In this document: piece after piece, positions 1 to 64,000 of the stretch
How positions within the stretch are numbered: the stretch's first letter is position 1
Layout: the number at the start of each line of letters is the position of its first letter
IMG/VR virus record: IMGVR_UViG_3300025000_000064
Coordinates: 59,606-123,605 of that record
Strand: one strand, 5' to 3'
Origin: a virus
DNA length: 64,000 nucleotides
Program-made: the position numbers and the translations under genes
Notes under the pieces: generated by a model
What the model was told of the DNA's origin: nothing
Seen by the model: the letters and a program-made list of their open reading frames with translations, nothing else
Database searches by the model: none

Positions 1-330
1 ATAATCATTTGTAATAAAACTATCATTAATAAGCAGAACTGAATCATATGAATATTCATATCTTATTATATAGTTTCTAGCCTTTTGCCATCCGCTAAAT
101 TCCCATTCATGATTATTACCTTTTATTTTTATTGTCTTAAATTTAGAAAAAATTTCATCAGCACAAATCCAATCATCTGGATAATAACATTCTTCACATT
201 TATTATCTATTTTTACAATTTCAATATTATAAAAGGGTTTTAATTTATTTAGATATATTTGTAATATATCCCATGAATAAGGATATTTATTATTATCATA
301 TTCAACATATAAAACACATATATTTTTCAT
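1..330 (-). CDS. Partial GT-A-like protein, third paralog of the WEFSG family (runs off the left edge; absent from the ORF track)
   Basis: Manual translation from ATG at 330: MKNICVLYVEYDNNKYPYSW...IVKIDNK...GNNHEWEFSGWQKA...SVLLINDSF. It has the same motifs as the two upstream paralogs and an AGGA RBS. Confidence 0.8.
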   Translation of the reverse strand, partial: MKNICVLYVEYDNNKYPYSWDILQIYLNKLKPFYNIEIVKIDNKCEECYYPDDWICADEIFSKFKTIKIKGNNHEWEFSGWQKARNYIIRYEYSYDSVLLINDSFITNDY

Positions 331-331
331 A

Positions 332-1057
332 TTATCCTATGTCCTCTGTTATTCTTGTATATAAAGATAATTCATTTAGCAACATCAAACTTTTCATCCT
401 GAAGAAATCCCACTCTTTTTCTATATTTATAGGGCTATGCCAATGCAATTGTAAGTTTCTTACAATATTGTTTTTTGCAACTGAATTAATAGGAGCGCCT
501 AATAATATGTATGGATAACTTGCATTTGAAGAGATGCATTTATCTATGAAATCAATATTGAGAGTTACCAGTGTTTTTATTTTATTTATAATATTTTTGG
601 ACAACATGAAACAATGCGTTCTCATGTATTTTTTTATATTATACTTATCAATTATTAGTTCATATGGTTCTGCATCTAATATATTACCAATAATTTTATC
701 ATTTTTTCTGCATTCATAAACACAGTTGTCGTTAATAATAACCGAAGGGCTATCATTTCCACCTGGGGCTAAAAATGAATCATTAACAAATAATATAGAA
801 CTATAATCATCGTTAATGGATTTTAAATATTCGATAACCTTTGTGTGACCAGAAAACTCCCAACAAGTATTATCTCCATCAATATATGTTATATTATCTT
901 TAATTATTGGATTGAATAAATTGCTAGACCTTTTATTGTCCACAACAATTATTTCAACATAATGATTTTTAATTTTTTTAAGATATTTTATAAGATATAA
1001 TAATGAGCTTGGATATTTTTCAGTATTATATTGTACAAAAGAAACAATTAATTTCAT
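332..1057 (-). CDS. Putative divergent GT-A/GT2-like glycosyltransferase (WEFSG paralog 2)
   Basis: IIVVDN, GDNTCWEFSG, ILFVNDSF and RTHCFMLSK motifs; collinear with the N-terminal part of 1068..2108. The function is inferred. Confidence 0.5.
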   Translation of the reverse strand: MKLIVSFVQYNTEKYPSSLLYLIKYLKKIKNHYVEIIVVDNKRSSNLFNPIIKDNITYIDGDNTCWEFSGHTKVIEYLKSINDDYSSILFVNDSFLAPGGNDSPSVIINDNCVYECRKNDKIIGNILDAEPYELIIDKYNIKKYMRTHCFMLSKNIINKIKTLVTLNIDFIDKCISSNASYPYILLGAPINSVAKNNIVRNLQLHWHSPINIEKEWDFFRMKSLMLLNELSLYTRITEDIG

Positions 1058-1067
1058 ATAATTTCCT

Positions 1068-2108
1068 TTAGTTATATAAAGATTCTATAGTTTTTATTTT
1101 TAGTAATTCTATTTGGCTCTTTATTGTATTGGGTTCAAATAGTGTATAAATAGCAAAATCATATTCTATATTTTTCTCAATAAATTCTTCTGGCGTATAA
1201 ATATTAATATCGTTTAATTTGCCTTTTGCTTTATTGTCCAGAAAAGCCACTATGTTTTTAGATAATAAATTACTTTCAATAAACATTTTTTTGACGCATG
1301 TTGATGCTCCAATGCATACTATTTTTTTATTATCTGGAATGCTGTTTATAATATCTTTTAATTCATATTCTGCTCTATTATATCCCAATATTCTCATTAT
1401 TCTGGTATATAGGGTTAATTCATTTAATAGCATTAAACTTTTCATTCTAAATAATTCCCAATTTTTTGATATGTCAAAAGAACTGTGCCAATTAGTTGTT
1501 AAATTATTAACAAGATTTCTTTTGACATTAATGCAAATTGGAGCGTCTTTCAAAAAATACATGTTATCTTTTTTATATAAATCAATGCATTTATCTACAA
1601 AATCAGCATCCACCGTAACTAATGAGCCTATTTTATCAACTACTAATTTAGATAACATAAAGCAATGAGTTCTCGTATATTTATTTACTAAATATTTACC
1701 TATTTTAAAATTTATTGCGGTATTGCAAAAATTACCAATAATACTATTATTTTCTACACAATTAAATACATTATTATCATTTATTATTGTAAGTGGTGAA
1801 TCATAACCGCTTGGGGCTAAAAATGAATCATTTGCGAATAAGATAGCATCATAATCAATATTTTTTTCTTTAAGATATTGTAAGCCTTTATCCCAACCGC
1901 TAAATTCCCAAACTGAATTATCTCCCGATATTGTAGTAACACCATTAAGATAACCACTCTCAGAACCTTCTTCATCTTTATTGTCTATGACAATTATTTT
2001 CACACTATTTTCTTTTATCTTGTTCAAATATTTCTGTAAATAAAATAAAGAATTTGGGTATTTTTTAGTATCATACTGCACAAAAAGAACAACTAATTTA
2101 TAATACAT
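1068..2108 (-). CDS. Putative GT-A/GT2-like glycosyltransferase (WEFSG paralog 1) with a C-terminal Rossmann-like extension
   Basis: IIVIDN, GDNSVWEFSGW, ILFANDSF and RTHCFMLSK; the C-terminal IVCIGAS...IVAFLDNK...IYTPEEF segment resembles small domains seen in glycan loci. Confidence 0.5.
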   Translation of the reverse strand: MYYKLVVLFVQYDTKKYPNSLFYLQKYLNKIKENSVKIIVIDNKDEEGSESGYLNGVTTISGDNSVWEFSGWDKGLQYLKEKNIDYDAILFANDSFLAPSGYDSPLTIINDNNVFNCVENNSIIGNFCNTAINFKIGKYLVNKYTRTHCFMLSKLVVDKIGSLVTVDADFVDKCIDLYKKDNMYFLKDAPICINVKRNLVNNLTTNWHSSFDISKNWELFRMKSLMLLNELTLYTRIMRILGYNRAEYELKDIINSIPDNKKIVCIGASTCVKKMFIESNLLSKNIVAFLDNKAKGKLNDINIYTPEEFIEKNIEYDFAIYTLFEPNTIKSQIELLKIKTIESLYN

Positions 2109-2110
2109 GC

Positions 2111-3043
2111 TTATTTATTTCCTTCTTTGTTTAATAATTCATTCCAAAATTTTAATATATCATTCTCTTCTATTTCTTTTGTATAATTTTGTTTTATGAA
2201 ATTGATATCCTCTTCTTCAATATAAAGTTCACACTTTATTACATGCTCTATTCTTTTAACGAAGTCTATTATATCTCCATGTTCAACAATATGACATAAA
2301 TCAAAATATTCTCTGCAACCCATACCTGTATATCCAATAACTGTACATCCGCAAGCCATAGCTTCAAGTGGAGGAGCTGCACATCCTTCATTTTTGCTGA
2401 ATGACAAGAATATCTCAGATTCTTGATATGTTTTTATTAACTCCTCTTCTGTCATATTTTCTATGGCAATAAATTTATAATCTTTTAATCTCCCCCTAAG
2501 TTTTAAAATAGATATTACTTGGTCAACATCCTGTTTGTTTTTTCTTGGCATATAACAGCATTGCTTTTTCTTTTCTACTATTGGAAAAAACTTGTTAAAA
2601 TCAATTGAGATATGCACTCTATGGATTTTTCTATCTAAAAACATTTCTAAATATTGTTTACTATCTTCCGAAACGACCATTATGCCAATAACGTCAGGAT
2701 TGTTATAGTTAAAAATAGTATTTTCGTTTATTGTTCCATATGGGGCAAATGTATTATAACAACTCTGATTGAAAATAACTTTTTTACATTTTGGTACAGT
2801 GTTAAATGCATGATGATTATATATTTCAGGAAAAACTACAATATCATCTTCTTTAATTACAGTTTTGTCATAGGTTATCTTCGTATTGTTTGGGAACCAG
2901 TTGCATCTAAATGCTTCTGTATCATCAAAATGTAAAACATATGCTTCTATGCCATTTTTATTAAGAATATCCACATGGTCATACAACTTTTTTATTCCTC
3001 CACATGGAACACTATTTTCAGGACATCTAAAGTAAACTACCAT
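2111..3043 (-). CDS. GT-B (GT4-like) glycosyltransferase
   Basis: N-terminal GGIKKLYDHVDIL and C-terminal EGCAAPPLEAMACG, the EX7E motif of GT4 enzymes. Confidence 0.85.
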   Translation of the reverse strand: MVVYFRCPENSVPCGGIKKLYDHVDILNKNGIEAYVLHFDDTEAFRCNWFPNNTKITYDKTVIKEDDIVVFPEIYNHHAFNTVPKCKKVIFNQSCYNTFAPYGTINENTIFNYNNPDVIGIMVVSEDSKQYLEMFLDRKIHRVHISIDFNKFFPIVEKKKQCCYMPRKNKQDVDQVISILKLRGRLKDYKFIAIENMTEEELIKTYQESEIFLSFSKNEGCAAPPLEAMACGCTVIGYTGMGCREYFDLCHIVEHGDIIDFVKRIEHVIKCELYIEEEDINFIKQNYTKEIEENDILKFWNELLNKEGNK

Positions 3044-3619
3044 CTATTTATCACCTATCACTATTATATAAAATATATTACCTTGAATCCATTCTTCTAT
3101 TATGCACTTGTTTGGGAAATTTTGCAACGCTTCTTCATAATATTGTTTAATTTCTTCTTTATTCAATGCAAACTTATGGAAGAGCGAAGGTTTATTTATA
3201 GGGACAGATATAATTGCCAAATCACTTTTCTCAATAATTTTATTTAATATTTTTTTTGATAAATCAATATCAATATGTTCTAAAAACTCAAAAGAAACAA
3301 TTGCATCATAATGTTCTGTTAAAAAATCAGGATTGGAACAATCATTTGTAAAATAATTTATATTATCTCTTTTATAATATTTATTAGCAAAACAAATTGC
3401 TTCTTCTGAAATATCATATGAATTAATAAAGTAATTAAGTTCAGACAATATAAATGACCCATAACCAATACCGCATCCAATGTCAGCTATTTTTAAATTA
3501 TTCTTTGGCAATAATTCTTTTATTTTATTTCTAGCAAAAGAATATCTTTCTAAATGTTTTTGTTCAACACCATCCAGTGTTTTACTTACTTGTCTTTCGC
3601 CTGTAAATTCTAAATCCAT
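3044..3619 (-). CDS. Class I SAM-dependent methyltransferase (glycan O-methyltransferase-like)
   Basis: FTGER...HLERY N-terminus, IADIGCGIGYG motif I, YDAIVSFEFLEHI. Start placed at 3619 because of a TAATG overlap with the upstream stop. Confidence 0.85.
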   Translation of the reverse strand: MDLEFTGERQVSKTLDGVEQKHLERYSFARNKIKELLPKNNLKIADIGCGIGYGSFILSELNYFINSYDISEEAICFANKYYKRDNINYFTNDCSNPDFLTEHYDAIVSFEFLEHIDIDLSKKILNKIIEKSDLAIISVPINKPSLFHKFALNKEEIKQYYEEALQNFPNKCIIEEWIQGNIFYIIVIGDK

Positions 3620-4296
3620 TATATAGCCCTCTTTTGAATAATACATATTCCGCTAGGGTCTTTATAGCTTGTTCTATTTTGTTCTAATGTATTTTTATTG
3701 CTTACATAATCGTTTATATTTATCATGCTTACTTCAGTATTTTTCTCTTTAAATTCTTCCAATGCTCTTTTTACACCACCTTGACCAGAAGCGTCACATC
3801 TCTTTGCTAGCTCAGAAGAATCATGTAGTATAATAAATCCACCATGCTGTAACATATCATAATAGATGTTTAATTCCTTTATTGTTTGTTCATACTCATG
3901 AGAGCTATCTATTACTATAAGATTAGGTCTGTTATTTTTACAAATATCTACAAATGATTCATCGGTAGAACTATATGTATATGTTTTTACATAATCTATT
4001 AGACCAAACTTCTTTACAAAGTTATCCGTTATTTCTGTATGAAATGGATTTATGTCTACTGATATGAATGAATTTTTTGTTTCACTTTGTCTTAAAATCA
4101 TTGCTATTATGATTGACGAATATCCTAAAAAGTGTCCTAATTGAACAATATTAGTTATATTGTTTGCCGATATTAGAGAAGCAATAAAGGATATAAATGG
4201 ATAGCCACACTCCCCCATCCAGCTTTTTTCTTTCATTACTTTGAAAAATTCATCTATATTTTTCTTTTCTTCTATTGATAAATAATTATATTTCAT
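3619..4296 (-). CDS. Class I SAM-dependent methyltransferase (Methyltransf_24-like)
   Basis: IVQLGHFLGYSS motif I, LIVIDSSHEYEQT, GGFIILHD; start after a GGAGG RBS. Confidence 0.8.
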   Translation of the reverse strand: MKYNYLSIEEKKNIDEFFKVMKEKSWMGECGYPFISFIASLISANNITNIVQLGHFLGYSSIIIAMILRQSETKNSFISVDINPFHTEITDNFVKKFGLIDYVKTYTYSSTDESFVDICKNNRPNLIVIDSSHEYEQTIKELNIYYDMLQHGGFIILHDSSELAKRCDASGQGGVKRALEEFKEKNTEVSMININDYVSNKNTLEQNRTSYKDPSGICIIQKRAI

Positions 4297-5485
4297 TTCT
4301 TCCCTCCGCTTTATCATTTTTAAAAGAAGATATTATGTCTTCTTTAATCCTTCTTCCTGCATTTCCATCAAAAAATGGAATATATTTCTTTATTGCACTC
4401 AACCTTTCTTGCTTTTTTATATCTTCACCTCTTTTAAACATTTCTATAAAATTTATCATATCTTCACAAGTGCTACCAGTATAATATGTATTTATTAATC
4501 CAGATATAGCATCTGTCATAGCCTCTATATTTTTCTTATTATACATATACAATATTGGCTTTTCTGTAACCGCCACCTCTACCATTATTGCAGACCTACT
4601 AACAATTATACAGTCTACATTTAAAATTCCTGGTCTATAGTCATCTTCTAAATACATATATAAATTATCAAAACTATTTATTTTTTTCTTTATTTCTTCA
4701 ATTTCTTGTTCGTTTAAAATATTATATTCTAAAATAATTTCAAAGAATTTTGGATGAGGCATAAATATAAAGAATAAATCTTTATGATTTTCTATTTCAT
4801 TTAAAAACTTTTTATATTCTTCAAAGTCTGGTGTCACATAATGAATTTTATCTGTATTTGGTATTGAAAATATCTTTGGAAAATGAACTTTCCATAATAC
4901 AATTTTTCTCCCATTTGCTTTTTGTTTAATATTTTCTGGCAATGGAAAATTATTTTTATTATATAGTCCATCAAACTTTGGATGACCTAATGCCCTTGTT
5001 ATTTCTGGCGATATATATTTATCATAATCTTTTTTAATTAATGGTGAAAATGTATATATTCTCCATGCATTCTGCGGAACACCTTTTAAAAAATGTGCGT
5101 TCACTGATTCAACTGTATTGGATATTTCTATTCCATAAGTTATGTATACAATTTTTATACCTTTGTTTTTTATGTAATCAGACCTTAGCTCTAGTGGTCT
5201 ATGTCCTTCATCATAAGGTGTTTGCATTATCCAAATATCAGGACAATCTTTATCTATATTATAATCCTTATATTCTATAAACGAAATATTATTTTTTTCT
5301 AAAAACACTCTTGCTGTTTTCATTTGACTTTTTTCACAAATTTCTTCATCAAATAAAACAATTTTTACATCAAGTCTATCATCTTTTATACACTCATTAT
5401 AGAATGAGTCCCATGATGCCCAGAACGAAGCAACCTGAAACAAAAATACAACTTTTATTTTTTTCTTATTATTTTGAAATAACAT
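4286..5485 (-). CDS. CDP-glycerol glycerophosphotransferase (TagF)-like GT-B transferase
   Basis: MQTPYD, YITYG, LGHPKFD, FIFMPHP and DCIIVSRSAIMVEVAVTEKPILY patterns. Confidence 0.7.
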   Translation of the reverse strand: MLFQNNKKKIKVVFLFQVASFWASWDSFYNECIKDDRLDVKIVLFDEEICEKSQMKTARVFLEKNNISFIEYKDYNIDKDCPDIWIMQTPYDEGHRPLELRSDYIKNKGIKIVYITYGIEISNTVESVNAHFLKGVPQNAWRIYTFSPLIKKDYDKYISPEITRALGHPKFDGLYNKNNFPLPENIKQKANGRKIVLWKVHFPKIFSIPNTDKIHYVTPDFEEYKKFLNEIENHKDLFFIFMPHPKFFEIILEYNILNEQEIEEIKKKINSFDNLYMYLEDDYRPGILNVDCIIVSRSAIMVEVAVTEKPILYMYNKKNIEAMTDAISGLINTYYTGSTCEDMINFIEMFKRGEDIKKQERLSAIKKYIPFFDGNAGRRIKEDIISSFKNDKAEGRNEI

Positions 5486-5525
5486 TTATTTTACAGTTCC
5501 TTATCGTATAAATAATATAATCAAT

Positions 5526-6086
5526 TTATGATTTTACATTTAATATGGCTTTCATTATTACATGAACCAATATCATATGTATGTCTTCCGAAATCTGCAT
5601 ATCGTCTATGTTTGCATTGACGGAGTGTTTACTAATTTGTTTTAATATTCCACCACCATATCCTGTTATTCCTATTGTTATGGCTCGCTTGAGATTAGCG
5701 TATTCAATTGCCTTTATTATATTCTCTGAATTACCGCTTCCAGAAATACCTATTACAACATCACCTTTATTTAAAAAATTCTTTAATTGGTCTTCAAATA
5801 TAGATTCATAACCAACATCATTTGCATAAGCTAACATAGTGGGAATATTATCATTTAAACAGATAACCTTAAACATTTTTTTATCTTTTTGTTTTGTACC
5901 TTTATTTATATCACAAGCAAAATGAGAAGCCGTTGAGGCACTTCCCCCATTCCCCATGATAAATATTTGTTTTTCATTATCTCTTGCTTCTAATAATATA
6001 TTTACAACTTTTTTTATTTCATTTTTATCAATATTATCTATTGTTTTCTTTAGTCTGTCAAAATAATTATCTATTGTTGTCATCAT
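5526..6086 (-). CDS. gmhA: Sedoheptulose-7-phosphate isomerase (SIS domain)
   Basis: IFIMGNGGSASTASHF, ANDVGY, GDVVIGISGSGNSENI, QISEDIH. Confidence 0.95.
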   Translation of the reverse strand: MMTTIDNYFDRLKKTIDNIDKNEIKKVVNILLEARDNEKQIFIMGNGGSASTASHFACDINKGTKQKDKKMFKVICLNDNIPTMLAYANDVGYESIFEDQLKNFLNKGDVVIGISGSGNSENIIKAIEYANLKRAITIGITGYGGGILKQISKHSVNANIDDMQISEDIHMILVHVIMKAILNVKS

Positions 6087-7032
6087 AAATTATACTTGCT
6101 CCTTTGTCTTCAAACTTAAAATCTACTTCTTTTAAATCTATTAAGCTTCTTCTCAATTGTTCTTGATTTTCCTCTTTTACATAAAGTAATAAGAATCCAC
6201 CTCCACCTGCACCTAGCAACTTGCCACCGTCTGCTCCATTTTTAATAGATAAATTATAATAATAATCTATCTCTGTATTGCTTATCTCTGAAGATAGTTC
6301 TTTTTTATACATCCAGCCTGTATGTAATACATCTCCAATTGAATCAATGTTTCCTACGCTCAATGCAGAATTTAACATTTTAGCTAAGTCAACCATTTTA
6401 CTTAAATTATTATGATTAATCTCATAGCCTTCTAACACTTTATTTGCAGACCTAACATTTCCCAAATAAAATAAAAGCAAGTTGTTTTCAAGTTTATTTT
6501 TATTTCTTTTATCAAGCTTTATACTATTTACAGTAACAGAATCATCTTGGTTAAATATTATATAGTTTAACCCTCCGTAAGCAGAGGCGTATTGGTCTTG
6601 TTTGCCAATGGGACACTTTAATTTATCTATTTCAATATCACAGGCTTTATCTGCTAAATATTCTTTATTACAGTGTTTTTTATTATATGTACTACAGAGG
6701 TTTGTTAACCCTACTGTGAATGCAGAAGAAGAACCCAATCCTGTGCCTGATGGAATATCTGCACTTGAATTAAAGTCGACGCCTTTTATATTGTATTCCT
6801 TAAAGGTTTCTCTGATTATATTGTGTTTTATTTTATCAACAGAACTTACTTTTTCAATTTCAGAATACTTAAGAAAATAATTATCCTTTTCAAAATAAGG
6901 ATGCATGGAAAGGTAAATGTATTTATTTATAGTAACAGATAAAACAGCTCCACCATATTCCTTATAGTGTTCTCTTAAATCACTACCGCCACCCGCAAAA
7001 CTTATTCTAAATGGAGTTCTTGAAATAATCAT
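6067..7032 (-). CDS. hddA: D-glycero-alpha-D-manno-heptose-7-phosphate kinase (GHMP family)
   Basis: SRTPFRISFAGGGSD, DIPSGTGLGSSSAF, IGKQDQYASAYGG, GGKLLGAGGGGF; adjacent to gmhA. Confidence 0.92.
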   Translation of the reverse strand: MIISRTPFRISFAGGGSDLREHYKEYGGAVLSVTINKYIYLSMHPYFEKDNYFLKYSEIEKVSSVDKIKHNIIRETFKEYNIKGVDFNSSADIPSGTGLGSSSAFTVGLTNLCSTYNKKHCNKEYLADKACDIEIDKLKCPIGKQDQYASAYGGLNYIIFNQDDSVTVNSIKLDKRNKNKLENNLLLFYLGNVRSANKVLEGYEINHNNLSKMVDLAKMLNSALSVGNIDSIGDVLHTGWMYKKELSSEISNTEIDYYYNLSIKNGADGGKLLGAGGGGFLLLYVKEENQEQLRRSLIDLKEVDFKFEDKGASIIYDDNNR

Positions 7033-7714
7033 GCCTGACTCCCTCTAATTTTTCTAAAGTTCCCAAATCTTTTAATATTTCGTCTGTTTGATAAGCTATA
7101 ATTGAAACACCATTATTCAACATTCTTGGAAACACATCTTTGCCAAAATCTTGTGGCTCTGTAGAATCTATAAAATGAAGTATTTTATCTGATAATATAT
7201 AAACCGCTGCATTATTTAATAAATTACAATAATTTACCGCATGATTTCTTGGTTTTGGATAAAATGCTGTTACTTTATTATTATAAACCCGCAATACGTC
7301 TTCTTCTTCTGGACAAATAGGTTGTTGAACAATTATTGTAGCAAACGCTCTAATATGTTCATAAAACTCAATAAATTTATTAATATCAAAATTTAAATAT
7401 AAATCACCGTAAAATACCATAAATCTATCTTGTAATATTGATTTAGCAGAATATAAAGCTCCTGCTGTTCCCATTGGTTTTAATTCTTGTATGATAGTTA
7501 AATCTATACCATTTGGCATATTATCTTTAAAATAATCAACAATAACTTCGGATAAATGCCCTGCAATTATTACAATATCTGTTATTCCATGTCTTATAGC
7601 CAAGTCTATTTGATGATGTATAATGGGCTTATCACCCAATAACACCATAGGTTTTGGAATATCTTTCAAGCCAAGTCTTGTGCCTTTGCCACCAGCTATA
7701 ATTACAAGTTGCAT
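7007..7714 (-). CDS. hddC: Heptose-1-phosphate guanylyltransferase-like nucleotidyltransferase
   Basis: IIAGGKGTRL...PKPM, PMGTAGAL, FYGD, NAAVY, DLGT; located next to hddA and gmhA. Confidence 0.8.
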   Translation of the reverse strand: MQLVIIAGGKGTRLGLKDIPKPMVLLGDKPIIHHQIDLAIRHGITDIVIIAGHLSEVIVDYFKDNMPNGIDLTIIQELKPMGTAGALYSAKSILQDRFMVFYGDLYLNFDINKFIEFYEHIRAFATIIVQQPICPEEEDVLRVYNNKVTAFYPKPRNHAVNYCNLLNNAAVYILSDKILHFIDSTEPQDFGKDVFPRMLNNGVSIIAYQTDEILKDLGTLEKLEGVRHDYFKNSI

Positions 7715-8646
7715 TTGATTGCCTCCATTATTGCCTGATTAGATGTCATACTTGCTCTCCAACCCAGATTATGTATTTTATCTAAGCAATAATCAAATTC
7801 TGATACATCTCCAATCCAACCTTTATTTCCACCTGTGTATTGTACCTTTGTTATATTTTGTAGATTCATTGCCTTTATAACCATTTCTGCAATCTCTTTT
7901 ACATAAGTTCTTGTATTATTTCCTATATTATATAAATTTATCTTTTCATTTGTATTATTACAAACATATAATATTGCATCTATAAGTTCATCAACATATA
8001 AATATGGCTTATGTTGATTTCCATCTCCTAAAACCGTTAATGTATTTGGGTTTTCTTTTAATTTATTTATAAAATCATATATGATTCCATGTGTTGCTCT
8101 TGGTCCAACGACATTTGGAAATCTAAATATCCACGCTTGCATATCGTAGTTCTCAACAAAGCTTGATATAAATGCCTCTGAGGCTAATTTGGAAGCACCG
8201 TAATGTGAAACTGGAAGTAATGGTCCAGAATCTTCAGACAGTTTGCCTTTTAATTCTCCATAAACCGCTGAAGTAGATGCAAATACAATCTTTTTTACAT
8301 TGTATTCCCTCATGGTATTTAATATATTAAATGTTGTATCAAATGTATTACATAAATCAATATTCGGGTTTTCATTGCTTTTAGAAATATCAGAATTGGC
8401 AACCAAATGAAACACAGTATCTATATTTTCTTTTTCAAATATTTGATTAAGTATTTCCGAATAAGTAATGTTTGATTCATAAAATGAAAAATTAGGATTA
8501 TCAAAATTATGTTCAATATTATTTATTCTTCCATTTGATAAATTATCAACGACAATTACTCTATTGTCTTGAGCTAATAGGACATCAACTAAATGGCTTC
8601 CTATAAAACCTGCACCGCCTGTTATTAATATGTTTTTAGTTTTCAT
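7702..8646 (-). CDS. NAD-dependent NDP-sugar epimerase/dehydratase (extended SDR)
   Basis: LITGGAGFIGSH, FASTSAVYG, YGASK, FRFPNVVG. Confidence 0.92.
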   Translation of the reverse strand: MKTKNILITGGAGFIGSHLVDVLLAQDNRVIVVDNLSNGRINNIEHNFDNPNFSFYESNITYSEILNQIFEKENIDTVFHLVANSDISKSNENPNIDLCNTFDTTFNILNTMREYNVKKIVFASTSAVYGELKGKLSEDSGPLLPVSHYGASKLASEAFISSFVENYDMQAWIFRFPNVVGPRATHGIIYDFINKLKENPNTLTVLGDGNQHKPYLYVDELIDAILYVCNNTNEKINLYNIGNNTRTYVKEIAEMVIKAMNLQNITKVQYTGGNKGWIGDVSEFDYCLDKIHNLGWRASMTSNQAIMEAIKCNL

Positions 8647-8667
8647 TTTGCTCCTTTATATATAAAG

Positions 8668-8795
8668 GATGGCTTGCGGTGAGATTTGCACTCACTCCTC
8701 CCTGAACTAAATCAAAGATTCTATTCAGATATACGTTATCCACATATCATCCTTTGGACATGTCGAAGATGTCACTTAAACTACGCCAGCCATCT
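8668..8795 (-). ncRNA. 127-nt tRNA-like structured RNA, leader of the glycan operon
   Basis: Closing helix GATGGCT-G-GCG / CGC-A-AGCCATC, T-arm GTGAG-TGCAAAT-CTCAC and three internal hairpins; starts about 6 nt after a consensus -10 box. Confidence 0.6.
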
Positions 8796-8801
8796 ATTTA
8801 T

Positions 8802-8830
8802 ATTCTATATTATTTTTGTATGATTGTCAA
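8802..8830 (-). promoter_or_regulatory. Sigma70-type promoter for the leader RNA and glycan operon
   Basis: TTGACA-17 bp-TAGAAT on the minus strand. Confidence 0.85.
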
Positions 8831-9123
8831 TATATGCTTTATAATCAATCTTGGGATTATTTTTTTTAATATCTATTTTATTTAATATAACCATGATAGG
8901 AATGCTTATTGGGAATACTGCAATAATTAAAATTAATAATATTATTTCAGAGATAATCTGAAACATCTCTTTTATGGCTCTGAATATATTAGGAATATTG
9001 CCAATTGTTAATCGTTTTAATTCATTCAAACACAACAATATAAAATAATTATTATATTTATTATAATTACAGTTGCTTAATTTGCTATCTTCGTAATATA
9101 ATTTTCTTTTACCTTTTCTCACT

Positions 9124-9435
9124 TTAATCATCATCTTTCTCCCATGCAACTGCAACTTTTATTTTTTTATATTTAATTGGAATGCCAAGAAATCTTTTAT
9201 CAACAATTGTTTTTTCATAATATCTTTGCTCAAAATCTTTGCAATTATTATCTTTATTTCTAAAATTGCATGAATCCATTGTCTTGTCTATTCTTAAAGC
9301 AGAATTTGATACTTTGACAGAATTAGGATGATGACAGTCGGCATCCTCTCCAGTATAAATGTGCCTTTCGTCTCCAATATTAAAACTCTGGATATGCTCA
9401 CAATTCATGCAATATCTTTTTTTATTTTTGTTCAT
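9124..9435 (-). CDS. Small phage hypothetical protein, Cys-containing
   Basis: Member of a run of overlapping, translationally coupled small ORFs; CMNC and CHH/CNF/CKD motifs. Confidence 0.6.
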   Translation of the reverse strand: MNKNKKRYCMNCEHIQSFNIGDERHIYTGEDADCHHPNSVKVSNSALRIDKTMDSCNFRNKDNNCKDFEQRYYEKTIVDKRFLGIPIKYKKIKVAVAWEKDDD

Positions 9436-9644
9436 TTATTATCTCCTATAATCCTTGATTCTGGCATAATATCTGGAATAATATCTCCTTTTTTAAATAA
9501 GTGTCTTACGTCATGACAAGCCAAATCGTCTTCTGAAAATGTTGCCTCTGGATTATAATTGACACTTTTACATGTTTTACATGGACCATCTATAAATGGA
9601 CAATTTGTTAAACGGTATCTGCATTTATGTGATTTGTTATTCAT
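9432..9644 (-). CDS. Small Cys-rich hypothetical protein
   Basis: Overlaps both neighbours; CRY..CPF..CKTC. Confidence 0.55.
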   Translation of the reverse strand: MNNKSHKCRYRLTNCPFIDGPCKTCKSVNYNPEATFSEDDLACHDVRHLFKKGDIIPDIMPESRIIGDNK

Positions 9645-10155
9645 TGATTTCGTCCAATTCTTTTAATAATAATATATTTTCTAACCTTTTGACTTCTTCA
9701 AAATTAGTACAATGTTTTAGTTTGCTATTTTCATCAATGCAATCTTTTACCCAATTAAATCTGGTCAAATCACCTATATCTTGATAATTATTTTGCACAT
9801 GAAAAAGAATGTCTTCATAATTCCTTATCACCTGTTTTTTCCTATTTAACTCTTCTTTTAATTGAACAATATATTTTTTATAGTATATATAGGCATAATC
9901 TTTTAAATTTTCTAAAAATAATTCTCTGCCCTCATGAAATAAATCATTATAATTAGGCAAGGTGTATTCTTCTGCAAGCATAACTGTTATTCTCTTAAAT
10001 AAAGATTCTTTTAACCCAATTTGTGTTATAAATTCCAATAATTTATCATCTTCTAAATTTTCAACAATTGACTCTAGGAAATCAATCAATGGTAATTGTA
10101 ATATATTTTTATCTGTTAATTGTATTTTGCAATTTCCTATTATATTATCTTTCAT
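9637..10155 (-). CDS. Hypothetical protein
   Basis: 172-aa ORF packed tightly in the minus-strand operon. Confidence 0.65.
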   Translation of the reverse strand: MKDNIIGNCKIQLTDKNILQLPLIDFLESIVENLEDDKLLEFITQIGLKESLFKRITVMLAEEYTLPNYNDLFHEGRELFLENLKDYAYIYYKKYIVQLKEELNRKKQVIRNYEDILFHVQNNYQDIGDLTRFNWVKDCIDENSKLKHCTNFEEVKRLENILLLKELDEINE

Positions 10156-10156
10156 A

Positions 10157-10912
10157 TTAAACCTCGATAATTAAATCTTTATTATATTTACTGTCTCCTC
10201 TTTCATATGGGGGAGGATACCCAACCTGGTTAGATATAAAATTTATCCCATGTTTTTTCTTTTTCATTGATTCATGCGTGTGTCCAGAAAACCAATACAA
10301 CGGCTTATTTTTACATGCTTCTATCTCTTTAGATAAATCTACTTCGTAAGCATATTTTAAATCATTATATTCATCTGTCAATATGCCTAAATGATGCGTT
10401 ATGACGATTGATTTGCCATCATATTTATCCAATTCTTTGAATATATATTCTTTTGATTTCTCATGAATATTATTTATAAAATATGGAGTTATTCTCCCAA
10501 TTTCACAATTTATATAATTATAATCATTCATTGATTTCCATGCTCTTTGGATGTCATTTGGATTCATATTGTTGAAATTTGTCCAAAAGCATGAACCTAT
10601 GAATTTAACACCATCAATGATAACAAAATCATCTTCCAAGAAATGATAATGGGAATACAATTGAGATAGTTGTCTCAGTTTAAGAATTGTTGCTTCCATT
10701 GTTGATTTTTCATTATAGAATGTATGATTTCCAGCAACTTCAATGATATGCAGATTGGGATTCATGTCTAATAGATTTAATAGCCATAAAGCATGCTTTA
10801 AGCCTTCTGCTGTATCTCCAGCCAATATCAAAACATCAATATCCTCTAAATCAATATCGAATTTATAATTTCTAAAATCTAAATGCAAATCGGATATTGT
10901 TTTAATTTTCAT
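10157..10912 (-). CDS. Calcineurin-like metallophosphoesterase
   Basis: SDLH, LAGD, AGNH, THH and SGHTH motifs. Confidence 0.9.
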   Translation of the reverse strand: MKIKTISDLHLDFRNYKFDIDLEDIDVLILAGDTAEGLKHALWLLNLLDMNPNLHIIEVAGNHTFYNEKSTMEATILKLRQLSQLYSHYHFLEDDFVIIDGVKFIGSCFWTNFNNMNPNDIQRAWKSMNDYNYINCEIGRITPYFINNIHEKSKEYIFKELDKYDGKSIVITHHLGILTDEYNDLKYAYEVDLSKEIEACKNKPLYWFSGHTHESMKKKKHGINFISNQVGYPPPYERGDSKYNKDLIIEV

Positions 10913-10914
10913 TA

Positions 10915-11280
10915 TTAATCTCCAATCAACGCAATCAAGCAATCTTTTTCAAATTTTAAATCATTAATATCATGTGTATTCAAACTCAGGTTATCATTAT
11001 TTATTTTTAATCTATCTTGAACGGTTTTAATAATTGATAATTGCTCTTCATTTTCTTTCTTAAACTTAGCCTCTCTTATTGATTCGTTAGAGCCGTATTC
11101 TTTAAGTTCATCTTTATCCATATCGCTCAATTTCATGAGCCAAATGTTTCTGGTCATGGATAGCTCAAAATTAGCATTATCTAAACTATTCTTTAGCTCT
11201 GTATTTCTAATCATGCTCTGTCTTATTTCCGCATTTATTGTTTTTGCTTGTTCCATGACTTCTTTTAATCTTTTCTTCAT
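10915..11280 (-). CDS. Coiled-coil hypothetical protein
   Basis: Heptad-like K/E/N-rich ORF with a GGAAG RBS. Confidence 0.6.
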   Translation of the reverse strand: MKKRLKEVMEQAKTINAEIRQSMIRNTELKNSLDNANFELSMTRNIWLMKLSDMDKDELKEYGSNESIREAKFKKENEEQLSIIKTVQDRLKINNDNLSLNTHDINDLKFEKDCLIALIGD

Positions 11281-11316
11281 ATTATCTTCCTTCTCATGTA
11301 TAAACATGTAAATATC

Positions 11317-11399
11317 AATTCTCAGTGTAAATCTCTCACGTTGTAGTTCAATAACTTTGTGTTAAATATATTTCGGATACAAACATATCATATTAAATT
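11317..11399 (+). repeat. 83-bp dispersed intergenic repeat, copy C
   Basis: Ungapped hand alignment gives 63/83 identity to copy B (52308-52390) and 58/83 to copy A (39903-39985). Confidence 0.85.
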
Positions 11400-11590
11400 A
11401 ATTACTCTGCTATCTCTACATATTTACTTTTGAATATTCTTAATAGTGTTCCATTTGTTGATTTCATTATCACTTTACCGTCTTCTGTCTCCAAAATAAC
11501 TCCGAAAGTAAACATATTGCTCTCTCTGCAACTTTTAATACATGACTCAAATTCCTTTAAGTCTCTAATTATTATTTTCATTAATACCTC

Positions 11591-12019
11591 CTAAGTCCAT
11601 AGATGATGCAGAAAACAATCAAATAATTGCAACATTGCATATTCTGAATTATTTCCAGTCATTTTTATTGCTTTATACATTATCTTATAATATCCACTAT
11701 GCTTTTCATCATATAATGCTTGCAAGAAATCTTTTATGTCTTTCATTCTGCTATTATAATTATCTACTTCTTCCACAGAAGGACGATTATCTTTCCAATC
11801 AAGTCCAACACAAATATCCATCAGTCTACTAATTTCTTTAGATAATAGAAAAGCATTATAGTCATAAGATGTTTTTATAATTGGATATTTTTTATAATCT
11901 TTGCCAAGATTGTCTTCTAATTTTTCATATTCTTCTTCGGATATATCAGATTTTAATTCCCATTTATCAACCAATTCCGAATAGCTAAATCCTTTAAATT
12001 TAAATTCTTTTTTATTCAT
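11591..12019 (-). CDS. Hypothetical protein
   Basis: ORF with a GGAG RBS, overlapping the upstream stop. Confidence 0.65.
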   Translation of the reverse strand: MNKKEFKFKGFSYSELVDKWELKSDISEEEYEKLEDNLGKDYKKYPIIKTSYDYNAFLLSKEISRLMDICVGLDWKDNRPSVEEVDNYNSRMKDIKDFLQALYDEKHSGYYKIMYKAIKMTGNNSEYAMLQLFDCFLHHLWT

Positions 12020-12593
12020 AATTTTTAGCTCCATCTATACTAAACATTTTCTCACCTGTTTTTGCATTATAAAAATATTTATTATCTCTATATTTTAATT
12101 TATTTATTGCATCATCTAATAATATTGGAGTATAGTTTATTGCATCAACGGATACATCCATACTTCTTCCTTTCGTATATGGCAAAGAGCCATGAACGTG
12201 TCCATAAAAGTGATAAGAACCATGAAAAGCCCTATCCCATGATAACATTGGAAAATGAATTAAAAATACGTAATCGTTATTGTGCATAAACCCTTTATAG
12301 TAATGCCAATTGGCTATATAGTTGGATGATTTTGCCCTTTGTAAGTTTTCTTTAGAGTCATGATTACCCTTTATGACAATCTTTTGACCATTTAATTCGT
12401 TGAATATTTCATATTTTCTATCCCAAAAACAGTCTCCAAGTATATAAACAAGGTCTTCTTTAGAAACAGCATTATTCCAATTTGTTTTTATGAAAGAGTC
12501 ATGTTCTTCGCAATCTTTGAATCGACTTCTCACTCCTCGCAAAATCAGATTATTATGCTTCATGTGTAAATCACTAATTAGAAATATCTTCAT
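12012..12593 (-). CDS. Phage-type calcineurin-like metallophosphoesterase
   Basis: ISDLH, YILGD, KGNHD, HFP and YGHVH motifs. Confidence 0.9.
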   Translation of the reverse strand: MKIFLISDLHMKHNNLILRGVRSRFKDCEEHDSFIKTNWNNAVSKEDLVYILGDCFWDRKYEIFNELNGQKIVIKGNHDSKENLQRAKSSNYIANWHYYKGFMHNNDYVFLIHFPMLSWDRAFHGSYHFYGHVHGSLPYTKGRSMDVSVDAINYTPILLDDAINKLKYRDNKYFYNAKTGEKMFSIDGAKNYE

Positions 12594-12599
12594 TGATAT

Positions 12600-13457
12600 T
12601 TATTCCTTTATATAAAATAAATCTGCTTCATTATTTATATCTAATATAAATTCTTTTGTTTTGCTTATTATATTTTCATATATTTCTTTATGTTGTTTGG
12701 CATCGTTTATTAAATTAGCATCTCTGTCTGGATGATTGCCATGCTTGTTATTTCCGTAATCTATAACATTAAACTGCAATGAGCAATTTCCACATTTCCA
12801 ATATCTCAAATCTATTCCCTTGTATCTATCTCCGAATGTTTTTATTTTAAAATCATCTTCAACTAATCTTTTACCGCAAGAAGGACAAAATAATTCAGTC
12901 TCGTCACAATAATTATACTGTGCAACTTCTGATACAAAGTCAATTAAATCTTTTTTATTATTAATCTCTTCCAGTTCTTTAGATAAATTTTTTATTGTTA
13001 ATAAATCCTTTTCTCTCGCTTCCCCTAACTGTGTTCTATTTATTTTCTCTAACTTATAAATTTTATTATATAAATCATTTTTAGAATCAACATCATTTAC
13101 TTTTTTATATGAAAGCTCAATCAAATTTTTAATACATTGTTCTTTTTGCCATAAAAAATAAGCAAATTCTTTACTAAATACTTCTTTAACAATAAATTCA
13201 TTTGTAGCAAACACTGGAGCTTTACAACAACAGCCATCTTCAACAACGTCTCCAATTGTTTCTATTAAGGCTATTTCGTATTCTCTGTCCTTATATACAG
13301 ATTGTTTCCAATACCACATGCCATCAGTTATAGTCTGATATAACTTAAAGCCCACACCGTATATAGTTGGGTCATCATATAGTTTAACATGTTCTCCCAA
13401 TTCATACTTAATGCCATTATCTATCAGTCCTTTTCTAAATATTTTGTAACCTATCAT
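12600..13457 (-). CDS. Phage hypothetical protein with a Zn-ribbon
   Basis: MIGYKIF N-terminus typical of phage proteins; CPSCG...CGNC. Confidence 0.6.
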   Translation of the reverse strand: MIGYKIFRKGLIDNGIKYELGEHVKLYDDPTIYGVGFKLYQTITDGMWYWKQSVYKDREYEIALIETIGDVVEDGCCCKAPVFATNEFIVKEVFSKEFAYFLWQKEQCIKNLIELSYKKVNDVDSKNDLYNKIYKLEKINRTQLGEAREKDLLTIKNLSKELEEINNKKDLIDFVSEVAQYNYCDETELFCPSCGKRLVEDDFKIKTFGDRYKGIDLRYWKCGNCSLQFNVIDYGNNKHGNHPDRDANLINDAKQHKEIYENIISKTKEFILDINNEADLFYIKE

Positions 13458-13484
13458 TTTATTATCCTTAATTTCTATATAAAT

Positions 13485-13513
13485 ATATTAAACGATAAAA
13501 TAACATCTGTCAA
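13485..13513 (-). promoter_or_regulatory. Sigma70-type promoter
   Basis: TTGACA-17 bp-TAATAT upstream of the ORF starting at 13457. Confidence 0.65.
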
Positions 13514-13519
13514 TATATA

Positions 13520-13546
13520 ATAAAAAGATGTCTTTCGACATCTCTT
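13520..13546 (-). terminator. Intrinsic terminator
   Basis: AGATGTC-GAAA-GACATCT followed by TTTTATT on the minus strand. Confidence 0.85.
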
Positions 13547-13574
13547 ACAAAGGAGCAATTATTTATTATAAACA

Positions 13575-14070
13575 ACCAATAAATAATAAATTATAAAACA
13601 TAGACAAGGTTTATTTTTTACTTGCAAGCTTTCACCATACAGCCATTTACCATTATTCAGACACATACTAGGTTAATTGTACTTTTTAACCCTTAACATA
13701 TGAAGAGATTGGTTACTCTTAGCTTTCACATCCAATATCATATTTTATATAGCCGTTATTTTCAAGCGACATTTGCTACTCGCACTCCGTACATAGTCTT
13801 TCGTATCTGATATTAACCAGATACCAATCGCAGTTTATCACGTTTCTTTGTTCAAATGTATCCTCACTTCACTAAGGTAACATAAAAATTCAGATAGCTT
13901 ACACAAGACTTACAGATTCCTTATGGTTTTATAGTTACTTACAGTTATTAACAATTCGTCTTTGACAAAACTATGAAGGGCATTCCAACCCTCTTATTAA
14001 TACACTTTTGAGAACTTGGCATTCTCTTCAGTCACTATATTTTACAATTTATTATTTAATTATCATGGTT
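13575..14070 (-). ncRNA. Large (about 480-500 nt) structured non-coding RNA, class unknown
   Basis: No ORF; 23-bp terminal helix (14035-14057 with 13581-13603) whose two mismatches are G-U pairs only on the minus strand; many hairpins; dedicated promoter and terminator. Confidence 0.8.
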
Positions 14071-14083
14071 CGATTATATTTTT

Positions 14084-14112
14084 ATTATGTATTATAACAT
14101 CTTACTTGTCAA
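14084..14112 (-). promoter_or_regulatory. Sigma70-type promoter for the large ncRNA
   Basis: TTGACA-17 bp-CATAAT. Confidence 0.75.
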
Positions 14113-14151
14113 GTAGTGAATTATTTTTTTAATTATCGCATTTGTTATTGA

Positions 14152-14484
14152 CTATAATTTATATATGTTTTCTTTGTTTAATGCGCTTTTATACACAGAT
14201 ATAATTTCTCTAAACCCACTGCATGTGAATTCTAAAGACTCGCTATATACAATATTGTTAACACACATTCCAACTATTGATAAACAGTCAAAATTATCTG
14301 GGTCTATAAGCTTTACCCTAATGTCTATTAATGGGCTAATATAACTGAAGCAACTTTCCCTTTCGGATATTTTTATATTAGCAAATTTAGTAAGTAAATA
14401 TTTTAATAAAAAATATATATATCCATCTTGGTTTTTGTCTATCAGAACACATAAAGAAAACCTATTGTTTTTCATAATAATCAT
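14152..14484 (-). CDS. Hypothetical protein
   Basis: 110-aa ORF in the operon. Confidence 0.55.
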   Translation of the reverse strand: MIIMKNNRFSLCVLIDKNQDGYIYFLLKYLLTKFANIKISERESCFSYISPLIDIRVKLIDPDNFDCLSIVGMCVNNIVYSESLEFTCSGFREIISVYKSALNKENIYKL

Positions 14485-14634
14485 TTATCTCTTTTTTTAT
14501 TGCTTCGACCAATTTTAAGCCATTCTCTTGGCAAGTCATATTCTGGTTATGAAAGGGCATTGTGTCCCTAAAGAGAGCAACATATAATCCTGATAATTTT
14601 GATGACAATTTATATATTCTAGATTCTTTTTTCA

Positions 14635-15213
14635 TTAATACTCCACACCTCGCCTACTTTTTACTCCGATATCTATATAATGCTTTATAGGGTTCATTCC
14701 TGTTATCAGATGGGCAACTTCAAATAATTTTTCTCTTATCTCTGGTCTACCTATTCTTCCAGTCATTACCACTTCTAACCTTTTTGGTTTATTTTTTAGA
14801 AAATCTAAAACTTGGTCAATGTGTATTGTGTCCAAATCTAAAGCTATGTTTATTTCATCTAATACTATCATGTCATACTCTTTGGCATTATGTATGATGT
14901 AGAACCATCCCTTTTGTGCCTCCAATTTGTCTTCGTCTGTTAAGTTGGCTTTATATACAACTTTATCAAATCCACAATTTTTATATTTTAAATTTTTTCT
15001 TATATTGTCCTTTAATGAATTTAAAGCGTTATATTCTCCGTACTTGCACCTATCTCCTCCTTTGCAGAACTGCATGATAAGAACTTTCCACCCAGAACCT
15101 AAAGCCCTTAAAGCCAAACCCATAGATGCAGTAGTCTTTCCCTTCCCTTCTGATGTGTATATTTGTATATATCCAGTTTTTCTAAACTTTGGATTTTGCA
15201 ATTCTTCTGTCAT
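14635..15213 (-). CDS. cobO: Cob(I)yrinic acid a,c-diamide adenosyltransferase (CobO/BtuR family)
   Basis: IQIYTSEGKGKTTASMGLALRA, QFCKG, YDMIVLDE, EVVMTGR and KH...G...RRGVEY. Confidence 0.92.
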   Translation of the reverse strand: MTEELQNPKFRKTGYIQIYTSEGKGKTTASMGLALRALGSGWKVLIMQFCKGGDRCKYGEYNALNSLKDNIRKNLKYKNCGFDKVVYKANLTDEDKLEAQKGWFYIIHNAKEYDMIVLDEINIALDLDTIHIDQVLDFLKNKPKRLEVVMTGRIGRPEIREKLFEVAHLITGMNPIKHYIDIGVKSRRGVEY

Positions 15214-15570
15214 TTATTTCACTATTGGTTTTAAACTAGCATCTAAACTGTTTCTCAATAATCCCTCAAATATTCTTAGTGTTTTCATATTTTGTTTTAA
15301 ATCAGGATTTATCTTTTTAAACAATCTGCTTGTATAAGAAGGAGAACATTCATTGCAAATATAAGTTTCGTCTTTTGATTTTTTATGAAATTTTATTAGC
15401 TTTGTTGTGTTTGAACATATGTTGCATTTAATAAGTTTCTTTGTGTAATCTTTGCATTTATCAATCTGCTTTAATCTTTGCAATTCTAAAACATTGATTT
15501 CTTTAGGTTTTTCTATTTTATAAGCGGAACTTACTTCGCTTTTAACTTCACTATTTTCATCTGTTAGCAT
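15214..15570 (-). CDS. Zn-ribbon hypothetical protein
   Basis: CNIC...CNEC. Confidence 0.55.
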   Translation of the reverse strand: MLTDENSEVKSEVSSAYKIEKPKEINVLELQRLKQIDKCKDYTKKLIKCNICSNTTKLIKFHKKSKDETYICNECSPSYTSRLFKKINPDLKQNMKTLRIFEGLLRNSLDASLKPIVK

Positions 15571-15738
15571 ATATTTTCTCCATTACAGAACTATATCTTT
15601 CGTACCATAGATTAGATATAAATTTATGATGCTCTATCATCTTATCTTTATAATAAATCTTTTGTTCTAAATCTATTCTTTTATTTAATTCATAAAAATA
15701 ACCTATTATAAATATAAATAAAAATACATATGTCATGA

Positions 15739-16080
15739 TTAATCCCTTTTATTGTCCAGTCTTTCTTTTAAGATGATTCCCAAAATTGATAAAGATGTCA
15801 ATATAGAATCAATCTCTTCTTTGTCTTTATTGTCATAGATAACTTTATAACCTACAATTATCTTATTTGCTAATTGAGAATCAGTTTCTTTTTCTAATTC
15901 TTTTTTCATAGCCATTGCTTTATTGTATAGCTCAATACCTACATTTTTTAATTCATTAATATCATTATTTTCTGTCATTACTTGTTCCTTTATTAAAACA
16001 ATCACACTTAACAGCAAGTCCAGTTTCATATAACTTTGTGCCGTCTTTATCGCAAATGGGTTTTGCTTTATTTGTTTCAT
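15739..16080 (-). CDS. Hypothetical protein
   Basis: 113-aa ORF. Confidence 0.55.
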   Translation of the reverse strand: MKQIKQNPFAIKTAQSYMKLDLLLSVIVLIKEQVMTENNDINELKNVGIELYNKAMAMKKELEKETDSQLANKIIVGYKVIYDNKDKEEIDSILTSLSILGIILKERLDNKRD

Positions 16081-16130
16081 TAATATTTAAACAACTTGGA
16101 CATTTTTTCTCTTTTCCGCAAAGTCTATCA

Positions 16131-16826
16131 TTAATCATCATATGCCTCCATTTCTTTTTTAATTTTATCTAAGATTTTATCTCTTTTTGAATAAATAGCT
16201 TTCTTTGAAATATTTAATTTTGAAACCAAATCATCAATAGATAGTCTTTTGTTATTGAACAATCCATAATAATCTATCAAAAATTCTTTATCAAAAACAT
16301 TTATGTTGGACAAATCAAATATTTTTATTATATCTAAATTAATATCTACATCGGAAAATGATTTGTCATTATATAATGTTGTAGCCCCTTTTGTTACAAT
16401 TGACTTTTTATTTTTCTTATTCTCCTCATTTTCACGCACAAGATAATTCTTATTGTTATCAAATTTATCTCTTACTTCTCCAACGAGCAAGTTATTATTA
16501 TAGAATTTATCTTCCGCTAAAAAAAATCTTGTTGAATAATAATTTATATTATTTTTTAAATATGTTGAGAATTTCATTTTTTTGGAATATTTAAAGTTCT
16601 CAACACTTTTCATAAAGGTTATCATACAATGAGATTGAACATCTTCAAAATCTATAAGATTGTTTTTGTTTTTGCAAATAACGTTAGCCTCTTTGTTTAT
16701 TAAACCAATCACCTTGTAAAGTATTTTGTTTAAGGTTTCCTTGTCTTTTTTCTCTTGATATAGCAAAACTAAATCTTCTGTGTCTTCTCTGACATCTTTA
16801 AACTTACTAACTATGTTGTTATACAT
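16131..16826 (-). CDS. Phage-encoded sigma70-family factor
   Basis: Region 2-like FEDVQSHC...SVENF...KFSTYL and region 4-like YYGL...LSIDDLVSKLNISKKAI...KILDKIK. Confidence 0.75.
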   Translation of the reverse strand: MYNNIVSKFKDVREDTEDLVLLYQEKKDKETLNKILYKVIGLINKEANVICKNKNNLIDFEDVQSHCMITFMKSVENFKYSKKMKFSTYLKNNINYYSTRFFLAEDKFYNNNLLVGEVRDKFDNNKNYLVRENEENKKNKKSIVTKGATTLYNDKSFSDVDINLDIIKIFDLSNINVFDKEFLIDYYGLFNNKRLSIDDLVSKLNISKKAIYSKRDKILDKIKKEMEAYDD

Positions 16827-19800
16827 GTCTTCTCAATTCCCGCATAATACATTTCTTTATTAACATATTTCTTATCATCAACCCAACAGGTTGACTGCAT
16901 TATTTTAGTTTTGCCATCTTTCTTTCTTTTTAAAGCAGTGATATATTTTATTTCCTTGTTATTATTGTAGCATTCGTTACTGCAATTTGTCAAGATGTTT
17001 GATAATTTTTTAACATCTGTATTATCATCAATATCGAAATATATTATTTCTGGGTCATTTATAAAGGACAATATGGATATATTTTCTCCAGCATAATCAT
17101 AATTACCAAAGTTTTTATTATAAGCATCCAATACCTTTAGCTTTATAATGCATAATTTATTTTTATTTACCTTTCTTCCATTTATTTTTTCCCACATCCA
17201 AGGTGCAAATTTAACAGTTATTGACTCTCCTAAAAATTCTATTTCGACTCTAGCAGCTCCTTTTTCTGTAACATCTTTACTTCTTATCAACCCTATAACA
17301 TTAATATATTGTTCATTATTTTTATATTGCTCTGCAATATCATCATTCTTTAAATCTGCAATTGGAACTGTGTCAAAATATTTTTCATATGTAGAAAATA
17401 ATATCATTGGATTATTTGAAACAGAGAATCCCAATAGTTCTTCTTCAAAATCTTTATATTCTTCAGAAGTAAAATCTTCACCATAATCGTTATTCAGGGT
17501 TAAAGAATTAAGTTCCTCTTTTATTATTCCTTCCAATTCCAATTTAAGATTAGCTTTTTTTTCTTTGTCTTCTTTCTTTGTGCTTTTTATTTCTTTTACC
17601 CTTGCTTCTATTTCTTTATATTCTTCTAATGATTTAGCTTTAGATATTGCTATTGTTTCCAACACAGCATCTTTTAATGTTGTTTTACCTTCTTTGTATC
17701 TCGATAAAGTTTTAGCCTTTTGAATGAACTCCACATAGCTTAATAGCATTTTAGAATTAGATTCAATTGATTTAAGAGAACCTGTTTTTATTAAACCTTC
17801 TAATGCGGTCTTATTAACAGAAGAACACCTTTCTATCAAGTCCCAAAAACTTTTATATTCTCCATTGTTTTTTCTCTCTTCTAAAAGCTTATTCAAAGCA
17901 CTCTCTCCAATGCCTTTAATTGCAGCCAACCCAAATACAATATTATTATCATTATTTATTTCAAATAAATTCGTAGATACATTAATATCTGGTGGCAATA
18001 CTTTTAAACCAATTCTAAAGCTTTCCGATATATATTGTTTTATCTTATCAGAACTTCCAATTTCATGATTCAATAAACATCTCATATATTCAACTGAATG
18101 ATTAGCTTTTAAATATGCTGTTCTGTAAGCCAAGATAGCATAAGCAAGACTATGAGATTTATTAAAAGCATATTGTCCGAATCCTTCAATATTATTATAT
18201 AAGCCTATTGCAAAACTCTCATCAATATTGTTGTTTATGCAACCATCAACAAATATTTTTCTATGCTCGTCAATAATTTCTTTCTTCTTTTTGCCGATAC
18301 CTTTTCTTAATTCATCAGCTTGAGACATTGTGTACCCCGCAAGCACTACTGCTAAACGCATTACTTGTTCTTGATAAATCATAGTTCCATATGTATCAGA
18401 CAATACATCTTCTATTTGAGGGTATCTATATTTTATGTTTTCTGAATTATGTTTATTGTTAATATAGTCCTCAATTGCTCCACACTGAATAGGACCAGGT
18501 CGATATAATGCTATAACAGCGTCTAAATGCTTTAATTCTGAAGGATTAAGAGATTTAAGTAACCCTTGCATTCCATTGCTTTCTAATTGAAACACGCCAG
18601 AAGAAAATCCCTGAGATAACATATTATACGTTTTTTTATCATCATATTCTATGTTGTCAAAACTTACTTCTGTTTCTTGTCTTGCTTTTATTAAATCAGT
18701 TGTATTTTTTATAATTGTCAAGTTTTTTAAGCCCAATATATCATATTTTACCAATCCAACTTTCTCAGCATTATCCATAGAATAAGCAGTTGCTATTGTT
18801 CCCTCTTTTGTTCTAACCAAAGGGCAAATATCTGAAATATCTCTATCTGAAATCATATATCCACTAGCATGACAGCCTGAGTTTTGTATTCTTCCTTCTA
18901 TTTTTTTAGCCATATCTATTATGTTTGCTATTTCTTCATCGTTGTCATATAGTATCTTGAAAGCAGGACTATCCTCTAATTCACTATCTATTGTAGAATC
19001 TGGCTTGCCACTCATAGCCTTTGTTATTTCATTGGCTTTCTTAAAATCTAAACCATAAGTGCTTGCAACTGATTTGACAGCAGCTTTAGCCTTTAATTCT
19101 CCAAAGGTAATGATTCCAGCAACAGAATATTTTCCATATTTTTCTTTTAAATATTCTATTATTTCTCCTCTTCTTTCAATACATATATCTGAGTCGATGT
19201 CTGGAATGCCTATCCTGTCTGGGTTTAAGAACCTTTCAAATGGCAAATTATATTTTATAGGGTCAATTTCTGTGATTCCTAATAAGTAACAAACAATACT
19301 TGCACCAGCAGAACCTCTCCCTGGACCAGTTGGAATTCCTTGTTTTCTTGCCCAATTTGTGTAATCTTGAACTATCAAAAAATATCCCTCAAAATTCATT
19401 TGAGAAATAATAGATATTTCATAATTTATTCTACTAAAAACTTCTGTACTTATATTTGTTTTATAGATTCTTTTTATGCCTTTTAATATTTCATTTTTAA
19501 ATATTTCTTTTTCATTGTCTGCAAATTTAGGCATGATTGGTTTTCCAATTTCCAATTCTAAATTGCATTTATCAATTATTTCATAAGTATTATCTATACA
19601 ATTATCTATGAAGTCTTGACCGTATTCTTTATGAGATTCACATATTTCTTCATAACTTTTATAATAGAATTCATTGTTTGAGAATTTAAACCTTTTCTCG
19701 TCAGTTAATTTAGCATTTGTGTTTTTGCATAATAATACATCATGAGTGACAGAATCCTCTTTATTTAAATAATGCACATCGTTTGCGATTATATTTTTAA

Positions 19801-20479
19801 TATTATGCTTTTTAGACAACTCTATCAATATTTTATTAATTATTGTTTCTTCTTCTAAGTCATGACTGTGAATTTCTATATAAAAATCATCATTGAAAAT
19901 ATCTTTATAAAACAATATTAAATTTTCTGCTTTTTCAATATCGTTATTTAATATGGCTTGGTTTATGTCTGACATTATACATGCAGATGTACATATTAAA
20001 TCAGAAGAATATTTTTTTAATACCTCATAGTCGATTCTTGGTTTGTAATAAAAATTTTCCAAATTAGCATACGTTATTAGTTTGCACAGATTTTTATAGC
20101 CTTTATTGTTTTTAGCATATAAGCATAAATGCCTTCTGTTTTCATGATGTTTTAGCTCTTCTGTTAAGCTTTTTAAATTTGTTTTATCTTCACTTTCTTG
20201 AATTAGTTTCATATTATCTTTTAATTCTTTTATTTTAATTTTTAATTCATCGCCCTTTAAGCTTGATTCGCTAAGATATGCTTCAAATCCTACGATTGGT
20301 TTGATTTCATTCTTTTTGCATTCATTATAAAACTCTATTGCCCCAGACATGACCATGTGGTCAGAAATAAACAAAGCAGAAAGTTCTCTTTGTTTGCCAA
20401 ATGCTACATATTCTTTAATTGTTGCCAATCCATCCAGTACAGAATAGTTGGTATGGACATGGTTATCTATATATTTCAT
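16811..20479 (-). CDS. dnaE: DNA polymerase III alpha subunit (family C), no intein
   Basis: PHP domain HVHTNYS.LDG, GRGSAG, PDIDSD, VKYDILGL, FNKSHS and a C-terminal OB-like region. Confidence 0.97.
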   Translation of the reverse strand: MKYIDNHVHTNYSVLDGLATIKEYVAFGKQRELSALFISDHMVMSGAIEFYNECKKNEIKPIVGFEAYLSESSLKGDELKIKIKELKDNMKLIQESEDKTNLKSLTEELKHHENRRHLCLYAKNNKGYKNLCKLITYANLENFYYKPRIDYEVLKKYSSDLICTSACIMSDINQAILNNDIEKAENLILFYKDIFNDDFYIEIHSHDLEEETIINKILIELSKKHNIKNIIANDVHYLNKEDSVTHDVLLCKNTNAKLTDEKRFKFSNNEFYYKSYEEICESHKEYGQDFIDNCIDNTYEIIDKCNLELEIGKPIMPKFADNEKEIFKNEILKGIKRIYKTNISTEVFSRINYEISIISQMNFEGYFLIVQDYTNWARKQGIPTGPGRGSAGASIVCYLLGITEIDPIKYNLPFERFLNPDRIGIPDIDSDICIERRGEIIEYLKEKYGKYSVAGIITFGELKAKAAVKSVASTYGLDFKKANEITKAMSGKPDSTIDSELEDSPAFKILYDNDEEIANIIDMAKKIEGRIQNSGCHASGYMISDRDISDICPLVRTKEGTIATAYSMDNAEKVGLVKYDILGLKNLTIIKNTTDLIKARQETEVSFDNIEYDDKKTYNMLSQGFSSGVFQLESNGMQGLLKSLNPSELKHLDAVIALYRPGPIQCGAIEDYINNKHNSENIKYRYPQIEDVLSDTYGTMIYQEQVMRLAVVLAGYTMSQADELRKGIGKKKKEIIDEHRKIFVDGCINNNIDESFAIGLYNNIEGFGQYAFNKSHSLAYAILAYRTAYLKANHSVEYMRCLLNHEIGSSDKIKQYISESFRIGLKVLPPDINVSTNLFEINNDNNIVFGLAAIKGIGESALNKLLEERKNNGEYKSFWDLIERCSSVNKTALEGLIKTGSLKSIESNSKMLLSYVEFIQKAKTLSRYKEGKTTLKDAVLETIAISKAKSLEEYKEIEARVKEIKSTKKEDKEKKANLKLELEGIIKEELNSLTLNNDYGEDFTSEEYKDFEEELLGFSVSNNPMILFSTYEKYFDTVPIADLKNDDIAEQYKNNEQYINVIGLIRSKDVTEKGAARVEIEFLGESITVKFAPWMWEKINGRKVNKNKLCIIKLKVLDAYNKNFGNYDYAGENISILSFINDPEIIYFDIDDNTDVKKLSNILTNCSNECYNNNKEIKYITALKRKKDGKTKIMQSTCWVDDKKYVNKEMYYAGIEKTCITT

Positions 20480-20667
20480 TATAGTGCTATATCTCCATCG
20501 TTATCATCATAATTAGCTCCATGCTGAAGAACAAAAATAATATTGTTTTCTCTGTCTTTTTTAATGTCAATAATTTCAAATTCTGCACATGGTATTTGAC
20601 ATATTATTTTTTGACCATCTTTTATATTTAATTTATTTAAAATAGATATTAGCGTTTTATATTCCAT
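20479..20667 (-). CDS. Small hypothetical protein
   Basis: TAATG-coupled to dnaE. Confidence 0.55.
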   Translation of the reverse strand: MEYKTLISILNKLNIKDGQKIICQIPCAEFEIIDIKKDRENNIIFVLQHGANYDDNDGDIAL

Positions 20668-20998
20668 TTTTAACCTCTAATGTCAATAAATAATCATATA
20701 ATTTTTCATCCGTATCTAACAGCAAATCAGTTCCATCTTCTTCGTAAATGACTTTATTCCATCCACCGTAAATATAATCATAGAATAAATCTGTTTGAAT
20801 ATCATTCAAACTTTTATCAATAAATATGTCTATTATTGAAAGATAATCTTCTGAAAATTCATCAATATTTATTCCTAATTTATATAATTGGTTTTCTTTG
20901 TTTTTAATATTTTTAAATGTTTTAATAATTTCTAAAAACTTATCTTTATTATTCAGCATTTTTATTATCCTCACATTGACAGAGAGGGAAAAATTCAC
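20657..20998 (-). CDS. Hypothetical phage protein
   Basis: ORF in a coupled run; the true start may lie downstream of 20998. Confidence 0.55.
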   Translation of the reverse strand: MNFSLSVNVRIIKMLNNKDKFLEIIKTFKNIKNKENQLYKLGINIDEFSEDYLSIIDIFIDKSLNDIQTDLFYDYIYGGWNKVIYEEDGTDLLLDTDEKLYDYLLTLEVKNGI

Positions 20999-21359
20999 AA
21001 CATGAAACTTCGCTTATGTCATCAATATCCTCACAATCCTCTTCAAAGCTTTTTATTGCATTCTCTAGTGCTTCCCTTATTGATTTACCTTCTCCGAACA
21101 AATAATACTCAAACATTTCTTCTTCGTCATCTTCTTCAAATATGTCGTTTCCTATCAAAATATTATAAATTGGAATGACGTTATTATCTTCGTTAAAAAT
21201 ATTAGAAATTGTAACAGATGTTATTAAACCCTCAATGGCAATATCTTTTAATATTTCCATGGTATCTTCGTTATTGTTTAATTTTTCTTTTACGCCAGAG
21301 ATTAGTTCTTCAATATCTAATTCGTAAATTTCGTCTTCATTGTTGTTATCTTCTGTCAT
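20949..21359 (-). CDS. Highly acidic protein
   Basis: About 41 D/E versus about 7 K/R in 136 aa (hand count). Confidence 0.65.
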   Translation of the reverse strand: MTEDNNNEDEIYELDIEELISGVKEKLNNNEDTMEILKDIAIEGLITSVTISNIFNEDNNVIPIYNILIGNDIFEEDDEEEMFEYYLFGEGKSIREALENAIKSFEEDCEDIDDISEVSCCEFFPLCQCEDNKNAE

Positions 21360-21619
21360 ATTATCACCTGCATTTTACTTATTATATCGTCTTTTAATTT
21401 TTCTGCATTTTTAACTTCTGAAAATTTTATATGTTTACATAAATTATTTTTGTATCTTAAGCTAAATAAATATCCACTAAATATTGACGCTCTTTCTCTG
21501 CCTATAGAAATATCTAATATATTATTAATATCTATAGATATTGAACCAGAATCTATTAAATCCGAATAGTAAAATGTTTTAAACATCTTTATTGATTCCC
21601 AATATGTTATTAACTTCAA
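21356..21619 (-). CDS. Hypothetical protein
   Basis: ORF in a coupled run. Confidence 0.45.
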   Translation of the reverse strand: MKLITYWESIKMFKTFYYSDLIDSGSISIDINNILDISIGRERASIFSGYLFSLRYKNNLCKHIKFSEVKNAEKLKDDIISKMQVII

Positions 21620-21830
21620 TTAGTGAATTTTTATCTATATTTAGTATAACAGTATTATAGTTTCTTTTCAAGCACTTAGAACATAAGCAATATATAGGAT
21701 ATATTGTAGATTTTATTTCTAAGCAATCTTTTTTGATATTGCAACATGCACAATGTTTTTTAATCATTATTGTCATCTGATTCGATAAATGGGATTTGAA
21801 CATCAGAACAAAACGCATCAGACATTTCAC
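21579..21830 (-). CDS. Small Cys-containing hypothetical protein
   Basis: CACC...CLCSKC; the real start is probably the downstream MTIM. Confidence 0.4.
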   Translation of the reverse strand: MKCLMRFVLMFKSHLSNQMTIMIKKHCACCNIKKDCLEIKSTIYPIYCLCSKCLKRNYNTVILNIDKNSLIEVNNILGINKDV

Positions 21831-22020
21831 ATGCCAACATATAGGGTAAGTTTAAATGTCTGTCTTCGTCTTTAGAATGCAAATCAGTATATTCATCAAT
21901 TATTCTTATAAAATGTTCTGCTTCTTCTATTGTTTCTAACATTAAATTAATAGGCTGATAGCTAAGAATTTTTTGCAATAATCTCATTTTATTCTCCATT
22001 CTGAGCGTAAATCTCTCCAC
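21760..22020 (-). CDS. Hypothetical protein
   Basis: ORF in a coupled run. Confidence 0.5.
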   Translation of the reverse strand: MERFTLRMENKMRLLQKILSYQPINLMLETIEEAEHFIRIIDEYTDLHSKDEDRHLNLPYMLACEMSDAFCSDVQIPFIESDDNND

Positions 22021-22048
22021 AAGATAGGCTGTAAAATCATGTTAAATA

Positions 22049-22408
22049 TTATTTAGGTATGTTTATATTACTGACAAATTCAACATCATTATTTTGTGGT
22101 TTGTCATATACTAAAAACTCTGTTAGTACCAACAAGTTCCATATACAAGCTGTCATGTGTGGCAATCCACTTTCTTTATCTATAAACTCACCTTTGAACC
22201 AAGCAAATAGATGCCTAAGCAGTGCTTTTCTATATCTACTAACTGGATTTTTTACTTTTGACCAATTCATGATTTCTACAGATTCGTTATATTTTTCTGC
22301 TCCATAATTGCACCATCTTGCAACACCTTCTAGGGAATTGGGGAAATGAAGCATCAATATCTCTAAATTAAGTTTTCCATCGTCTGCCTTTATGCCTTCC
22401 TTATTCAT
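22049..22408 (-). CDS. dATP/dGTP diphosphohydrolase-like protein (DUF5664 type)
   Basis: GIKADDGK...YGAEKY...NW...RY..ALLRHL..W..GE..DKESGLPH......NL pattern. Confidence 0.8.
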   Translation of the reverse strand: MNKEGIKADDGKLNLEILMLHFPNSLEGVARWCNYGAEKYNESVEIMNWSKVKNPVSRYRKALLRHLFAWFKGEFIDKESGLPHMTACIWNLLVLTEFLVYDKPQNNDVEFVSNINIPK

Positions 22409-22416
22409 TATAACCC

Positions 22417-22647
22417 CTATAATCCCAACTTCTCATTAACAAATGGAACTAATACAGCCATCATTTTGCTTTTTATTTCTTGAGATTGAATCACTTCTGT
22501 TGTTAGACCTTTAATTCTACCTTTGAATGATTCTTCAAACAGTTTAATCAAGAACTCATCATCTTCTAATACGGAATCAACATATTTAATGTACTTTTTA
22601 TCTAGTAATTCATTTTGCTGTTTTGTTAATTGTAAACTAATATACAT
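22417..22647 (-). CDS. Hypothetical protein
   Basis: 76-aa ORF with an RBS. Confidence 0.55.
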   Translation of the reverse strand: MYISLQLTKQQNELLDKKYIKYVDSVLEDDEFLIKLFEESFKGRIKGLTTEVIQSQEIKSKMMAVLVPFVNEKLGL

Positions 22648-22648
22648 A

Positions 22649-23014
22649 TTATTCTCCTTCTTTATTCTCTTTTATTTCTTTAATTTGTTTTTCTAAATAA
22701 GTGTTGGTAAGAGACATTATATTGTCTGGTAATTTATTTAATTCTTTATTCTGAGCTACTTGAGACACGCCATTTTTTAAATAAGGATAAGCCCAAATAA
22801 GAGCCAAATCTTGTTTACTTGGAATAAATATAGTCATAAACAGAAAGAAAAAAGCCACTATCCAAGTACATAGCCACCATTTTGAAATTTCATTAGAAAA
22901 AGCTCCAATGGTTAAACAAATACTGCCTATTCCTAAAACAATAGAACTTACTCCAAATGCGATAGATGCATTCTCGCTAATTGACCATAAGTAAATAATT
23001 AATTGTTCATTCAT
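22649..23014 (-). CDS. Membrane protein
   Basis: Two hydrophobic segments in the N-terminal half. Confidence 0.6.
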   Translation of the reverse strand: MNEQLIIYLWSISENASIAFGVSSIVLGIGSICLTIGAFSNEISKWWLCTWIVAFFFLFMTIFIPSKQDLALIWAYPYLKNGVSQVAQNKELNKLPDNIMSLTNTYLEKQIKEIKENKEGE

Positions 23015-23152
23015 TATACATTATCCTTTCAAAAAGTGTTATATTGTATCGTTTATTCAAGCCTATTTGTGTAAAATTATGTAATTTATGATGCCTATTT
23101 GTGTTATATTAATCATCTATCACTGCAATTTGTTATTCGCATATATTTCTCC

Positions 23153-23788
23153 TTATAATTTTAAATTAGCTAATAAACTACTCTCACAAATGTTATCGTT
23201 TATAACCCTGCAACCTTTAGGAATCCAAAATTTATCTATGTCTTTTATTAATTCTCCAGATATTCTTATGCTCTCGCTTTTAACAAATTTCTTTCTATCT
23301 GAACTGCTTAGTTTCTTTGGTGTTTCCTTGTAGTCATAATGCTTTCTCCATTCTTGAATTGGAATCACTTTATATTTTATTCCAACAATATCTAAACATG
23401 TTTGGCATATTCCAAAATATTCAGCAAGCTTCATGAAACTCTTAACACTTGAAGCATCGTTGGTCTGATAAATTAATCCTTCAATATAACATATTGTAAT
23501 TGATTCCTTATATTTTGTCAACCACTCCAAAACTCTTGAAATATCTTTTGGGTCAGAATCATTCAAACTTATGATTCTTCTTTTTAATATCTTTATTTTT
23601 TCTTCTGTTTTGCCCTTTTGTCCTTTGATGCACAAAAATGGTTCAAGTTCTTTTATCTCTTTGTTTATTATTTTTATTTCTTCCTTGTACATATTTAAAG
23701 GTTGTGGGACTTTGCATAAATCTATCACTTTATCATTATCTGACAAAACAAAATATCCTATTGACGAATTGTCCAATCCTAACTGCAT
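23153..23788 (-). CDS. RuvC-like Holliday junction resolvase
   Basis: LGLD at the N-terminus, CYIEG, IPIQEWRK and NDNICES acidic motifs; located near the replication genes. Confidence 0.7.
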   Translation of the reverse strand: MQLGLDNSSIGYFVLSDNDKVIDLCKVPQPLNMYKEEIKIINKEIKELEPFLCIKGQKGKTEEKIKILKRRIISLNDSDPKDISRVLEWLTKYKESITICYIEGLIYQTNDASSVKSFMKLAEYFGICQTCLDIVGIKYKVIPIQEWRKHYDYKETPKKLSSSDRKKFVKSESIRISGELIKDIDKFWIPKGCRVINDNICESSLLANLKL

Positions 23789-23910
23789 TAATCATCATCC
23801 TCCTCCTCATAATATATTTCGTTCTCTTCGTCATAATCTGATTCGTTTTCAAAGCCATAAATATAATCACTTGGAACACTATAATCTTCGTATAAAATCC
23901 ATTTATCCAT
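23788..23910 (-). CDS. 40-aa acidic peptide (not in the ORF track)
   Basis: MDKWILYEDYSVPSDYIYGFENESDYDEENEIYYEEEDDD; TGATG- and TAATG-coupled on both sides. Confidence 0.55.
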   Translation of the reverse strand: MDKWILYEDYSVPSDYIYGFENESDYDEENEIYYEEEDDD

Positions 23911-23975
23911 CATTCAGCTCCATATTTAGATTCTAAAAAATTAACTCCAGTGAAAATCATTTGTTGCGGTTTTCT
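23910..23975 (-). pseudogene. Displaced duplicate of the dnaB 3' end
   Basis: Reads RKPQQMIFTGVNFLESKYGAE*, compared with the intact DnaB end RDPLSMLFNGTNFHESKF*. Confidence 0.75.
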
Positions 23976-23984
23976 TTTTTTTTC

Positions 23985-24695
23985 TTAAATTAATAATTCA
24001 AACCTCCATCCTTTGTGAGAGTTATGTCCGATTCTTTTATTTATACATTTATTCATATGTGAACAATTTAGATTATGAACTTTTGAAAATTTAGAACAAT
24101 TATTATCAATGTATTCTACTCCCTCTGGCGATATTGCTTTAAATAATTTTTGTGACGGTAGGTCTCTTCTATTGTTCATCTGTTCTGAATTTGTTGCCCA
24201 TCTACAATTATCTTTACAATAATTTCCATCAACATCTATTCTGTCTATGCTTGTATTCTTTTTTCCGTATTCTTCAACATGGTCAAGATAAGACTTATAC
24301 ATATCGTCTCTAAAATTCTCAAAGGATTCTAGCCATCTATCGCAAACAGTAATTCCCCTTCCTCCATAGTCATTATAGTTACAAATGTTATTGTTGTAAC
24401 ATCTTTCTTTTATGTGACACCACGCTTTATAAATTTTACTATTAGACATATTGTGTTTTTTAAACATATTAGAAGTTTTTTCTCTTCTGAGGCATCCGCA
24501 AGATTTAGTTGTTCCAGTAGTTAATGCAGAACCTCTAACATATACTGGCTCAATATTGCCACAATCACATTTGCATTCCCAAACCCATTCATTCTGATTA
24601 TTTTTACCATACTCTTTTATGACTTTAAGCCTATTGAATTTTTTATCTTTTAGGTCTCTAAAATTATGTGCCTTATTGGTAATTATATTGTTCAT
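23985..24695 (-). CDS. Free-standing HNH-family homing endonuclease
   Basis: CKCDCG, TKSCGC, YGGRGITVC, SIDRIDVDGNY...NCRWAT..EQ.NN, plus a C-terminal DNA-binding-like tail. Confidence 0.85.
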   Translation of the reverse strand: MNNIITNKAHNFRDLKDKKFNRLKVIKEYGKNNQNEWVWECKCDCGNIEPVYVRGSALTTGTTKSCGCLRREKTSNMFKKHNMSNSKIYKAWCHIKERCYNNNICNYNDYGGRGITVCDRWLESFENFRDDMYKSYLDHVEEYGKKNTSIDRIDVDGNYCKDNCRWATNSEQMNNRRDLPSQKLFKAISPEGVEYIDNNCSKFSKVHNLNCSHMNKCINKRIGHNSHKGWRFELLI

Positions 24696-24696
24696 A

Positions 24697-26109
24697 TTAA
24701 AACTTACTCTCATGAAAATTTGTGCCATTAAAAAGCATACTCAGCGGGTCTCTTTGTTCTCCGTCTCTTATCTTTTCAAATATTATTTCGCAAACATCTT
24801 TTAAGTCTGGTCTTTTAATTATTAAATCATTATAAATTGACGGTCTGTACAATAACATCACAGCGTCACAGTTTTCTATTATTCCACCCCATTTTAAATT
24901 GAATTCGCTTGGTCTTCTGTCCTCTGATTCTTTAATAGAATTATTCATTTGATGTAATGGAACAATTGGAACATTTAAGTCTTTTGCTAAAGCTTTTAAT
25001 CTCATATAAATTTCTGGGACTCTTTGTATGTCATTAGCTCCAGCAACCCTAACTATATTGGTATGGTCTACAAATATAGAGTCTATTTTCCCATATTGTA
25101 GTTTGGTTTTTTTAGCTTTGGCTATCAAAGATGATAGTTCTATACATGGGGATTCGTCAATTAGAATATTTAGCCCTTTAACTAACTCTGAATGATATTT
25201 AATATCATTTAAAAACTTATATATATTTTCCGTTGTTTGCTCTATGCCATTTTCAATAAAATAAAGTTTTGGCTGAATAATATATTTTCTTGATATATTC
25301 ATTGATTGTGAAATCAAATATATGTCCATTTTTTGCTTTGTTTCTTCTGAAGAAAAACACAGAACTGGAGAATCTTCTATTTTTTTTAAATTATTCTCTT
25401 TCGCCCTATATAGCATACATTGTCTTTGCCAAGTGCTTTTACCAGACCTGCTTGGTCCTGTAAAATTATAAACACAACCAGGGTGTAATCCATCCAATGC
25501 TATATCTATAGCATGCCATCCTGTTTTCTTTCCACTTACTTCTATTGTGTCAATATTTAGTTTATAATTTATATCTGTTAATAGCTGTTTTGTATCCAGC
25601 CCTATTTTTTGAATAGTATTGTTTTTGTTTTCTGTGATGCTTGAAATTTCCAGTGCTGTATTTTGAGATATTTCGTCCACTAAAGATTCGTCATTACAGA
25701 CATAAATTTTTTCAATAGCTTCTTTATGCTTATTAATCCCATACCTTATTTTATATCTTTTCTTTATATGTTTTGCATATTCTGCTATTTTTATAGCTGT
25801 CACTTCTGCATTTTTTAATGTATTGTATACATATTCTTTTATGTCTCCAGTTGATATATTGGGAGTCTTGGCTAAAAATCCTTCCTGTTCCAATTTGTCA
25901 AATAGTATAATTTCATCAAACATACATTTATTTTCAAACAAAGAAATCATGCAATGATATATATTAGAATTAACATTTGACTCAAACATATCTACCGAAA
26001 TAATATCTATAATATCAAGTATTGCATCATTTCTGCACAATATAGAAGCTAAAAATCTTTCTTCTAAATGAGATGACTTCCAGTTATTTATATAATCATG
26101 GTTTTTCAT
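24697..26109 (-). CDS. dnaB: Replicative DNA helicase
   Basis: N-terminal DnaB domain (EERFLASIL), Walker A GPSRSGKS, FVDH, LKALAKDLNVPIVPLHQ, RRPS...IIENCDAVMLLYR. Confidence 0.88.
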   Translation of the reverse strand: MKNHDYINNWKSSHLEERFLASILCRNDAILDIIDIISVDMFESNVNSNIYHCMISLFENKCMFDEIILFDKLEQEGFLAKTPNISTGDIKEYVYNTLKNAEVTAIKIAEYAKHIKKRYKIRYGINKHKEAIEKIYVCNDESLVDEISQNTALEISSITENKNNTIQKIGLDTKQLLTDINYKLNIDTIEVSGKKTGWHAIDIALDGLHPGCVYNFTGPSRSGKSTWQRQCMLYRAKENNLKKIEDSPVLCFSSEETKQKMDIYLISQSMNISRKYIIQPKLYFIENGIEQTTENIYKFLNDIKYHSELVKGLNILIDESPCIELSSLIAKAKKTKLQYGKIDSIFVDHTNIVRVAGANDIQRVPEIYMRLKALAKDLNVPIVPLHQMNNSIKESEDRRPSEFNLKWGGIIENCDAVMLLYRPSIYNDLIIKRPDLKDVCEIIFEKIRDGEQRDPLSMLFNGTNFHESKF

Positions 26110-26886
26110 TTAATAATTTTTCCATAAACTTTCAACTGCATTAGAACCACTATTGGGAGATTTAAAATCAATTCTATTATATTTTAAGGATAACTCATCA
26201 TATATTTTATGATTATAGCCACTTAATAAGAATTTCCCTTTTAAATTTAATAATATATTAACTAATTTATAATGCTCTTCATCTGTCATTTCTACTTCGT
26301 AATTTTGATTACTTTTTCTTGTACTGCGAACATAAGGAGGGTCTAAATAAAAGAAAACATCTTCTCTGTCATACTTATCTATCAAATCAAAAATATTTAA
26401 ATTGTCAATCAAAACAGTAGATAATCTTTCATGGAAAGACGGCAATGCTTCTATTGATGATAAATAATCACTTGTGGAACGACACATTTTTCTTCTGACT
26501 AATAGTGTTCTACTAAAGCCACCAACTCCATTAAAAGAACTCCTTGATACATAGAAAAAATAATATGCTCTATCTTCAATAGATAAATCGTTTCTTTTTA
26601 ATAATTCTTTAAATTCTTCCCTTATTGTTTTTGAATAATAAGTTAACTCTAACCTATGTTTTAAATTTTTAAATTTATTTTTATTTGATAATACTTTAAA
26701 TAAACTATAAACATTATTGCCTAAATCGTTATATATTTCTATGCCAGATTGTTCTTTTTTAAATAAAACAGAAGCTCCTCCGCCAAAACCTTCAATATAT
26801 GTGATGAATTCTTTTGGAAAATTATTTATTATAATATCTGACATAAAATTTTTCCCGCCATAATATTTTATAAGTTTAGAAACCAT
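26110..26886 (-). CDS. DNA adenine methyltransferase (D12/Dam family)
   Basis: YYGGK, YIEGFGGGASV, YND and FYLDPPY. Confidence 0.92.
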   Translation of the reverse strand: MVSKLIKYYGGKNFMSDIIINNFPKEFITYIEGFGGGASVLFKKEQSGIEIYNDLGNNVYSLFKVLSNKNKFKNLKHRLELTYYSKTIREEFKELLKRNDLSIEDRAYYFFYVSRSSFNGVGGFSRTLLVRRKMCRSTSDYLSSIEALPSFHERLSTVLIDNLNIFDLIDKYDREDVFFYLDPPYVRSTRKSNQNYEVEMTDEEHYKLVNILLNLKGKFLLSGYNHKIYDELSLKYNRIDFKSPNSGSNAVESLWKNY

Positions 26887-26904
26887 TTTGTTATTTCCTA
26901 TAAT

Positions 26905-26941
26905 AAAATAAAAAGGGATATACAATTGGCGAGCATATCCC
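26905..26941 (-). terminator. Intrinsic terminator upstream of the methylase and dnaB
   Basis: GGGATATGC-9 nt-GTATATCCC followed by TTTTATTTT. Confidence 0.7.
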
Positions 26942-26976
26942 CATAACTAAAGGAGAAAGTCAATATATTGCCAATA

Positions 26977-27495
26977 TTATTTCTTTGTTTTTGTTTTCTT
27001 CTCTGTTGTTACCTCTTCTTTAACATCTGGAGCTTGATAGAGTTTAAATTGTCTTCCCAAAGTTGCAGCGATTCTGTTTTTAATATGTATCATATCTTCT
27101 TTCGCAATATCTGATTCATTAACCAGTACATAATTATCAATTGCATCAGAAACAAAGTCTATTGTTTTAAACTCGGATAAAATAAACTCTAAGGCTAACT
27201 CTTGTGTTATCTCTGTTCTTGAATCGTTCTTTAATCTTTTAATTGTTTTCTTTCTGTTATTTCTTAGCTTATTAAAGTTTGGTTTATCTTCTGGGTTGGG
27301 AATTAAATTCCACCACTTGCCATTTTTAACAACATTTATTTCGTCTCCAACATCTTTTTTAGAGAATAGATAATCAACATTCGCATCTTGGAATATCATT
27401 ATTGGCTCAGATGTTAATTCCATATCATCTACCCAAATTAAAGCATATTCGTTACCATTTTGGGATTCATCAAAAAATAACTCTTTTATTTGCAT
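26977..27495 (-). CDS. Hypothetical protein in the replication module
   Basis: TAATG-coupled to the upstream gene. Confidence 0.65.
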   Translation of the reverse strand: MQIKELFFDESQNGNEYALIWVDDMELTSEPIMIFQDANVDYLFSKKDVGDEINVVKNGKWWNLIPNPEDKPNFNKLRNNRKKTIKRLKNDSRTEITQELALEFILSEFKTIDFVSDAIDNYVLVNESDIAKEDMIHIKNRIAATLGRQFKLYQAPDVKEEVTTEKKTKTKK

Positions 27496-28391
27496 TATTC
27501 CCATCCTTCGTTGCTTGCCAACATATTGTCAATATCTGATTGAGATATTTGTGATGATGTTGCATTACTTGGAGCAGATGTTGCTTGTTGCTTTACTTCT
27601 TCCTGTTTTGGCTTGATTGCTTTTCCTTGCATTGTTGGTATTTCAATGTTTGATAAATCAATAACTTTCTCTGGGTCAATGCCAAAATCACTATTTCCAC
27701 CAAAATTATTATTTGATTTTTGGACAATCTCAATTGAAATAATTTTACATCTCAAGAATAATTTACTTTCTTCGCCTTCTTTTCTTGATGGAGAACATAT
27801 AATATCTGTATCAATATTTACAATATCTCCAGTGCTTACCCACAAAGGAACAGTTGTTCCATCTTTTTTAACAATCTCTGTCTGTTTGACTCCATCAACA
27901 ACTTGATATATGTCAATCTTGTCTTCGAGAGTATAAATAGCATTTAGTTTGTATCCTGTTTCCAATAAATCTGTTACTGCTTGTTTTTGTACTGTGTCAG
28001 TTCCTTGAATAGCAGAAGCTTCTTTAAATAATTTCATTCTTCCTGTTTGTTTTACAATTTTACCATTTTCTTCAATTTCTTCTTCTTTCACCATAAAGGC
28101 TTTAGAGTCTTTATATGGGAATGTTAATGTTAAATGGTTCTTTGATTTCTTTGATTCTTTCAACGGAGAAACAACAGATTGAGGAGCAATACCATTTTTT
28201 GCTTCATATGCTGATTCAACTGCTGACTTAAGTGCTTTAAAAACTTCATTAACATAAACAGCTTGAGGAGTTCCTTTTTCAAATAAAACAGATAAAGATT
28301 TTCCGTTAATTTTCGGGAAAGCCTTCAAAGAAACTCTTGTGTTTAAATTACAGAACCCAACTTCCAAATTTTCAAATTTTACTCTTTTCAA
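27495..28391 (-). CDS. Possible single-stranded DNA-binding protein
   Basis: First gene of the leftward replication operon, beta-rich, with a flexible Q/S/A linker and an acidic-aromatic tail (DIDNMLASNEGWE). TTG start with an AGAGGT RBS. The function is inferred. Confidence 0.4.
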   Translation of the reverse strand: MKRVKFENLEVGFCNLNTRVSLKAFPKINGKSLSVLFEKGTPQAVYVNEVFKALKSAVESAYEAKNGIAPQSVVSPLKESKKSKNHLTLTFPYKDSKAFMVKEEEIEENGKIVKQTGRMKLFKEASAIQGTDTVQKQAVTDLLETGYKLNAIYTLEDKIDIYQVVDGVKQTEIVKKDGTTVPLWVSTGDIVNIDTDIICSPSRKEGEESKLFLRCKIISIEIVQKSNNNFGGNSDFGIDPEKVIDLSNIEIPTMQGKAIKPKQEEVKQQATSAPSNATSSQISQSDIDNMLASNEGWE

Positions 28392-28433
28392 AATTTACCT
28401 CTTTTTTCTAAACTTACTAAACTCGATATATTA

Positions 28434-28462
28434 AACTTACCACTTGGATTTATTTTTGTCAA
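28434..28462 (-). promoter_or_regulatory. Sigma70-type promoter (leftward)
   Basis: TTGACA-17 bp-TAAGTT with an upstream TG. Confidence 0.55.
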
Positions 28463-28522
28463 TATATGTTATTTTCCAGTCATTTGTTATAAAAATCTCA
28501 ACAAAATATATCAACTATTTTT

Positions 28523-28551
28523 AGTATAGCATTATGGTTTTTATTTGTCAA
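28523..28551 (-). promoter_or_regulatory. Sigma70-type promoter (leftward, extended -10)
   Basis: TTGACA-17 bp-TATACT preceded by TGc. Confidence 0.8.
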
Positions 28552-28624
28552 CATATTAAAAATATCATCAATAAAATAGCCAATAATATATATTATACTT
28601 ATAAGAATTATTCTAAGCGGTTAG

Positions 28625-28992
28625 TCTAATTAGAATAACACTAATTTAGAATAAAATATATAGATTAATACTTAACTTACAACATAACTTAATACATAGA
28701 ATAATACTTAACTATATTCTTAACTAAATAATAACTTAATATTTAACTATATTCTAATTAACTTACTACATATTAACTTACTTCTATTAACTGACTACAA
28801 TTTAACTTACTTCAATTAACTTATATCTAATTAGAATATTACAATATAACTTAATACATATTAACTAAATACAATAACTTATTACTTAACTTACTACTAA
28901 CTAAATACTTATTAGACTAATATATTAACTTAATACTAATTAGAATAATACTATATAGTATTATATATAAATGTTACCTATACAGGTAACAT
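28625..28992. repeat. Low-complexity iteron-like array with palindromes; candidate replication origin
   Basis: About 17 same-strand TAACT units at 11-15 bp spacing, 5 TAGAAT, then the palindrome AATACTATATAGTATT (28947-28962) and the hairpin ATGTTACCT-ATAC-AGGTAACAT (28971-28992). It lies between divergent replication operons. Confidence 0.6.
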
Positions 28993-29185
28993 ATAATTAT
29001 AGCATGTTTTTAGAAAAAGTTCCTAAAATTTTATTTATTTTAAAATAATCAAATTAACCCAATCCAAAAATAATTAAAATATGAGAATATTCCAAGGAGC
29101 GTAGCCCTCTTACTTAAAATTAGTAAGGGTTATGGAGGATAGTTGTTGTAACAATTATTAGTATAACAATTTAATTAAATATATA

Positions 29186-29214
29186 TTGACAAAGATTATG
29201 CGATGATATATACT
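29186..29214 (+). promoter_or_regulatory. Sigma70-type promoter (rightward)
   Basis: TTGACA-17 bp-TATACT upstream of the thymidine kinase gene. Confidence 0.85.
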
Positions 29215-29239
29215 TAAAATATAGTGAGTTGAGGTAAAT

Positions 29240-29812
29240 ATGATAATAACAATTGCAGGACCAGTCCATTCAGACAAGACAAGTATAATATGCGAGAGAA
29301 TAAACGACTATCTTTGTTCTGGGCATGATGTTAAACTTTTTTATCCAATCTTCTTAGAAAAAGAAGAAAAATATGTTATCAAGGGCAATGATTATAAAAC
29401 AAAGATTATTCCAATATCTGACTTAAAAGATATATTATCTCACATAACAAATTCAAATAAATTAATCATATTTATTGATGAATTTCAATTCTTTGATATA
29501 AAAAATTCTGATTATATCTTACAGGAATTGAGCGAAAGAGATGTCGAAGTTATAATATCTGGATTGGATATTAATTATTATGGAACAACATTTGCAAATA
29601 TGGAATTGGCTTTATCCTATTCTGACAAAGTTATAAAATTGAAAAATAACTGTGAAATATGTTCTTCAACAGAAGGCAGAAGAAGCATAAAATATGTTGA
29701 TGGCAAGCCCCAATTTGATGGAGATTTAATATCTTTGGAATCTGATAATGTTTCGTATATTTGTGCATGCAAAAGATGCTTTTATGAGAAATTAAATGAT
29801 GAACAAATATAA
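29240..29812 (+). CDS. tdk: Thymidine kinase (type II) with an atypical P-loop
   Basis: GPVHSDKTS, IFIDEFQFF, VIISGLD, CEIC and Y...CKRC zinc/lasso motifs. Confidence 0.8.
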   Translation: MIITIAGPVHSDKTSIICERINDYLCSGHDVKLFYPIFLEKEEKYVIKGNDYKTKIIPISDLKDILSHITNSNKLIIFIDEFQFFDIKNSDYILQELSERDVEVIISGLDINYYGTTFANMELALSYSDKVIKLKNNCEICSSTEGRRSIKYVDGKPQFDGDLISLESDNVSYICACKRCFYEKLNDEQI

Positions 29813-30206
29813 CAATACAATTTATAACGATTGCTTATTTGTTAAAGATGAGTTAATATATATCAATGAACAGCTTGATTCTTATGAAATATATTGCGAT
29901 AATCAAACAGAATTCTTTAAACATAATTTAAGAAGATTTGAGACCTCTTTTATCAGTAAAATAAGATATGAAATATGCGAAGATATTAATTATTTATATC
30001 GTTTTGAGAAACAATTAATTTATTGGATTTCTTACTTTGATTTCTTAAAACAACAAGACCAAGAAACAATTGATTCAAGTATATATATGATTTTATTTGG
30101 AAATTATATAAATTTAAACGAAGCTCTTAAAAAGACAAATCAATATCTTGTTCAAGTTAAAGAAATATTAAACATCTTAAACGAGTATCTAAAATATAAA
30201 ATATAG
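29796..30206 (+). CDS. Hypothetical protein
   Basis: 136-aa ORF overlapping tdk. Confidence 0.6.
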   Translation: MMNKYNNTIYNDCLFVKDELIYINEQLDSYEIYCDNQTEFFKHNLRRFETSFISKIRYEICEDINYLYRFEKQLIYWISYFDFLKQQDQETIDSSIYMILFGNYINLNEALKKTNQYLVQVKEILNILNEYLKYKI

Positions 30207-30324
30207 GAGAAGATATGTTTAATAATATAACAGATTTGGTATCTAAATGCAATTAAAAATAATGAAATAACAATTGAAGAAATAGTTTAATGTTTTGATA
30301 TAGAATTGAGAAAGGACTTATAAG

Positions 30325-30849
30325 ATGTTTAATATATTTAAAAAAAAGAAAAACAAGAATATTGTCCAAGAAATAAAAGAACCAAGCATTGAAGAAAAAG
30401 TTTACGATAGATTAACAGACTTGTGTTTAAAAATAAATGGATGTAATAGTTTTCATATGAAAGTGAAAACAAAATTAGGTAGTAGATTTTTAAAATACGA
30501 CAGTATAAAGGACTTCCATTCCAACTATCAAATATTAAGTTTCTTTGAAAATAAATTTGATAAAAATTATTTATTTGAAATTGCTTTTTATAAAAAAATC
30601 TCAGGAGATATTTTTGAAGAACCTATAATCTCTTATCATATTGATATTAAGCCAAACTTGGCGAGTAATCACAAAATGACAGAAGGAGAAATATTTAATT
30701 GCATATTAGAGTTAGAAGAAATAGCAGAAATAGAAAATAAAAAACTAAATATTTATTTAGAAACAATAAAAAAACTAGATGAACAACACAATAAATTAGT
30801 AAATAATTTTAAAAATAGATTTAATTATGGAATTAACAAGGAGAATTAA
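30325..30849 (+). CDS. Hypothetical protein
   Basis: 174-aa ORF with an AAGGA RBS. Confidence 0.6.
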   Translation: MFNIFKKKKNKNIVQEIKEPSIEEKVYDRLTDLCLKINGCNSFHMKVKTKLGSRFLKYDSIKDFHSNYQILSFFENKFDKNYLFEIAFYKKISGDIFEEPIISYHIDIKPNLASNHKMTEGEIFNCILELEEIAEIENKKLNIYLETIKKLDEQHNKLVNNFKNRFNYGINKEN

Positions 30850-30870
30850 ATAGAGAATAAAGCAAATTTT

Positions 30871-31179
30871 ATGAATAAATGCGAAGACAGCTATGTGCAA
30901 GAATATAATTGTGTTATAGAATTAAAGTCCCTTTGGGCGGATAAAAATATCTGTATAGATAGTTGCCTTTTAAAAGAAATAGAATATTTGTGGGGCAAAG
31001 GAATAGTTACAACAGGATGTTGTTGTGGAAAACATATTAATAGTCCAGAAAACAGTTCTTTTATAGGAGTAGAAGAAGATTTTATACCTTTAATGAAACA
31101 ATTGGGTTATCAAGTTAGATTTAACCCATGTAGAATAAATGACGAAGATAGTTTTGTGCCTAAATTTAGTTTGGAATAA
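30871..31179 (+). CDS. Phage hypothetical protein
   Basis: CIDSCL..EI..LW..GI.TTGCCCGKH pattern. Confidence 0.6.
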   Translation: MNKCEDSYVQEYNCVIELKSLWADKNICIDSCLLKEIEYLWGKGIVTTGCCCGKHINSPENSSFIGVEEDFIPLMKQLGYQVRFNPCRINDEDSFVPKFSLE

Positions 31180-31184
31180 ATATA

Positions 31185-32867
31185 ATGCAAAAAATAGAAA
31201 TAAATAAATCTGAGATTATAAAATTAAAATCAAATATTGACAACTTGGCTTTCTACTCTAAATATTTAAAGTTAAAAAAGATTGGAAAGAATTACTTTGC
31301 GAATTGTCCATTTCACCAAGAAAGAACTGCTTCATTCCAAATAAATATGGAAACAGGTTTTTATCGTTGCTATGGGTGTGGCGAGTCTTCTGATGTTATT
31401 GATTTCTATAAAAACATTGAAAATAAAACCTTTATTCAGTCTGTTTTGGATTTGGCAGAAGAATACAATATAAAACTAGAAATTGACGAGAAAGTAAAGG
31501 AATATATATCTTATAGAAAGAAACTATTCAATGCAAACAGATTGGTTTATAACATCTACAATAAAAATTTAAAAGAAAATAAAAATGTCTTGAAATATTT
31601 GTACAAAGATAGAAATTTATCTTTAACATCAATAAATAAATTTAAGCTTTGTGCTTCATCTTCTAATCAACTATCTAATATTGACCATTTGTATAAGCAG
31701 TATTTCAAAGATTTAAATCTGGTTATGGAGGGAGAAAACGGAAACGAGTTTGACTATTTTAGAACAGAGAGAGCTATATTTCCATTTGTTAATGAATATG
31801 GGCAGATAATAGGATTCTCGTCAAGAGCTTTGAATGACAAAGAAATGCCCAAATATCTTCACACAAAAGACTCTGAAATATTTTTAAAATCAGATGAAAT
31901 ATATGGTATACATCAAGCATTGGATTCAATAAAGAAAAAAGATTCTGTCATAATTGTTGAAGGATATATGGATTGCATAAGGTCGCATGAAAATGGATTT
32001 ACAAATACAGTTGCTTTGGCTGGGTTGAATATGTCAGAGAATGTTGCTAAAAAATTAGGCAAACTAACAAAAAACTTTTATATATGTTTAGACAATGATG
32101 AAGCAGGGCAGAATGCTTTAAAGAACATATATGATGCCCTAAAGAAGAATGCTACTTATCCAAACATAATGATTATAAAACTGCCAAAACCAAACAATGT
32201 AAAGAAGATGGACTTGGATGAATTTTTATCATATAACTCCTCAGATATGTTTAAATCTCTCATTAAAGGAGCTTTGTCTTATAATGAATTTATAATAAAT
32301 GAAACACTTAAAACATTTAACTATAAAACAATAGAAGATAAAAAGACATTAATTTATATGTTGAGAGAACACATAAGATGTATTCCAAACATAATTGATA
32401 GAAACCAATATATAACTTTAATAGCAAATAAGCTGTCAATTCCAGAAAATGATGTTTTCTTAATCATGAAAGATAGAACAAATTTAAAAGAAGTAAGTCA
32501 TGGCTCAAAAGAGAAGCAATATGTAACTGCACAAAAGCTATTATTAGCACTATTGTTTTCCTCTCATGATAAGCATTTTATATCAATATTATTTGACGAA
32601 TATGATATAAAAAATAATTTGAATAAAAACTATCGAGCTTTATATGGAGTAATATCTGAAAAAGTTTTCAATATGTTGACAGAGGATAAGATAACTGATA
32701 CAATTAATATTATATATTCGATGTTTAATGAGAACGAAACAGTAAAAAATATATTAGCAGATATAGTGTTTAAAGTCGAAGAAGTTGATGCTTATTCTCA
32801 AGAAGAACTAAAATTATTTGTGGAAGATTTGCAAATATGTTTAAAGAGACAAATAAAGAAAGATTGA
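31185..32867 (+). CDS. dnaG: DNA primase
   Basis: CPFH.ERTASF...CYGC zinc finger, PKYL, TOPRIM IIVEGYMD and LDNDEAG. Confidence 0.95.
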   Translation: MQKIEINKSEIIKLKSNIDNLAFYSKYLKLKKIGKNYFANCPFHQERTASFQINMETGFYRCYGCGESSDVIDFYKNIENKTFIQSVLDLAEEYNIKLEIDEKVKEYISYRKKLFNANRLVYNIYNKNLKENKNVLKYLYKDRNLSLTSINKFKLCASSSNQLSNIDHLYKQYFKDLNLVMEGENGNEFDYFRTERAIFPFVNEYGQIIGFSSRALNDKEMPKYLHTKDSEIFLKSDEIYGIHQALDSIKKKDSVIIVEGYMDCIRSHENGFTNTVALAGLNMSENVAKKLGKLTKNFYICLDNDEAGQNALKNIYDALKKNATYPNIMIIKLPKPNNVKKMDLDEFLSYNSSDMFKSLIKGALSYNEFIINETLKTFNYKTIEDKKTLIYMLREHIRCIPNIIDRNQYITLIANKLSIPENDVFLIMKDRTNLKEVSHGSKEKQYVTAQKLLLALLFSSHDKHFISILFDEYDIKNNLNKNYRALYGVISEKVFNMLTEDKITDTINIIYSMFNENETVKNILADIVFKVEEVDAYSQEELKLFVEDLQICLKRQIKKD

Positions 32868-32868
32868 T

Positions 32869-35604
32869 ATGATAACAATGGATAAAAATGAAATAATATT
32901 AACAAAGGAACAAAATAATATCTTGAAAACATTAAATAATGACCAAGAATATATTGTCATAAACGCTTTTGCTGGAGCATCAAAAGCACAACCACTATAT
33001 TCTAAAATATTAACCCCTAGTGGTTGGACAACAATGGGCAAAATAAAAATTAATGATGATATAATAGGCTCAGACGGCAATATATATCAAGTAGTTGGAG
33101 TTTATCCGCAGGGTGTAAAAAAAATAAATAGAGTAACATTCTCTGATGATTTTTATACTGATTGTTGTGATGAACACCTATGGTCTACCAAAACAGATAA
33201 AGAAAGATTCTACAAGAAACAACCAACCGTTAAAACAACTTTAGATTTAAAAAATACTCTATATGAGTCTAATAAAAATAAAACAAGAATTGTTAAAAAC
33301 CATTCTATAGAATGGTGTAAGCCTATTAATTTTCCAAAAAGGGAATTAAATATACATCCTTATGTATTGGGTATTATAATAGGAGATGGCTCTATTGATT
33401 CTAATGGCAATGTAATAATAACAAATCCAGAGATAGATGTAATGGATAAAGTTAAAAGATATTTACCAGAAAATATTTATTTGAAAACAAGAGATTATAA
33501 AGATAGATGTATAGCATATGGTATTAATTGTAATACCAGATACAACGTATTCAGTAAATATATAAAAGAATATGGGCTAAATGGTAAAAAAAGTTGGGAA
33601 AAATATATACCTGATGATTACATGCTATCCTCTGTAGAAGACAGACTTAATTTATTACAAGGATTAATAGATTCAGACGGATGCGTAAATAAAAATACTT
33701 CTAATGTTACATATACCACTACTTCTAAAAAATTAGCAGAAAATATTATAGATTTGGTTCAATCACTAGGGGGAAGAATAACAATTTCTGAAAAAATGGG
33801 GAAATATACTAAAAATAATATCACTAAAGAAACAAGAGTTTTTTATTCACTTAATATATTATTTTATAATAATATAATCCCTGTTTCATCAGAAAAACAC
33901 TTAAGTAGATTTGTAAAAGCAAAAAGACAATATGAAAGATATATTAAAAATATAGAACAAATAGGAGAAGAGGAGTGTCAATGTATAAGAGTAAACGCTC
34001 CAAATAGTCTATACATAACAGATAATTATATATTAACACATAACACCACTATTTGTATAGAATTAATTAAAGAAATGCTAAAAAATAATAACAGTAGTAA
34101 AATTCTTTACACATGCTTTAATAAGCTTATAATGGAAGAAGCCAAAAGTAAATTCAAAAGGTTAGGTCTGAATATAGAATGCAGGACTGCTCACTCTTTG
34201 GCCTTAAAAGAATTACAAAAAATAAAAAAAGTAGAATTAATATTTTATTTAGATTATGATTTCTTTAAGAAAAAGAAAAAAGATAAGAAATCAACCTTTA
34301 TTGGAGTAAAATATTTAATAGATAAATATACCTCATGCGATTTTAATATGGAAGAGTTCAAAACTATATCTTCAGATAATTTATACAAAGACAATAAGAT
34401 AACAGCATATGAAAATAGAGATATTGACGAATTTGAAAATATATATAATTTATTAATAAAAGAAAATAAATATATGCACAATATGTATTTAAAAGAATTT
34501 GCTTTATTAAATACTTCCATAGAAGAATTCGACTATGTGCTAGTTGATGAGTCTCAAGATTTGGACACAGCAATGCTTTCTATTCTTAAAAACATGAAGT
34601 GTAAGAAAAAATACATAGTTGGAGATTCTTTTCAAACAATATATGCTTCATTTAGAGATACGGTAAACGCTTTAGATATTTTAGCAGAAGAAGACAAGTC
34701 CAATGTTTATCCATTATCTAAAAGCTTTAGGTTTCATGACGATATAGCAGAATTGGCAAATGTCATTTTAGAAGGAAGTGGCTCTGTATTAAAATTAAAA
34801 GGTAATGGCAAAAATAAAAATAAAAACGTATGTGATAAAAATATAACTGTCTTATTTAGAAGTAATTTTGGGATATTAAATTGGGCATGCAAACGGCTAA
34901 AATTAGAAAAAAATATAAAGTTTAATTTCAATGGGATAAGTGATGGCAAATCCGCAAAAGATTTTAATGAATTGTATTACGATTTTATTAGCTTGCTAAA
35001 ATTAATGTCACAAGACAAGAAAGACAAATATTTTGAATCAGAGCTAGATAGGTTTTTTCCAGTTCTAAAACTGTCTCCCAGAGTTCTTAAAATGAAAAAG
35101 ATAGCTTCTGAAGAAAAGAAATCATTATCTGGATACCTTAGAGAACAATGCGAAAAGAATGTAATGCTAGACCAAGACTTAGTAAATTATTGGAAGTTTG
35201 CAGAGGTAACATGGGTAGATTTAATAAACAAACTAAGGAGTTTAGAAAATTCCCAATATGTAAAAAATCCAGATAAGATTTATACTCTTTATACAACACA
35301 TAAGGCAAAAGGGTGTGAGTGGGATAATGTGATAATAGCTGAAGATTGTTGGTATAGCCATGAATATGGTGTTGATGATGAAGATTACAAACAGGAAGCT
35401 ATGAATATTATATATGTGGCATTGACTAGGAGCAAAGAGAAATTAACTATAGAATCAGAAATAATTAATGATTTATTAAACATAGAAGGCGAAACAGAGC
35501 TGAATGACTTCTTTTCTTCGGGAGATTCTTTTACATCTGTTGAATTAGAAGATGGAACAATTGAAGATGATTATTTAGAAACAGAAGAAACATGGGGAGA
35601 ATAA
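32869..35604 (+). CDS. UvrD/Rep-like SF1 helicase carrying an intein
   Basis: AFAGASK/TT Walker A split by the intein, LVDESQD, VGDSFQTIY, LSKSFRF, TTHKAKGCEWDNV and YVALTRSK. Confidence 0.9.
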   Translation: MITMDKNEIILTKEQNNILKTLNNDQEYIVINAFAGASKAQPLYSKILTPSGWTTMGKIKINDDIIGSDGNIYQVVGVYPQGVKKINRVTFSDDFYTDCCDEHLWSTKTDKERFYKKQPTVKTTLDLKNTLYESNKNKTRIVKNHSIEWCKPINFPKRELNIHPYVLGIIIGDGSIDSNGNVIITNPEIDVMDKVKRYLPENIYLKTRDYKDRCIAYGINCNTRYNVFSKYIKEYGLNGKKSWEKYIPDDYMLSSVEDRLNLLQGLIDSDGCVNKNTSNVTYTTTSKKLAENIIDLVQSLGGRITISEKMGKYTKNNITKETRVFYSLNILFYNNIIPVSSEKHLSRFVKAKRQYERYIKNIEQIGEEECQCIRVNAPNSLYITDNYILTHNTTICIELIKEMLKNNNSSKILYTCFNKLIMEEAKSKFKRLGLNIECRTAHSLALKELQKIKKVELIFYLDYDFFKKKKKDKKSTFIGVKYLIDKYTSCDFNMEEFKTISSDNLYKDNKITAYENRDIDEFENIYNLLIKENKYMHNMYLKEFALLNTSIEEFDYVLVDESQDLDTAMLSILKNMKCKKKYIVGDSFQTIYASFRDTVNALDILAEEDKSNVYPLSKSFRFHDDIAELANVILEGSGSVLKLKGNGKNKNKNVCDKNITVLFRSNFGILNWACKRLKLEKNIKFNFNGISDGKSAKDFNELYYDFISLLKLMSQDKKDKYFESELDRFFPVLKLSPRVLKMKKIASEEKKSLSGYLREQCEKNVMLDQDLVNYWKFAEVTWVDLINKLRSLENSQYVKNPDKIYTLYTTHKAKGCEWDNVIIAEDCWYSHEYGVDDEDYKQEAMNIIYVALTRSKEKLTIESEIINDLLNIEGETELNDFFSSGDSFTSVELEDGTIEDDYLETEETWGE
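32986..34044 (+). mobile_element. Class-3 intein (353 aa) with a LAGLIDADG homing endonuclease
   Basis: Starts Ala (AQPLYSKI), block B HLW, block F CQCIRV, ends LTHN before Thr; LAGLIDADG motifs LGIIIGDG and LQGLIDSDG. Confidence 0.9.
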
Positions 35605-35605
35605 A

Positions 35606-35812
35606 ATGAATTATATTAAAAAAATATTATTGATAGCTAAAATATTCACACCCAATAAAAATATAGAATTAAAAGAGCTTTTTATGACAACGCTGATAAC
35701 ATCTTTAACAAAACAAAATCCAAATATTGCTAAAATAGAAGCACATATAACTGTTGCAATTTTAGATGAAGTTTTTGAGCAAGTATTAGAATATGCAGAA
35801 GGCAAACAATAA
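35606..35812 (+). CDS. Small hypothetical protein
   Basis: Coupled to the methylase gene. Confidence 0.5.
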   Translation: MNYIKKILLIAKIFTPNKNIELKELFMTTLITSLTKQNPNIAKIEAHITVAILDEVFEQVLEYAEGKQ

Positions 35813-36684
35813 TGAATAATAAAATTAATGCAATGCTTTTGTTTGATGGAATATCATGTTCCCAAGTTTCTTTTAAGAAACTTGGGATAGTTACCGACAA
35901 ATGCTATGCTTCCGAAATAAAGAAACATGCTATAACTGTAACACAACATCATTTTCCTGATACTATTCAGATAGGAGATATAAATAATATTGATTTTAAT
36001 TTATATAAAAATATATTTATATTAATGGGAGGAAGCCCATGTCAAGACTTAAGTAGATTAAAAGTCGGAGAAGATAGAAAAGGATTACAGGGCGAAAAAT
36101 CCTCTTTGTTTTTTAAATACATAGAGGCCTTACATACAATAAAGCCAAAATACTTTTTATTAGAAAATGTTATAATGGATAAAGACAATGAAGACATCAT
36201 TAGTGATTTACTAGGCGTTAAACCCATAAGGATAAATTCAAATTTAGTAAGTTTCCAAAATAGAGACAGGTTATATTGGACAAATATTCCAAATGTTACA
36301 ATTCCAAAAGATAAAAATATATCATTTCAAGATTTTAAAGATACCGATTATGAGTATTGTAAAAAATTTAAAGTCAACAAAACTCCAAGTAGAATAAAAA
36401 TGTATGAAAAGCAATGCCCAAATGTAACATATAGAGATAAAATTAATTGCTTGACATGTAAGCAAGATAGACGGAACAATAGTGGATTAATAGATTTTGA
36501 GGATTTTTGTAGATATTTGACAACTAGAGAACTTGAGTTAGCACAGACTATTCCCATTGGATATACAAGCATGTTAACAAAAACACAATCTGAAAATGTA
36601 CTTGGTGATTGTTGGACTGTTGATGTAATAACTCATATATTAAAGTGTATTCCAGAATTAAAGGATATAATAAATGAACAATAA
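35812..36684 (+). CDS. DNA (cytosine-5) methyltransferase
   Basis: LFDGISC, GDI, GGSPCQD, LLENV and QNRDRLY. Confidence 0.92.
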   Translation: MNNKINAMLLFDGISCSQVSFKKLGIVTDKCYASEIKKHAITVTQHHFPDTIQIGDINNIDFNLYKNIFILMGGSPCQDLSRLKVGEDRKGLQGEKSSLFFKYIEALHTIKPKYFLLENVIMDKDNEDIISDLLGVKPIRINSNLVSFQNRDRLYWTNIPNVTIPKDKNISFQDFKDTDYEYCKKFKVNKTPSRIKMYEKQCPNVTYRDKINCLTCKQDRRNNSGLIDFEDFCRYLTTRELELAQTIPIGYTSMLTKTQSENVLGDCWTVDVITHILKCIPELKDIINEQ

Positions 36685-37654
36685 TTGGGAAACAGAAGAA
36701 GAAAATACAAACATTCTGATGGTCTGCAACACAGTTAAATCTAGAGATGCCGACAATCCAGAAACAATAAAGAGATATTTTACAATATACGAAAGAGATA
36801 AAACTAGTTTCTTGCAATTGTTTTCTCCTCTTGATTATTTTGATGATTGGGCATTTAGAATAATTGAAGATAAATACGAATTAAAAGACATCATTGTGAA
36901 TAACTTTCTTTCAACAAATAGAACAGAAGAATATGATAAGAAATTTACTTCTGTGAGCAGAATTAGTAATGATTTAACTCCAATGTCTCCTTCCAATAAA
37001 GGCTTGATATATTGGATGAAGGGGCAAACATTGGAATCATATCGAGAGCAAGAGCTGTTAAATAAATCAGCTCAAAATAAAGGAAATGACCTACATCTTG
37101 CGTTGGAAAGAGTTTTATGCGATAATAAACATGTATCAATAAAAGAAAAAAATATAGAAGAATATGTTAAAGATTTAGAACATAAAGACTTGTGCATTGA
37201 GGCTTTAACAAAAGCAAAACAGTATAAATGCAAAGAATCAAAAAATTATATAAAAGATGTTCTTTATCATTCAGACACAATATATTCAGAAATATTTGTT
37301 AAATCAAAAAAGTTAGAACTTCAAGGTTGCATAGATTGCCTTTGTTTCTACAAAAACAACCTTTACATATCTGATTTTAAGACCACATCAAAAATAAATA
37401 AAGCAACTGGAAAGAGAGTATTCAAATCACCAAATGATTTAGCTAATTATCAAAGACAAATATGCCTATACGGAATATTATTAGAGGAAGAGCAAATAAT
37501 AAGAAATATAAATGAATTACAATATATGTTAAATGTCTTTCATATGGTAGAACCAGAATACAGAATATATCATTTTGAACAAGAACATATCTTGGGTTTA
37601 AGAAAAGAAATTTTTAGAGTTGTAGATTGGTTTAATAACGCAAAAGGAGTATAA
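36674..37654 (+). CDS. PD-(D/E)XK exonuclease-like protein
   Basis: GNDLH, SEIFV, GCIDC, SDFKT and YQRQICLY. Confidence 0.8.
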   Translation: MNNNWETEEENTNILMVCNTVKSRDADNPETIKRYFTIYERDKTSFLQLFSPLDYFDDWAFRIIEDKYELKDIIVNNFLSTNRTEEYDKKFTSVSRISNDLTPMSPSNKGLIYWMKGQTLESYREQELLNKSAQNKGNDLHLALERVLCDNKHVSIKEKNIEEYVKDLEHKDLCIEALTKAKQYKCKESKNYIKDVLYHSDTIYSEIFVKSKKLELQGCIDCLCFYKNNLYISDFKTTSKINKATGKRVFKSPNDLANYQRQICLYGILLEEEQIIRNINELQYMLNVFHMVEPEYRIYHFEQEHILGLRKEIFRVVDWFNNAKGV

Positions 37655-37788
37655 ATGAATAAAGTTTTAGAGTTTAAAGAATTACTAATAAAGTTAATAG
37701 AATCTGGAAATACAAATTGCGGAAGAAATCAGGTAATAGACAAAATAAATACCGCTTTTGAGACTTATAAAATAATGGAGAATAAATA

Positions 37789-39201
37789 ATGAATAAAGTA
37801 ATTGAAATCATAGAAAACTTAAAGAATTTATCTGGGAATTTGCAATTGGACTATTTGAAGTCTGTAAAAGATGAGCCAAATTTAAAAGAAGTGTTGCTAT
37901 ATACTTATGATTCAAATAGGCAATACAAAATAAAAGAAGACAAGTTTAACAAATGCTTAAACGGAAAAGCTTATTCTGTAACAAAAAGAGATTTGGTTTG
38001 GGAAGATTTTAAAAATATTTTGGATACATTGGACTCCTTGAAGGGTGTTAAGAATGATGATGTTGTCGATGTTTATAAATTCATCATGTCTTTGAATAAA
38101 AAATCAGAGCAAGAATTATGTCAAGGCATCTTGTTTAAGGATTTAAAAATTGGTCTTGGTGTATCTTCAATAAATAAAATTTGGGACAACTTAATAATTG
38201 ACTACCCTTATCTTGGAGCAAGTGGGTTAAATGATAAAAATAAATCAAAAATCAAATATCCTTGCCTTGCTCAAAACAAAGAAGATGGGTTGTTTTGCAA
38301 TGCTGTTATAGAATATATGACAAATAAGTGTGAATATATTTCAAGACAGGGTAAAAACTTATCAATAGGGAGCATATTAAATAATGAGTTGCTCCGCTTA
38401 TCAAGTAATTTTGAATATGACAAAATTGTATTTACTGGAGAGATAAGAACTTTAGCCTCAGAAGACGTATTCAATTATTTATTATCTAAAACTAAAGATA
38501 GTAAATTTATTAAAAATTTAAAAAATGAACAATCTCTTAATAAAAAATATCTTAAAAGGGAAATATCTAATGGTTTTATAAATGACGAAAAAAGACCAGA
38601 AGAACTAAATAAATATATTAAGTATATTGTATGGGACTATATTCCATGGAATCGTTTTGTTGAAAAAGAATTTAATAAAAAATGTGTTGATAGATTTGAA
38701 GATTTAACAAAAATATTAATCGACATTAAGTTATATTCTTTTATAACTGTTCCAGAATATAAAATATGTAACTCTTTTGAAGAAATAATGGATTATTTTG
38801 AAGAAGTTAGAAATAATAACGAAGAAGGGCTAGTTGTTAAAAATATTGATAGTATTTGGAAAGATACTAAATCATTAGCATTTAAAATAAAAGCCAAAGA
38901 AGATTGCGATTTAGAAATTATTGGATTTACAGAGGGCAAAGGGGCGTTAGAAAATGCTTGCGGAGCAGTGTATTGTAAGTCTTGCGATGATAAATTATTC
39001 GTAAATGTCAAACCTAGGACTCCAGATATATGTAAGTACGTTTGGGATAACCAAGAAGAATTTCTAAATAAAATATTGTGTGTTGAATATAATGAAAAAG
39101 TGATTGGTCAAGATAAACAAATATTTACGTTGCAACATCCGAGATGGATTGAGATAAGAGAAGACAAAATAGTTGCAGATAATTTAGAGAATATAAAATA
39201 A
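37789..39201 (+). CDS. ATP-dependent DNA ligase (T4 gp30-like)
   Basis: QNKEDG adenylation motif, FTGE, EGLVVK, KIK and HPRW...REDK. Confidence 0.92.
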   Translation: MNKVIEIIENLKNLSGNLQLDYLKSVKDEPNLKEVLLYTYDSNRQYKIKEDKFNKCLNGKAYSVTKRDLVWEDFKNILDTLDSLKGVKNDDVVDVYKFIMSLNKKSEQELCQGILFKDLKIGLGVSSINKIWDNLIIDYPYLGASGLNDKNKSKIKYPCLAQNKEDGLFCNAVIEYMTNKCEYISRQGKNLSIGSILNNELLRLSSNFEYDKIVFTGEIRTLASEDVFNYLLSKTKDSKFIKNLKNEQSLNKKYLKREISNGFINDEKRPEELNKYIKYIVWDYIPWNRFVEKEFNKKCVDRFEDLTKILIDIKLYSFITVPEYKICNSFEEIMDYFEEVRNNNEEGLVVKNIDSIWKDTKSLAFKIKAKEDCDLEIIGFTEGKGALENACGAVYCKSCDDKLFVNVKPRTPDICKYVWDNQEEFLNKILCVEYNEKVIGQDKQIFTLQHPRWIEIREDKIVADNLENIK

Positions 39202-39615
39202 TGATTAAATATTTTATAACTGGTTTTGTTTCGTTAGCTTTATTAATATTAATTGTAAAAACAACAATTGGTGCTATTCTGATTCCAATTGCAGTAATTA
39301 TTGGTTCAATTTGTATAGTTGGATATTATATACAAGAGACAATTATAAAGCCAATAATAGAAAAGTAGTTTACATTGCAGATAAGTTAGAGGATATAAAC
39401 AATAGATATGATAAATGAAAATACAAAATTAACTCCTGTATTTAGAATAGATGGAGAATCAGATATTGAGTTAAGAGATTTTTTATGATAAAGCTTATAT
39501 TGTCAAGAAATTTAGAAAAGGATGATTTTTTAAAAGTCCATGATTATGTTCTTAAATTAAGAAAAGACAGTGTTGCTTTAAACAATTTAAGCAAAGAATA
39601 TCCGAGTATGTTTTA

Positions 39616-39900
39616 ATGAATAAAAGAAAACCAGAATATGTAGAATTTCTTTCTATTATTAATGATGAGAATAAATTATTGAAAATATTAAATCCCATTG
39701 TTGGTTCGTCAAATAATCATCCTGCAATAAAATATAATACAAACTGGTTTTATTCTCATTCTAATCATCCTCTTTATTCATTAATTATTCAAAGATTATT
39801 GGACGAGGTTTATCAATATTGGTTATCTTTATCTGATAATACATCAATATCTTTTTGCAAATCAATAAAATATATTTTCAATAAACATGGAATCAAATAA
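39616..39900 (+). CDS. Hypothetical protein
   Basis: 94-aa ORF. Confidence 0.5.
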   Translation: MNKRKPEYVEFLSIINDENKLLKILNPIVGSSNNHPAIKYNTNWFYSHSNHPLYSLIIQRLLDEVYQYWLSLSDNTSISFCKSIKYIFNKHGIK

Positions 39901-39902
39901 CA

Positions 39903-39985
39903 AATTCTCAGCATAAATTACAGCTATTGTAGTTAGATAAAAACACACTAAATATGTTTTGGATACAAATACACCATGTTAAATT
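39903..39985 (+). repeat. 83-bp dispersed intergenic repeat, copy A
   Basis: 62/83 identity to copy B, ungapped. Confidence 0.85.
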
Positions 39986-40014
39986 TACAATCGTTATTTT
40001 ATAGTTAATTAGGC

Positions 40015-40557
40015 ATGATAATGGCAATAATAAAGAAAAACAAAAAAGAAGAGAGAAAGATAACATCTGGTCTCATAAAGAGTTGTTTATTTTCTCATTA
40101 TAGATATAAAAGGCAAATGCACCATCTATGTTCTGAAGTTGGCACATACAACGCAGATTTTCTTGTTGTTAACAAACTAGCATATATGTATGAGTTTGAA
40201 ATCAAAATATCAATGTCTGATTTGAGAAACGATAAAAAGAAAAGGAAGCACTTTAGATATATAAATATTAGTACATTAAAATACGGTTATCAGAAATATT
40301 TTATTCCTAACTATTTTTATTATGTTGTTCCAGAAGATATGTATGATAAAGCAGAGGAATATATATTGCAGAATTGCCCTCATTATGGTATCGTTATATT
40401 TAAATTAGGAAGAAGTATGTGTTTGGATTCATTGATAACAAAAAGACAGGCTTCTAAACTACATGATGAAAGATGTAATAAGAAGGCTTATGAAGCGATT
40501 ATAGCAAGAATGAGCAGTGAATTAGCAACATTGCATAATAAGTTATTAAGTAAATGA
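40015..40557 (+). CDS. MmcB-like PD-(D/E)XK family protein
   Basis: SEV...ADFL...YEFEIKISMSDLRND...YFYYVVP. Confidence 0.65.
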   Translation: MIMAIIKKNKKEERKITSGLIKSCLFSHYRYKRQMHHLCSEVGTYNADFLVVNKLAYMYEFEIKISMSDLRNDKKKRKHFRYINISTLKYGYQKYFIPNYFYYVVPEDMYDKAEEYILQNCPHYGIVIFKLGRSMCLDSLITKRQASKLHDERCNKKAYEAIIARMSSELATLHNKLLSK

Positions 40558-40745
40558 TATATGTATTAGAATATAGCTATAACTACAAAGGCAAAGCTAA
40601 GATATGGCTTTATAAACAATTATTTTATGATGAAATAACAATGTTCGCACATTACGATAGGGCTGTAGAAAGATATAGCATGTATGACAATTTTAAGATA
40701 AAGAAAAGAGAATATAATGAAGATAACCAAAGAGGAAATGAATGA
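40554..40745 (+). CDS. Small hypothetical protein
   Basis: Coupled to the upstream stop. Confidence 0.5.
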   Translation: MIYVLEYSYNYKGKAKIWLYKQLFYDEITMFAHYDRAVERYSMYDNFKIKKREYNEDNQRGNE

Positions 40746-40899
40746 TAAGATTATATCATTAGAAGCAAGAATTATAAACCTAGAAAGAATAGTGAACAAT
40801 TTAGACAACAGAACATTTAGCCAGATAACGCTTGGTCCTTTGCCAGATTTGGATAGATATAAGATATTTGGTGTTGATAAAATTAAGGAAATACAATGA
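40717..40899 (+). CDS. Small coiled-coil protein
   Basis: Overlaps both neighbours. Confidence 0.5.
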   Translation: MKITKEEMNDKIISLEARIINLERIVNNLDNRTFSQITLGPLPDLDRYKIFGVDKIKEIQ

Positions 40900-41975
40900 T
40901 AAAAAAGGACATACTTATCGTCACAGATATTTTATTCTGGAAGATGATGCGTGGCAATAACAACAGAATATCGTCATATTGTAATTATTTATCATTGGAA
41001 AACAATGTCGATATATTCATGTTAAATAATGATGAAAAAGATTATTCATTAAAGAACTGTTATTATTATGATGACTTTTTAAGTGACGATTGCGAGAATA
41101 TAAAAGAAGAACATGTTAGTGCCTTAAATAGTTTTATAAAAAAGAAATTATATGCAGATAAAAAATACGAAATTGTTATTTTCCCTTATATTTGGAGTGA
41201 CTATTTAGCTAAAGACAAGCATGACTTATATGAATATAAAACAATAGTGGACACAAACGATTGCTTATCCAAAAGGTCTGAATCGTTTAGAGAATATGGT
41301 GTAAATTATAGAAGACCATATACACTAGAGGAGGAAAAAGAAAGTTTAAAAGGCTTTGATTATATCATGGCTATTTGCGATGAAGAAAAATTACTATTTG
41401 AAGAAATGGGGTTTAGTAATGTTTTTACCTCTAAATATTTTTACGAGAAACCAAATGACAATTTAAATAAATTAGGATTTATAGCCTCAAATAATTTGTC
41501 ATCTTTTGAATCAATTAAATGGTTTTACAAGAATGTATTTAAGAATAAACTAGATAGCAACTATTATTTATACATATGTGGTGATTTATCTAAAGCCCCA
41601 GAAACCAGAAGGATGTTTCTTGGTAAAAAAAATATTGTTTTATATGCTCCAATATTTAATATTAGTGATTTTTATAGAATGGTTGATATTGCCATAAACC
41701 CTTGCATGTTCGGTTCGGGTTTGAAGATAAAGAATATCGAAGCAATATCTTTTGAGAAGCCAATAATTAGCAACAAACAAGGGTTGCAAGGCATGATAGA
41801 AGAAAAGAAATATGGTATCATAGAGGAAGCCAATACTGTTGGAGAGTGGTTAGGGAAGATAAAATATTTATCTAATAAAATAAATTATGGTATTGCTATA
41901 TACAAAATACAGGGATATAATCATAAAAATTCTGCTGATAAAATTTATAGAGAGTTAAATAATGTTATTGGATAA
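40896..41975 (+). CDS. GT-B (GT4-like) glycosyltransferase
   Basis: GNNNRI and DIAINPCMFGSGLKIKNIEAI...PIIS. Confidence 0.85.
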   Translation: MIKKDILIVTDILFWKMMRGNNNRISSYCNYLSLENNVDIFMLNNDEKDYSLKNCYYYDDFLSDDCENIKEEHVSALNSFIKKKLYADKKYEIVIFPYIWSDYLAKDKHDLYEYKTIVDTNDCLSKRSESFREYGVNYRRPYTLEEEKESLKGFDYIMAICDEEKLLFEEMGFSNVFTSKYFYEKPNDNLNKLGFIASNNLSSFESIKWFYKNVFKNKLDSNYYLYICGDLSKAPETRRMFLGKKNIVLYAPIFNISDFYRMVDIAINPCMFGSGLKIKNIEAISFEKPIISNKQGLQGMIEEKKYGIIEEANTVGEWLGKIKYLSNKINYGIAIYKIQGYNHKNSADKIYRELNNVIG

Positions 41976-42690
41976 AAACTTAACCATAGACAATACTGGG
42001 ATAATTTTTGGGTGTGGTGCATCTATAGAGTCAATAAAAGAATATATTCCACTTATCCAAAAAAAATGGCAATGTGGTTACCTTAACCGTTTTCCAGAAT
42101 TTTATCCAACGCAGAATAAAGGGCAGGATTATTGGTTATGGGCTGATTATCGCTTTTACAGCGATAATCTTTGTGACAGAAGCCATTTAATGAAAGAAGA
42201 ATACTTAGAAAAATCTTTACAAATAAAAGACAAAAGAGAATTTTTAAAAGACTATAAAATAATAACAACTCCAGAAATAAATAATAGGGAAATAAACAAA
42301 GAATATATCAAGGTTACAAATGGAGAAGAAATACACCTAGAGGGATATATTAAACCCCATTATTTGTTTAATGCAGTTGTGGATGATATACAGTTAGAAA
42401 TGAATAATAAATTAATGATGTACAAAACAAGTTTGCACGCTGCTATTAATTTTGCAATAATAAAAAAATATAAAAATGTAATATTAATTGGTGTTGATTT
42501 AGACAAAAAATGGAGGCACTTTTATGATAACATAATAGACCCTTCCATCTTAAAAAACCATAAAGATGGGAAAAGATATGACATCATGATTGATAAATTA
42601 TATCAATGTAAAGACTATATCAATATATATAAAATTAATAAATTAAATAATCTTAGTTTTGAATATTTGAATATTAGTATATTATTATGA
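41962..42690 (+). CDS. DUF115/Maf-like (GT42-related fold) glycosylation protein
   Basis: IIFGCGASI, LNR, SLHAAINFA and NVILIGVDL...HFY. Confidence 0.6.
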   Translation: MLLDKNLTIDNTGIIFGCGASIESIKEYIPLIQKKWQCGYLNRFPEFYPTQNKGQDYWLWADYRFYSDNLCDRSHLMKEEYLEKSLQIKDKREFLKDYKIITTPEINNREINKEYIKVTNGEEIHLEGYIKPHYLFNAVVDDIQLEMNNKLMMYKTSLHAAINFAIIKKYKNVILIGVDLDKKWRHFYDNIIDPSILKNHKDGKRYDIMIDKLYQCKDYINIYKINKLNNLSFEYLNISILL

Positions 42691-42712
42691 TAAATAGGGT
42701 AGAAACATATGA

Positions 42713-42799
42713 TTAAATGAAATAAAACATAAGATAACGTTGCACTCAGCAATTTATTTAGCTGTTGTGCAACGATTTACTAACGTAATATTGATGGGG
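42713..42799 (+). pseudogene. 5' remnant of a second DUF115/Maf-like copy
   Basis: Reads LNEIKHKITLHSAIYLAVVQRFTNVILMG, compared with TSLHAAINFAIIKKYKNVILIG in the intact gene; no in-frame start. Confidence 0.6.
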
Positions 42800-42865
42800 T
42801 GGATTTAAAAACCTTTCAAAGAGATATGTCGTATTAATAAAAATGAAAGAATAAAGTAAAGAATA

Positions 42866-44014
42866 ATGAAAATACATAGAAGTAGCAAATGTTATTTTAA
42901 TAAATGGCTAACTACCAAGAAAAAACAAGAATTAAAAGAAATTTTGGTTGAACACTCTCGTATTGTTAATTATTTTATTCGAAAATATGAAAACGACATT
43001 CCGCAGAAAAAGAAAAATGAATTACTTTTAGCTAATTATATACAAGAATGTATTTCTGATACAAAAACATTCTTTACTGCCAGAATGGTTAAAAACTGTT
43101 TTAGTGAAGGCTATGGAATGATACAGTCTTCTAAATCACTATCAACTTCTATGGGTAAAAAATATGTTTCTCCTAAGCATTATGGGAAAAGGATGATTCT
43201 TTCTGAAACTATTGCCACACACGATATAGCTAGGCAGACTAAGTTATTTGATTTCAATTTAACTTTAGGTTGCGTAAGAACCGATAGGAAGAAACATAAA
43301 ATTTCAATACCTTTAAAAAGACACATACAATTTAATAAATGGAGTATTCTCGGAAAATTATCTAAATCAGTAGTTATTACAGACAAATATGTAATATTCT
43401 TTTTTAAAGTAGAGACTGGCAAGAAGAAAACGGAAGGTGAGTTGGTAGGGTTCGATTTTGGCTTAAAGAGATTAGGTACTCTCTCTAATGGAGACGTTAT
43501 TGGAAAAAATATTAATAAATTATTGTTGGAATTAAACATAAAGAAAAGATGTAGTAAGGCGTATTACAGAAAGAAGGAAGAAATAAGGGAGTATATCAAC
43601 AAAGAAATTAAAGATATAAATTTCAACGATAAACAACTGATAGTTGTTGAAAAATTAAAGAATATGAAATATAAGATGAAAGAGAGAGGGCGACTCTCTA
43701 AAAGTATTCGCTCTGTTTTCTATAACTTAAGTTATAGGCAAGTTCTACAGAGAATACAAATGTTGTGTGAAGAGAACCGTGTCTCTTTTCGTTCAATTTC
43801 TCCATTCTGGACTTCCTGCGAGTGCTTAAGTTGCGGACACATAGAAAAGAAGAATCGTTTATCACAGGAATCTTTTGTTTGTCTGAAGTGTGGTCATTCA
43901 GATAATGCAGATTCAAATGCGAGCAAAGTAATACTGAAACGGTTCATCACAGGAAAGTACGGTTTCTGTTACCAACAAGATAATTTAAAGGAATATTATA
44001 TTTCTGCAAATTAA
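42866..44014 (+). mobile_element. tnpB: IS200/IS605-family TnpB RNA-guided nuclease, no TnpA
   Basis: RuvC triad VGFDFG / IVVEKL / DNADSNA and zinc finger CLSCG...CLKCG. Confidence 0.9.
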
Positions 44015-44022
44015 AATGAACG

Positions 44023-44220
44023 GTAGATTTGAATAAGGAGTGGAATCATTTTTATGATAATATTCCAGAGGGAATAGTTTTAAAAGAACACAAAACTGGA
44101 AAAAGATACGATATAATGATTGATAAATTATATAAATTTAAAAAACACATTAATATATACAAGGTTTGTGATAATTTTTTAGATTTTGAATTGATTGATA
44201 TTAATCTATTAATATCTTAG
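44023..44220 (+). pseudogene. 3' remnant of the second DUF115/Maf-like copy
   Basis: VDLNKEWNHFYDNI...HKTGKRYDIMIDKLY, compared with VDLDKKWRHFYDNI...HKDGKRYDIMIDKLY. Confidence 0.8.
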
Positions 44221-44595
44221 AATGCAAGTTGAGTTTTTTAATTTGCCTTTAAAATAATCAATGCAAAACTTTTCAGCATCGCTTTCGTTAAAATCTTTGC
44301 AAGAGAATATATTTAAAGACATCTTTCGGTCAACCTCAAAAGAATGGGCTGTTATATTGGACGTTAATATGAACTGGACTGCACTCCAACCTTTTAAATG
44401 ATTGAACTCCTCTTCGCTCTTATTTGCGTCCTGTGAATATTCCCAATAGAAAAGCTCTGTTCTTTGCATGTCTATCTCTTTGCACATTTCTATAAAGAAA
44501 TTATCCAGAGATTCTTTTGTTAATGTTTCTTCACTGCAATCATGAATATCTAATATTAATTCTTTGCCCATTGCACCATTTGGTAATTTGTTCAT
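44209..44595 (-). CDS. Pyruvoyl-dependent AdoMet decarboxylase-like proenzyme
   Basis: GKELILDIHDC, GWSAVQFILTSNITAH and LNIFSCK fit the prokaryotic SpeD/SpeH fold. Confidence 0.7.
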   Translation of the reverse strand: MNKLPNGAMGKELILDIHDCSEETLTKESLDNFFIEMCKEIDMQRTELFYWEYSQDANKSEEEFNHLKGWSAVQFILTSNITAHSFEVDRKMSLNIFSCKDFNESDAEKFCIDYFKGKLKNSTCILRY

Positions 44596-44612
44596 ATTAT
44601 TGACCTCTATAT

Positions 44613-45074
44613 CTATGCCGAAAATATTTCTAGTTTATTGTCTACTGTTCTAAATGAGTCAACATGAACCCATGTTTTAGCAGATTTTTTATCTTCTATT
44701 CTTCTGAATAATTTTAATTTATTATTAATTATTAAATTCTCAACATGTTTTCTCAAGCCTTCAATGTTTCCATTTATGGGCTTTAAATCAAAACCTTTTG
44801 CTAAAACATGAGCAGAGACATAGGGTGTTTTTTTAGATTTTACTAAACTGTCAATATTGCATCTCAATCCAGATTCACGATATTGACCTCTATTGTGCCA
44901 GTCGTTTATTTTTATTCCACTATTCCATGTTTCTCTGATTATGTCTAATTCTTTCAATATTGATTCATCAAAAAAAGACCATATGAAATTTTCTCCATAC
45001 TTGGGAAAGTAATAATTATAAACTTTGTCGCTGACGAGTTCTTTTATGTTGAAATATTTACATTTATATATCAT
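44613..45074 (-). CDS. Peptidase M15-family endolysin candidate
   Basis: SGLRC, SAHV....FD and WVHVD zinc-binding motifs. Confidence 0.8.
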   Translation of the reverse strand: MIYKCKYFNIKELVSDKVYNYYFPKYGENFIWSFFDESILKELDIIRETWNSGIKINDWHNRGQYRESGLRCNIDSLVKSKKTPYVSAHVLAKGFDLKPINGNIEGLRKHVENLIINNKLKLFRRIEDKKSAKTWVHVDSFRTVDNKLEIFSA

Positions 45075-45883
45075 TATCCTGAGTACCTCATGTTGGTTTC
45101 CTGCCATGAAACTGAATTAGGTCTATAAACATTACTTGCGTTGTAGTTAGTAGCATCAACAGCCACGCTATTTAAAGGTGCTGAGTCTATAGCACTTGAC
45201 AAAATGCCGTAAGTGTTATTTTCGCCATCTAATAGTAATCCAGAAGATGTTCCTGTGTTAGCATTAGTATAGAAATTAGTAGTATTTGTTCCTGAAAAAT
45301 ATTTATTAAGACCCTTTATCCCACTAGCATATGGGTTAAAATTAGCAATGGTAGTAACAGCATTGCTATACACAATGTTGGCTAATAATTTATTACTATC
45401 ATTAACAGGTTTAAATTTGGTTGGTACAATGCCTAAACAATGTCTATTTAATTGCATATCTAAAGCGGATTCAGTACACCATAAATAAATTTCTAAAACA
45501 TCGCCTACAGTAGGTTTGTTTGCTCCACTTAAACTACAGAAATTAAGATTAGCTTTATTATTAGCTGCTACAGATTGAGAGCCGTTCCCAATGCTTGTGC
45601 TATTTCGTTTTACTCGCCAATTTAAAGTTCTCGCGGAGCTTCCATTCCCATTAAGACATCCTGCAAGTAAAAAACCTACATAGTCTATACTTTTAGGTAA
45701 ATCTCCAGTTAGCGTTGGATAATGCCCCAATTCTACTGTGTAAGAAATTTGCGGACTTCCAACAGGCTCAACATCAGGAAGCGTTGCAGGACTTCCAATT
45801 AATGTCGTTGAATAATTGTAAGTAAGAGTACAAGTTTTTTGCGGGTAAATTTTAAGCTTGCTATTGATATTATTAAAAATCAT
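45074..45883 (-). CDS. Probable virion or tail-associated beta-rich protein
   Basis: T/S/G/N-rich; located in the late operon. Confidence 0.45.
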   Translation of the reverse strand: MIFNNINSKLKIYPQKTCTLTYNYSTTLIGSPATLPDVEPVGSPQISYTVELGHYPTLTGDLPKSIDYVGFLLAGCLNGNGSSARTLNWRVKRNSTSIGNGSQSVAANNKANLNFCSLSGANKPTVGDVLEIYLWCTESALDMQLNRHCLGIVPTKFKPVNDSNKLLANIVYSNAVTTIANFNPYASGIKGLNKYFSGTNTTNFYTNANTGTSSGLLLDGENNTYGILSSAIDSAPLNSVAVDATNYNASNVYRPNSVSWQETNMRYSG

Positions 45884-46644
45884 AGTAAATAACCCTCAAT
45901 TTTGATATAAATATCTTCGTTTGCTATCGGCACATAGGCATTGTTAGCTATAACTGCTATCCAGACAGTGTTATTTGCACCTACTGTTAATTGGTCTGCT
46001 ATTCCTGTTTGTTTATACCCATAAAAACCTGTAGAAATATTCTGAACTGTTGTTTGTATAGGTTCTATAAGACTAGAAAATACAGCTTTACCTTTGTCTA
46101 ATCCTAATATTGATGCGCCTAGCGGTTTAAATATTGCATGGTCGCCCACTCCTCCACCAGAAATCATATCTGAATTTGTTAAATTAAAGTTAAAAATTTG
46201 TACTATAGCAGACAAAAGGGGGCTTGCTGCTCCGTTGGAACTTTCTAGCATAACTTTTGAAAATTGAATAATATCACCCGTAACTACTCCATACGATGTT
46301 AAATCTAATGGAATTAGCGTATTTGCATCAGTAGCGGTGTTGATAATATCTCCTATCGTGTATGCACCAGGTGTATCGTTTGGACGCGTTATTTTTACTT
46401 TCGCTACTAAACTTTTTTTACCTAGCCTTGTTAATAGACCTTTAATATTAGCAAGCAAACTTGATGTTTCGCTTGTACTATCTGTGTTTGCTGGGTCGGC
46501 TGATGTGCCGAGAGCATCCTGTATTAATCCTAAGTCACTCCCCATTGAAGAACTTAAACTATTTTTTATTGCTTCTATATCAGCAGAATTATCTATCCCT
46601 GCACTGCTTGCATTTTTCATATTATCAAAATTTATTCCACCCAT
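45880..46644 (-). CDS. Probable virion protein
   Basis: RPNDTPGAYTIGD motif; located in the late operon. Confidence 0.45.
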   Translation of the reverse strand: MGGINFDNMKNASSAGIDNSADIEAIKNSLSSSMGSDLGLIQDALGTSADPANTDSTSETSSLLANIKGLLTRLGKKSLVAKVKITRPNDTPGAYTIGDIINTATDANTLIPLDLTSYGVVTGDIIQFSKVMLESSNGAASPLLSAIVQIFNFNLTNSDMISGGGVGDHAIFKPLGASILGLDKGKAVFSSLIEPIQTTVQNISTGFYGYKQTGIADQLTVGANNTVWIAVIANNAYVPIANEDIYIKIEGYLL

Positions 46645-46654
46645 TTTATGCTCC

Positions 46655-46996
46655 TTATTTATTTGTTAGTATTTTTGTTATATTCTCATTTATTGATTTT
46701 ATTTCTACATAAAATTTATCTGTCATGTTATCTATTTTTTTATCTAATTTGTCCATATAATGTTCTAATCTGTCATATACATTAGATATTAATTCATCTT
46801 TGTTGCAACATTTTTGATGTTCCATCAAATCTATTTTTTTAGCATAATCTTCTTTCAAATCAGTTTTAAGATTATCTATTCTTCTATTAAGATAATACAC
46901 AATCATTCCTGCTATTATTATTAAGCTTAATATAAATATGGACGCTGCCAATGGTAAACCACTTGTCGATAAAATCGAAAATAATGTTTCTGTCAT
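46655..46996 (-). CDS. Holin-like membrane protein
   Basis: One N-terminal TM segment followed by a charged coiled coil; close to the endolysin. Confidence 0.45.
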   Translation of the reverse strand: MTETLFSILSTSGLPLAASIFILSLIIIAGMIVYYLNRRIDNLKTDLKEDYAKKIDLMEHQKCCNKDELISNVYDRLEHYMDKLDKKIDNMTDKFYVEIKSINENITKILTNK

Positions 46997-47030
46997 TGTT
47001 CTTTCCTTAAAATGAATGCCAAGCCATGTT

Positions 47031-47567
47031 TTATAATATAAATACTTTTCCAAACTCTTTATTTTTAAACATATCCAATAAATTGTCTGGACTTATTTTA
47101 GAGGGTATAATATCTTTTAGTATATTTGTGACGATAAAGCACTCTGTTGCAAATTCACTGCAAAAATATTTTTTTGTATCTTTTTTAAATTTTATAAAGG
47201 TAAAGAATTGTGATAAAGTTATTGTTAGCAATTGAGGGAAATCGTATTCTTTATTTTTTGATTGCTTTATTAATTCATCAAACCTGTATTCGTTTTTTTT
47301 AAATATCTCTCTGTTTGTTTTTGATAATTTTCCAACAAATATATGATTATTTTTATCTTTTATAACATCTTTTATGTTTCTTTCTTTATATCGTGGATTG
47401 ACAAATTCTCCCATTATCTCATCCGTTATCATTATTCCAACATGTGAAGTTTGCCCATTCGTTCCCCATTCAATCAACCAGCTTATTATGTTGTTGTTAC
47501 TAAAGAATACAACATCTCCTTTTTCAAACTTCATTATATTTATCCCTAAATTCATATTTAAAGCCAT
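47031..47567 (-). CDS. Permuted papain-like NlpC/P60 (YiiX/YebB-like) amidase
   Basis: GDVVFF, SHVGI preceding YDF and FCSE. Confidence 0.8.
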   Translation of the reverse strand: MALNMNLGINIMKFEKGDVVFFSNNNIISWLIEWGTNGQTSHVGIMITDEIMGEFVNPRYKERNIKDVIKDKNNHIFVGKLSKTNREIFKKNEYRFDELIKQSKNKEYDFPQLLTITLSQFFTFIKFKKDTKKYFCSEFATECFIVTNILKDIIPSKISPDNLLDMFKNKEFGKVFIL

Positions 47568-47577
47568 ATTAAACCTC

Positions 47578-48801
47578 CTACGTTGGGTCAACTTTTGCTG
47601 TCAATAAACCATCTTTAAATGTTAAACTTCCGTCAGTACCGCCTGATGTTATTTTTGCCAATGCAACAGTGGTTGTTAATCCTGCTGAGCCGTCAGAGGA
47701 TTTATAAGAATTTGCCTGAAATGTTCCATTTACATTCAAAAATTGACTTGCTGTATCGGTATTAAATTTACCATAAATTAGAGCCTTTACTTTAGCGTCA
47801 GCTTTGCTTGCCCTTGTTGTGTTATCAATCATTAGTACTTGGGAGTCTGTTTCGTAATACCCTGCTTGATTCCCTAAAAATACACTGCCATAACCTGTAG
47901 TGTTGGAATATCCTGCTTGATAACCAATTGCTGTATGATAAAAACCACCTGTATTATTGTATAAAACATTTCCGCCAATACCAGTATTATAACCTTGATT
48001 AGTATTATACCCGGCATATCTACCTAAGAGTGTATTCCAGTTATAAGTAGTTAATGAATACCCTGCATTTGAACCCAATAAAGTATTATATGACCCAGTG
48101 GTCATACTTTGACCTGCTTGACTTCCTATAAAGGTCGCATCTCCTGCCCCTGTAATATTTAACCCTGCATTAAAACCTAACGTAGTAGCCATTTGGTCTA
48201 ACATTATAGACCTATTATTACCAACAGTAATAAAATTGCTTGTAGTATTTGGCGACCACCAACGAGAAGTTCCTGCTGATAAAGAAGCATCTGCAATATT
48301 ATCTTCGTAAGTGGAAGTTGTATTATCATTTATTGTAGCCACTAATAATTGAAAAGAATCTGCTTGACCTACCGGAGTTCTATATATTTTTCTTCCTGTG
48401 ACTCTTGAGTCGGTTGATACTGGAACAGTTATGGTTACTTTTTTATGACTCGCATCTGTTGTAATCGAGGCGACTGTGCCATGATTGGTTTCACCTACAG
48501 CAGTAATATAGGTAATATAGTATCTATATGCGCCTACTCCCAACAACCCAGAAGCGTCTAATACAAGAGAAAGAGTTGGAGCAACTGGCTTTGTTACTGT
48601 ATAGAAATTAATCCCCATCCATGAGTTTATCATTTCGTTTGACGATGAGCCTTGAATATCTATTCCATGAAAAACTGGACTTGCTGTATCTCTAACATCT
48701 TGATTTACTTTTGAATTATATTCAGATGTTTCAACTTTGTTTAACAAGTCACCTGTCAAGCCTTTTATTTGATTTTGCTTTATTCTTTCTCTACCAGTCA
48801 T
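47578..48801 (-). CDS. Tail fibre/spike-like protein with Gly-rich beta-helical repeats
   Basis: Repeats of N/HT.(I/L)G..AG..(N/T)T and a YRYYITY...GET...RKIYRT domain. Confidence 0.65.
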   Translation of the reverse strand: MTGRERIKQNQIKGLTGDLLNKVETSEYNSKVNQDVRDTASPVFHGIDIQGSSSNEMINSWMGINFYTVTKPVAPTLSLVLDASGLLGVGAYRYYITYITAVGETNHGTVASITTDASHKKVTITVPVSTDSRVTGRKIYRTPVGQADSFQLLVATINDNTTSTYEDNIADASLSAGTSRWWSPNTTSNFITVGNNRSIMLDQMATTLGFNAGLNITGAGDATFIGSQAGQSMTTGSYNTLLGSNAGYSLTTYNWNTLLGRYAGYNTNQGYNTGIGGNVLYNNTGGFYHTAIGYQAGYSNTTGYGSVFLGNQAGYYETDSQVLMIDNTTRASKADAKVKALIYGKFNTDTASQFLNVNGTFQANSYKSSDGSAGLTTTVALAKITSGGTDGSLTFKDGLLTAKVDPT

Positions 48802-48804
48802 AAC

Positions 48805-51084
48805 TTATGTCCTTTTAAAGAGTAAAATATTAATAGTATTGGCTTTTAGCTCTACCGAATTATTAACAACATTAAGATTATTAAAATTATAATAAATTTT
48901 TCTTATTTCAGAAGGATTAGCCTCGCCATCATTAGTATTTAAAACATTATAATCAAGCGGCAAGTCTTCGCCCATAACAATACTTTTCTTAAACTCGCAA
49001 TTAGAAGGTAAATCTAAATTGATAGTTCTATTAGAGCCTATATTTACAATAATTACAGACATTTTGCCTGTGTCATAAGTTGCTGCAATTTCTACATTAT
49101 GATTATTGGATTCAGTTTTTAGAACACTTTTATAAATATACTTATTAAATAGCTTTATGATGTGAGCTGTAGGCAACAGTACAAAGGATTTTGTTTTACT
49201 GGTTTCAAAAGTTCTAAGCAAAACCCCAAAAGAATCAGATAAAAATTTAGAACTTGAAGTTGTGTAAACGTCTAATAATTCAAAATGGCAGAGTTCCCTA
49301 AAACCTAATGTATTGACTGCCGACAATATAGTTCTAGCGTTAGCCAAAGCACCTAAGTATGAGGACATATTTCTGTCCGATAAATTAAAAGCGTTAAATT
49401 CTCCGACTACTATTTGTGGATTGGTTACACCGCCATTAATTAAGGTTCTATAACAATTATCCCTAATTATTACATTATGACCATTTAATATCTGGTCAAC
49501 ACAGCTTTCAAATGTGTTAAAGGTGGGATTGTCAGAAGGTTTTTGATTTAAACTTTTTTCATATGGAACAAAATAGTAATAATGCGGAGCATAATAAATA
49601 TTTTCATCATTTTTATAATTATCTAAATGTCCAGAAGCAAGCATATCTTCGCCAAAAGCATGTCCCATTACATAGTATGCCCAATAGTCTGAATCTCCTT
49701 CCGTAAAAGTAAGCATTACTTTTAAATCAGAATCAACTTCACGCATTTTTTCGATAAAAACAGAAGCTATTTGTGCATATTCAGAAGCTAAGAAATAATT
49801 ACTATAAGCCCCAATAGCATAATCTTCATTGCCAATTTCCCAATAAGCAATTAAATCCGCATTTCCTGAATCATAAATATATTGCACCAATTCTTTGGCA
49901 GATACAGCCATTTTATCAACTAATTCCCAATCTACATTGCCACCGTTGCCTGTTGGAAAATCAGTATTTGTTAATAAATGAGTTCCGTCTTTTGTAAAAC
50001 TAATTGTTTTTGTTTCTTTGTCAAAATAAGCATGATTATTAACTTGCATTATTATTTTTAAATTATGTTCTCGGCAATAAGCTAGTATATCATCGACAAA
50101 CCACATATTTTCACGACTAATGTTTTTAAGATAAGAAGCTCTCCAAAAAGTCCAATTATTAAATCCTTCGATAAGGTCATCGTAAGGTATATCCCAAAAA
50201 AATGAAGCAACATATACGCCTGAAGGAAACCTAAGTGTCTTCATTCCTAAAAGTTTTGTAAAATCTGCAAGAGTTTTTAATTGATTATTTTGTATCATCA
50301 AATTGGTTGTTCCTGCTGAATTATTAGCATTAAACCAATTTGAGTTTATAAAGCTTGATTGAGGTAAAGTTTTTATTGTTTCGTTTTCAATAGTTACTAT
50401 ATTTTCAGTTCTTTGATTATCTTTAAAAGCTATTTCATAATTATCACAAACATCTTTCATTGTTAGAACTTCGTCATATAAACGATAACTATATATTTTT
50501 ACTGGTTTATTCTCAAAAGAAATAAGCTCAAAATCATAAGTATTTACGTTATTTATTTTGGTTGGATTTATTTCCCATCCTATTTGTACCTTATTGCTAT
50601 ATCCCACTAAATTATAATTCTCGTCATAAGTTATAACAAGATGATGAATTTTGTCTTTTCTCAAACAAGCCCTTGCGCCTGTCATGCAGTTTTTAAACCA
50701 ACCTACTCCTGTAAAGATAGCTTTTATCCAAAAATACCACACAGATGCATAAGAATTATAATGCTCTACCATATCTTCTTCGATAGAACATGTTATTTCT
50801 ATTGAAAACTTAGTGTTCAACATTAAATTTTGGGAGTAAGGTATTCTTATTTTACTTAATCCATCACCTAAAAGTCTTACATGATAAGGTGTGTTATCGC
50901 CATCGCCTAAAATTGCCTGATTCAAATTTTCAATTGTCGCATTATCAGCAGCCTTTGAAGGGTTATATGTATTTGCAAGATTATACATACCAAAATTATT
51001 AATATCAAGACCATCAGAAGTGTTATGATAAGACCTTATATCAACTATACAGTTATTAGGTTTTGATGGAAGCGTAAATGACAT
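48805..51084 (-). CDS. LamG-like plus clan GH-A (GH51/GH79-like) glycoside hydrolase; probable virion depolymerase
   Basis: HHLVITYD (LamG-like), LRFPSG, WEIGNE acid/base, VGEFN nucleophile and a C-terminal beta-sandwich. Confidence 0.7.
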   Translation of the reverse strand: MSFTLPSKPNNCIVDIRSYHNTSDGLDINNFGMYNLANTYNPSKAADNATIENLNQAILGDGDNTPYHVRLLGDGLSKIRIPYSQNLMLNTKFSIEITCSIEEDMVEHYNSYASVWYFWIKAIFTGVGWFKNCMTGARACLRKDKIHHLVITYDENYNLVGYSNKVQIGWEINPTKINNVNTYDFELISFENKPVKIYSYRLYDEVLTMKDVCDNYEIAFKDNQRTENIVTIENETIKTLPQSSFINSNWFNANNSAGTTNLMIQNNQLKTLADFTKLLGMKTLRFPSGVYVASFFWDIPYDDLIEGFNNWTFWRASYLKNISRENMWFVDDILAYCREHNLKIIMQVNNHAYFDKETKTISFTKDGTHLLTNTDFPTGNGGNVDWELVDKMAVSAKELVQYIYDSGNADLIAYWEIGNEDYAIGAYSNYFLASEYAQIASVFIEKMREVDSDLKVMLTFTEGDSDYWAYYVMGHAFGEDMLASGHLDNYKNDENIYYAPHYYYFVPYEKSLNQKPSDNPTFNTFESCVDQILNGHNVIIRDNCYRTLINGGVTNPQIVVGEFNAFNLSDRNMSSYLGALANARTILSAVNTLGFRELCHFELLDVYTTSSSKFLSDSFGVLLRTFETSKTKSFVLLPTAHIIKLFNKYIYKSVLKTESNNHNVEIAATYDTGKMSVIIVNIGSNRTINLDLPSNCEFKKSIVMGEDLPLDYNVLNTNDGEANPSEIRKIYYNFNNLNVVNNSVELKANTINILLFKRT

Positions 51085-51093
51085 TGTAACCTC

Positions 51094-51903
51094 TTAAAAT
51101 ATGTAACTTATCACACCTGACGAATCTTTATATGCTAATTGATTTTGGTCTGTTGAATAAAAAAATGAGTTTATTGGTGCATTTATTTCTGCGGAAGCTT
51201 TTGGTCTAAAAAATCCATCTCCGATATTTGGCTCTGCGGTAATTGCATATATTTCTAATTCATCATCAAGTTCGGGGGCAGTATCAAAAGTTAAGGTGTC
51301 TAAAACATAAGTTCCTAAAATATCAGGAGAATATCCTACTCCATTAAGTTCTATTCTGATGTTTGGATAGATTTCATCAGTTATAAAAACTTTGTTGACT
51401 CCATCAATATCTCCTGTGAAATTTACAGGTTGTTGACCCGATAAGAGATTTTGAGCAGAAAATCCATTTATTACACTTACATTAAACTCATTTGCACTAA
51501 AGTCTTGTGTTAAATTTCCAGCAATTGCAGCTTTTGCATCTAAATTATCTTGTAATCCATTAATTGTACTTATATTTTGAGTATGAGCAGAAGGAGTGAA
51601 GTCTAAAGGTTTTTCTGACAAATCACTATAACTTCCAGAAAAATTAGCTTTATTCTTAAATTTTTTAGAATCGAAATCATAGAACAAAATATCATCGTCT
51701 TGCAAATCAACTGTTTCAACATCTAATAATTCACTTGTTCTTGTTGCTCCAGATTTTATTATTGAGAAGTTTATATTTCTATTTCTCGAAACAGAAAAAT
51801 TAACATCTTCATTTTTAGAAACAGCAAAATTAATATTCGCATTCTTCAATGTGGAGAAATTGACATTATTATTTTTAGATATTGAAAAAATTATATCTGT
51901 CAT
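51094..51903 (-). CDS. Tail-associated protein
   Basis: LLDVETVDLQDDDILFYD, HTQNISTINGLQ and GDIDGVNKVF motifs typical of fibre proteins. Confidence 0.5.
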   Translation of the reverse strand: MTDIIFSISKNNNVNFSTLKNANINFAVSKNEDVNFSVSRNRNINFSIIKSGATRTSELLDVETVDLQDDDILFYDFDSKKFKNKANFSGSYSDLSEKPLDFTPSAHTQNISTINGLQDNLDAKAAIAGNLTQDFSANEFNVSVINGFSAQNLLSGQQPVNFTGDIDGVNKVFITDEIYPNIRIELNGVGYSPDILGTYVLDTLTFDTAPELDDELEIYAITAEPNIGDGFFRPKASAEINAPINSFFYSTDQNQLAYKDSSGVISYIF

Positions 51904-52257
51904 TTATGAAACATCTCTTGTTGCATTTTTATTTATTTGAAAATTACCAACCCCAAGAGTGGTAATTTTGCCATTTGTATCTTTCATTCTAAAATCACAT
52001 GCATATTTGCCAGCAGATAAAGCTTCTGTTTCCGCACTTGTTAATGTCAATAATGACTTTCCGTTTGTTGGGTCAGAATGTTCAATTATTTCTTTTGGAC
52101 CAATCAGGGCAATTTCATCAGCATCATTGAGATTATTTTTTACAGTGAAGAATATTGTATAACCAGTTATGTCCAATGGCTCATCATTGTTATCTGCGTC
52201 TGTAAAATTTAAAGTATACGAATCATCATCGCCTTTATATTCTATGATATTTTCCAT
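51904..52257 (-). CDS. BppU-like Ig-fold baseplate/fibre adaptor
   Basis: YKGDD....LNFTD....PLDITGYTIFFTVK...G...LTLTSAET..L..G.Y..D. Confidence 0.6.
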   Translation of the reverse strand: MENIIEYKGDDDSYTLNFTDADNNDEPLDITGYTIFFTVKNNLNDADEIALIGPKEIIEHSDPTNGKSLLTLTSAETEALSAGKYACDFRMKDTNGKITTLGVGNFQINKNATRDVS

Positions 52258-52307
52258 CTTTACCTCTGTTAAAAATACATATTAACTAATATGATATTAA
52301 TTATTAA

Positions 52308-52390
52308 AATTTATTTTGGTATGTTTGTATCTAAAATATATTTAACATGTTTTTATCTCACTAATTACTGAGAGATTTATGCTGAGAATT
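52308..52390 (-). repeat. 83-bp dispersed intergenic repeat, copy B (inverted relative to A and C)
   Basis: Ungapped match to 11317-11399 and 39903-39985. Confidence 0.85.
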
Positions 52391-52410
52391 AATCATTTGA
52401 GTAATGCATA

Positions 52411-52947
52411 TTAAAATTCTATAGCAATCGCTTCAATTTCTTCTTTCGTTGTTGCTGCAACGATTTGACCTAAGACTGTTGCTCTTTTTGTTTCTACAAT
52501 TGCCTTATATGTTACAATCTCGATATATATTGCATTTGCTTGACTTTTTGTTATTTGACGGATATTGCCGTTAAAATCAATCAATGGCATTGGCAATATG
52601 TCTTCATCATTAAGATTACTGGTTGCAATCATTGCTCCCATGTAATTCATTTGGTCTTCTTGCTTGATATGTAATTTATATCCCAAAGTTGCTGAATCTA
52701 AACCATTCAAGAAAACATCTGCAAATTTTGATTGAACTTCAATGTTTTTTTCTGTTTTTAATTTTTCTAAATCAATAGGTTTTTCTACCACTTGACCATC
52801 AATAACTACAACATCTTTGTCATAAAGCTCAACAGGAACTTCTATATAATCAGGATAGTAATTGTAAGCTATAAGATTTCCTTTTGTTGGTTGGAAATCA
52901 ATGTTTATCTTTTGGTTTGTATTCATATTTATTATTTGATATTGCAT
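52411..52947 (-). CDS. Tail fibre assembly protein (DUF4376-like)
   Basis: LEKLKTEK..EV...DQMN...I..ATTKEEIEAI pattern; follows the fibre gene. Confidence 0.65.
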   Translation of the reverse strand: MQYQIINMNTNQKINIDFQPTKGNLIAYNYYPDYIEVPVELYDKDVVVIDGQVVEKPIDLEKLKTEKNIEVQSKFADVFLNGLDSATLGYKLHIKQEDQMNYMGAMIATSNLNDEDILPMPLIDFNGNIRQITKSQANAIYIEIVTYKAIVETKRATVLGQIVAATTKEEIEAIAIEF

Positions 52948-54644
52948 TAGAAACTCCTCTCAATATCTACTATCAGCCCATAAGTTGCTGCATTTTGTAT
53001 ACTTAGAGCAGTAAGTCCTGATGCAATGATATTAAAAACAGGTGTTGCATCAGCGACAATTATAAGGGTATTATTGGAGTCAATACAGTAAGGTTCATGA
53101 CCTGATTCTGCCCTTAAAGGATATCTTGTACTGTCTGAATATTTTATTGCACCAACTGTAACTTTTTTTAGTTTTGTTGTACCTATATTGTGGTTTTTTA
53201 CAGTTTGAGCGTTGATAAAATTACCAGATGTTTGCTCGTAGTAATATTTTCCATTATAAGCATAACTTATAGGAGTTCCAAGAGTTGTTGATTTTGTAAC
53301 TTCACCTATTTTCACAAACTGTTTGTCTGTCCATACAGAACCATTAAACAATTGAGGTAATAGTGGATTTTGATTTATAAGTAAATTTAAATCACCGTTG
53401 TCGGGGGTTGTAGGTAAAACATATTCTTCTGTTATATTTCCTCCTTCATAAGTCACAGGATACCAAAATTTAACTTCGTTCATTATGGCATATCCCTGAC
53501 TATATCCACCAACAAGGTTCGCTTGAGGACGAATAGAATAGTAAGAATATGCAGTTGTATTTGGAATAACAATAACAGGATTAGTTCTAAAATCAGCAGA
53601 ATACGCATTTAATAAAACTGTCCAGTTTGTTCCGTCATTAGAGCCAGACACAGTAACTCTGCTCATACCACAATAAACAGTAGGATTTGAATTTGAATAT
53701 ATTTGTACTTTATTTAAAATTATTGGTGTAGAGCAAGATATTCGCATATAGTTTGCAATAGTTCCTGATTGAAAACTTGTGTATGTTGAATTAACGCCAT
53801 CTATGCAGTTCCAGCAGTCTCCCAACAAAGTATTGTTTGAATATAAATATTTGCCTACAGTAAATGTGTCTTTTGTTGCAGATGTAAATATGGGCGATAT
53901 TACATCGGCACTATATCCAATATTAAAAGCAATTGCAACAACACTATATGTTCCATCATAAAGATTTATTAAATCGTCTTCTTGAATAATAATTTTATAA
54001 ACACCGTCAGCACTTATTCCTGTAATATTTGCAATACTTGAAATCTCATAATGTTTGCCATTCGGGAAAGTTATTCCCAGATTTGCATAAGAAGAACCTA
54101 CTTTGAAACTTACTTCTGTATCAGAAACTTTTGTAATTATATCTGCATATCCGTTAACATCTGTGTTTCCTGAATTAGCACAGTAGGTTGTATAATTTTG
54201 TTTATTATTCAGTTGTCCTAAGTTTACAGCATTAGTTAAAACCAATCCATCTGACACAGAGAAAATTTCGTCTGCATTTCCATTTGTTAATGCTCTTTCA
54301 TTTAATTGAGTTTGAATAGCCGATGTAACACCTGATACATATTCTAATTCAGTTGATGTAACAGATGACGAATCTATTTTACCATCAGCATCAGCAATTA
54401 AAGCTGTACTTGCTGTTAATTCATTTGTTAAATAATAATCAAACATGGCAACAAACCAAGTTAACCAAGCGAATGTTAAATCCCATTCCCAGTTAAAATG
54501 ATTTGATTCTGGTTTTTCAGCAGATGTAAAGCCCAATGTTAATTTCTCATCACTTGGTCTTTCTCTGTTTGTTGTTCCAAAAGAAGCAGGAATATCATAT
54601 TCATCTCCTGTTGTTAATAAATCTGGTTTTATAGGTGCAGTCAT
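52947..54644 (-). CDS. Tail fibre protein with a discoidin-like domain
   Basis: N-terminal RPSDEKLTLGF...EKP..NHFNW attachment region and SGSNDGTNWTVL; follows the DUF2612-like gene. Confidence 0.75.
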   Translation of the reverse strand: MTAPIKPDLLTTGDEYDIPASFGTTNRERPSDEKLTLGFTSAEKPESNHFNWEWDLTFAWLTWFVAMFDYYLTNELTASTALIADADGKIDSSSVTSTELEYVSGVTSAIQTQLNERALTNGNADEIFSVSDGLVLTNAVNLGQLNNKQNYTTYCANSGNTDVNGYADIITKVSDTEVSFKVGSSYANLGITFPNGKHYEISSIANITGISADGVYKIIIQEDDLINLYDGTYSVVAIAFNIGYSADVISPIFTSATKDTFTVGKYLYSNNTLLGDCWNCIDGVNSTYTSFQSGTIANYMRISCSTPIILNKVQIYSNSNPTVYCGMSRVTVSGSNDGTNWTVLLNAYSADFRTNPVIVIPNTTAYSYYSIRPQANLVGGYSQGYAIMNEVKFWYPVTYEGGNITEEYVLPTTPDNGDLNLLINQNPLLPQLFNGSVWTDKQFVKIGEVTKSTTLGTPISYAYNGKYYYEQTSGNFINAQTVKNHNIGTTKLKKVTVGAIKYSDSTRYPLRAESGHEPYCIDSNNTLIIVADATPVFNIIASGLTALSIQNAATYGLIVDIERSF

Positions 54645-54687
54645 TATTTTAATACCTCTTATATAATATATTTATTTTTAATAATAT

Positions 54688-55302
54688 TTAAGTAATTTTA
54701 TCAAAGTTAGTAAGTAAAACTCCAGAAGGTAAAGCAACCTGTAAAAATTCTGACATATATTGTCTTTGATTATCTGTTAATTCTTGATTTGAATAATAAA
54801 TAGAAACTCCACAAGGAAAAACACTTGAATAATTTACTGTTTCTGAATTTGTTAATATTTTTACAATATTTATTATTTCTTCAGGGGTGCAACTTCCTAT
54901 ATTTCTTTTAATTTTTGCCTTAATTGCATTTCTATAAACAATATCTGTTCTTGTTTCCCCTACTGAGCCACCAAGTACATTTGAGTCATACCAAAAGCCT
55001 TCATTAAACCCAGAACCCAATGTATTATCAGAAAAAGCAAAGAATCCAATATCTAAATTAACTGTATATTTTCTTGGCTCTCCGACTATTTCACCAACAT
55101 GGTCAAGGTTTATTCCTTCAGCTTCATTTATAGTTCTTAAATATCTCAAATCATAAATTGCTTGATATATTAAATCTAACTCTTCTGAAATAGCTTTTAA
55201 ATACATTTCAAAGTTTGGTTGATTAAAATAGTTTTGAGGAATACTTTGTATCTTTTCAAATACAGAGCTTGGAATAAAAATATCTTTAATATCTTGCATC
55301 AT
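54688..55302 (-). CDS. Baseplate wedge protein (DUF2612-like)
   Basis: AEGINLDHVGEIVG.PR...FGF-like and YRNAIKAKI. Confidence 0.75.
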   Translation of the reverse strand: MMQDIKDIFIPSSVFEKIQSIPQNYFNQPNFEMYLKAISEELDLIYQAIYDLRYLRTINEAEGINLDHVGEIVGEPRKYTVNLDIGFFAFSDNTLGSGFNEGFWYDSNVLGGSVGETRTDIVYRNAIKAKIKRNIGSCTPEEIINIVKILTNSETVNYSSVFPCGVSIYYSNQELTDNQRQYMSEFLQVALPSGVLLTNFDKIT

Positions 55303-55314
55303 ATCTTTAATCCT

Positions 55315-56481
55315 TTAAACTATTGTTATTTTATCATCTGAGAATACAGCTATTTCGTCATAAGCTATTGTAATATCTTGTTCTACTTCATCTGATGTTG
55401 TGCCAACAGTTAATCCTAATTTAGTAATATTTGAAATTCCTGGAATTGCATAAATAATAGAATATAATCTTGTTCTTATTACATCATCTGATATTAACAA
55501 ATTTGAAGAAGCATAAGTTGTTAATGCCTCTTTTATTTGGTCGTCTCCATCATCAGGAAATAATGAGTTTGTTTCTATATCTATATAAATAAAAATTGGA
55601 ACACTTGTCGGTATTGTAAATCCAATATTTTGATTATTACCTTGAGAGTCAACAACCACTTCTGTTGTTGTTCCATAAGCTTGTATTCCAGCAGGACCTT
55701 TTAGCCAAATTGTTTCTGCTATTTCTGCCGAATCTCCACCATAAACAATTAATTCATAAGAATTTGCAGGTTGACCATCAACTACATTAGATGTTCTATT
55801 TTCCCTTATATTAACATCCAATACATTATCAACATCAGATACGTTTGAAATTAAAGCTTCAGAAGATGAAGTTCCACCTATTGATAATTGAAGTTCTCTT
55901 CTCTCTCTATATTCTGCATCTGTTTCTTCGTATCTGCCCAATGTGGTTTGTACATTTGCATTTGTTACAGATGCCCAACCACTTACAGGTGTTTCAATTA
56001 CAGTTAAAGTTCCAGATAATACAGAAATATCGCCATATTCTTGAGCAATAACATTGGCATCAATTGTACCTACAATTGGTATTATTATTTCTGATTCTGT
56101 TTCAAATTTATAAGATGTTCCCGTTACTGATATTATTGAACCAATTGGTATTATAGTTCCTACAGTTCCAACAAATGTACAATTAACAACAGTTTTGACT
56201 CCTGCTAATCTTTCGCAAGATGTATATTCTCCAATATTATCAAGTTGCAAGCCTTGTGAGCCTGAAGGATATTGACTGTAATATAGAGCTTCTAAATTAT
56301 CCCAGACATCAGCTAATTCACTTGATATTGTTATTAGAAGCACATCATTGCTTGTATCTGACTCAGATGGGCGAATTTGATATGAAGGATAGTAATTATC
56401 TTGAATATAAGCCTCTAAGCTCGATTCAATATCGGTTTGTTCTTTTTTAGAAAATCCGTCACTTGAAAGACCAAAGGTCAT
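55315..56481 (-). CDS. Baseplate J/gp47-like protein
   Basis: GLQLD, G...ETDAEYRER, PAGI..YG. Confidence 0.88.
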   Translation of the reverse strand: MTFGLSSDGFSKKEQTDIESSLEAYIQDNYYPSYQIRPSESDTSNDVLLITISSELADVWDNLEALYYSQYPSGSQGLQLDNIGEYTSCERLAGVKTVVNCTFVGTVGTIIPIGSIISVTGTSYKFETESEIIIPIVGTIDANVIAQEYGDISVLSGTLTVIETPVSGWASVTNANVQTTLGRYEETDAEYRERRELQLSIGGTSSSEALISNVSDVDNVLDVNIRENRTSNVVDGQPANSYELIVYGGDSAEIAETIWLKGPAGIQAYGTTTEVVVDSQGNNQNIGFTIPTSVPIFIYIDIETNSLFPDDGDDQIKEALTTYASSNLLISDDVIRTRLYSIIYAIPGISNITKLGLTVGTTSDEVEQDITIAYDEIAVFSDDKITIV

Positions 56482-56503
56482 ATTTAATACCTCTTATAAT
56501 ATA

Positions 56504-56866
56504 TTATAAATTAAAATTTAATCCGTTTGCTGTTGCTGTTCCATAAATTGTATTAATTTTGAAACTGATTGACAAAACTCTTGTTTGGTTATTAAAATCA
56601 TAAGAAAACTCAATTACTGATTTAACGCCTGGTGTTTTTAAAATTCTATCTTTTATTGCTTCTGCTGCAATATATTTATTCTTTTTGCCCAAAACATATC
56701 TGAAATAATCCATTCCTGCTTCGGGATATATGCTAAAATTACCAACAGCAAAACTTAATCTGCTTTGTATATGTTGTAATATAGCATCTACGCCATCTAT
56801 CCAGACTGGCATTCCAGTTGTGAGGTCAATATCCCCATCCGATGTTAATTTAACCTGTAGTGTCAT
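56504..56866 (-). CDS. Baseplate wedge protein (gp25/gp46, DUF2634-like)
   Basis: QHIQSRL...G.DY...IL.TPGV..V..F...NNQTRVLSISF...T.YG. Confidence 0.75.
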   Translation of the reverse strand: MTLQVKLTSDGDIDLTTGMPVWIDGVDAILQHIQSRLSFAVGNFSIYPEAGMDYFRYVLGKKNKYIAAEAIKDRILKTPGVKSVIEFSYDFNNQTRVLSISFKINTIYGTATANGLNFNL

Positions 56867-56868
56867 TA

Positions 56869-57570
56869 TTAAAACGCTCCTGTATTTCCACCTTCTGGAT
56901 TTGTATGAACATGTCCATTTACTGATTTTTCACCACTTAAAACATTTGAGCCAGCAATAGTTGAATCAGAACTTATTGCACCGCCTGAATGAGTTGTTCC
57001 TGTTATTGTTACATTACCTGTTATTGTGGTATTGCCAATTATTTCCCATGTTCCATCAGTGTTTAATTTAAGTTTTGTTGCGGTTGCTTGTTTAACTAAA
57101 CATTCATCATCTTTTGTTAATGTTAAAGTAACACCTGAATTATATTTGCCAATTACTAAATCGTCAGCACTATGGTTTGGTATTGATTTATTAAAAGGAT
57201 TAAAGCAAGGAATAAATATTGAGTTTGAATAATTAAAATTATGATTTGGGTCAAGCTTATTTAAACTTCCTGTTGTTTTTGCCAAATCAATATCCATTGA
57301 CAATATATGTAAAATTCCTAAATCACCATCTTTTAAAGGCATTGATATAAAGAAATCACCAGTTAATAACATAAATACAGGAATATCAGTTAATACGGGG
57401 ACTTCTTCATATATATCTACATCAACCTCAAAAGCACCCATTATTTTAACATTTGCTCTTCTTGTTGTGCTATCATATTTTTCAATTCTTGCAATGTATG
57501 AAGTGCGAATACTGTTTTGTATATATTCCGCATATATAGTTTGCCATTGTAGCCATGAGTCAGGAGACAT
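56869..57570 (-). CDS. Baseplate central spike (Gp138/gpV-like)
   Basis: OB-like N-terminus, PLKDGDLG and a C-terminal HVH metal-binding tip motif. Confidence 0.8.
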   Translation of the reverse strand: MSPDSWLQWQTIYAEYIQNSIRTSYIARIEKYDSTTRRANVKIMGAFEVDVDIYEEVPVLTDIPVFMLLTGDFFISMPLKDGDLGILHILSMDIDLAKTTGSLNKLDPNHNFNYSNSIFIPCFNPFNKSIPNHSADDLVIGKYNSGVTLTLTKDDECLVKQATATKLKLNTDGTWEIIGNTTITGNVTITGTTHSGGAISSDSTIAGSNVLSGEKSVNGHVHTNPEGGNTGAF

Positions 57571-57592
57571 ATTTTCCTCGCTTTATTATATA

Positions 57593-57621
57593 TTGTATTT
57601 ATTTTTAAAATATGTTATAAT
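57593..57621 (+). promoter_or_regulatory. Extended -10 promoter of the antisense HNH gene
   Basis: TTGTAT-17 bp-TATAAT with TGn. Confidence 0.65.
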
Positions 57622-57656
57622 TTTATTATGTTAAAATTTATTATAAAGGTTTATGA

Positions 57657-58328
57657 ATGAGAGAAATTAAAAATTATATTAATGAAAAATTTGGAAGACT
57701 AACAGTTGTGAAATATAGTCACACTGATAAAAATTATAAAAAGTATTATATATGTTTATGTGATTGCGGAAATATTACTACTGTATCTATAGGTAATTTA
57801 AAAAATTGCATAAAATCATGTAGATATCTTAAGAAGGAATTACACTTAAAGAGGAATATTATCCATAATTTAAGTAATACTAGATTTTATAAAATACATA
57901 AATCTATGAAAGAGAGATGTTTAAATAAAAATAATAAAAATTTTAAAAATTATGGAGGAAGAGGAATTACAATACAAAAAGACTGGTTGAATTTTAATAA
58001 TTTTAAAAATGATATGTATGAATCATATTTATCTCATATTGAACAATATAGCGAAAAGCAAACAACCATAGATAGAATAGATGTTAATGGCAATTATGAA
58101 TTAAATAATTGCAGATGGGCGACTTGTAAAGAGCAAGTACACAATAGAAGGAGACAAAAGAGTCAAAAAGAATTTAAAGCAATATCTCCCGAAGGGATAG
58201 AATATATTAGCGATAATCAAATGAAATTTGCCAAAGAGCATGGATTATATTTTACTTATATAAGTAGATGTTTAAATAAAAAATACGGTTTTAAATCGCA
58301 TCATAAATGGACTTTTGAGTATATTTAA
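57657..58328 (+). CDS. Free-standing HNH-family homing endonuclease, antisense within the tail operon
   Basis: CLCDCG, YGGRGITI, TIDRIDVNGNY...NCRWAT..EQ; close paralog of 23985..24695. Confidence 0.85.
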   Translation: MREIKNYINEKFGRLTVVKYSHTDKNYKKYYICLCDCGNITTVSIGNLKNCIKSCRYLKKELHLKRNIIHNLSNTRFYKIHKSMKERCLNKNNKNFKNYGGRGITIQKDWLNFNNFKNDMYESYLSHIEQYSEKQTTIDRIDVNGNYELNNCRWATCKEQVHNRRRQKSQKEFKAISPEGIEYISDNQMKFAKEHGLYFTYISRCLNKKYGFKSHHKWTFEYI

Positions 58329-59287
58329 ATTATGATAGCTTCTATATCACAACCAAAGTCCCCATCTGTATTATTTCCTGCCAATGTTATATTTTTAACA
58401 ATACAATAATTTTTAGGAAAGAATTTACTTTGTATTTGTAAATAGCTGCCAGGTATTATTTCTGGTATCATCAGTGTTTTAAACTGAAGCTTATGTTCTT
58501 TATCATATTGCTTAGTTTCAAACTTTTGTGTAGCTTCTGCAATACTTCTATTTCTTGCAGCAATTGATTTTGGAGTTGGTTTCTTAAGTGGTTTTCTTGT
58601 CTTGTTATATTTTTTATGAATTTTGGTAATCGTTTTCTCTATACTTCCAACCAATCCTGTTTCTTCACTTATTACAAAAGCATTGCTTGTTATTGCTGTA
58701 TCGTCTTTTTTTATAATAAGTTTATTATTCTGTATTGAATATCTAACACCATTTTTATAACAATATTCTTTTAAATATTTGGCAGAACTGCCAAATAATG
58801 TATGGGAATTTGTTATTACTGCTGTTTCATCAACATCTAATATTTTTGGGTCTGGAAGTCCCATTGAATTTGATATATCTTTTAATATTTTATAATAAGT
58901 TGTTCCCGAAGGATAAGTTTTATTTATTCTTGAATCTCTATATTGATTGCTTCCGTCTTCAAAAGTAATCTCAGTGGAAACGGTTGCACTATCATAAGAG
59001 TGTTTAACTTTTGAAATGTTTCCCATTCCAATAAGTTTATATTCTTCTTCGTAACCACCATATATAACACAATAAATATACTTATCTTCTATTGCTCTTC
59101 TTGTTTCTTCGTTAAGGTTGTATAGCGTACAAGATGATTCATTTGGTTCTTTCTCTGATGTTTTAACAACAGAAAACGACATATCAAAACCGTCTTTATT
59201 ATTTGTGGTTCTGGCATTAAATTTTTGACCTTTGCCATTTTCATCAGCAAGTTCTATATATAAACATCTGTTGAATAATGTACTCAT
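58325..59287 (-). CDS. Baseplate hub protein
   Basis: F.V.KT..KEPN.....LYNL..ETR, GGY and IS.ETGLVGS; found at the expected position. Confidence 0.75.
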   Translation of the reverse strand: MSTLFNRCLYIELADENGKGQKFNARTTNNKDGFDMSFSVVKTSEKEPNESSCTLYNLNEETRRAIEDKYIYCVIYGGYEEEYKLIGMGNISKVKHSYDSATVSTEITFEDGSNQYRDSRINKTYPSGTTYYKILKDISNSMGLPDPKILDVDETAVITNSHTLFGSSAKYLKEYCYKNGVRYSIQNNKLIIKKDDTAITSNAFVISEETGLVGSIEKTITKIHKKYNKTRKPLKKPTPKSIAARNRSIAEATQKFETKQYDKEHKLQFKTLMIPEIIPGSYLQIQSKFFPKNYCIVKNITLAGNNTDGDFGCDIEAIII

Positions 59288-59308
59288 TAAATAAACCTAT
59301 TAATATTA

Positions 59309-59677
59309 TTATTGATTTTCAAAAACTATATTTGATATTGATAATTTATGTTCATCGCCTAAATTAAATTGACTTGGATAATCATTCTTATTAACTATAT
59401 TATAAGAGAATAAAAATGGTGTATTTAAATCAAAGAGATGTTGATAATTATGATATAAGTTCCAATTGGGAACAATCTTTGTTGTGCATAATAATTCTTC
59501 TAATTGATTATAAACTTCCAATGACCAGAACTCATAAAGATTATTCCATTTATACCAAAATATAAACTCTTTATTGTTTATATTTATATTATATTTAAAG
59601 GAAGAGTCTGCAAAAAGTGGTAAGTCTTGAGCCGTTATATTTTCTACCATATCAATAAAAGATTCTATTTTTATCAT
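59309..59677 (-). CDS. Baseplate plug-like protein
   Basis: F.F.YKWN..YEFWSLEV pattern; lies between the Dit-like and hub genes. Confidence 0.55.
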   Translation of the reverse strand: MIKIESFIDMVENITAQDLPLFADSSFKYNININNKEFIFWYKWNNLYEFWSLEVYNQLEELLCTTKIVPNWNLYHNYQHLFDLNTPFLFSYNIVNKNDYPSQFNLGDEHKLSISNIVFENQ

Positions 59678-59699
59678 TTTATTATCCTTTATAGATTGA

Positions 59700-60563
59700 T
59701 TAATTAATCATATATTTTTGTATATCTAAATTAAACTCTCTTCTGCCTATCTCTATAATTTGATTTCTTTTACTGTCTGATACTGTTGGCATCCAAGCAT
59801 ATTTTCCATCCATTCCAGGCACAGAGACAAAATATGTATCTGGATTTGTAGCAAAACTATTTCTAAAATTTTCTATAGGGTTATTTACAACACCCTTTTG
59901 ATTTCCTTTATCTTTTGCTCCTGCTGTTTTATTTGCATTTGCTATTTTAGCTAGAATACTAGCGTTCGAGCCATCATTTTTTGCCAAAGAAGCAGCCAAA
60001 GCAGCTTTTAATTTTGCAATAATTTCTTTTGATAAAGTTGTTTTCTGAGAATTTACTTTTGGAGTTTCTTTAAATGTTAAACTAACATCCCAGCCATCTC
60101 CTGAGTCTATATTTTCCTGAAAAGAGATAGACTTTAGCATAAATCCAGAGTAAACCCTGCTGTTTATATCTAAATAATCAATTACAACGGCTTTTGCTTT
60201 TATCTTTTCTAATAATGCTAAAACATCTTCTTTTTTTCTTTTTTGAATGCCTGTTGTTGTCGAAGAAACTTGCATACCATTTGAATCAATTGGGATTGCA
60301 TTAACAATGGCTCCATTTTTTAAAAAAGTTGTTATATCTTCTTTTCTTATTATGAGTTCAACTTCTTCTTCAGCAGGAATAAATATTATTGCAGGAACTT
60401 CTCTAAGATTTTCAATTGAATTATCTGTAAAGCTTTTTCTTGTCTCCGAAGGGTGTTCTGTTATTGTATTCTCAGAACTATAATCAGAGCTTAAACAAAC
60501 TTTTATAAATAATTCTTTATTTTCCTGTGTTTCTGGGTCTTTATATGTTAAAAATAATGACAT
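59700..60563 (-). CDS. Tail tube initiator / Dit-like baseplate protein
   Basis: ITEHPSE...FTDN and VY..FML.SI....G..W.V.LTFKE; follows the tape measure gene. Confidence 0.7.
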   Translation of the reverse strand: MSLFLTYKDPETQENKELFIKVCLSSDYSSENTITEHPSETRKSFTDNSIENLREVPAIIFIPAEEEVELIIRKEDITTFLKNGAIVNAIPIDSNGMQVSSTTTGIQKRKKEDVLALLEKIKAKAVVIDYLDINSRVYSGFMLKSISFQENIDSGDGWDVSLTFKETPKVNSQKTTLSKEIIAKLKAALAASLAKNDGSNASILAKIANANKTAGAKDKGNQKGVVNNPIENFRNSFATNPDTYFVSVPGMDGKYAWMPTVSDSKRNQIIEIGRREFNLDIQKYMIN

Positions 60564-60577
60564 TTATTTATTCCTTA

Positions 60578-62476
60578 TTATGGAAAGTTTAATATAGATG
60601 GAGAGCCAGGTAAATTATTTTTTAATCCAGAAACTATAGCGTTTGGATTATCTAATGTATTTATTTGGAAACCACCATAATTATATGTTGTATTGGCATT
60701 AGAATTATTTGATAATTGGTTTGCTTTATAGCCACCATATCCACCTATTGCCATACCAGGGATAATTCCTGCTGGACCCATAGTAACTAACCCTAATATT
60801 CCTCCGCCAATAGCTCCAGAAAATATAGACTTCATTTGTTCTTCTAATTTACTCAAAGCTATTTTTGCATGGGTAAATAAAATACTGATAGTTCCAACAC
60901 CTTCTACTTCAAAAGTTCTTCTCCATTTTTGAAGCCTATTTAACCAATTCATTACTTTATCAATATTATTGTATATTAACGTAGACACCAACCCTATAGA
61001 TAATCCCCATAATCCCATAGAAAGAGTAGCTGCCCTGCTGGTTGCAGAAAAGGCTAAAATGAGAGCATTTCTTGCCGAAGAAATAGCTTTTATGAGCGAA
61101 ACACCTATTATGTTATTTATTAAAAAGGCAACTAATGGAACTATAGTTTTCATTTGCTTGGAAATATCTAATAAAATATTTCCAAGACTCTTCATTGTTC
61201 TTTCAAACTTATCGCCTTGAATAACAGCGGTTATTGCATCCGCCACATTACCTATCGCTTCACTAAATCCACTTTCTGAAAGTTTCATTTGCAATTCCAT
61301 AATGGCGTTTTGCATGTTTATTATTTTTGACTGAGATGATGCTAAAGCAGCACTTAATCCTTGTCCTAATTCTTGTTTTAATTGTTTTGCAAATTTTGGC
61401 AAAAACTCATTGGCAAATACCTTGCCATCTTTTACCATTTTGTTAAATTCTTTTTCAGACTTCCCCATTGCTCTTGCAGCAATACCGAAGGCACCAGGTA
61501 TATGTTCTCCCAACTGTCTTCTTAATTCTTCCATTGAGATTGTACCCTTGGAAGCCATTTGTTCAACAGCAAGTGAAACTAATTTAAATTGACGAGGAAG
61601 GATATGCATAACTGTAGAAGCTTGCAATAAAGAATCATAAACACTTCTCATGTCTTTTTGAGATAATGTTTTATTAGCAGCAGCATAGAATTTAGAATAA
61701 CCTTCTGCTGCATCCAACATAGGTTGTCTTAATTCTTTTGCTCTTTTATAAATCCAATCCATTTCTTCTTTAGCCATACCAACATTGGGAGCTAAAGCTT
61801 TAAATCTTACATCAACTGCAATGAGTCTATTGTTTACATCAATTAAGTCTCTTACAAACTTTGCCATATAAGAAGCGGTAATTAACATTAATGCATTTTT
61901 TACATTAAATAATCCATCAAGAAAACCTTGTTGAGATTGCTTTTGTCTTTCAATTGCTTTTTGTTGCTTTTTTAATTCTCTGGTTACTTCTTTTTCATCA
62001 GATATTCTTTTTCTTGCGTAACCATTAGCTTGGCTATATGATTGTCTATCTATTGCTGCTTGGTTTTTATAATTTTTAAATGAAGCCATAGCATCAGCTT
62101 CACCAGAAGTAAAGCCTCTTGTTTTTTTAAGAAATTGAGAATGTTCTGCTCTTGCTTTTGCTATTTGGTCAGATGTTAATGGAGCTTTAAAGTTTCTATT
62201 TATAGAAGCATTGCCAACAGAATCAACATACATTATCTTAGACTTTGTATCTAAAACTCTCTTATAAGATTTATTTAATCTTTCGGCATTAGATATGTCT
62301 CTACTGACATTTTTGCCAAGGGTCATCCCAAGTGAAGATTTTTTAAATTGTCTTTCAATATTGGCTAATTTTTTAGACAAAGATGTTAATAAACCATCTA
62401 CGGCTTTTAATCCTGCAATAGCTTTTTCGCTATCTATTTGTATTAAACCTTCTAGTCCAAAATCTTTATTAGCCAT
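60578..62476 (-). CDS. Tape measure protein
   Basis: QMASKGTISMEELRRQLGEHIPGAF..AARAMG tape-measure domain. Confidence 0.9.
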   Translation of the reverse strand: MANKDFGLEGLIQIDSEKAIAGLKAVDGLLTSLSKKLANIERQFKKSSLGMTLGKNVSRDISNAERLNKSYKRVLDTKSKIMYVDSVGNASINRNFKAPLTSDQIAKARAEHSQFLKKTRGFTSGEADAMASFKNYKNQAAIDRQSYSQANGYARKRISDEKEVTRELKKQQKAIERQKQSQQGFLDGLFNVKNALMLITASYMAKFVRDLIDVNNRLIAVDVRFKALAPNVGMAKEEMDWIYKRAKELRQPMLDAAEGYSKFYAAANKTLSQKDMRSVYDSLLQASTVMHILPRQFKLVSLAVEQMASKGTISMEELRRQLGEHIPGAFGIAARAMGKSEKEFNKMVKDGKVFANEFLPKFAKQLKQELGQGLSAALASSQSKIINMQNAIMELQMKLSESGFSEAIGNVADAITAVIQGDKFERTMKSLGNILLDISKQMKTIVPLVAFLINNIIGVSLIKAISSARNALILAFSATSRAATLSMGLWGLSIGLVSTLIYNNIDKVMNWLNRLQKWRRTFEVEGVGTISILFTHAKIALSKLEEQMKSIFSGAIGGGILGLVTMGPAGIIPGMAIGGYGGYKANQLSNNSNANTTYNYGGFQINTLDNPNAIVSGLKNNLPGSPSILNFP

Positions 62477-62477
62477 A

Positions 62478-62738
62478 TTATTTCGCTTCCATATAAACTT
62501 GTTGAATCATATCAAAGTCAGATAAGGCTTGAAACATCACAACCATATCTTCAAATGTCCACTTATTACATATATCTATAAAACTATCTTTATTTTTTTC
62601 ATTAAAGTATAGTTGATATATAGGTCGCATATAATCTGGAACTTCAGAATTAGACATTATCATTTCAATTTTTGTTTGAATGTTTTTATCTACTTTTGTA
62701 CCAATTCCAGGAATTGCAACTTTTTTGCTATCTTTTTT
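62478..62738 (-). CDS. Tail assembly chaperone, -1 frameshift extension (GT-like)
   Basis: The -1 frame from the A-AAA-AAG heptamers (62732-62738 and 62720-62726) is open into MIMSNSEVPD... and stops at 62478. Confidence 0.75.
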   Translation of the reverse strand, partial: KKDSKKVAIPGIGTKVDKNIQTKIEMIMSNSEVPDYMRPIYQLYFNEKNKDSFIDICNKWTFEDMVVMFQALSDFDMIQQVYMEAK

Positions 62739-63172
62739 AACCCCACTTCAAAGTTAAACTTCATTGCTTCAATGAAGATTTCTGCTAATTCGTCAAGTTC
62801 GTCAATGCTTAAATCTTCTAAATTGAATTTAACTTCTTTAATGCCATCATCTGATTTTTCAGAAACGATTGCATCTGTTAAAATTCTTTCAAATATTAAT
62901 ATAAATAAATCTATATTATCTGCTATTAATTCTATTAATTTGGGAATATTTTCCTTAAAAGAATCAGCATTGGATAATAAACTATTTAATGTATCAATAT
63001 TTTCTTTTTGGTCTTCTTTGCTTTTAAATAATAAATCTATTATCATAGAGATTATGGGAGTCGCAGTTATTTTTGATAACTGCGAACTAACCCATAAAGC
63101 ATCTTTTAAGCCCATCTTTTTTAGCTTATATTCTTTATCATCTATATTAAATTTATGATATTTTATACTCAT
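62690..63172 (-). CDS. Tail assembly chaperone (G-like)
   Basis: Lies between the tube and tape measure genes and ends in slippery heptamers. Confidence 0.75.
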   Translation of the reverse strand: MSIKYHKFNIDDKEYKLKKMGLKDALWVSSQLSKITATPIISMIIDLLFKSKEDQKENIDTLNSLLSNADSFKENIPKLIELIADNIDLFILIFERILTDAIVSEKSDDGIKEVKFNLEDLSIDELDELAEIFIEAMKFNFEVGLKKIAKKLQFLELVQK

Positions 63173-63212
63173 TTGGTCACTCTCTTTATTATATTGTATT
63201 ATTATTTAGTTT

Positions 63213-63749
63213 TTATAATGGAGATATTACATTGTTAGCGTTTTGTATTTGTCCTGCCAAGGCTGTAACTGACTGTAATGTTGCAGATGCGGTTTCTATT
63301 TTAGATGTACAAGTGCCTGTTAATTCAACATCTACTGTTTCTAAACTCCCCTGATATTTTAATGAAGGATTGCCTTTTATAGCACCTATAAAATTATAAG
63401 AGATATTTAACATAGGGTCTTTGAATGAACAGGTTACTAACATATCAGCAGGAGCATTCATTATTTTAGCTGCACCGATTAAACTTCTGCTTTTTGCAAC
63501 CAATTTATGAATTTCTGAGCCATGCATTGCGCTTATTTTAATTTCTGTTTTCTTTGAGTTTTTGAAAGAGAATTGAGTATATTCTCCTGTAACATCTTCT
63601 TTAACATCTACTTGGTCTTGAGGAAATGTTACTTCAATACTACCGTCTGCATCAACTCCACCTTCTTTAACAACATCAATGGTTTTTAAACCTGAAATTG
63701 ACATTGTAAAGTTTATTGCAGCCATATTATATATAGTTGGTGTTGCCAT
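63213..63749 (-). CDS. Tail tube protein
   Basis: Directly follows the sheath gene; beta-rich, 178 aa. Confidence 0.7.
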   Translation of the reverse strand: MATPTIYNMAAINFTMSISGLKTIDVVKEGGVDADGSIEVTFPQDQVDVKEDVTGEYTQFSFKNSKKTEIKISAMHGSEIHKLVAKSRSLIGAAKIMNAPADMLVTCSFKDPMLNISYNFIGAIKGNPSLKYQGSLETVDVELTGTCTSKIETASATLQSVTALAGQIQNANNVISPL

Positions 63750-63792
63750 TTTTATATATCCTTTATTTATAAATTATAAATTATATTGAACT

Positions 63793-63999
63793 TTATACGT
63801 TCATGTCGCCATCAATATCAACGCTATGAATAGCAGAACTGTATCTGAATTTAACATTTATATAACCAACATATTGTCTAGCTATTCTGTCTGCATCTGA
63901 AACTTCTGAAACAGGTGTCACTGTTATTTCGTAAGGAACAAGAACTGACTCTGCGTTATAATCTCTTGTTTGATATGTTATAAGTCTGCCTTTAGAAAT
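63793..63999 (-). CDS. Tail sheath protein, C-terminal fragment (DUF3383-like; not in the ORF track)
   Basis: Manual translation ...VTPVSEVSDADRIARQYVGYINVKFRYSSAIHSVDIDGDMNV*. Confidence 0.75.
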   Translation of the reverse strand: MSKGRLITYQTRDYNAESVLVPYEITVTPVSEVSDADRIARQYVGYINVKFRYSSAIHSVDIDGDMNV

Positions 64000-64000
64000 T

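Follow-up and report, generated by a model that had tools for sequence, protein, structure and literature searches.

Activated heptoses are made in bacteria by a four-enzyme pathway, and in the C. jejuni capsule cluster the phosphatase GmhB lies outside the cluster. Phage heptose genes are already known. Caulobacter phage Cr30 and cyanophages carry annotated ones, arranged as epimerase-GT2-HddA-GmhA in Cr30 and as kinase-NTase-epimerases-GT in Synechococcus phage Bellamy. Virus-encoded virion glycosylation is exemplified by chlorovirus PBCV-1 and the mimivirus fibrils, and Freeman et al. (2023, as cited in PMC12801897) are said to have described it for mycobacteriophages.

The locus described here lies in the virus record IMGVR_UViG_3300025000_000064. 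The window, the whole stretch of DNA analysed, is 64,000 nucleotides long and spans positions 59,606-123,605 of the record. Like the bacterial pathway, the locus has heptokinase-specific similarity, three of the four enzymes in one operon and a tailoring SDR after the pathway genes; as in C. jejuni, the cluster itself is without GmhB. It differs in that all of its proteins score under the NCBIfam equivalog cutoffs, GmhB is nowhere in the genome, and that genome is a virus. In place of the Cj1427 dehydrogenase/cupin epimerase/reductase trio there is an SDR related to GalE-type GDP-sugar 4-epimerases. Cr30 and Bellamy are likewise virulent myoviruses with an HddA-type kinase adjoining GmhA or an NTase, plus an epimerase and a glycosyltransferase. 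However, their proteins are only 31-35% identical to those of this phage, their HddA tree branches are very long, and their cassettes are much smaller, without a TagF-like enzyme, methyltransferases or the GT-A paralog set. Soluble virus-encoded glycosyltransferases without an exporter are shared with virion-glycosylating viruses, and their combination with sugar-nucleotide synthesis and sugar methyltransferases is shared with giant viruses. Unlike in those viruses, a virion glycan is a prediction here, the cassette lies away from the structural genes, and the sugar type is different.

Extent and layout of the cassette

The record is a 123.6-kb uncultured groundwater phage with sheath, portal, major head, tape-measure, baseplate hub, and DNA polymerase genes. 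The owner of the cassette is a virulent myovirus; a search of the phage for an integrase or resolvase found none, and no lysogeny genes were found. The cassette (Table 1) comprises approximately 15 linked genes in 11.2 kb of the minus strand, running from window position 8646 to 1 and beyond. Neighbouring genes overlap by 1-32 nucleotides or are spaced by 0-40 nucleotides. A preliminary description, made from the letters of the window, had read a tightly coupled, co-oriented operon with small phage genes as flanks. ORF calls and profile matches agree with its gene list and order, and small phage ORFs were found on both sides. Its left end is corrected here: the boundary is at genome position 57019, 2.6 kb past window base 1. 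This segment holds the remainder of the third GT-A paralog, DUF488, two unknown ORFs, and a GT2, with ordinary phage genes beyond. Since more phage genes follow on the left, the possibility of a host capsule locus abutting a prophage falls away. The structural and DNA polymerase genes and a base composition uniform across the record also agree with the phage context first proposed.

Table 1. Features of the cassette, from the promoter leftward. Positions are those of the window unless prefixed L004.
Feature	Length	Position	Strand	Evidence
Sigma-70-type promoter TTGACA-17-TAGAAT		8802..8830	-	11/12 consensus positions; best site in intergenic gap
Leader with AAAGGAG ribosome-binding site before ATG at 8646	155 nt	8647..8801	-	sequence
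SDR NDP-sugar 4-epimerase	314 aa	7702..8646	-	Pfam Epimerase 1e-54
HddC-like sugar-1-phosphate nucleotidylyltransferase (NTase)	235 aa	7007..7714	-	NTP_transferase 9e-27
HddA-type heptokinase (GHMP kinase)		6067..7032	-	best NCBIfam match HddA 1.4e-42, under equivalog cutoff
Sedoheptulose-7-phosphate isomerase GmhA	186 aa	5526..6086	-	SIS_2 8e-19; TIGR00441 gmhA 1.9e-30, under cutoff
Stand-alone GT-B enzyme, TagF/WecB structural class	399 aa	4286..5485	-	Pfam Glyphos_transf 2.7e-4, under cutoff
CmcI/rhamnosyl-O-methyltransferase-type SAM methyltransferase	232 aa	3619..4317	-	Methyltransf_24 3e-12; RMNT_CmcI 6e-11
Class I SAM methyltransferase	200 aa	3044..3646	-	Methyltransf_25/11/23, 1e-9 to 1e-10
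GT4 (GT-B) glycosyltransferase	310 aa	2111..3043	-	Glycos_transf_1 1.9e-10; PHROG glycosyltransferase 3.6e-11
GT-A-fold paralog 1	346 aa	1068..2108	-	N-terminal domain 1-244 and small C-terminal domain
GT-A-fold paralog 2	241 aa	332..1057	-	54% identical to paralog 1; family HMM 1e-80
GT-A-fold paralog 3	266 aa	1..330, leaves window; full L004:19135-19935	-	family HMM 3e-71
DUF488		L004:18691-19080, left of window
ORF	47 aa	left of window, listed between DUF488 and the 227-aa protein
Unknown protein	227 aa	L004:17863-18546, left of window
GT2		L004:17019-17855, left of window

The surroundings are early/middle and replication genes, in a half of the genome devoted to replication and nucleotide metabolism, and no capsid or tail genes adjoin the cassette. 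None of the cassette proteins contains a transmembrane helix, and no multipass membrane protein was found in the whole phage. The consensus promoter that had been assigned to the operon was found upstream of it. Promoter-like matches across the whole region are not above chance (81 vs 78 in shuffles), so support for this site comes from its position and its 11/12 match. No Rfam family matched the leader at E <= 0.1.

Heptose donor genes and transferases

The cassette very probably makes and transfers an activated heptose. The gene identities bear out a nearly complete NDP-heptose line with transferases and methyltransferases, as originally described. The kinase matches the PDB heptokinases 3k85, 4usm (WcbL), and 4n3o at 1e-38 to 1e-33, vs 1e-15 for galactokinase, and GmhA is linked with HddA in at least 24 bacterial loci. 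By homology, GmhA would isomerise sedoheptulose-7-P and the HddA-type kinase would make heptose-1,7-bisphosphate. The phage has no GmhB anywhere, which makes the pathway host-dependent; the 7-phosphatase step would come from the host. The short HddC-like transferase would then activate heptose-1-P; its bacterial orthologs are 434-440-aa NTase::HAD fusions, whereas the phage protein has no HAD domain.

The best PDB match of the SDR, in which YxxxK is conserved, is PhGal4E_1 (8RDG/8RDH, E 1.5e-75), a GDP-sugar 4-epimerase (PMC12171764). As a homolog in this subgroup, the SDR may invert C4. It favours the GDP-heptose named in the preliminary description, but the best solved matches of the NTase are mixed: UTP-glucose-1-P uridylyltransferase (5e-20), GDP-mannose pyrophosphorylases (1e-19), and HddC (6jq8). 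The donor nucleotide is presumably GDP, and the product would be GDP-D-glycero-heptose, possibly in the talo configuration.

The GT-B enzyme (AF2 model with pLDDT 91.6) is probably a heptosyl or heptose-phosphate transferase. The earlier label of TagF-like stands for the fold, which is that of the teichoic acid and capsule polymerases TagF, TarL, Bcs3, and Cps3D (Z 23-25 over ~325 residues), with an HP motif and a D/S-rich motif in the donor-binding half. More narrowly the label needs qualifying, as the Pfam score lies under the gathering cutoff and the structure is equally close to WecB epimerases. Also unlike the TagF family, no CDP-glycerol or CDP-ribitol synthase was found in the phage, and the donor is presumably GDP-heptose.

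The gene might instead encode an NDP-heptose 2-epimerase and no transferase, giving a galacto-configured heptose together with the 4-epimerase; the donor would then be rarer and the transferases one fewer. UDP-GlcNAc 2-epimerases are the best structural matches (Z 25-27, slightly above TagF with Z 24-25), and many bacterial homologs have precomputed Epimerase_2 matches. Eubacterium saburreum, which belongs to the Lachnospiraceae, is reported to have polymers of D-glycero-D-galacto-heptose. Such an activity is nevertheless improbable. In bacterial proteins of 874-1159 aa the domain follows one or two fused GT2 domains, which is the architecture of a polymerising transferase. Alignment to E. coli WecB by hhalign is confined to the C-terminal nucleotide-binding half (probability 86%), leaving unaligned the N-terminal half, where the WecB catalytic acids lie. 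WecB also needs a 2-acetamido sugar for its mechanism.

With GT-B as a transferase, it would assemble a heptose-containing oligo- or polysaccharide with GT4, the three GT-A paralogs, and GT2. Assembly would be cytoplasmic, with other sugars drawn from host pools, and the two SAM methyltransferases would O-methylate the glycan. The three paralogs are a GT-A-fold family without a Pfam model, none of 70 members having a match. Paralog 1 has 391 homologs; its AF2 model (pLDDT 86.9) matches ArnC, GtrB, BcsA, TarP, and also IspD at Z 9-10.6, and its Atlas features give RgpF (0.94). Paralog 3 is 30-31% identical to the other two.

Origin and residence of the cassette

The GT-B family was found at 43 genome loci, and at approximately 28 of them HddA-SDR-NTase::HAD-GmhA lies no more than 10 kb away. 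Transporter genes (ABC_tran and ABC2_membrane) adjoin them, as do GT2s, an acyltransferase, and methyltransferases, and the phage core proteins are 45-55% identical to the bacterial counterparts. Loci of this kind, mostly of Bacillota (Paenibacillus, Lachnospiraceae, Clostridium) and found in L008-L050, of which no characterisation was found in the literature searched, have the same HddA, SDR, NTase, GmhA, and GT-B families, with methyltransferases alongside. In the bacterial homologs the GT-B domain is C-terminal in GT2-containing proteins of 502-1159 aa beside the heptose core. The phage differs in gene order, in having no ABC transporter, no HAD phosphatase fused to the NTase, no acyltransferase, and no GT2 or C2185-like N-terminal domains, and in having the Pfam-less GT-A family, which those loci lack. 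The core (four pathway genes and the GT-B domain) would descend from ABC-transporter-dependent polysaccharide loci common in Bacillota; exporter, fused phosphatase, and N-terminal GT2/docking domains would have been lost in the phage. In the HddA tree, the two phage sequences group together as a single long-stemmed clade (SH-aLRT 99). Support falls to 88 at the split that follows, between Bacillota/Treponema rows and Cr30, which is drawn open.

A distant relative phage (G001/L005) has the cassette at a different site and orientation, inside its replication module. Cassette proteins are 63-91% identical between the two phages, vs 34-59% for backbone genes; the class I methyltransferase is 77% identical, and the CmcI-type enzyme has no match in the relative's cassette. 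Among identical residues, the fraction that also share the codon is 0.90 for the NTase and 0.84 for GT-B, vs 0.58-0.65 for the backbone, where codon usage predicts 0.50-0.58. Synonymous sites of the cassette are therefore less diverged than those of the backbone, and the cassette would move between phage lineages as a module.

Long residence in the present genome had been suggested from the lack of GATC, and this agrees with the fuller counts. The cassette has 0 GATC sites vs 25.5 expected, and the rest of the genome 1 vs 283; homologous bacterial loci are normal (2483 observed, 2408 expected). GC and GC3 of the cassette also match the rest.

Acceptor of the glycan

The leading guess, tentative and at somewhat under even chances, is that the glycan goes onto proteins of the phage's own virion. 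A full donor pathway with six transferases and two methyltransferases, but without an exporter, flippase, or initiating phosphoglycosyltransferase, is more like virus-encoded virion glycosylation than like seroconversion modules of 1-3 genes. GT-B is without the N-terminal domains always present on its bacterial homologs. Members of the GT-A family elsewhere among viral contigs are fused to glycosyltransferases or lie inside arrays of them. Against this guess, the cassette is placed among early/middle and replication genes, and the relative has it inside its replication module. Neither the major head protein nor the sheath protein is extended at the C-terminus, Ser/Thr tracts that would stand out were not found, and the dependence on a host GmhB also counts against it. 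A search of RNA runs found none with the sequence.

TagF-like, RgpF-like, GT2, and GT4 enzymes typically act on lipid-linked wall polymers, and the nearest relatives of the core genes sit in ABC-transporter-dependent polysaccharide loci. The first of these also counts against the virion guess. Both suit remodelling of the host envelope, in which the enzymes would work at the membrane with undecaprenyl-linked intermediates of the host's wall polysaccharide or teichoic-like polymer, and export of the altered, methyl-capped heptose polymer would fall to an ABC transporter of the host. A position behind a sigma-70-type promoter among early/middle genes fits early host takeover, and papers on cyanophages with many wall-synthesis genes (PMC12801897) favour it. 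Remodelling is still rather unlikely: the phage encodes no initiating transferase, flippase, exporter, or membrane protein, GT-B is without the domains of bacterial polymerases, and the surface-conversion modules known so far come from temperate phages and need 1-3 genes vs 15, whereas no lysogeny genes were found here. Phage DNA, also named at the outset as a target, is very improbable, although the cassette lies in the replication and nucleotide-metabolism half and, in the relative, inside the replication module. An activated heptose on a modified base would block restriction, but no thymidylate-synthase-like dNMP hydroxymethylase was found to give an attachment point. The genome strongly avoids GATC, GGCC, CCGG, CGCG, ACGT, and TCGA and has three DNA methyltransferases, which is the strategy of a phage with restriction-exposed, not bulk-modified, DNA. 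Six transferases and two O-methyltransferases far exceed the needs of any known DNA glycosylation.

If the host envelope were the acceptor, the receptor would be changed or masked, giving superinfection exclusion and fewer progeny lost on debris. With virion proteins as the acceptor, the virion would be sugar-coated, as in mycobacteriophages, chloroviruses, and mimiviruses. The genes predict a self-contained soluble glycan-building set, and the cassette, its function read from those genes, appears to be a good example of a recurring phage gene set.

Layout of the cassette within the phage genome

The IMG/VR virus record is 123,605 bp in length, with the window being its bases 59606-123605, and is rated complete by CheckV. 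The genome has a GC content of 28% and no tRNAs were found in it. It codes for a tail sheath, a portal, a major head protein, a tape-measure protein, an M23-peptidase baseplate hub, and a large DNA polymerase, and the record is therefore that of a myovirus. The coordinates of the cassette and of other features are listed in the table.

Coordinates of the glycan cassette and other features (window positions unless marked genome or with a handle; L002, L003, and L004 are pieces of the same phage genome)
Feature	Coordinates	Strand
Cassette, part within the window	8646-1	minus
TTGACA-17-TAGAAT site	8830-8802	
GT-B (TagF-like) gene	4286-5485	minus
GT-B region with a second allele	4505-5370	
GT-A paralog, first	1068-2108	minus
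GT-A paralog, second	332-1057	minus
GT-A paralog, third (continues past window edge)	1-330	minus
DUF488 protein	L004:18691-19080 (genome 58691-59080)	
227-aa unknown	L004:17863-18546	
MT-A70 DNA methyltransferase	L004:15032-15646	
PNKP-type HAD protein	L004:14537-15031	
Dam-like D12-class adenine methyltransferase	26110-26925	minus
C5 cytosine methyltransferase	35812-36684	
Single GATC	genome 14610	
GT4-type glycosyltransferase outside the cassette	40896-41975	plus
Gene downstream of it	41962-42690	
TnpB-like gene (IS605 OrfB type)	42866-44014	
63-aa copy of C-terminal end of the downstream gene	44029-44220	
Tail/baseplate modules	54688-63749 and genome 1-10615 (L002)	
Sequences 92% identical	genome 1-282 and genome 113557-113838	
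410-nt non-coding repeat	28636-29029 and genome 26098-26481 (L003)	

Pfam and NCBIfam return exactly the gene order proposed in the preliminary description. From position 8646, this order is SDR epimerase, NTP-transferase (NTase), HddA-like GHMP kinase, GmhA (SIS domain), a weak TagF/"surface carbohydrate biosynthesis" protein (the GT-B gene), a CmcI-type methyltransferase, a class I methyltransferase, GT4, two complete unknowns, and a third one that is truncated where the window ends. The last three are the GT-A paralogs. Neighboring genes overlap by 1-32 nt or are spaced by 0-40 nt. The TTGACA-17-TAGAAT site is 155 nt upstream of the first ATG with its strong ribosome-binding site; promoter-like sites overall show no enrichment over shuffles, and what speaks for this one is therefore only its quality and position. 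No Rfam families were found within positions 1-9600.

To the left of the window, the cassette contains the remainder of the third paralog (266 aa in full), a 54-nt gap with the second promoter-like site of the cassette, a DUF488 protein, a 47-aa ORF, a 227-aa unknown, and a GT2. Beyond the GT2, after a 124-nt gap, are small phage ORFs, the MT-A70 DNA methyltransferase, the PNKP-type HAD phosphatase, and long arrays of tiny early genes. The cassette totals 11.2 kb and about 15 genes and is located in the early/middle half of the genome, with the structural genes at 1-22 kb. Extension of the left flank on the whole genome thus passes from glycan genes to ordinary phage ORFs, as expected of the proposed phage context. 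The alternative named as refuting in the preliminary description, a prophage abutting a host capsule locus, is ruled out, because the cassette is inside the phage genome and continues left into phage genes.

The DUF488 protein belongs to the 'active N3a subclade' and is encoded between the GT-A paralogs on one side and the terminal GT2 on the other. Its gene has its own promoter-like site (TTGACA-17-CATAAT). The 227-aa protein gave no lead from Pfam, PHROG, or Atlas.

Several features outside the cassette were also recorded. A GT4-type glycosyltransferase is encoded on the plus strand, and a homolog of the gene downstream of it is found directly after the cassette of a relative phage. The TnpB-like gene, whose homologs are 60-79% identical, is located between this downstream gene and the 63-aa copy of its C-terminal end. 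The 410-nt repeat, 81% identical between copies, is present at both strand-switch zones, and the window copy coincides with a sign change in GC skew; it could act as an origin or as a regulatory element. At its two ends, the record has syntenic but diverged tail/baseplate modules, composed of nine gene pairs with 27-53% amino-acid identity, two tape-measure genes among them. Either a permuted genome of ~113.5 kb has been wrapped with two tail-module variants joined, or the phage has two real baseplate sets. Due to these modules, the CheckV value of '100% complete' needs caution.

Predicted enzymes of the cassette

The established heptose donor route uses GmhA, HddA, GmhB, and HddC (PMC10680097). 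The SIS-domain protein has TIGR00441 as its best family (1.9e-30, 105.9 bits against a cutoff of 209), and its gene is linked to HddA in the phage and in 24+ bacterial loci. It is classed by sequence as a GmhA, a predicted sedoheptulose-7-P isomerase. The kinase has NF049969 HddA as its best family (1.4e-42, below the equivalog cutoff) and matches the solved heptokinases (3k85, WcbL, and C. jejuni HddA) at 1e-38 to 1e-33, compared with 1e-15 for galactokinase, which places it as a putative HddA-type kinase specific for heptose-7-P. The NTP_transferase fold of the NTase is clear. Its top solved match is UTP-glucose-1-P uridylyltransferase (5e-20), followed by GDP-mannose pyrophosphorylases (1e-19), and its similarity to HddC covers only residues 3-119, the N-terminal half. 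[quoted passage not shown] GDP specificity of the NTase has indirect support because the adjacent SDR is closest to this epimerase. We infer that the nucleotide would be GDP and that the product would be C4-epimerized.

An HMM of the HAD domain from bacterial NTase fusions gave 0 matches for GmhB in the six-frame translation of the phage and of L005, the contig of the relative phage. The PNKP-type HAD protein, the only HAD of the phage, was rejected on sequence as a GmhB substitute, being of the unrelated PNKP-phosphatase type. The C. jejuni capsule cluster also has no GmhB and takes it from the LPS genes (PMC10680097); by this analogy, dependence of the phage on host GmhB is plausible.

The GT-B protein has 174 homologs with 37-58% identity, nearly all of which are longer, and the closest outside phages are P0002 and P0003 at 58%. 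It scores 20.4 bits for PF04464 (TagF-like glycerophosphotransferases), below the gathering cutoff of 22.1 (E 2.7e-4, C-terminal half only). Its AlphaFold model (pLDDT 91.6) has a TagF-type GT-B fold, matching TagF 3l7i/3l7l with Z 24.6-25.1 and rmsd 3.5 over about 325 aligned residues. Z values are 23-25 for TagF, TarL, and the TagF-like capsule polymerases Bcs3 and Cps3D, 19.6 or lower for ordinary GT-B transferases, and 25-27 for UDP-GlcNAc 2-epimerases, the last being counted as a tie with TagF. H131 and H244-P245 are invariant in the family and may correspond to the catalytic histidine pair of TagF. A TagD (CTP_transf_like) gene, as would go with a CDP-alditol donor, is absent from the phage. 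With hhalign, residues 225-386 align to residues 227-371 of E. coli WecB (PF02350 type) at a probability of 86%; this region is the nucleotide-binding half, and the N-terminal half, where the WecB catalytic acids are expected, is unaligned. Because the bacterial domain is fused behind GT2 domains, we tentatively read the gene as a putative transferase or polymerase module rather than an epimerase.

The three GT-A paralogs have a 240-residue domain in common, for which an exhaustive search returned 391 homologs. None of 70 family members matches any Pfam model (E <= 0.01), which places them outside PF05045 (RgpF rhamnan synthesis), and the sole link to RgpF is a language-model feature resemblance of 0.94. 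The model of a paralog (pLDDT 86.9) has a GT-A-type, nucleotide-diphospho-sugar transferase fold, matching ArnC, GtrB, BcsA, TarP, and WrtF with Z 9-10.6 over 150-170 residues. IspD and other nucleotidyltransferases with this fold reach the same scores; the matches therefore show a fold and not glycosyltransferase activity. The preliminary label 'GT-A-like' for these three genes holds at the level of the fold. In 12 viral contigs, the family is fused to a GT92/GT2 domain or is found within glycosyltransferase arrays.

Bacterial counterparts and history of the cassette

A scan with the GT-B family, using one genome per species, identified 43 bacterial loci. These are mostly in Bacillota (Paenibacillus, Lachnospiraceae, and Clostridium), with some in Treponema, Bacteroidales, and Nitratireductor. 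About 28 of the 43 contain HddA, SDR, NTase, and GmhA within 10 kb, with 45-55% identity to the phage proteins. The bacterial NTase differs in being a 434-440-aa fusion with a HAD hydrolase, and the neighboring genes are those of an ABC-transporter ATPase and permease, several GT2s, an acyltransferase, and methyltransferases. The TagF-like domain, which stands alone in the phage, is in bacteria invariably found at the C-terminal end of a longer protein (502-1159 aa), in many cases preceded by one or two GT2 domains. The GT-A paralog family is absent from the bacterial heptose loci.

Across the bacterial loci, an HddA-SDR-NTase::HAD-GmhA module is found by GT2/GT2/TagF-like multidomain proteins, an ABC transporter, and enzymes with a common C2185-like N-terminal domain. 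This conserved, mostly Bacillota module is apparently undescribed so far, and its product is probably a heptose-containing wall polysaccharide.

GATC occurs once in the whole phage genome against 309 expected. The cassette shares this lack, as the preliminary description had noted, with 0 observed against 25.5 expected; the bacterial heptose loci have normal counts. GC is 26.9% in the cassette and 28.2% in the remaining genome, and GC3 is 0.19 and 0.21, respectively. With composition and GATC avoidance matching the rest of the genome and the bacterial loci undepleted, the earlier proposal of long residence in this genome holds. GGCC, CCGG, CGCG, ACGT, and TCGA are also strongly depleted in the genome, which, with its single GATC, encodes the Dam-like methyltransferase.

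Scans of IMG/VR and JGI metagenomes with the GT-B protein identified only one other carrier (G001/L005), a 51.8-kb fragment of a related phage with a DNA polymerase 40% identical. Its cassette is on the opposite strand, within a replication module. Cassette proteins are 63-91% identical between the two phages, compared with 34-59% for the backbone proteins in common. Identical residues have identical codons at a fraction of 0.90 in the NTase and 0.84 in the GT-B gene, compared with 0.58-0.65 in the backbone and 0.50-0.58 expected from codon usage. The higher protein and codon identity of the cassette indicates from sequence that at least part of it was exchanged between phage lineages more recently than the lineages split. 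In the HddA tree, a single long-stemmed clade (support 99) contains both phage sequences. The split of the Bacillota/Treponema type from Caulobacter phage Cr30 has a support of only 88 and is shown open, and the tree points to no donor.

Sequencing runs with the region are only groundwater metagenomes of one study, with no RNA run listed, and their contigs span the whole cassette. One run contains a second GT-B allele, about 89% identical and at similar depth, which means that the natural population is polymorphic for the cassette.

Possible acceptors and significance

No cassette protein has transmembrane helices and no multipass membrane proteins were found in the phage, which therefore has no flippase, polymerase, permease, or initiating transferase. 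No integrase, resolvase, or tyrosine or serine recombinase was found in the phage, nor were the lysogeny genes and membrane-embedded GtrA/GtrC-type proteins of a temperate-phage serotype conversion module (gtrABC, O-acetylases). Pfam identified no endolysin or wall-binding domain on ten structural-region proteins.

Virion proteins are a possible acceptor, and we tentatively favor them because the cassette encodes a large, soluble system that has no exporter and uses trimmed enzymes. In this it resembles the virus-encoded virion glycosylation of mycobacteriophages, chloroviruses, and mimiviruses. A host envelope polymer is a somewhat doubtful acceptor. In its favor, lipid-linked wall polymers are the usual substrates of every enzyme class in the cassette, the cassette lies among early/middle genes, and the head and sheath proteins have no obvious acceptor extension; a scan of virion proteins for Ser/Thr tracts found nothing convincing. 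Modification of DNA is very improbable, as a thymidylate-synthase-like hydroxymethylase (PF00303) was not found in the genome, many restriction-site palindromes are strongly avoided, and the phage has three DNA methyltransferases. The rest of the probability falls to other acceptors.

For virion proteins, a more specific scheme would have the stand-alone TagF/WecB-class enzyme use GDP-heptose as a phosphosugar or glycosyl donor and, with the GT-A paralogs, build a methylated heptose(-phosphate), teichoic-acid-like chain directly on these proteins in the cytoplasm. This scheme is unlikely. If true, it would amount to a virus-made 'capsule' on the phage particle, from a cassette exchanged among phages.

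Phage heptose cassettes are already known at the annotation level. Caulobacter phage Cr30 and Synechococcus phage Bellamy have an annotated HddA-type kinase with GmhA or an NTase, an epimerase, and a GT, and unannotated faecal phage contigs contain HddA-type kinase sets at 30-38% identity. We know of no demonstration of what phages use heptose for, although the pathways are annotated in Cr30 and cyanophages. Cyanophage papers discuss wall-synthesis genes without functional tests (PMC12801897). Against cultured phages, megablast of the region and tblastn of the GT-B protein each gave 0 matches. This cassette is a rich variant, marked by the unusual stand-alone GT-B domain, the unmodelled GT-A family, the two methyltransferases, the traceable bacterial parent system, and the signs of phage-to-phage exchange.

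Both phage and host are uncultured, a practical weakness. The cassette does provide concrete enzymes for assay, namely a GT-B domain only fused in bacteria and a GT-A family of 391 homologs that no Pfam model covers. It is among the fullest versions, with predicted donor synthesis, a putative 4-epimerase, six putative transferases, two methyltransferases, and no exporter, and is traceable to a defined, apparently uncharacterized bacterial polysaccharide system. It also brings into focus the choice between a virion coat and remodelling of the host surface.

Follow-up and report, generated by a model that had tools for sequence, protein, structure and literature searches.

A tRNA-like structured RNA at the predicted 5′ end of a heptose/glycan operon transcript in an uncultured tailed phage

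Phage RNAs that look like tRNAs but do not decode, among them RNAC and RNAD of phage T4, were already known in the 1970s, and other non-decoding tRNA-like stable RNAs occur in the T-even phages and in T5. To our knowledge, no function has been assigned to any phage RNA of this kind. In bacteria, tRNAs and messages can also share one transcript, and the tufB operon is an example of such tRNA-mRNA co-transcripts. The closest architecture to that of the RNA described here belongs to T4 RNAC (species 1 RNA, encoded by rnaC, 139 nt), whose function is still unassigned (PMC3014915, PMC9697503). Plant mitochondria carry tRNA-like structures at mRNA ends, the t-elements, which are proposed to direct cutting by RNase P and/or RNase Z (PMC1920247). 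Structured RNAs are also found upstream of sugar and exopolysaccharide genes, namely the wcaG, manA and epsC (EAR) motifs, some of which occur in cyanophages (PMC2864571).

The element analyzed here is 127 nt long and precedes a heptose/glycan operon of an uncultured phage, and it touches on each of these systems. It is comparable to RNAC in size class, and both RNAs are phage-encoded and non-decoding. With the t-elements it shares a tRNA-like structure at an mRNA terminus, the acceptor/T-arm module here lying 21 nt before a start codon; however, the t-elements belong to another kingdom, have no homology to the element and are usually smaller, and cleavage of the phage element is a prediction. 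Like wcaG, manA and epsC, the element is a structured RNA in the 5′ untranslated region of phage-carried nucleotide-sugar/polysaccharide genes. Those motifs, however, are found again and again beside their genes in many genomes; the one related operon at hand lacks the element. The coaxial stack of acceptor and T-arm together with the T-loop is a feature that it has in common with canonical tRNA, tmRNA and YrlA.

Genomic setting and predicted transcript start

The source of the element is IMGVR_UViG_3300025000_000064, an IMG/VR virus record of 123,605 bp that is rated complete by CheckV. The window analyzed, a stretch of 64,000 nt, is the second half of that record (positions 59,606 to 123,605), and the coordinates given below are those of the window. 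The phage is tailed, its genome has a GC content of 28%, and it carries replication genes of its own (a DnaE-like polymerase, a primase, helicases and a ligase). No tRNA gene was found in the whole phage using ARAGORN with introns allowed, and searches of the phage for a CCA-adding enzyme, a Ro/TROVE protein domain, a tyrosine integrase and a reverse transcriptase each returned none. Because the phage has neither tRNA genes nor a CCA-adding enzyme, the element lies outside any tRNA cluster. This is unlike T4 RNAC, which sits at the end of a tRNA gene cluster; the phage element stands alone, as the 5′ leader of an mRNA.

All genes surrounding the element are on the minus strand. The element itself occupies positions 8668-8794 of that strand, in a stretch free of ORFs of at least 40 aa (counted from stop to stop), and its 3′ end is 21 nt ahead of the ATG of an NAD-dependent epimerase/dehydratase gene (7702-8646, minus strand). 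This epimerase belongs to the same family as wcaG and is the first gene of the 11-kb heptose/glycan operon, followed in order by genes for an HddC-like nucleotidyltransferase, an HddA-like GHMP kinase, a GmhA-like SIS isomerase and a TagF-like transferase. Upstream of the element is a small hydrophobic ORF with no family match (8805-9155, minus strand).

A sigma-70-type promoter-like site (8802-8830, minus strand) falls within the final codons of this small ORF. As the preliminary description of this DNA had read it, the site consists of TTGACA, here placed at 8830-8825, a 17-nt spacer and TAGAAT (8807-8802); it is an 11/12 match. The phage has 29 sites of such quality compared with 13.2 in Markov-1 simulated sequences, an excess of about twofold, and these are mostly on the coding strand and mostly of the TTGACA-17 form; the assignment of a promoter upstream of the element is plausible, not certain. 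From the promoter spacing, transcription is predicted to start at A 8795 or G 8794 (8794-8795, minus strand), which are 7 and 8 nt past the −10 hexamer, respectively. Since G 8794 is the first base of the closing helix of the element, the predicted start is 0-1 nt ahead of that helix, and the earlier proposal that a structured RNA forms the very start of the operon transcript holds for this predicted start. No terminator-like site was found between the element and the epimerase ATG, or on the coding strand within the operon.

Predicted fold of the element

The 127 nt from 8794 to 8668 have a minimum free energy (MFE) of −39.3 kcal/mol. A 128-nt version reaches −39.5 kcal/mol, compared with −28.0 ± 3.3 kcal/mol for dinucleotide shuffles (z = −3.5), and one of 200 shuffles equaled it. 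The opposite (plus) strand folds 7.5 kcal/mol worse. At 42.5%, the GC content of the element ranks in the highest 0.4% among 127-nt windows genome-wide, and a GC island at 8661-8799 coincides with its helix ends. The ORF-free segment that contains it (8647-8804) has the highest GC content of the 34 ORF-free segments in the phage (37% versus a median of 22%). The element stays an independent domain when folded together with the start of the mRNA, and three of its helices are robust as judged by pair probability, namely the closing helix, the T-loop hairpin and a long closed hairpin. Because of the z-score, the pair probabilities, the strand asymmetry, the GC outlier status and the match between the GC island and the helix ends, we take the element to be, probably, a real and selected structured RNA. 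In the folding model it is a four-arm, cloverleaf-like RNA restricted to this phage lineage.

The ends of the element resemble those of a tRNA. The 5′ strand of the closing helix, P1 (8784-8794, minus strand), has an inner acceptor-like stretch of 7 nt, GCUGGCG, and an outer 4 nt, GAUG, that extend the helix; its 3′ strand (8668-8678, minus strand) reads CGCAAGC, again acceptor-like, and then CAUC. Ten Watson-Crick pairs and one G/A mismatch are formed between 8794-8784 and 8678-8668, with pair probabilities of 0.86-1.0, so that P1 runs four pairs beyond the 7-bp acceptor-like stem. Joined to its 3′ strand with zero linker is a T-arm mimic, GUGAG-UGCAAAU-CUCAC (8679-8695, minus strand; probability 0.96-0.98), which has a 5-bp stem closed by G-C and a 7-nt loop. 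The inner seven pairs of P1 and the five pairs of the T-arm thus make up a 12-bp acceptor/T stack as in tRNA. In the loop, the equivalents of U54, C56, R57 and A58 and of the G53-C61 pair are present, and position 55 is G, not U. The dinucleotide UA right after the acceptor-like 5′ strand (8782-8783, minus strand) matches tRNA positions 8 and 9, U8 included. The preliminary description had reported the 11-position closing helix, the T-arm directly abutting the acceptor 3′ strand and the UA of tRNA-like ends, and our folding bears out all of these, as it does the statement that there is no usable anticodon arm and no CCA: an encoded CCA is absent from the 3′ end of the element.

The interior is less like a tRNA. 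A weak 3-bp mini-hairpin, GUU/GAC (8771-8781, minus strand; probability 0.5), is followed by a middle hairpin of 2 + 7 bp with an 8-nt loop, CAAAGGAU (8739-8766, minus strand; probability 0.63-0.77). This 9-bp hairpin is built by the pairing of ACAUGUC with GAUAUGU and takes the place of the D arm, yet it is far longer than a D arm. Two of the three middle hairpins proposed previously, GACAT/ATGTC and GATATGTG/CGTATATC, are genuine complementarities that compete with it, but the fold that uses them lies 5.3 kcal/mol above the MFE and their pair probability is about 0.01, so that the 9-bp hairpin replaces them. The third proposed hairpin was recovered. It is a long closed hairpin of 6-7 bp, an A/A mismatch, 5 bp and a UUU loop (8701-8729, minus strand; probability 0.83-0.92) that occupies the place of the anticodon arm without a 7-nt loop, and it includes G-U pairs that are possible on the minus strand only. 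Because a closed hairpin of about 12 bp stands at the anticodon position and there is no anticodon loop, RNA made from the element could not decode.

A 5-nt purine linker, GAGGA (8696-8700, minus strand), separates the long hairpin from the T-arm. It is as long as the variable loop of a class-I tRNA and belongs to a Shine-Dalgarno-like run, GGGAGGAG, at 8702-8695. The 3′ half of the element therefore has the connectivity of a tRNA (long arm, 5-nt linker, T-arm, acceptor 3′ strand), whereas the 5′ half has a 17-nt linker, a 9-bp arm and a 9-nt linker compared with the 2-nt linker, 4-bp D arm and 1-nt linker of tRNA. Neither a D arm 2 nt past the acceptor nor a 5-bp/7-nt anticodon arm occurs in the favored fold, and no convincing D-loop partner for the T-loop was found within the element. 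Beyond the 3′ end, a weak 6-bp hairpin, CCUUUA/UAAAGG (8653-8668, minus strand), stacks on P1 and competes with it for C 8668; of the epimerase Shine-Dalgarno sequence AAAGGAG (8657-8651), the initial five bases fall within this hairpin.

Comparison with RNA families and related phages

A search of the whole window against Rfam 15 at gathering thresholds gave zero matches, and at E ≤ 10 the 501 nt and the 141 nt around the element each returned two noise matches. The wcaG, manA, epsC/EAR and JUMPstart families (including RF01761, RF01745 and RF01735) were unmatched in Rfam even at E ≤ 10. As judged by these sequence models, the absence of Rfam matches excludes tRNA, tRNA-Sec, tmRNA, YrlA, viral tRNA-like structures and known ribozymes and riboswitches. 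ARAGORN at its default threshold did not call the element a tRNA or a tmRNA. No family had been recognized in the preliminary description, and the Rfam and ARAGORN searches agree with it.

Weaker signals follow the tRNA-like ends. At a relaxed threshold, ARAGORN forced a "tRNA-Gln with a 32-nt intron" that picks exactly the acceptor and T arms and has a poor D arm. In a weak cmsearch alignment to a genuine phage tRNA-Pro, the anticodon arm was matched by the long hairpin, the variable loop by the linker and the T-arm by its mimic. In a descriptor scan of the genome, the element was the only GC-rich acceptor/T-arm module. By chance, a loose descriptor of this module should match about 0.6 times in a genome with such a composition; what supports the tRNA likeness is therefore how good and how GC-rich the match is and exactly where it lies, not the descriptor alone.

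Several other identities were considered and rejected. A tRNA with an intron was seen by ARAGORN solely at the relaxed threshold, with the poor D arm mentioned above, and a D-armless tRNA that would use the CUUCGAC-loop hairpin (the sole 5-bp/7-nt one) as its anticodon arm has a probability of about 0.01. A tmRNA is not indicated, with no tag reading frame or pseudoknots and no match in ARAGORN (-m, relaxed threshold) or Rfam. The earlier likening to YrlA was not upheld: for YrlA and other bacterial Y RNAs there is no Rfam match, no TROVE domain (Ro protein gene) in the phage and no Ro-binding helix. An attP remnant of a tRNA-targeting integrase was discarded, the phage having no integrase and the closing helix being complete, and so was a retron msr/msd, the phage having no reverse transcriptase. 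The sequence GGCGTAG resembles the ops sequence of the RfaH ops/JUMPstart element but is one G short, and Rfam gave no match. A hammerhead or other ribozyme likewise had no Rfam match, and a small protein gene was dismissed on the lack of any ORF of at least 40 aa in the stretch.

The likeness to the non-tRNA stable RNAs of T4 that had been suggested before holds at the level of architecture. When the T4 rnaC fold was compared with that of the element, both were seen to be closed by an acceptor-like helix, to have a pair of long hairpins where a tRNA has its D and anticodon arms, and to carry a 5-bp/7-nt T-arm abutting the 3′ strand. The T-arm of rnaC is CCGGG-UUCGAAU-CCCGG, with the canonical loop UUCGAAU, whereas the loop of the element is UGCAAAU. 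A covariance model built from the single element sequence gave a best E value of 1.9 on the T4 tRNA region, on the rnaC T-arm only, and beyond this there is no similarity in sequence or model. The group of RNAC-like look-alikes has no curated model; the element has the architecture of that group, without homology to it and without a place in a tRNA cluster.

No homolog of the element was found in any collection searched, the scans covering records other than near-identical ones. The blastn matches of 8500-9000 against 50,697 phage records were confined to the Rossmann-fold coding part. Four exact or degenerate DNA patterns of the element gave 0, 12, 1 and 0 matches in IMG/VR, which are at chance level or in GC-rich coding DNA; none of these gave a score with the covariance model. 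The closest relatives of the phage by DNA polymerase have at most 39% identity, and the model found no homolog at 45 of their loci; on 34 of their whole records it gave one match, at E = 0.16, which is coding DNA. No such leader was detected at 12 metagenome and 11 genome loci with the closest epimerases (50-61% identity), and no second copy in the remainder of the phage itself. An identical epimerase is present on 11 contigs, indicating that sister strains exist, and two further epimerases have 70-73% identity to it.

A single informative relative was available for comparison of the operon. This is IMGVR_UViG_3300025000_002018 (hereafter G035), a 51.8-kb fragment that was reached through HddA. 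Its operon has amino-acid identities of 73% for the epimerase, 77% for HddA and about 90% for the TagF-like protein, and the two phages also share structural genes (88-94%), the ligase, helicases and the polymerase. The operon of G035 is located at a different place in the genome, directly behind a UvrD-like helicase gene. The spacer before its epimerase is 75 nt long with 15% GC and contains TTGATT-17-TATAAT followed by an unstructured leader of about 30 nt; at the nucleotide level, the two phages are similar only from about codon 6 of the epimerase onward. The covariance model found nothing in the G035 record, which also has no tRNA and no GC-rich non-coding island, and the element lies in a variable region that is not common to the two phages. 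Because the operon of G035 lies elsewhere and has a short leader without the element, the operon is a movable cassette that functions without it. The sequences thus present the element as an add-on module between promoter and ribosome-binding site, not as a conserved heptose riboswitch.

Possible roles of the element

Read from its sequence, the element is a phage non-decoding tRNA look-alike fused to an mRNA as its leader, and overall it would most likely be a cutting or stability signal. We tentatively propose, at somewhat below an even chance, that its tRNA-like module is read by host RNase P/Z and cut from the mRNA, and recognition of the acceptor/T-arm by tRNA enzymes that measure the elbow is the most economical reading. 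Transcription would begin at the host-type promoter, so that the mRNA of the heptose/glycan operon would have the element as its initial 127 nt. The tRNA end-processing enzymes of the host, possibly including the CCA-adding enzyme, would then recognize the 12-bp acceptor/T-arm stack by way of the T-loop at its elbow. RNase P would cut on the 5′ side, before G 8790; the 3′ cut, after the discriminator-like C 8671, would be made by RNase Z or a different nuclease. The product would be a stable RNA of about 120 nt with the shape of a tRNA, resembling T4 RNAC, and the remaining mRNA would begin at the small hairpin ahead of the ribosome-binding site. Where transcription starts, whether the RNA is cut and how stable it is are inferred, as is everything beyond the predicted fold. 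The logic would be that of tRNA-mRNA co-transcripts and of the plant-mitochondrial t-elements (PMC1920247).

The processing reading is favored because a tRNA-type stack spans the distance from the transcript start to 21 nt before the ATG, and because an acceptor-like stem, UA and a T-arm without linker are found together in leader position, for which RNAC and the t-elements provide precedents. It is weakened by the availability of a single sequence without a homolog, by the deviations from tRNA (G at position 55 of the T-loop, the G/A mismatch in the acceptor, no convincing D-loop partner) and by the lack of tRNA genes and a CCA-adding enzyme in the phage. It is also weakened because the four extra pairs of P1 leave the would-be leader and trailer paired, and a paired leader and trailer usually slow RNase P.

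The element could instead act purely in cis as a leader that is kept on the mRNA, as a stabilizer, an antiterminator or a riboswitch, which we regard as possible but somewhat doubtful. Its helix 0-1 nt from the predicted start, the lack of a terminator after it and the long glycan operon that follows are consistent with such a role, and structured RNAs ahead of polysaccharide genes are known, in phages as well (wcaG, manA and epsC; PMC2864571). As a stabilizer, it would be a 5′-terminal structure that blocks 5′-end-dependent decay, possibly aided by ribosomes docking at the exposed GGGAGGAG; a simple hairpin would suffice for this, however, and the T-arm geometry would be left unexplained. It could also work in the manner of put or EAR RNAs, by letting RNA polymerase resist termination over the 11-kb operon, but there is no terminator-like site in the operon to override. 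Finally, it could be a ligand-sensing riboswitch, as the preliminary description had suggested for the heptose genes. The small Shine-Dalgarno hairpin that stacks on P1 and competes for C 8668 would fit regulation, but no alternative pairing strongly hides the ribosome-binding site. A riboswitch is kept with its genes and has an expression platform; a heptose riboswitch is disfavored because the element is absent from G035, no terminator is present, and the only candidate platform is the weak 6-bp hairpin over part of the Shine-Dalgarno sequence. The suggestion is weakened accordingly. That the G035 operon works without the element, and that wcaG, manA, epsC and JUMPstart gave no match, speaks against the whole group of cis-acting roles. 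Retention as a cis-acting leader and processing are not mutually exclusive, and both can hold.

The element may also be the first known representative of an undescribed class of phage RNA, in which an mRNA begins with a full-size tRNA mimic; the mimic would recruit or titrate host machinery at the transcript of an auxiliary glycan operon. The machinery in question might be RNase P/Z, the CCA-adding enzyme or a tRNA-targeting defense nuclease. We consider such a class unlikely.

The element might be what is left of a phage tRNA gene in decay, or a tRNA gene broken up by insertions, without present function and read through from the operon promoter. Such an origin would account for acceptor and T arms that are tRNA-like beside D and anticodon regions that are not, and for the position in a variable region absent from G035. 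However, GC-rich helices that are not under selection should erode in a genome of 28% GC, yet this is the non-coding segment with the highest GC content; the three robust helices are nearly perfect, the arms that do not resemble tRNA are themselves long, stable hairpins, and the boundaries precisely match the promoter and the ribosome-binding site. A relic is therefore quite unlikely. A chance fold of a short intergenic spacer, without biological meaning, would be compatible with the single sequence, with the 0.6 or so random matches of the loose descriptor and with the GC-corrected minus-strand MFE, which ranks 94 among 15,436 windows, so that many windows are comparable. The shuffle z-score, the GC outlier status among non-coding segments, the strand-asymmetric fold and the coincidence of the structure ends with promoter and ribosome-binding site, where G035 has only its 75-nt spacer of 15% GC, make chance very unlikely. 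Translational coupling through an 11-codon leader peptide, from a GUG (8691-8689) 5 nt past GGGAGGAG to a UAA stop (8658-8656) next to the epimerase Shine-Dalgarno sequence, has frame, spacing and stop in its favor, but is extremely unlikely considering that only 13 of the 55 GGAGG sites in the phage are followed by an ORF of at least 40 codons, that an open frame of 11 codons is expected by chance, and that the T-arm, which is the most stable hairpin locally, sequesters the GUG.

The value of the element is that of a well-characterized lead from one sequence. Since it is joined to an mRNA with a clear promoter and a defined operon, the question of its function is directly testable. If it is not a processing signal, it would still be a clear case of an orphan RNA structure kept by selection within an auxiliary-metabolism cassette. 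If it is one, phages would shape their own mRNAs by tRNA mimicry, as plant mitochondria do. And if it stands for a class of tRNA mimics, this would mean "tRNA punctuation" in viruses that infect bacteria, or a decoy tied to the expression of surface-sugar genes.

A short frame in the leader RNA and a promoter-like site within the operon

The tRNA-like leader RNA of the heptose/glycan operon carries a Shine-Dalgarno-like run, GGGAGGAG. A GUG that opens an 11-codon frame stands 5 nt downstream of this run (window 8656-8702, minus strand). The UAA stop of this frame lies directly 5' of AGGAG, the core of the Shine-Dalgarno sequence that serves the epimerase. The arrangement of run, GUG and frame is probably due to chance. 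Alternatively, the run and its frame could act as a ribosome-docking stabiliser. Further into the operon, at the hddA/gmhA junction, a second promoter-like site with an 11/12 match (TTGACA-17-GATAAT) was found at window 6033-6061 on the minus strand, and this predicted site may serve as an internal operon promoter.

Other non-coding regions and gene content of the phage

An ORF-free stretch of 694 nt (window 13458-14151, minus strand) contains a promoter-like site, TTGACA-17-CATAAT (14112-14084), and a terminator-like hairpin with a GAAA cap (13546-13523). A search of this stretch against Rfam revealed nothing at E<=5, and it has no similarity to the tRNA-like element at 8668-8794, of which R1, the covariance model built from that single sequence, finds only a single copy in this genome. 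After GC correction, over-folding among all 127-nt windows of the phage was strongest outside the 64,000-nt window, with residual z down to -5.4, at genome positions 27713-27919 (both strands, in a non-coding convergence zone) and 9889-10079 (minus strand).

The phage genome (124 kb, 28% GC) encodes a replisome of its own. ARAGORN, with introns allowed, detected no tRNA gene in the whole 124-kb genome, and neither an integrase, a Ro protein, a CCA-adding enzyme nor a reverse transcriptase was found in it. Comparison by tblastx showed that window 24025-24687 and 57849-58316 belong to one paralogous gene family within the phage, at least four more copies of which are scattered across G035, a 51.8-kb fragment of a related phage (IMGVR_UViG_3300025000_002018).

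The operon in the related phage

In the operon locus of this relative (L086), the epimerase gene and hddC are separated by a pair of short ORFs (L086 4568-5334). One of them weakly resembles AviRa, and its neighbour corresponds to the C-terminal portion of an N6/N4 DNA methylase; they look like pieces of a methyltransferase gene that was split or inserted. The operon of the window phage lacks this methyltransferase-like gene.

The entire operon differs in genome position between the two phages (window 1-8646 versus L086, G035 28184-36575). Its place in G035 is directly after a UvrD-like helicase gene, beside the homolog of window 36767. The identity between the two phages is about 90% for the TagF-like gene and only about 42% for the polymerase. 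Because its positions differ in two related phages, the heptose/glycan operon behaves like a movable cassette in these genome comparisons.

Follow-up and report, generated by a model that had tools for sequence, protein, structure and literature searches.

An ORF-free gap in a block of co-oriented phage genes

The stretch of DNA analysed here (henceforth the window, 64,000 nt) corresponds to bases 59606-123605 of an IMG/VR viral record of 123,605 nt that is complete according to CheckV. The phage genome, which has 28.1% GC across its whole length, carries genes for DnaE, DnaB, DnaG, a UvrD-like helicase, a ligase, a sigma-like factor and a tape-measure protein. A gap of 694 nt (13458-14151 of the window) separates a gene encoding 110 aa from one encoding 285 aa, and the genes that surround it all lie on the minus strand. 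The features discussed below, in the order in which they would be transcribed, are as follows.

14152-14484, minus strand: upstream neighbour, 110 aa, no family match
14084-14112, minus strand: sigma-70-type promoter; -35 TTGACA at 14112-14107, 17-nt spacer, -10 CATAAT at 14089-14084, 11 of 12 matches
14035-14058, minus strand: 5' arm of the closing helix, about 19 nt downstream of the predicted start site
13944-14034, minus strand: module A, a GAGAAU/GUUCUC hairpin and a three-way junction (UAUUAAUAA/UUGUUAAUA, GAGGGU/GCCCUU and UUUGUC/GACGAA)
13785-13917, minus strand: module B, a multi-branch domain closed by UCUGUAAGUCUU/AAGACU..UACGGA
13604-13784, minus strand: 3' third of the interior; helices AAGAG/CUCUU, GGGUUAA/UUAACCU and others with low pair probabilities
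13580-13603, minus strand: 3' arm of the closing helix, also able to form a 12-bp AU hairpin with 13558-13569 instead
13513-13546, minus strand: intrinsic terminator; 10-bp stem AAGAGAUGUC/GACAUCUUUU (13546-13523), GAAA loop, U-rich tail
13485-13513, minus strand: separate promoter of the 285-aa gene, TTGACA-17-TAATAT, 10 of 12 matches, immediately after the terminator
12600-13457, minus strand: downstream neighbour, 285 aa; weak N-terminal DUF7666 match, coiled-coil middle, C-terminal CxxC...CxxC zinc ribbon

The longest ORFs in the gap are 35-38 aa, and an earlier note on this DNA was right to describe the stretch as ORF-free, since nothing exceeds 38 aa anywhere in 13458-14151. Stop codons, mostly TAA, are frequent in six of the six frames, recoding of TAG as Q or of TGA as W opens no ORF, and the read-through translations of the three minus-strand frames match no Pfam or PHROG family at E <= 1. 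On the grounds of the TAA-rich stops, the missing recoded ORF and the lack of a protein-family match in the minus-strand frames, a recoded ORF or a pseudogene was rejected as the content of the gap.

The helix-closed part of the gap (henceforth the core) has a GC content of 0.334, which puts it at the genome's 91st percentile; values in the remaining ORF-free gaps are 0.19-0.30. In AT-rich genomes, an elevated GC content outside ORFs is one of the classical signs of a structured RNA. It had also been claimed that the interior is richer in G than its surroundings, which was not borne out: the minus-strand GC skew of the candidate (0.28) is ordinary for the co-oriented gene block (mean 0.23, SD 0.09) and it is the GC content alone that is raised. 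Since both GC content and G skew resemble those of coding sequence, they also fit a reading that we regard as unlikely, though it deserves serious attention, namely that the gap is a non-functional spacer or a fully decayed gene in which the terminator merely ends the upstream operon, from DnaE through the 110-aa gene. The minus-strand frames, however, retain no protein-family remnant, and as much as 0.7 kb of useless DNA is seldom retained in large genomes of virulent phages.

Two other non-coding regions were noted in the same genome. The gap at 28392-29239 (848 nt, 20% GC) contains divergent promoters with 11 of 12 matches at 28551-28523 on the minus strand and 29186-29214 on the plus strand, and is likely to be the main divergent control region, or an origin. 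A replication origin at the gap studied here was rejected, as it has no iterons and is GC-richer than the other gaps, the AT-rich gap at 28392-29239 being the better candidate. Outside the window, C1:25779-28184 is an ORF-free region of 2.4 kb with 22% GC in which the best palindrome of the genome (a perfect 38-bp dyad at 27796-27833) is accompanied by further inverted repeats, and which may serve as an origin, in packaging or in regulation.

Signals that would delimit a transcript of about 555 nt

The TTGACA-17-CATAAT promoter that the earlier note had placed at 14084-14112 was confirmed: it matches at 11 of 12 positions, is the best site within +/-1.5 kb and is among five of such quality on the minus strand in 20 kb. 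Judged by its position, transcription would start at about 14077. An alternative, overlapping promoter, TTCACT-18-TATAAT with an upstream TG, spans 14120-14091. Genome-wide, 19 of the 29 sites with at least 11 of 12 matches are found on the minus strand, which carries most genes. The GAAA-capped intrinsic terminator reported before is likewise present, with a 10-bp stem and a U-tract at 13546-13523, and is the strongest among four terminator-like sites in 20 kb. The predicted primary transcript thus extends on the minus strand from ~14077 to ~13520 and measures ~555 nt. Together with the terminator, the promoter of the 285-aa gene would insulate the candidate RNA unit from the next gene, and the proposal of a self-contained unit consisting of promoter, ORF-free body and terminator therefore holds, the downstream gene having a promoter of its own.

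On its upstream side the unit is less isolated. No terminator was found between the 110-aa gene (14152-14484) and the promoter of the candidate RNA, and read-through transcripts would consequently carry the candidate RNA too. Together with the co-orientation of all genes, the missing terminator agrees with a second reading, which we consider rather improbable: that the gap specifies a cis-acting RNA, either a structured leader or an inter-operon processing site, and not a trans-acting gene, with RNase III cleavage or conditional read-through of the terminator setting the levels of the downstream products (the 285-aa zinc-ribbon protein and phosphoesterases). This is at odds with the presence of the TTGACA-17-TAATAT promoter immediately after the terminator, from which the downstream gene could be transcribed independently.

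A point against an RNA gene is that this AT-rich DNA contains no more promoter-like and terminator-like sites than its shuffles do; in a genome of 28% GC, matches of both kinds occur at shuffle frequency, which suits the spacer reading, in which the promoter-like site would be fortuitous or redundant. What speaks against such a reading is that the regional-best promoter, the 20-kb-best terminator and the second-best inverted repeat of the genome (see below) coincide in the correct order and on the correct strand.

Two weaker signals lie inside the unit: a terminator-like hairpin, GAGGGU/GCCCUU followed by CAUAGUUUUG (13970-13993, minus strand), ~100 nt past the start, and a promoter-like site, TTGAAA-17-TATGAT (13737-13765, minus strand). 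By their positions, these could define shorter RNAs. Elsewhere on the minus strand, directly downstream of DnaE, a 231-aa sigma-70 region-2-like protein is encoded at 16131-16826 (PHROG RNA polymerase sigma factor, E = 6.6e-14), which suggests that middle or late transcription may be phage-directed; in that case consensus sigma-70 promoters, including that of the RNA candidate, would mark early units.

A near-perfect helix joins the two ends of the unit

The ends of the stretch had been described as forming a long helix with only two mismatches, both of them G-U on the minus strand. The helix was confirmed and is marginally longer than reported (24 bp, earlier given as 23 bp): its two arms form 24 consecutive pairs, comprising 22 Watson-Crick pairs and two that are G-U in the minus-strand RNA and A-C in the plus-strand RNA. 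The predicted pair probability of this closing helix is 0.98; it encloses 431 nt and thereby defines a helix-closed core of 479 nt. When the full unit is folded, 8 weaker pairs (3 of them G-U) are added to the closing helix past an 11-nt bulge, so that pairing would begin a few nucleotides from the predicted 5' end.

The score of the closing helix is 18, compared to a maximum of 14 in shuffles, and none of 1000 dinucleotide shuffles of the gap reached 18. Only one inverted repeat within 1 kb scores better anywhere in the genome. When the 124-kb genome was block-shuffled, an inverted repeat of equal score appeared in one of 20 shuffles, which counts against an RNA gene and indicates that the weight of the helix comes from its position and not from the repeat alone. 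The same frequency is what a non-functional spacer would lead one to expect, with the inverted repeat as a neutral feature of the DNA. The nature of the mismatches points the other way: if a perfect repeat received two substitutions at random, the chance that each of them produced a G-U pair on the transcribed strand would be, by our estimate, ~0.03-0.06, which is suggestive of selection on the closing helix at the RNA level.

A long duplex of this kind also resembles an RNase III-type substrate, as would suit a cis-acting processing site. In addition, the 3' arm has its alternative 12-bp hairpin with 13558-13569, and AUCUCUU (13708-13702) can pair with the 5' arm of the terminator and also with 14030-14020, both of which would be in keeping with a cis-acting element. 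These alternative pairings are, however, at chance level, the mean best score in shuffles being ~10.

Two modules of the interior are predicted to fold well on the minus strand

Fold z-scores were determined relative to shuffled sequence, and an unbiased scan was carried out with 120-nt sliding windows on both strands. The whole unit folds at z = -3.7, whereas the 431-nt interior has z = -1.01 and is equalled by 18 of 100 shuffles, which counts against an RNA gene and indicates that the signal of the whole unit comes mostly from the closing helix and the terminator. On the minus strand the interior folds at -89 kcal/mol compared to -60 kcal/mol on the plus strand, but shuffles show an equal gap, and the difference between the strands is thus an effect of composition. 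The earlier note had listed a series of hairpins and called the interior full of them. All of the listed hairpins exist; with the interior as a whole at shuffle level, only modules A and B stand out.

Module A, at the 5' side of the interior, folds at -21.8 kcal/mol with z = -3.39 (1 of 200 shuffles as good) compared to z = -1.54 on the plus strand, and module B has z = -2.76 (1 of 200 shuffles) compared to -1.34, the z-scores of the modules being somewhat inflated by selection bias because the module boundaries were cut from the MFE fold. In the unbiased 120-nt windows, module A retains z = -2.9 compared to -1.5 on the plus strand, and module B -2.0 to -2.3 compared to -0.5 to -0.8. Module B contains a CCUUA/UGAGG hairpin and a 9-bp hairpin, GUAUCUGGU/AUCAGAUAC (13824-13803), the latter of which is significant alone (z = -3.91). 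In marked contrast to the two modules, no thermodynamic signal was detected in the 3' third of the interior: 13660-13784 has z = -0.33, the 120-nt windows range from -0.2 to +1.75, and this third tends to fold worse than shuffles, which again counts against an RNA gene. So does the finding that no GNRA-capped hairpin is predicted except for that of the terminator, and that no recognisable tertiary motif was seen.

A possible ATTGGT/ACCAAT pseudoknot, also proposed earlier, did not survive closer inspection. The complementarity is present where it had been located, but with ~0.2 expected partners per 6-nt loop at this base composition and ~ten loops, such a pairing is expected by chance.

These results bear on the spacer reading from both sides. 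An interior at z = -1.0 is what it would predict; modules A and B, whose stability is confined to the minus strand, in a unit whose helix mismatches are both G-U on the transcribed strand, are not. The strand specificity of modules A and B (z = -3.4 and -2.8 on the minus strand, -1.5 and -1.3 on the plus strand) is in turn support for an RNA gene.

The candidate matches no known RNA family

None of the 4227 families of Rfam 15 gave a match at gathering score (cmscan) in the window or in the remaining 59.7 kb of the genome. With relaxed filters and a threshold of E <= 10, the 801-nt region at 13400-14200 yielded only sxy, tpke11 and CLRN1-AS1, which are chance matches. The covariance models of ROOL (RF03087) and GOLLD (RF01998) did not match even at E <= 10, nor was there an Rfam match to OLE, RNase P, tmRNA, 6S, SRP, group I or II introns or self-cleaving ribozymes. 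Transfer RNA-like modules within the candidate RNA were looked for with ARAGORN and Rfam and rejected, as neither found any. It is therefore very improbable that the gap holds a diverged representative of one of the known families of large RNAs (ROOL, GOLLD, OLE, RNase P, tmRNA, group I or II introns): its size range and phage setting would fit, but all 4227 families are without a match at gathering score and ARAGORN detected neither tRNA nor tmRNA.

The outcome for the earlier note is mixed. Its suggestion of a possible new class is compatible with the results, there being no match to the large families that it named (ROOL, GOLLD, OLE, RNase P, group I and group II introns) at E <= 10, while membership in ROOL or GOLLD fails; and its comparison with large, densely structured RNAs of the ROOL/GOLLD type is not supported, given the missing Rfam matches, a genome devoid of tRNA genes and an interior at shuffle level.

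Regulatory families were equally without a match. Two genes upstream of the gap lies a gene for an ATP:corrinoid adenosyltransferase (BtuR/CobO/CobA; 14635-15213, minus strand; Pfam E = 3.7e-50), which is an unusual auxiliary gene for a phage, and a cobalamin riboswitch was considered for this reason. Neither the cobalamin/AdoCbl riboswitch of Rfam, at E <= 10 in the 801-nt region around the gap, nor any other riboswitch, T-box or leader family matched in the region, which argues further against a cis-acting leader.

Searches for relatives of the element and its flanking genes found almost nothing beyond one phage species

Searches for relatives of the element by several methods were negative. 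With blastn there was no match in GenBank phages and plasmids, and nhmmer found no homologue in 168 loci (2 Mb). Only short AT-rich matches were returned by BLAST from 34 whole phage records with a DnaE relative and from 401 genomes of the order Gastranaerophilales (the candidate host, see below). In IMG/VR, two words from the core had 0 matches, a hairpin word had 2 chance matches and a word from the repeat arm had 4 unpaired chance matches. Single-sequence covariance models of modules A and B recovered only the element itself in 35 phage records and, in 151 genomes, one match at E = 0.04, which is at chance level. The phage genome contains no second copy of the element, and none of the IMG/VR loci of DnaE relatives has a helix-closed gap analogous to that of the candidate. 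Conservation of the element is hence not demonstrable, a point in favour of a non-functional spacer.

The same searches bear on a further possibility, which we consider quite improbable: that the gap is a DNA-level element, its inverted repeats being MITE-like insertion ends, recombination sites of an inverton or paired protein-binding sites. A unit of 479 bp with terminal inverted repeats fits both MITEs and invertons, the latter known, for example, from the cwpV and flagellar switches of Clostridioides difficile, and its position between a promoter and downstream genes would be apt. However, the element is single-copy in the phage, the only IMG/VR matches of the repeat word are the four unpaired ones, and BLAST found nothing similar in GenBank phages, plasmids, the 34 related phage records or the 401 candidate-host genomes. 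Furthermore, no target-site duplication is evident, only on one strand are the helix mismatches compatible with RNA pairing, and the phage encodes no serine or tyrosine recombinase (PF00239, PF00589; integrase/resolvase), although an enzyme of the host could act in its place.

The flanking genes are, judged from their sequences, orphans. No relatives of the 285-aa and 110-aa proteins were found in contigs from viruses, metagenomes or genomes; for the 285-aa protein, what is found are copies of at least 99% identity, which represent the same phage species in several metagenomes, and one partial homologue (127 aa, 38% identical) on a 2.5-kb Logan contig. A search of a set of 5.8 billion proteins and of a set of 1.84 billion representatives returned only the query itself and this 127-aa partial homologue, which could not be located in IMG/VR. 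In the 401 candidate-host genomes there were weak partial matches to the middle region of the protein (26-39% identity), which were not counted as homologues. The 285-aa gene thus appears virtually an orphan. At residue 213 its product has V in the window and G in the other cluster members that cover this position, one of which is recorded on a contig of 123,605 nt, reflecting either a single-residue population variant or a difference between records.

The phage and its possible host

No tRNA or tmRNA genes were found in the 124-kb genome by ARAGORN, and a genome without tRNA genes, Rfam families or a serine or tyrosine recombinase indicates that this gut phage is probably virulent. When its DnaE was compared with IMG/VR, GenBank phages and a metagenome collection, the best identity was ~41%, and the closest matches among GenBank phages were human faecal phage fragments, from which we conclude that the lineage is very poorly sampled.

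The phage also encodes a GHMP kinase (6067-7032, minus strand), an HddA-like gene of the heptose operon, whose best genome matches are ~60% identical. About 10 of 27 of these matches are in gut MAGs of Candidatus Gastranaerophilales (Melainabacteria), and matches in other phyla score similarly; the gene gives a tentative hint that Gastranaerophilales may be the host. The UvrD-like helicase (911 aa; 32869-35604, plus strand) has LAGLIDADG_3 and Hom_end domains at residues ~248-336, upstream of the matched helicase domains, and likely contains an intein.

A candidate non-coding RNA gene

Overall, the locus brings together the top-ranking promoter, the top-ranking terminator and the second-ranking inverted repeat in the right order around a GC-raised, non-coding body with strand-specific modules, and an RNA gene is its most likely explanation. 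We assign a probability of roughly one half to the reading that the gap is an early-transcribed orphan non-coding RNA gene, in which the panhandle helix would probably serve processing or stability. The element is therefore a plausible, unproven candidate, for which we infer transcription, processing and a role in trans.

In such a gene, host RNA polymerase would initiate at about 14077 and be released by the terminator at about 13520, which would yield a primary transcript of ~555 nt. The ends of the transcript would pair into the near-perfect 24-bp helix around 431 nt, and within these the 5' three-way-junction module and the central multi-branch module are modelled as well folded and the 3' third as loose. 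By analogy with known substrates, RNase III could then cleave the two-turn helix and so free a core of ~480 nt both from its own transcript and from read-through transcripts; alternatively, the duplex may shield the ~480-nt core from exonucleases. It is because a 24-bp duplex is of the size and form that is cut by RNase III that we take the helix to be a putative processing or stability element. The core might act in trans, early in infection, as a scaffold or decoy for a host or phage protein.

More speculatively, the element could represent a new class, that is, a large, structured phage RNA acting in trans, whose ~480-nt core is excised or stabilised by the 24-bp panhandle and serves early in infection as a protein-binding scaffold or decoy, in a deeply branching lineage of gut phages that may infect Gastranaerophilales (Melainabacteria). 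We hold this fuller version to be possible, yet doubtful.

The candidate is well delimited but unvalidated, and its value is that of a target for transcript mapping in gut metatranscriptomes and not of a discovery in itself. If it is real, the RNA comes from a phage lineage with almost no sequenced relatives, and its long terminal duplex offers a simple experimental handle, through RNase III cleavage and pull-down of the excised core.

Comparison with known systems

Candidate structured RNAs have been identified before in IMG/VR by Fremin et al. 2023, who described intergenic elements in uncultivated phages, some of which are expressed in human faecal samples (PMC10690425). Those candidates measure 29-151 nt, and at least 3 distinct sequences with covariation were required (PMC10690425). 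The element described here, in contrast, has a length of ~480-555 nt and is effectively a singleton, and the 2023 catalogue could therefore not have included it.

With regard to processing, RNase III cuts the long-range helices that flank 16S and 23S rRNA as well as sites in the early mRNA of phages T7 and SP82. The closing helix would be comparable to these in being a near-perfect duplex of at least 22 bp that is formed from both sides of a long RNA, here in what may be an early unit of a phage. Unlike in these systems, the RNA enclosed by the helix of the candidate is neither rRNA nor mRNA.

To our knowledge, only a few large phage RNAs of the stand-alone type exist, among them ROOL and GOLLD, and they have no known function. 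ROOL and GOLLD often occur beside tRNA genes and in prophages, and GOLLD has a length of ~800 nt. The candidate differs in these respects, its genome having neither tRNA genes nor an integrase and its unit measuring ~555 nt. ROOL averages 581 nt and its fold comprises six junctions and three pseudoknots (PMC5737381), and both ROOL and GOLLD form RNA-only assemblies (PMC12286853). Compared to ROOL, the candidate has a much sparser fold, with about three predicted junctions in a 479-nt core and a sole proposed pseudoknot that is at chance level. What it shares with ROOL and GOLLD is that it is predicted to be a non-coding gene that stands alone in a phage genome and measures several hundred nucleotides. 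If real, it would thus resemble at most the ROOL/GOLLD-like stand-alone phage RNAs, as a member of neither family, and each independent large phage RNA that is built differently adds to an understanding of their role.
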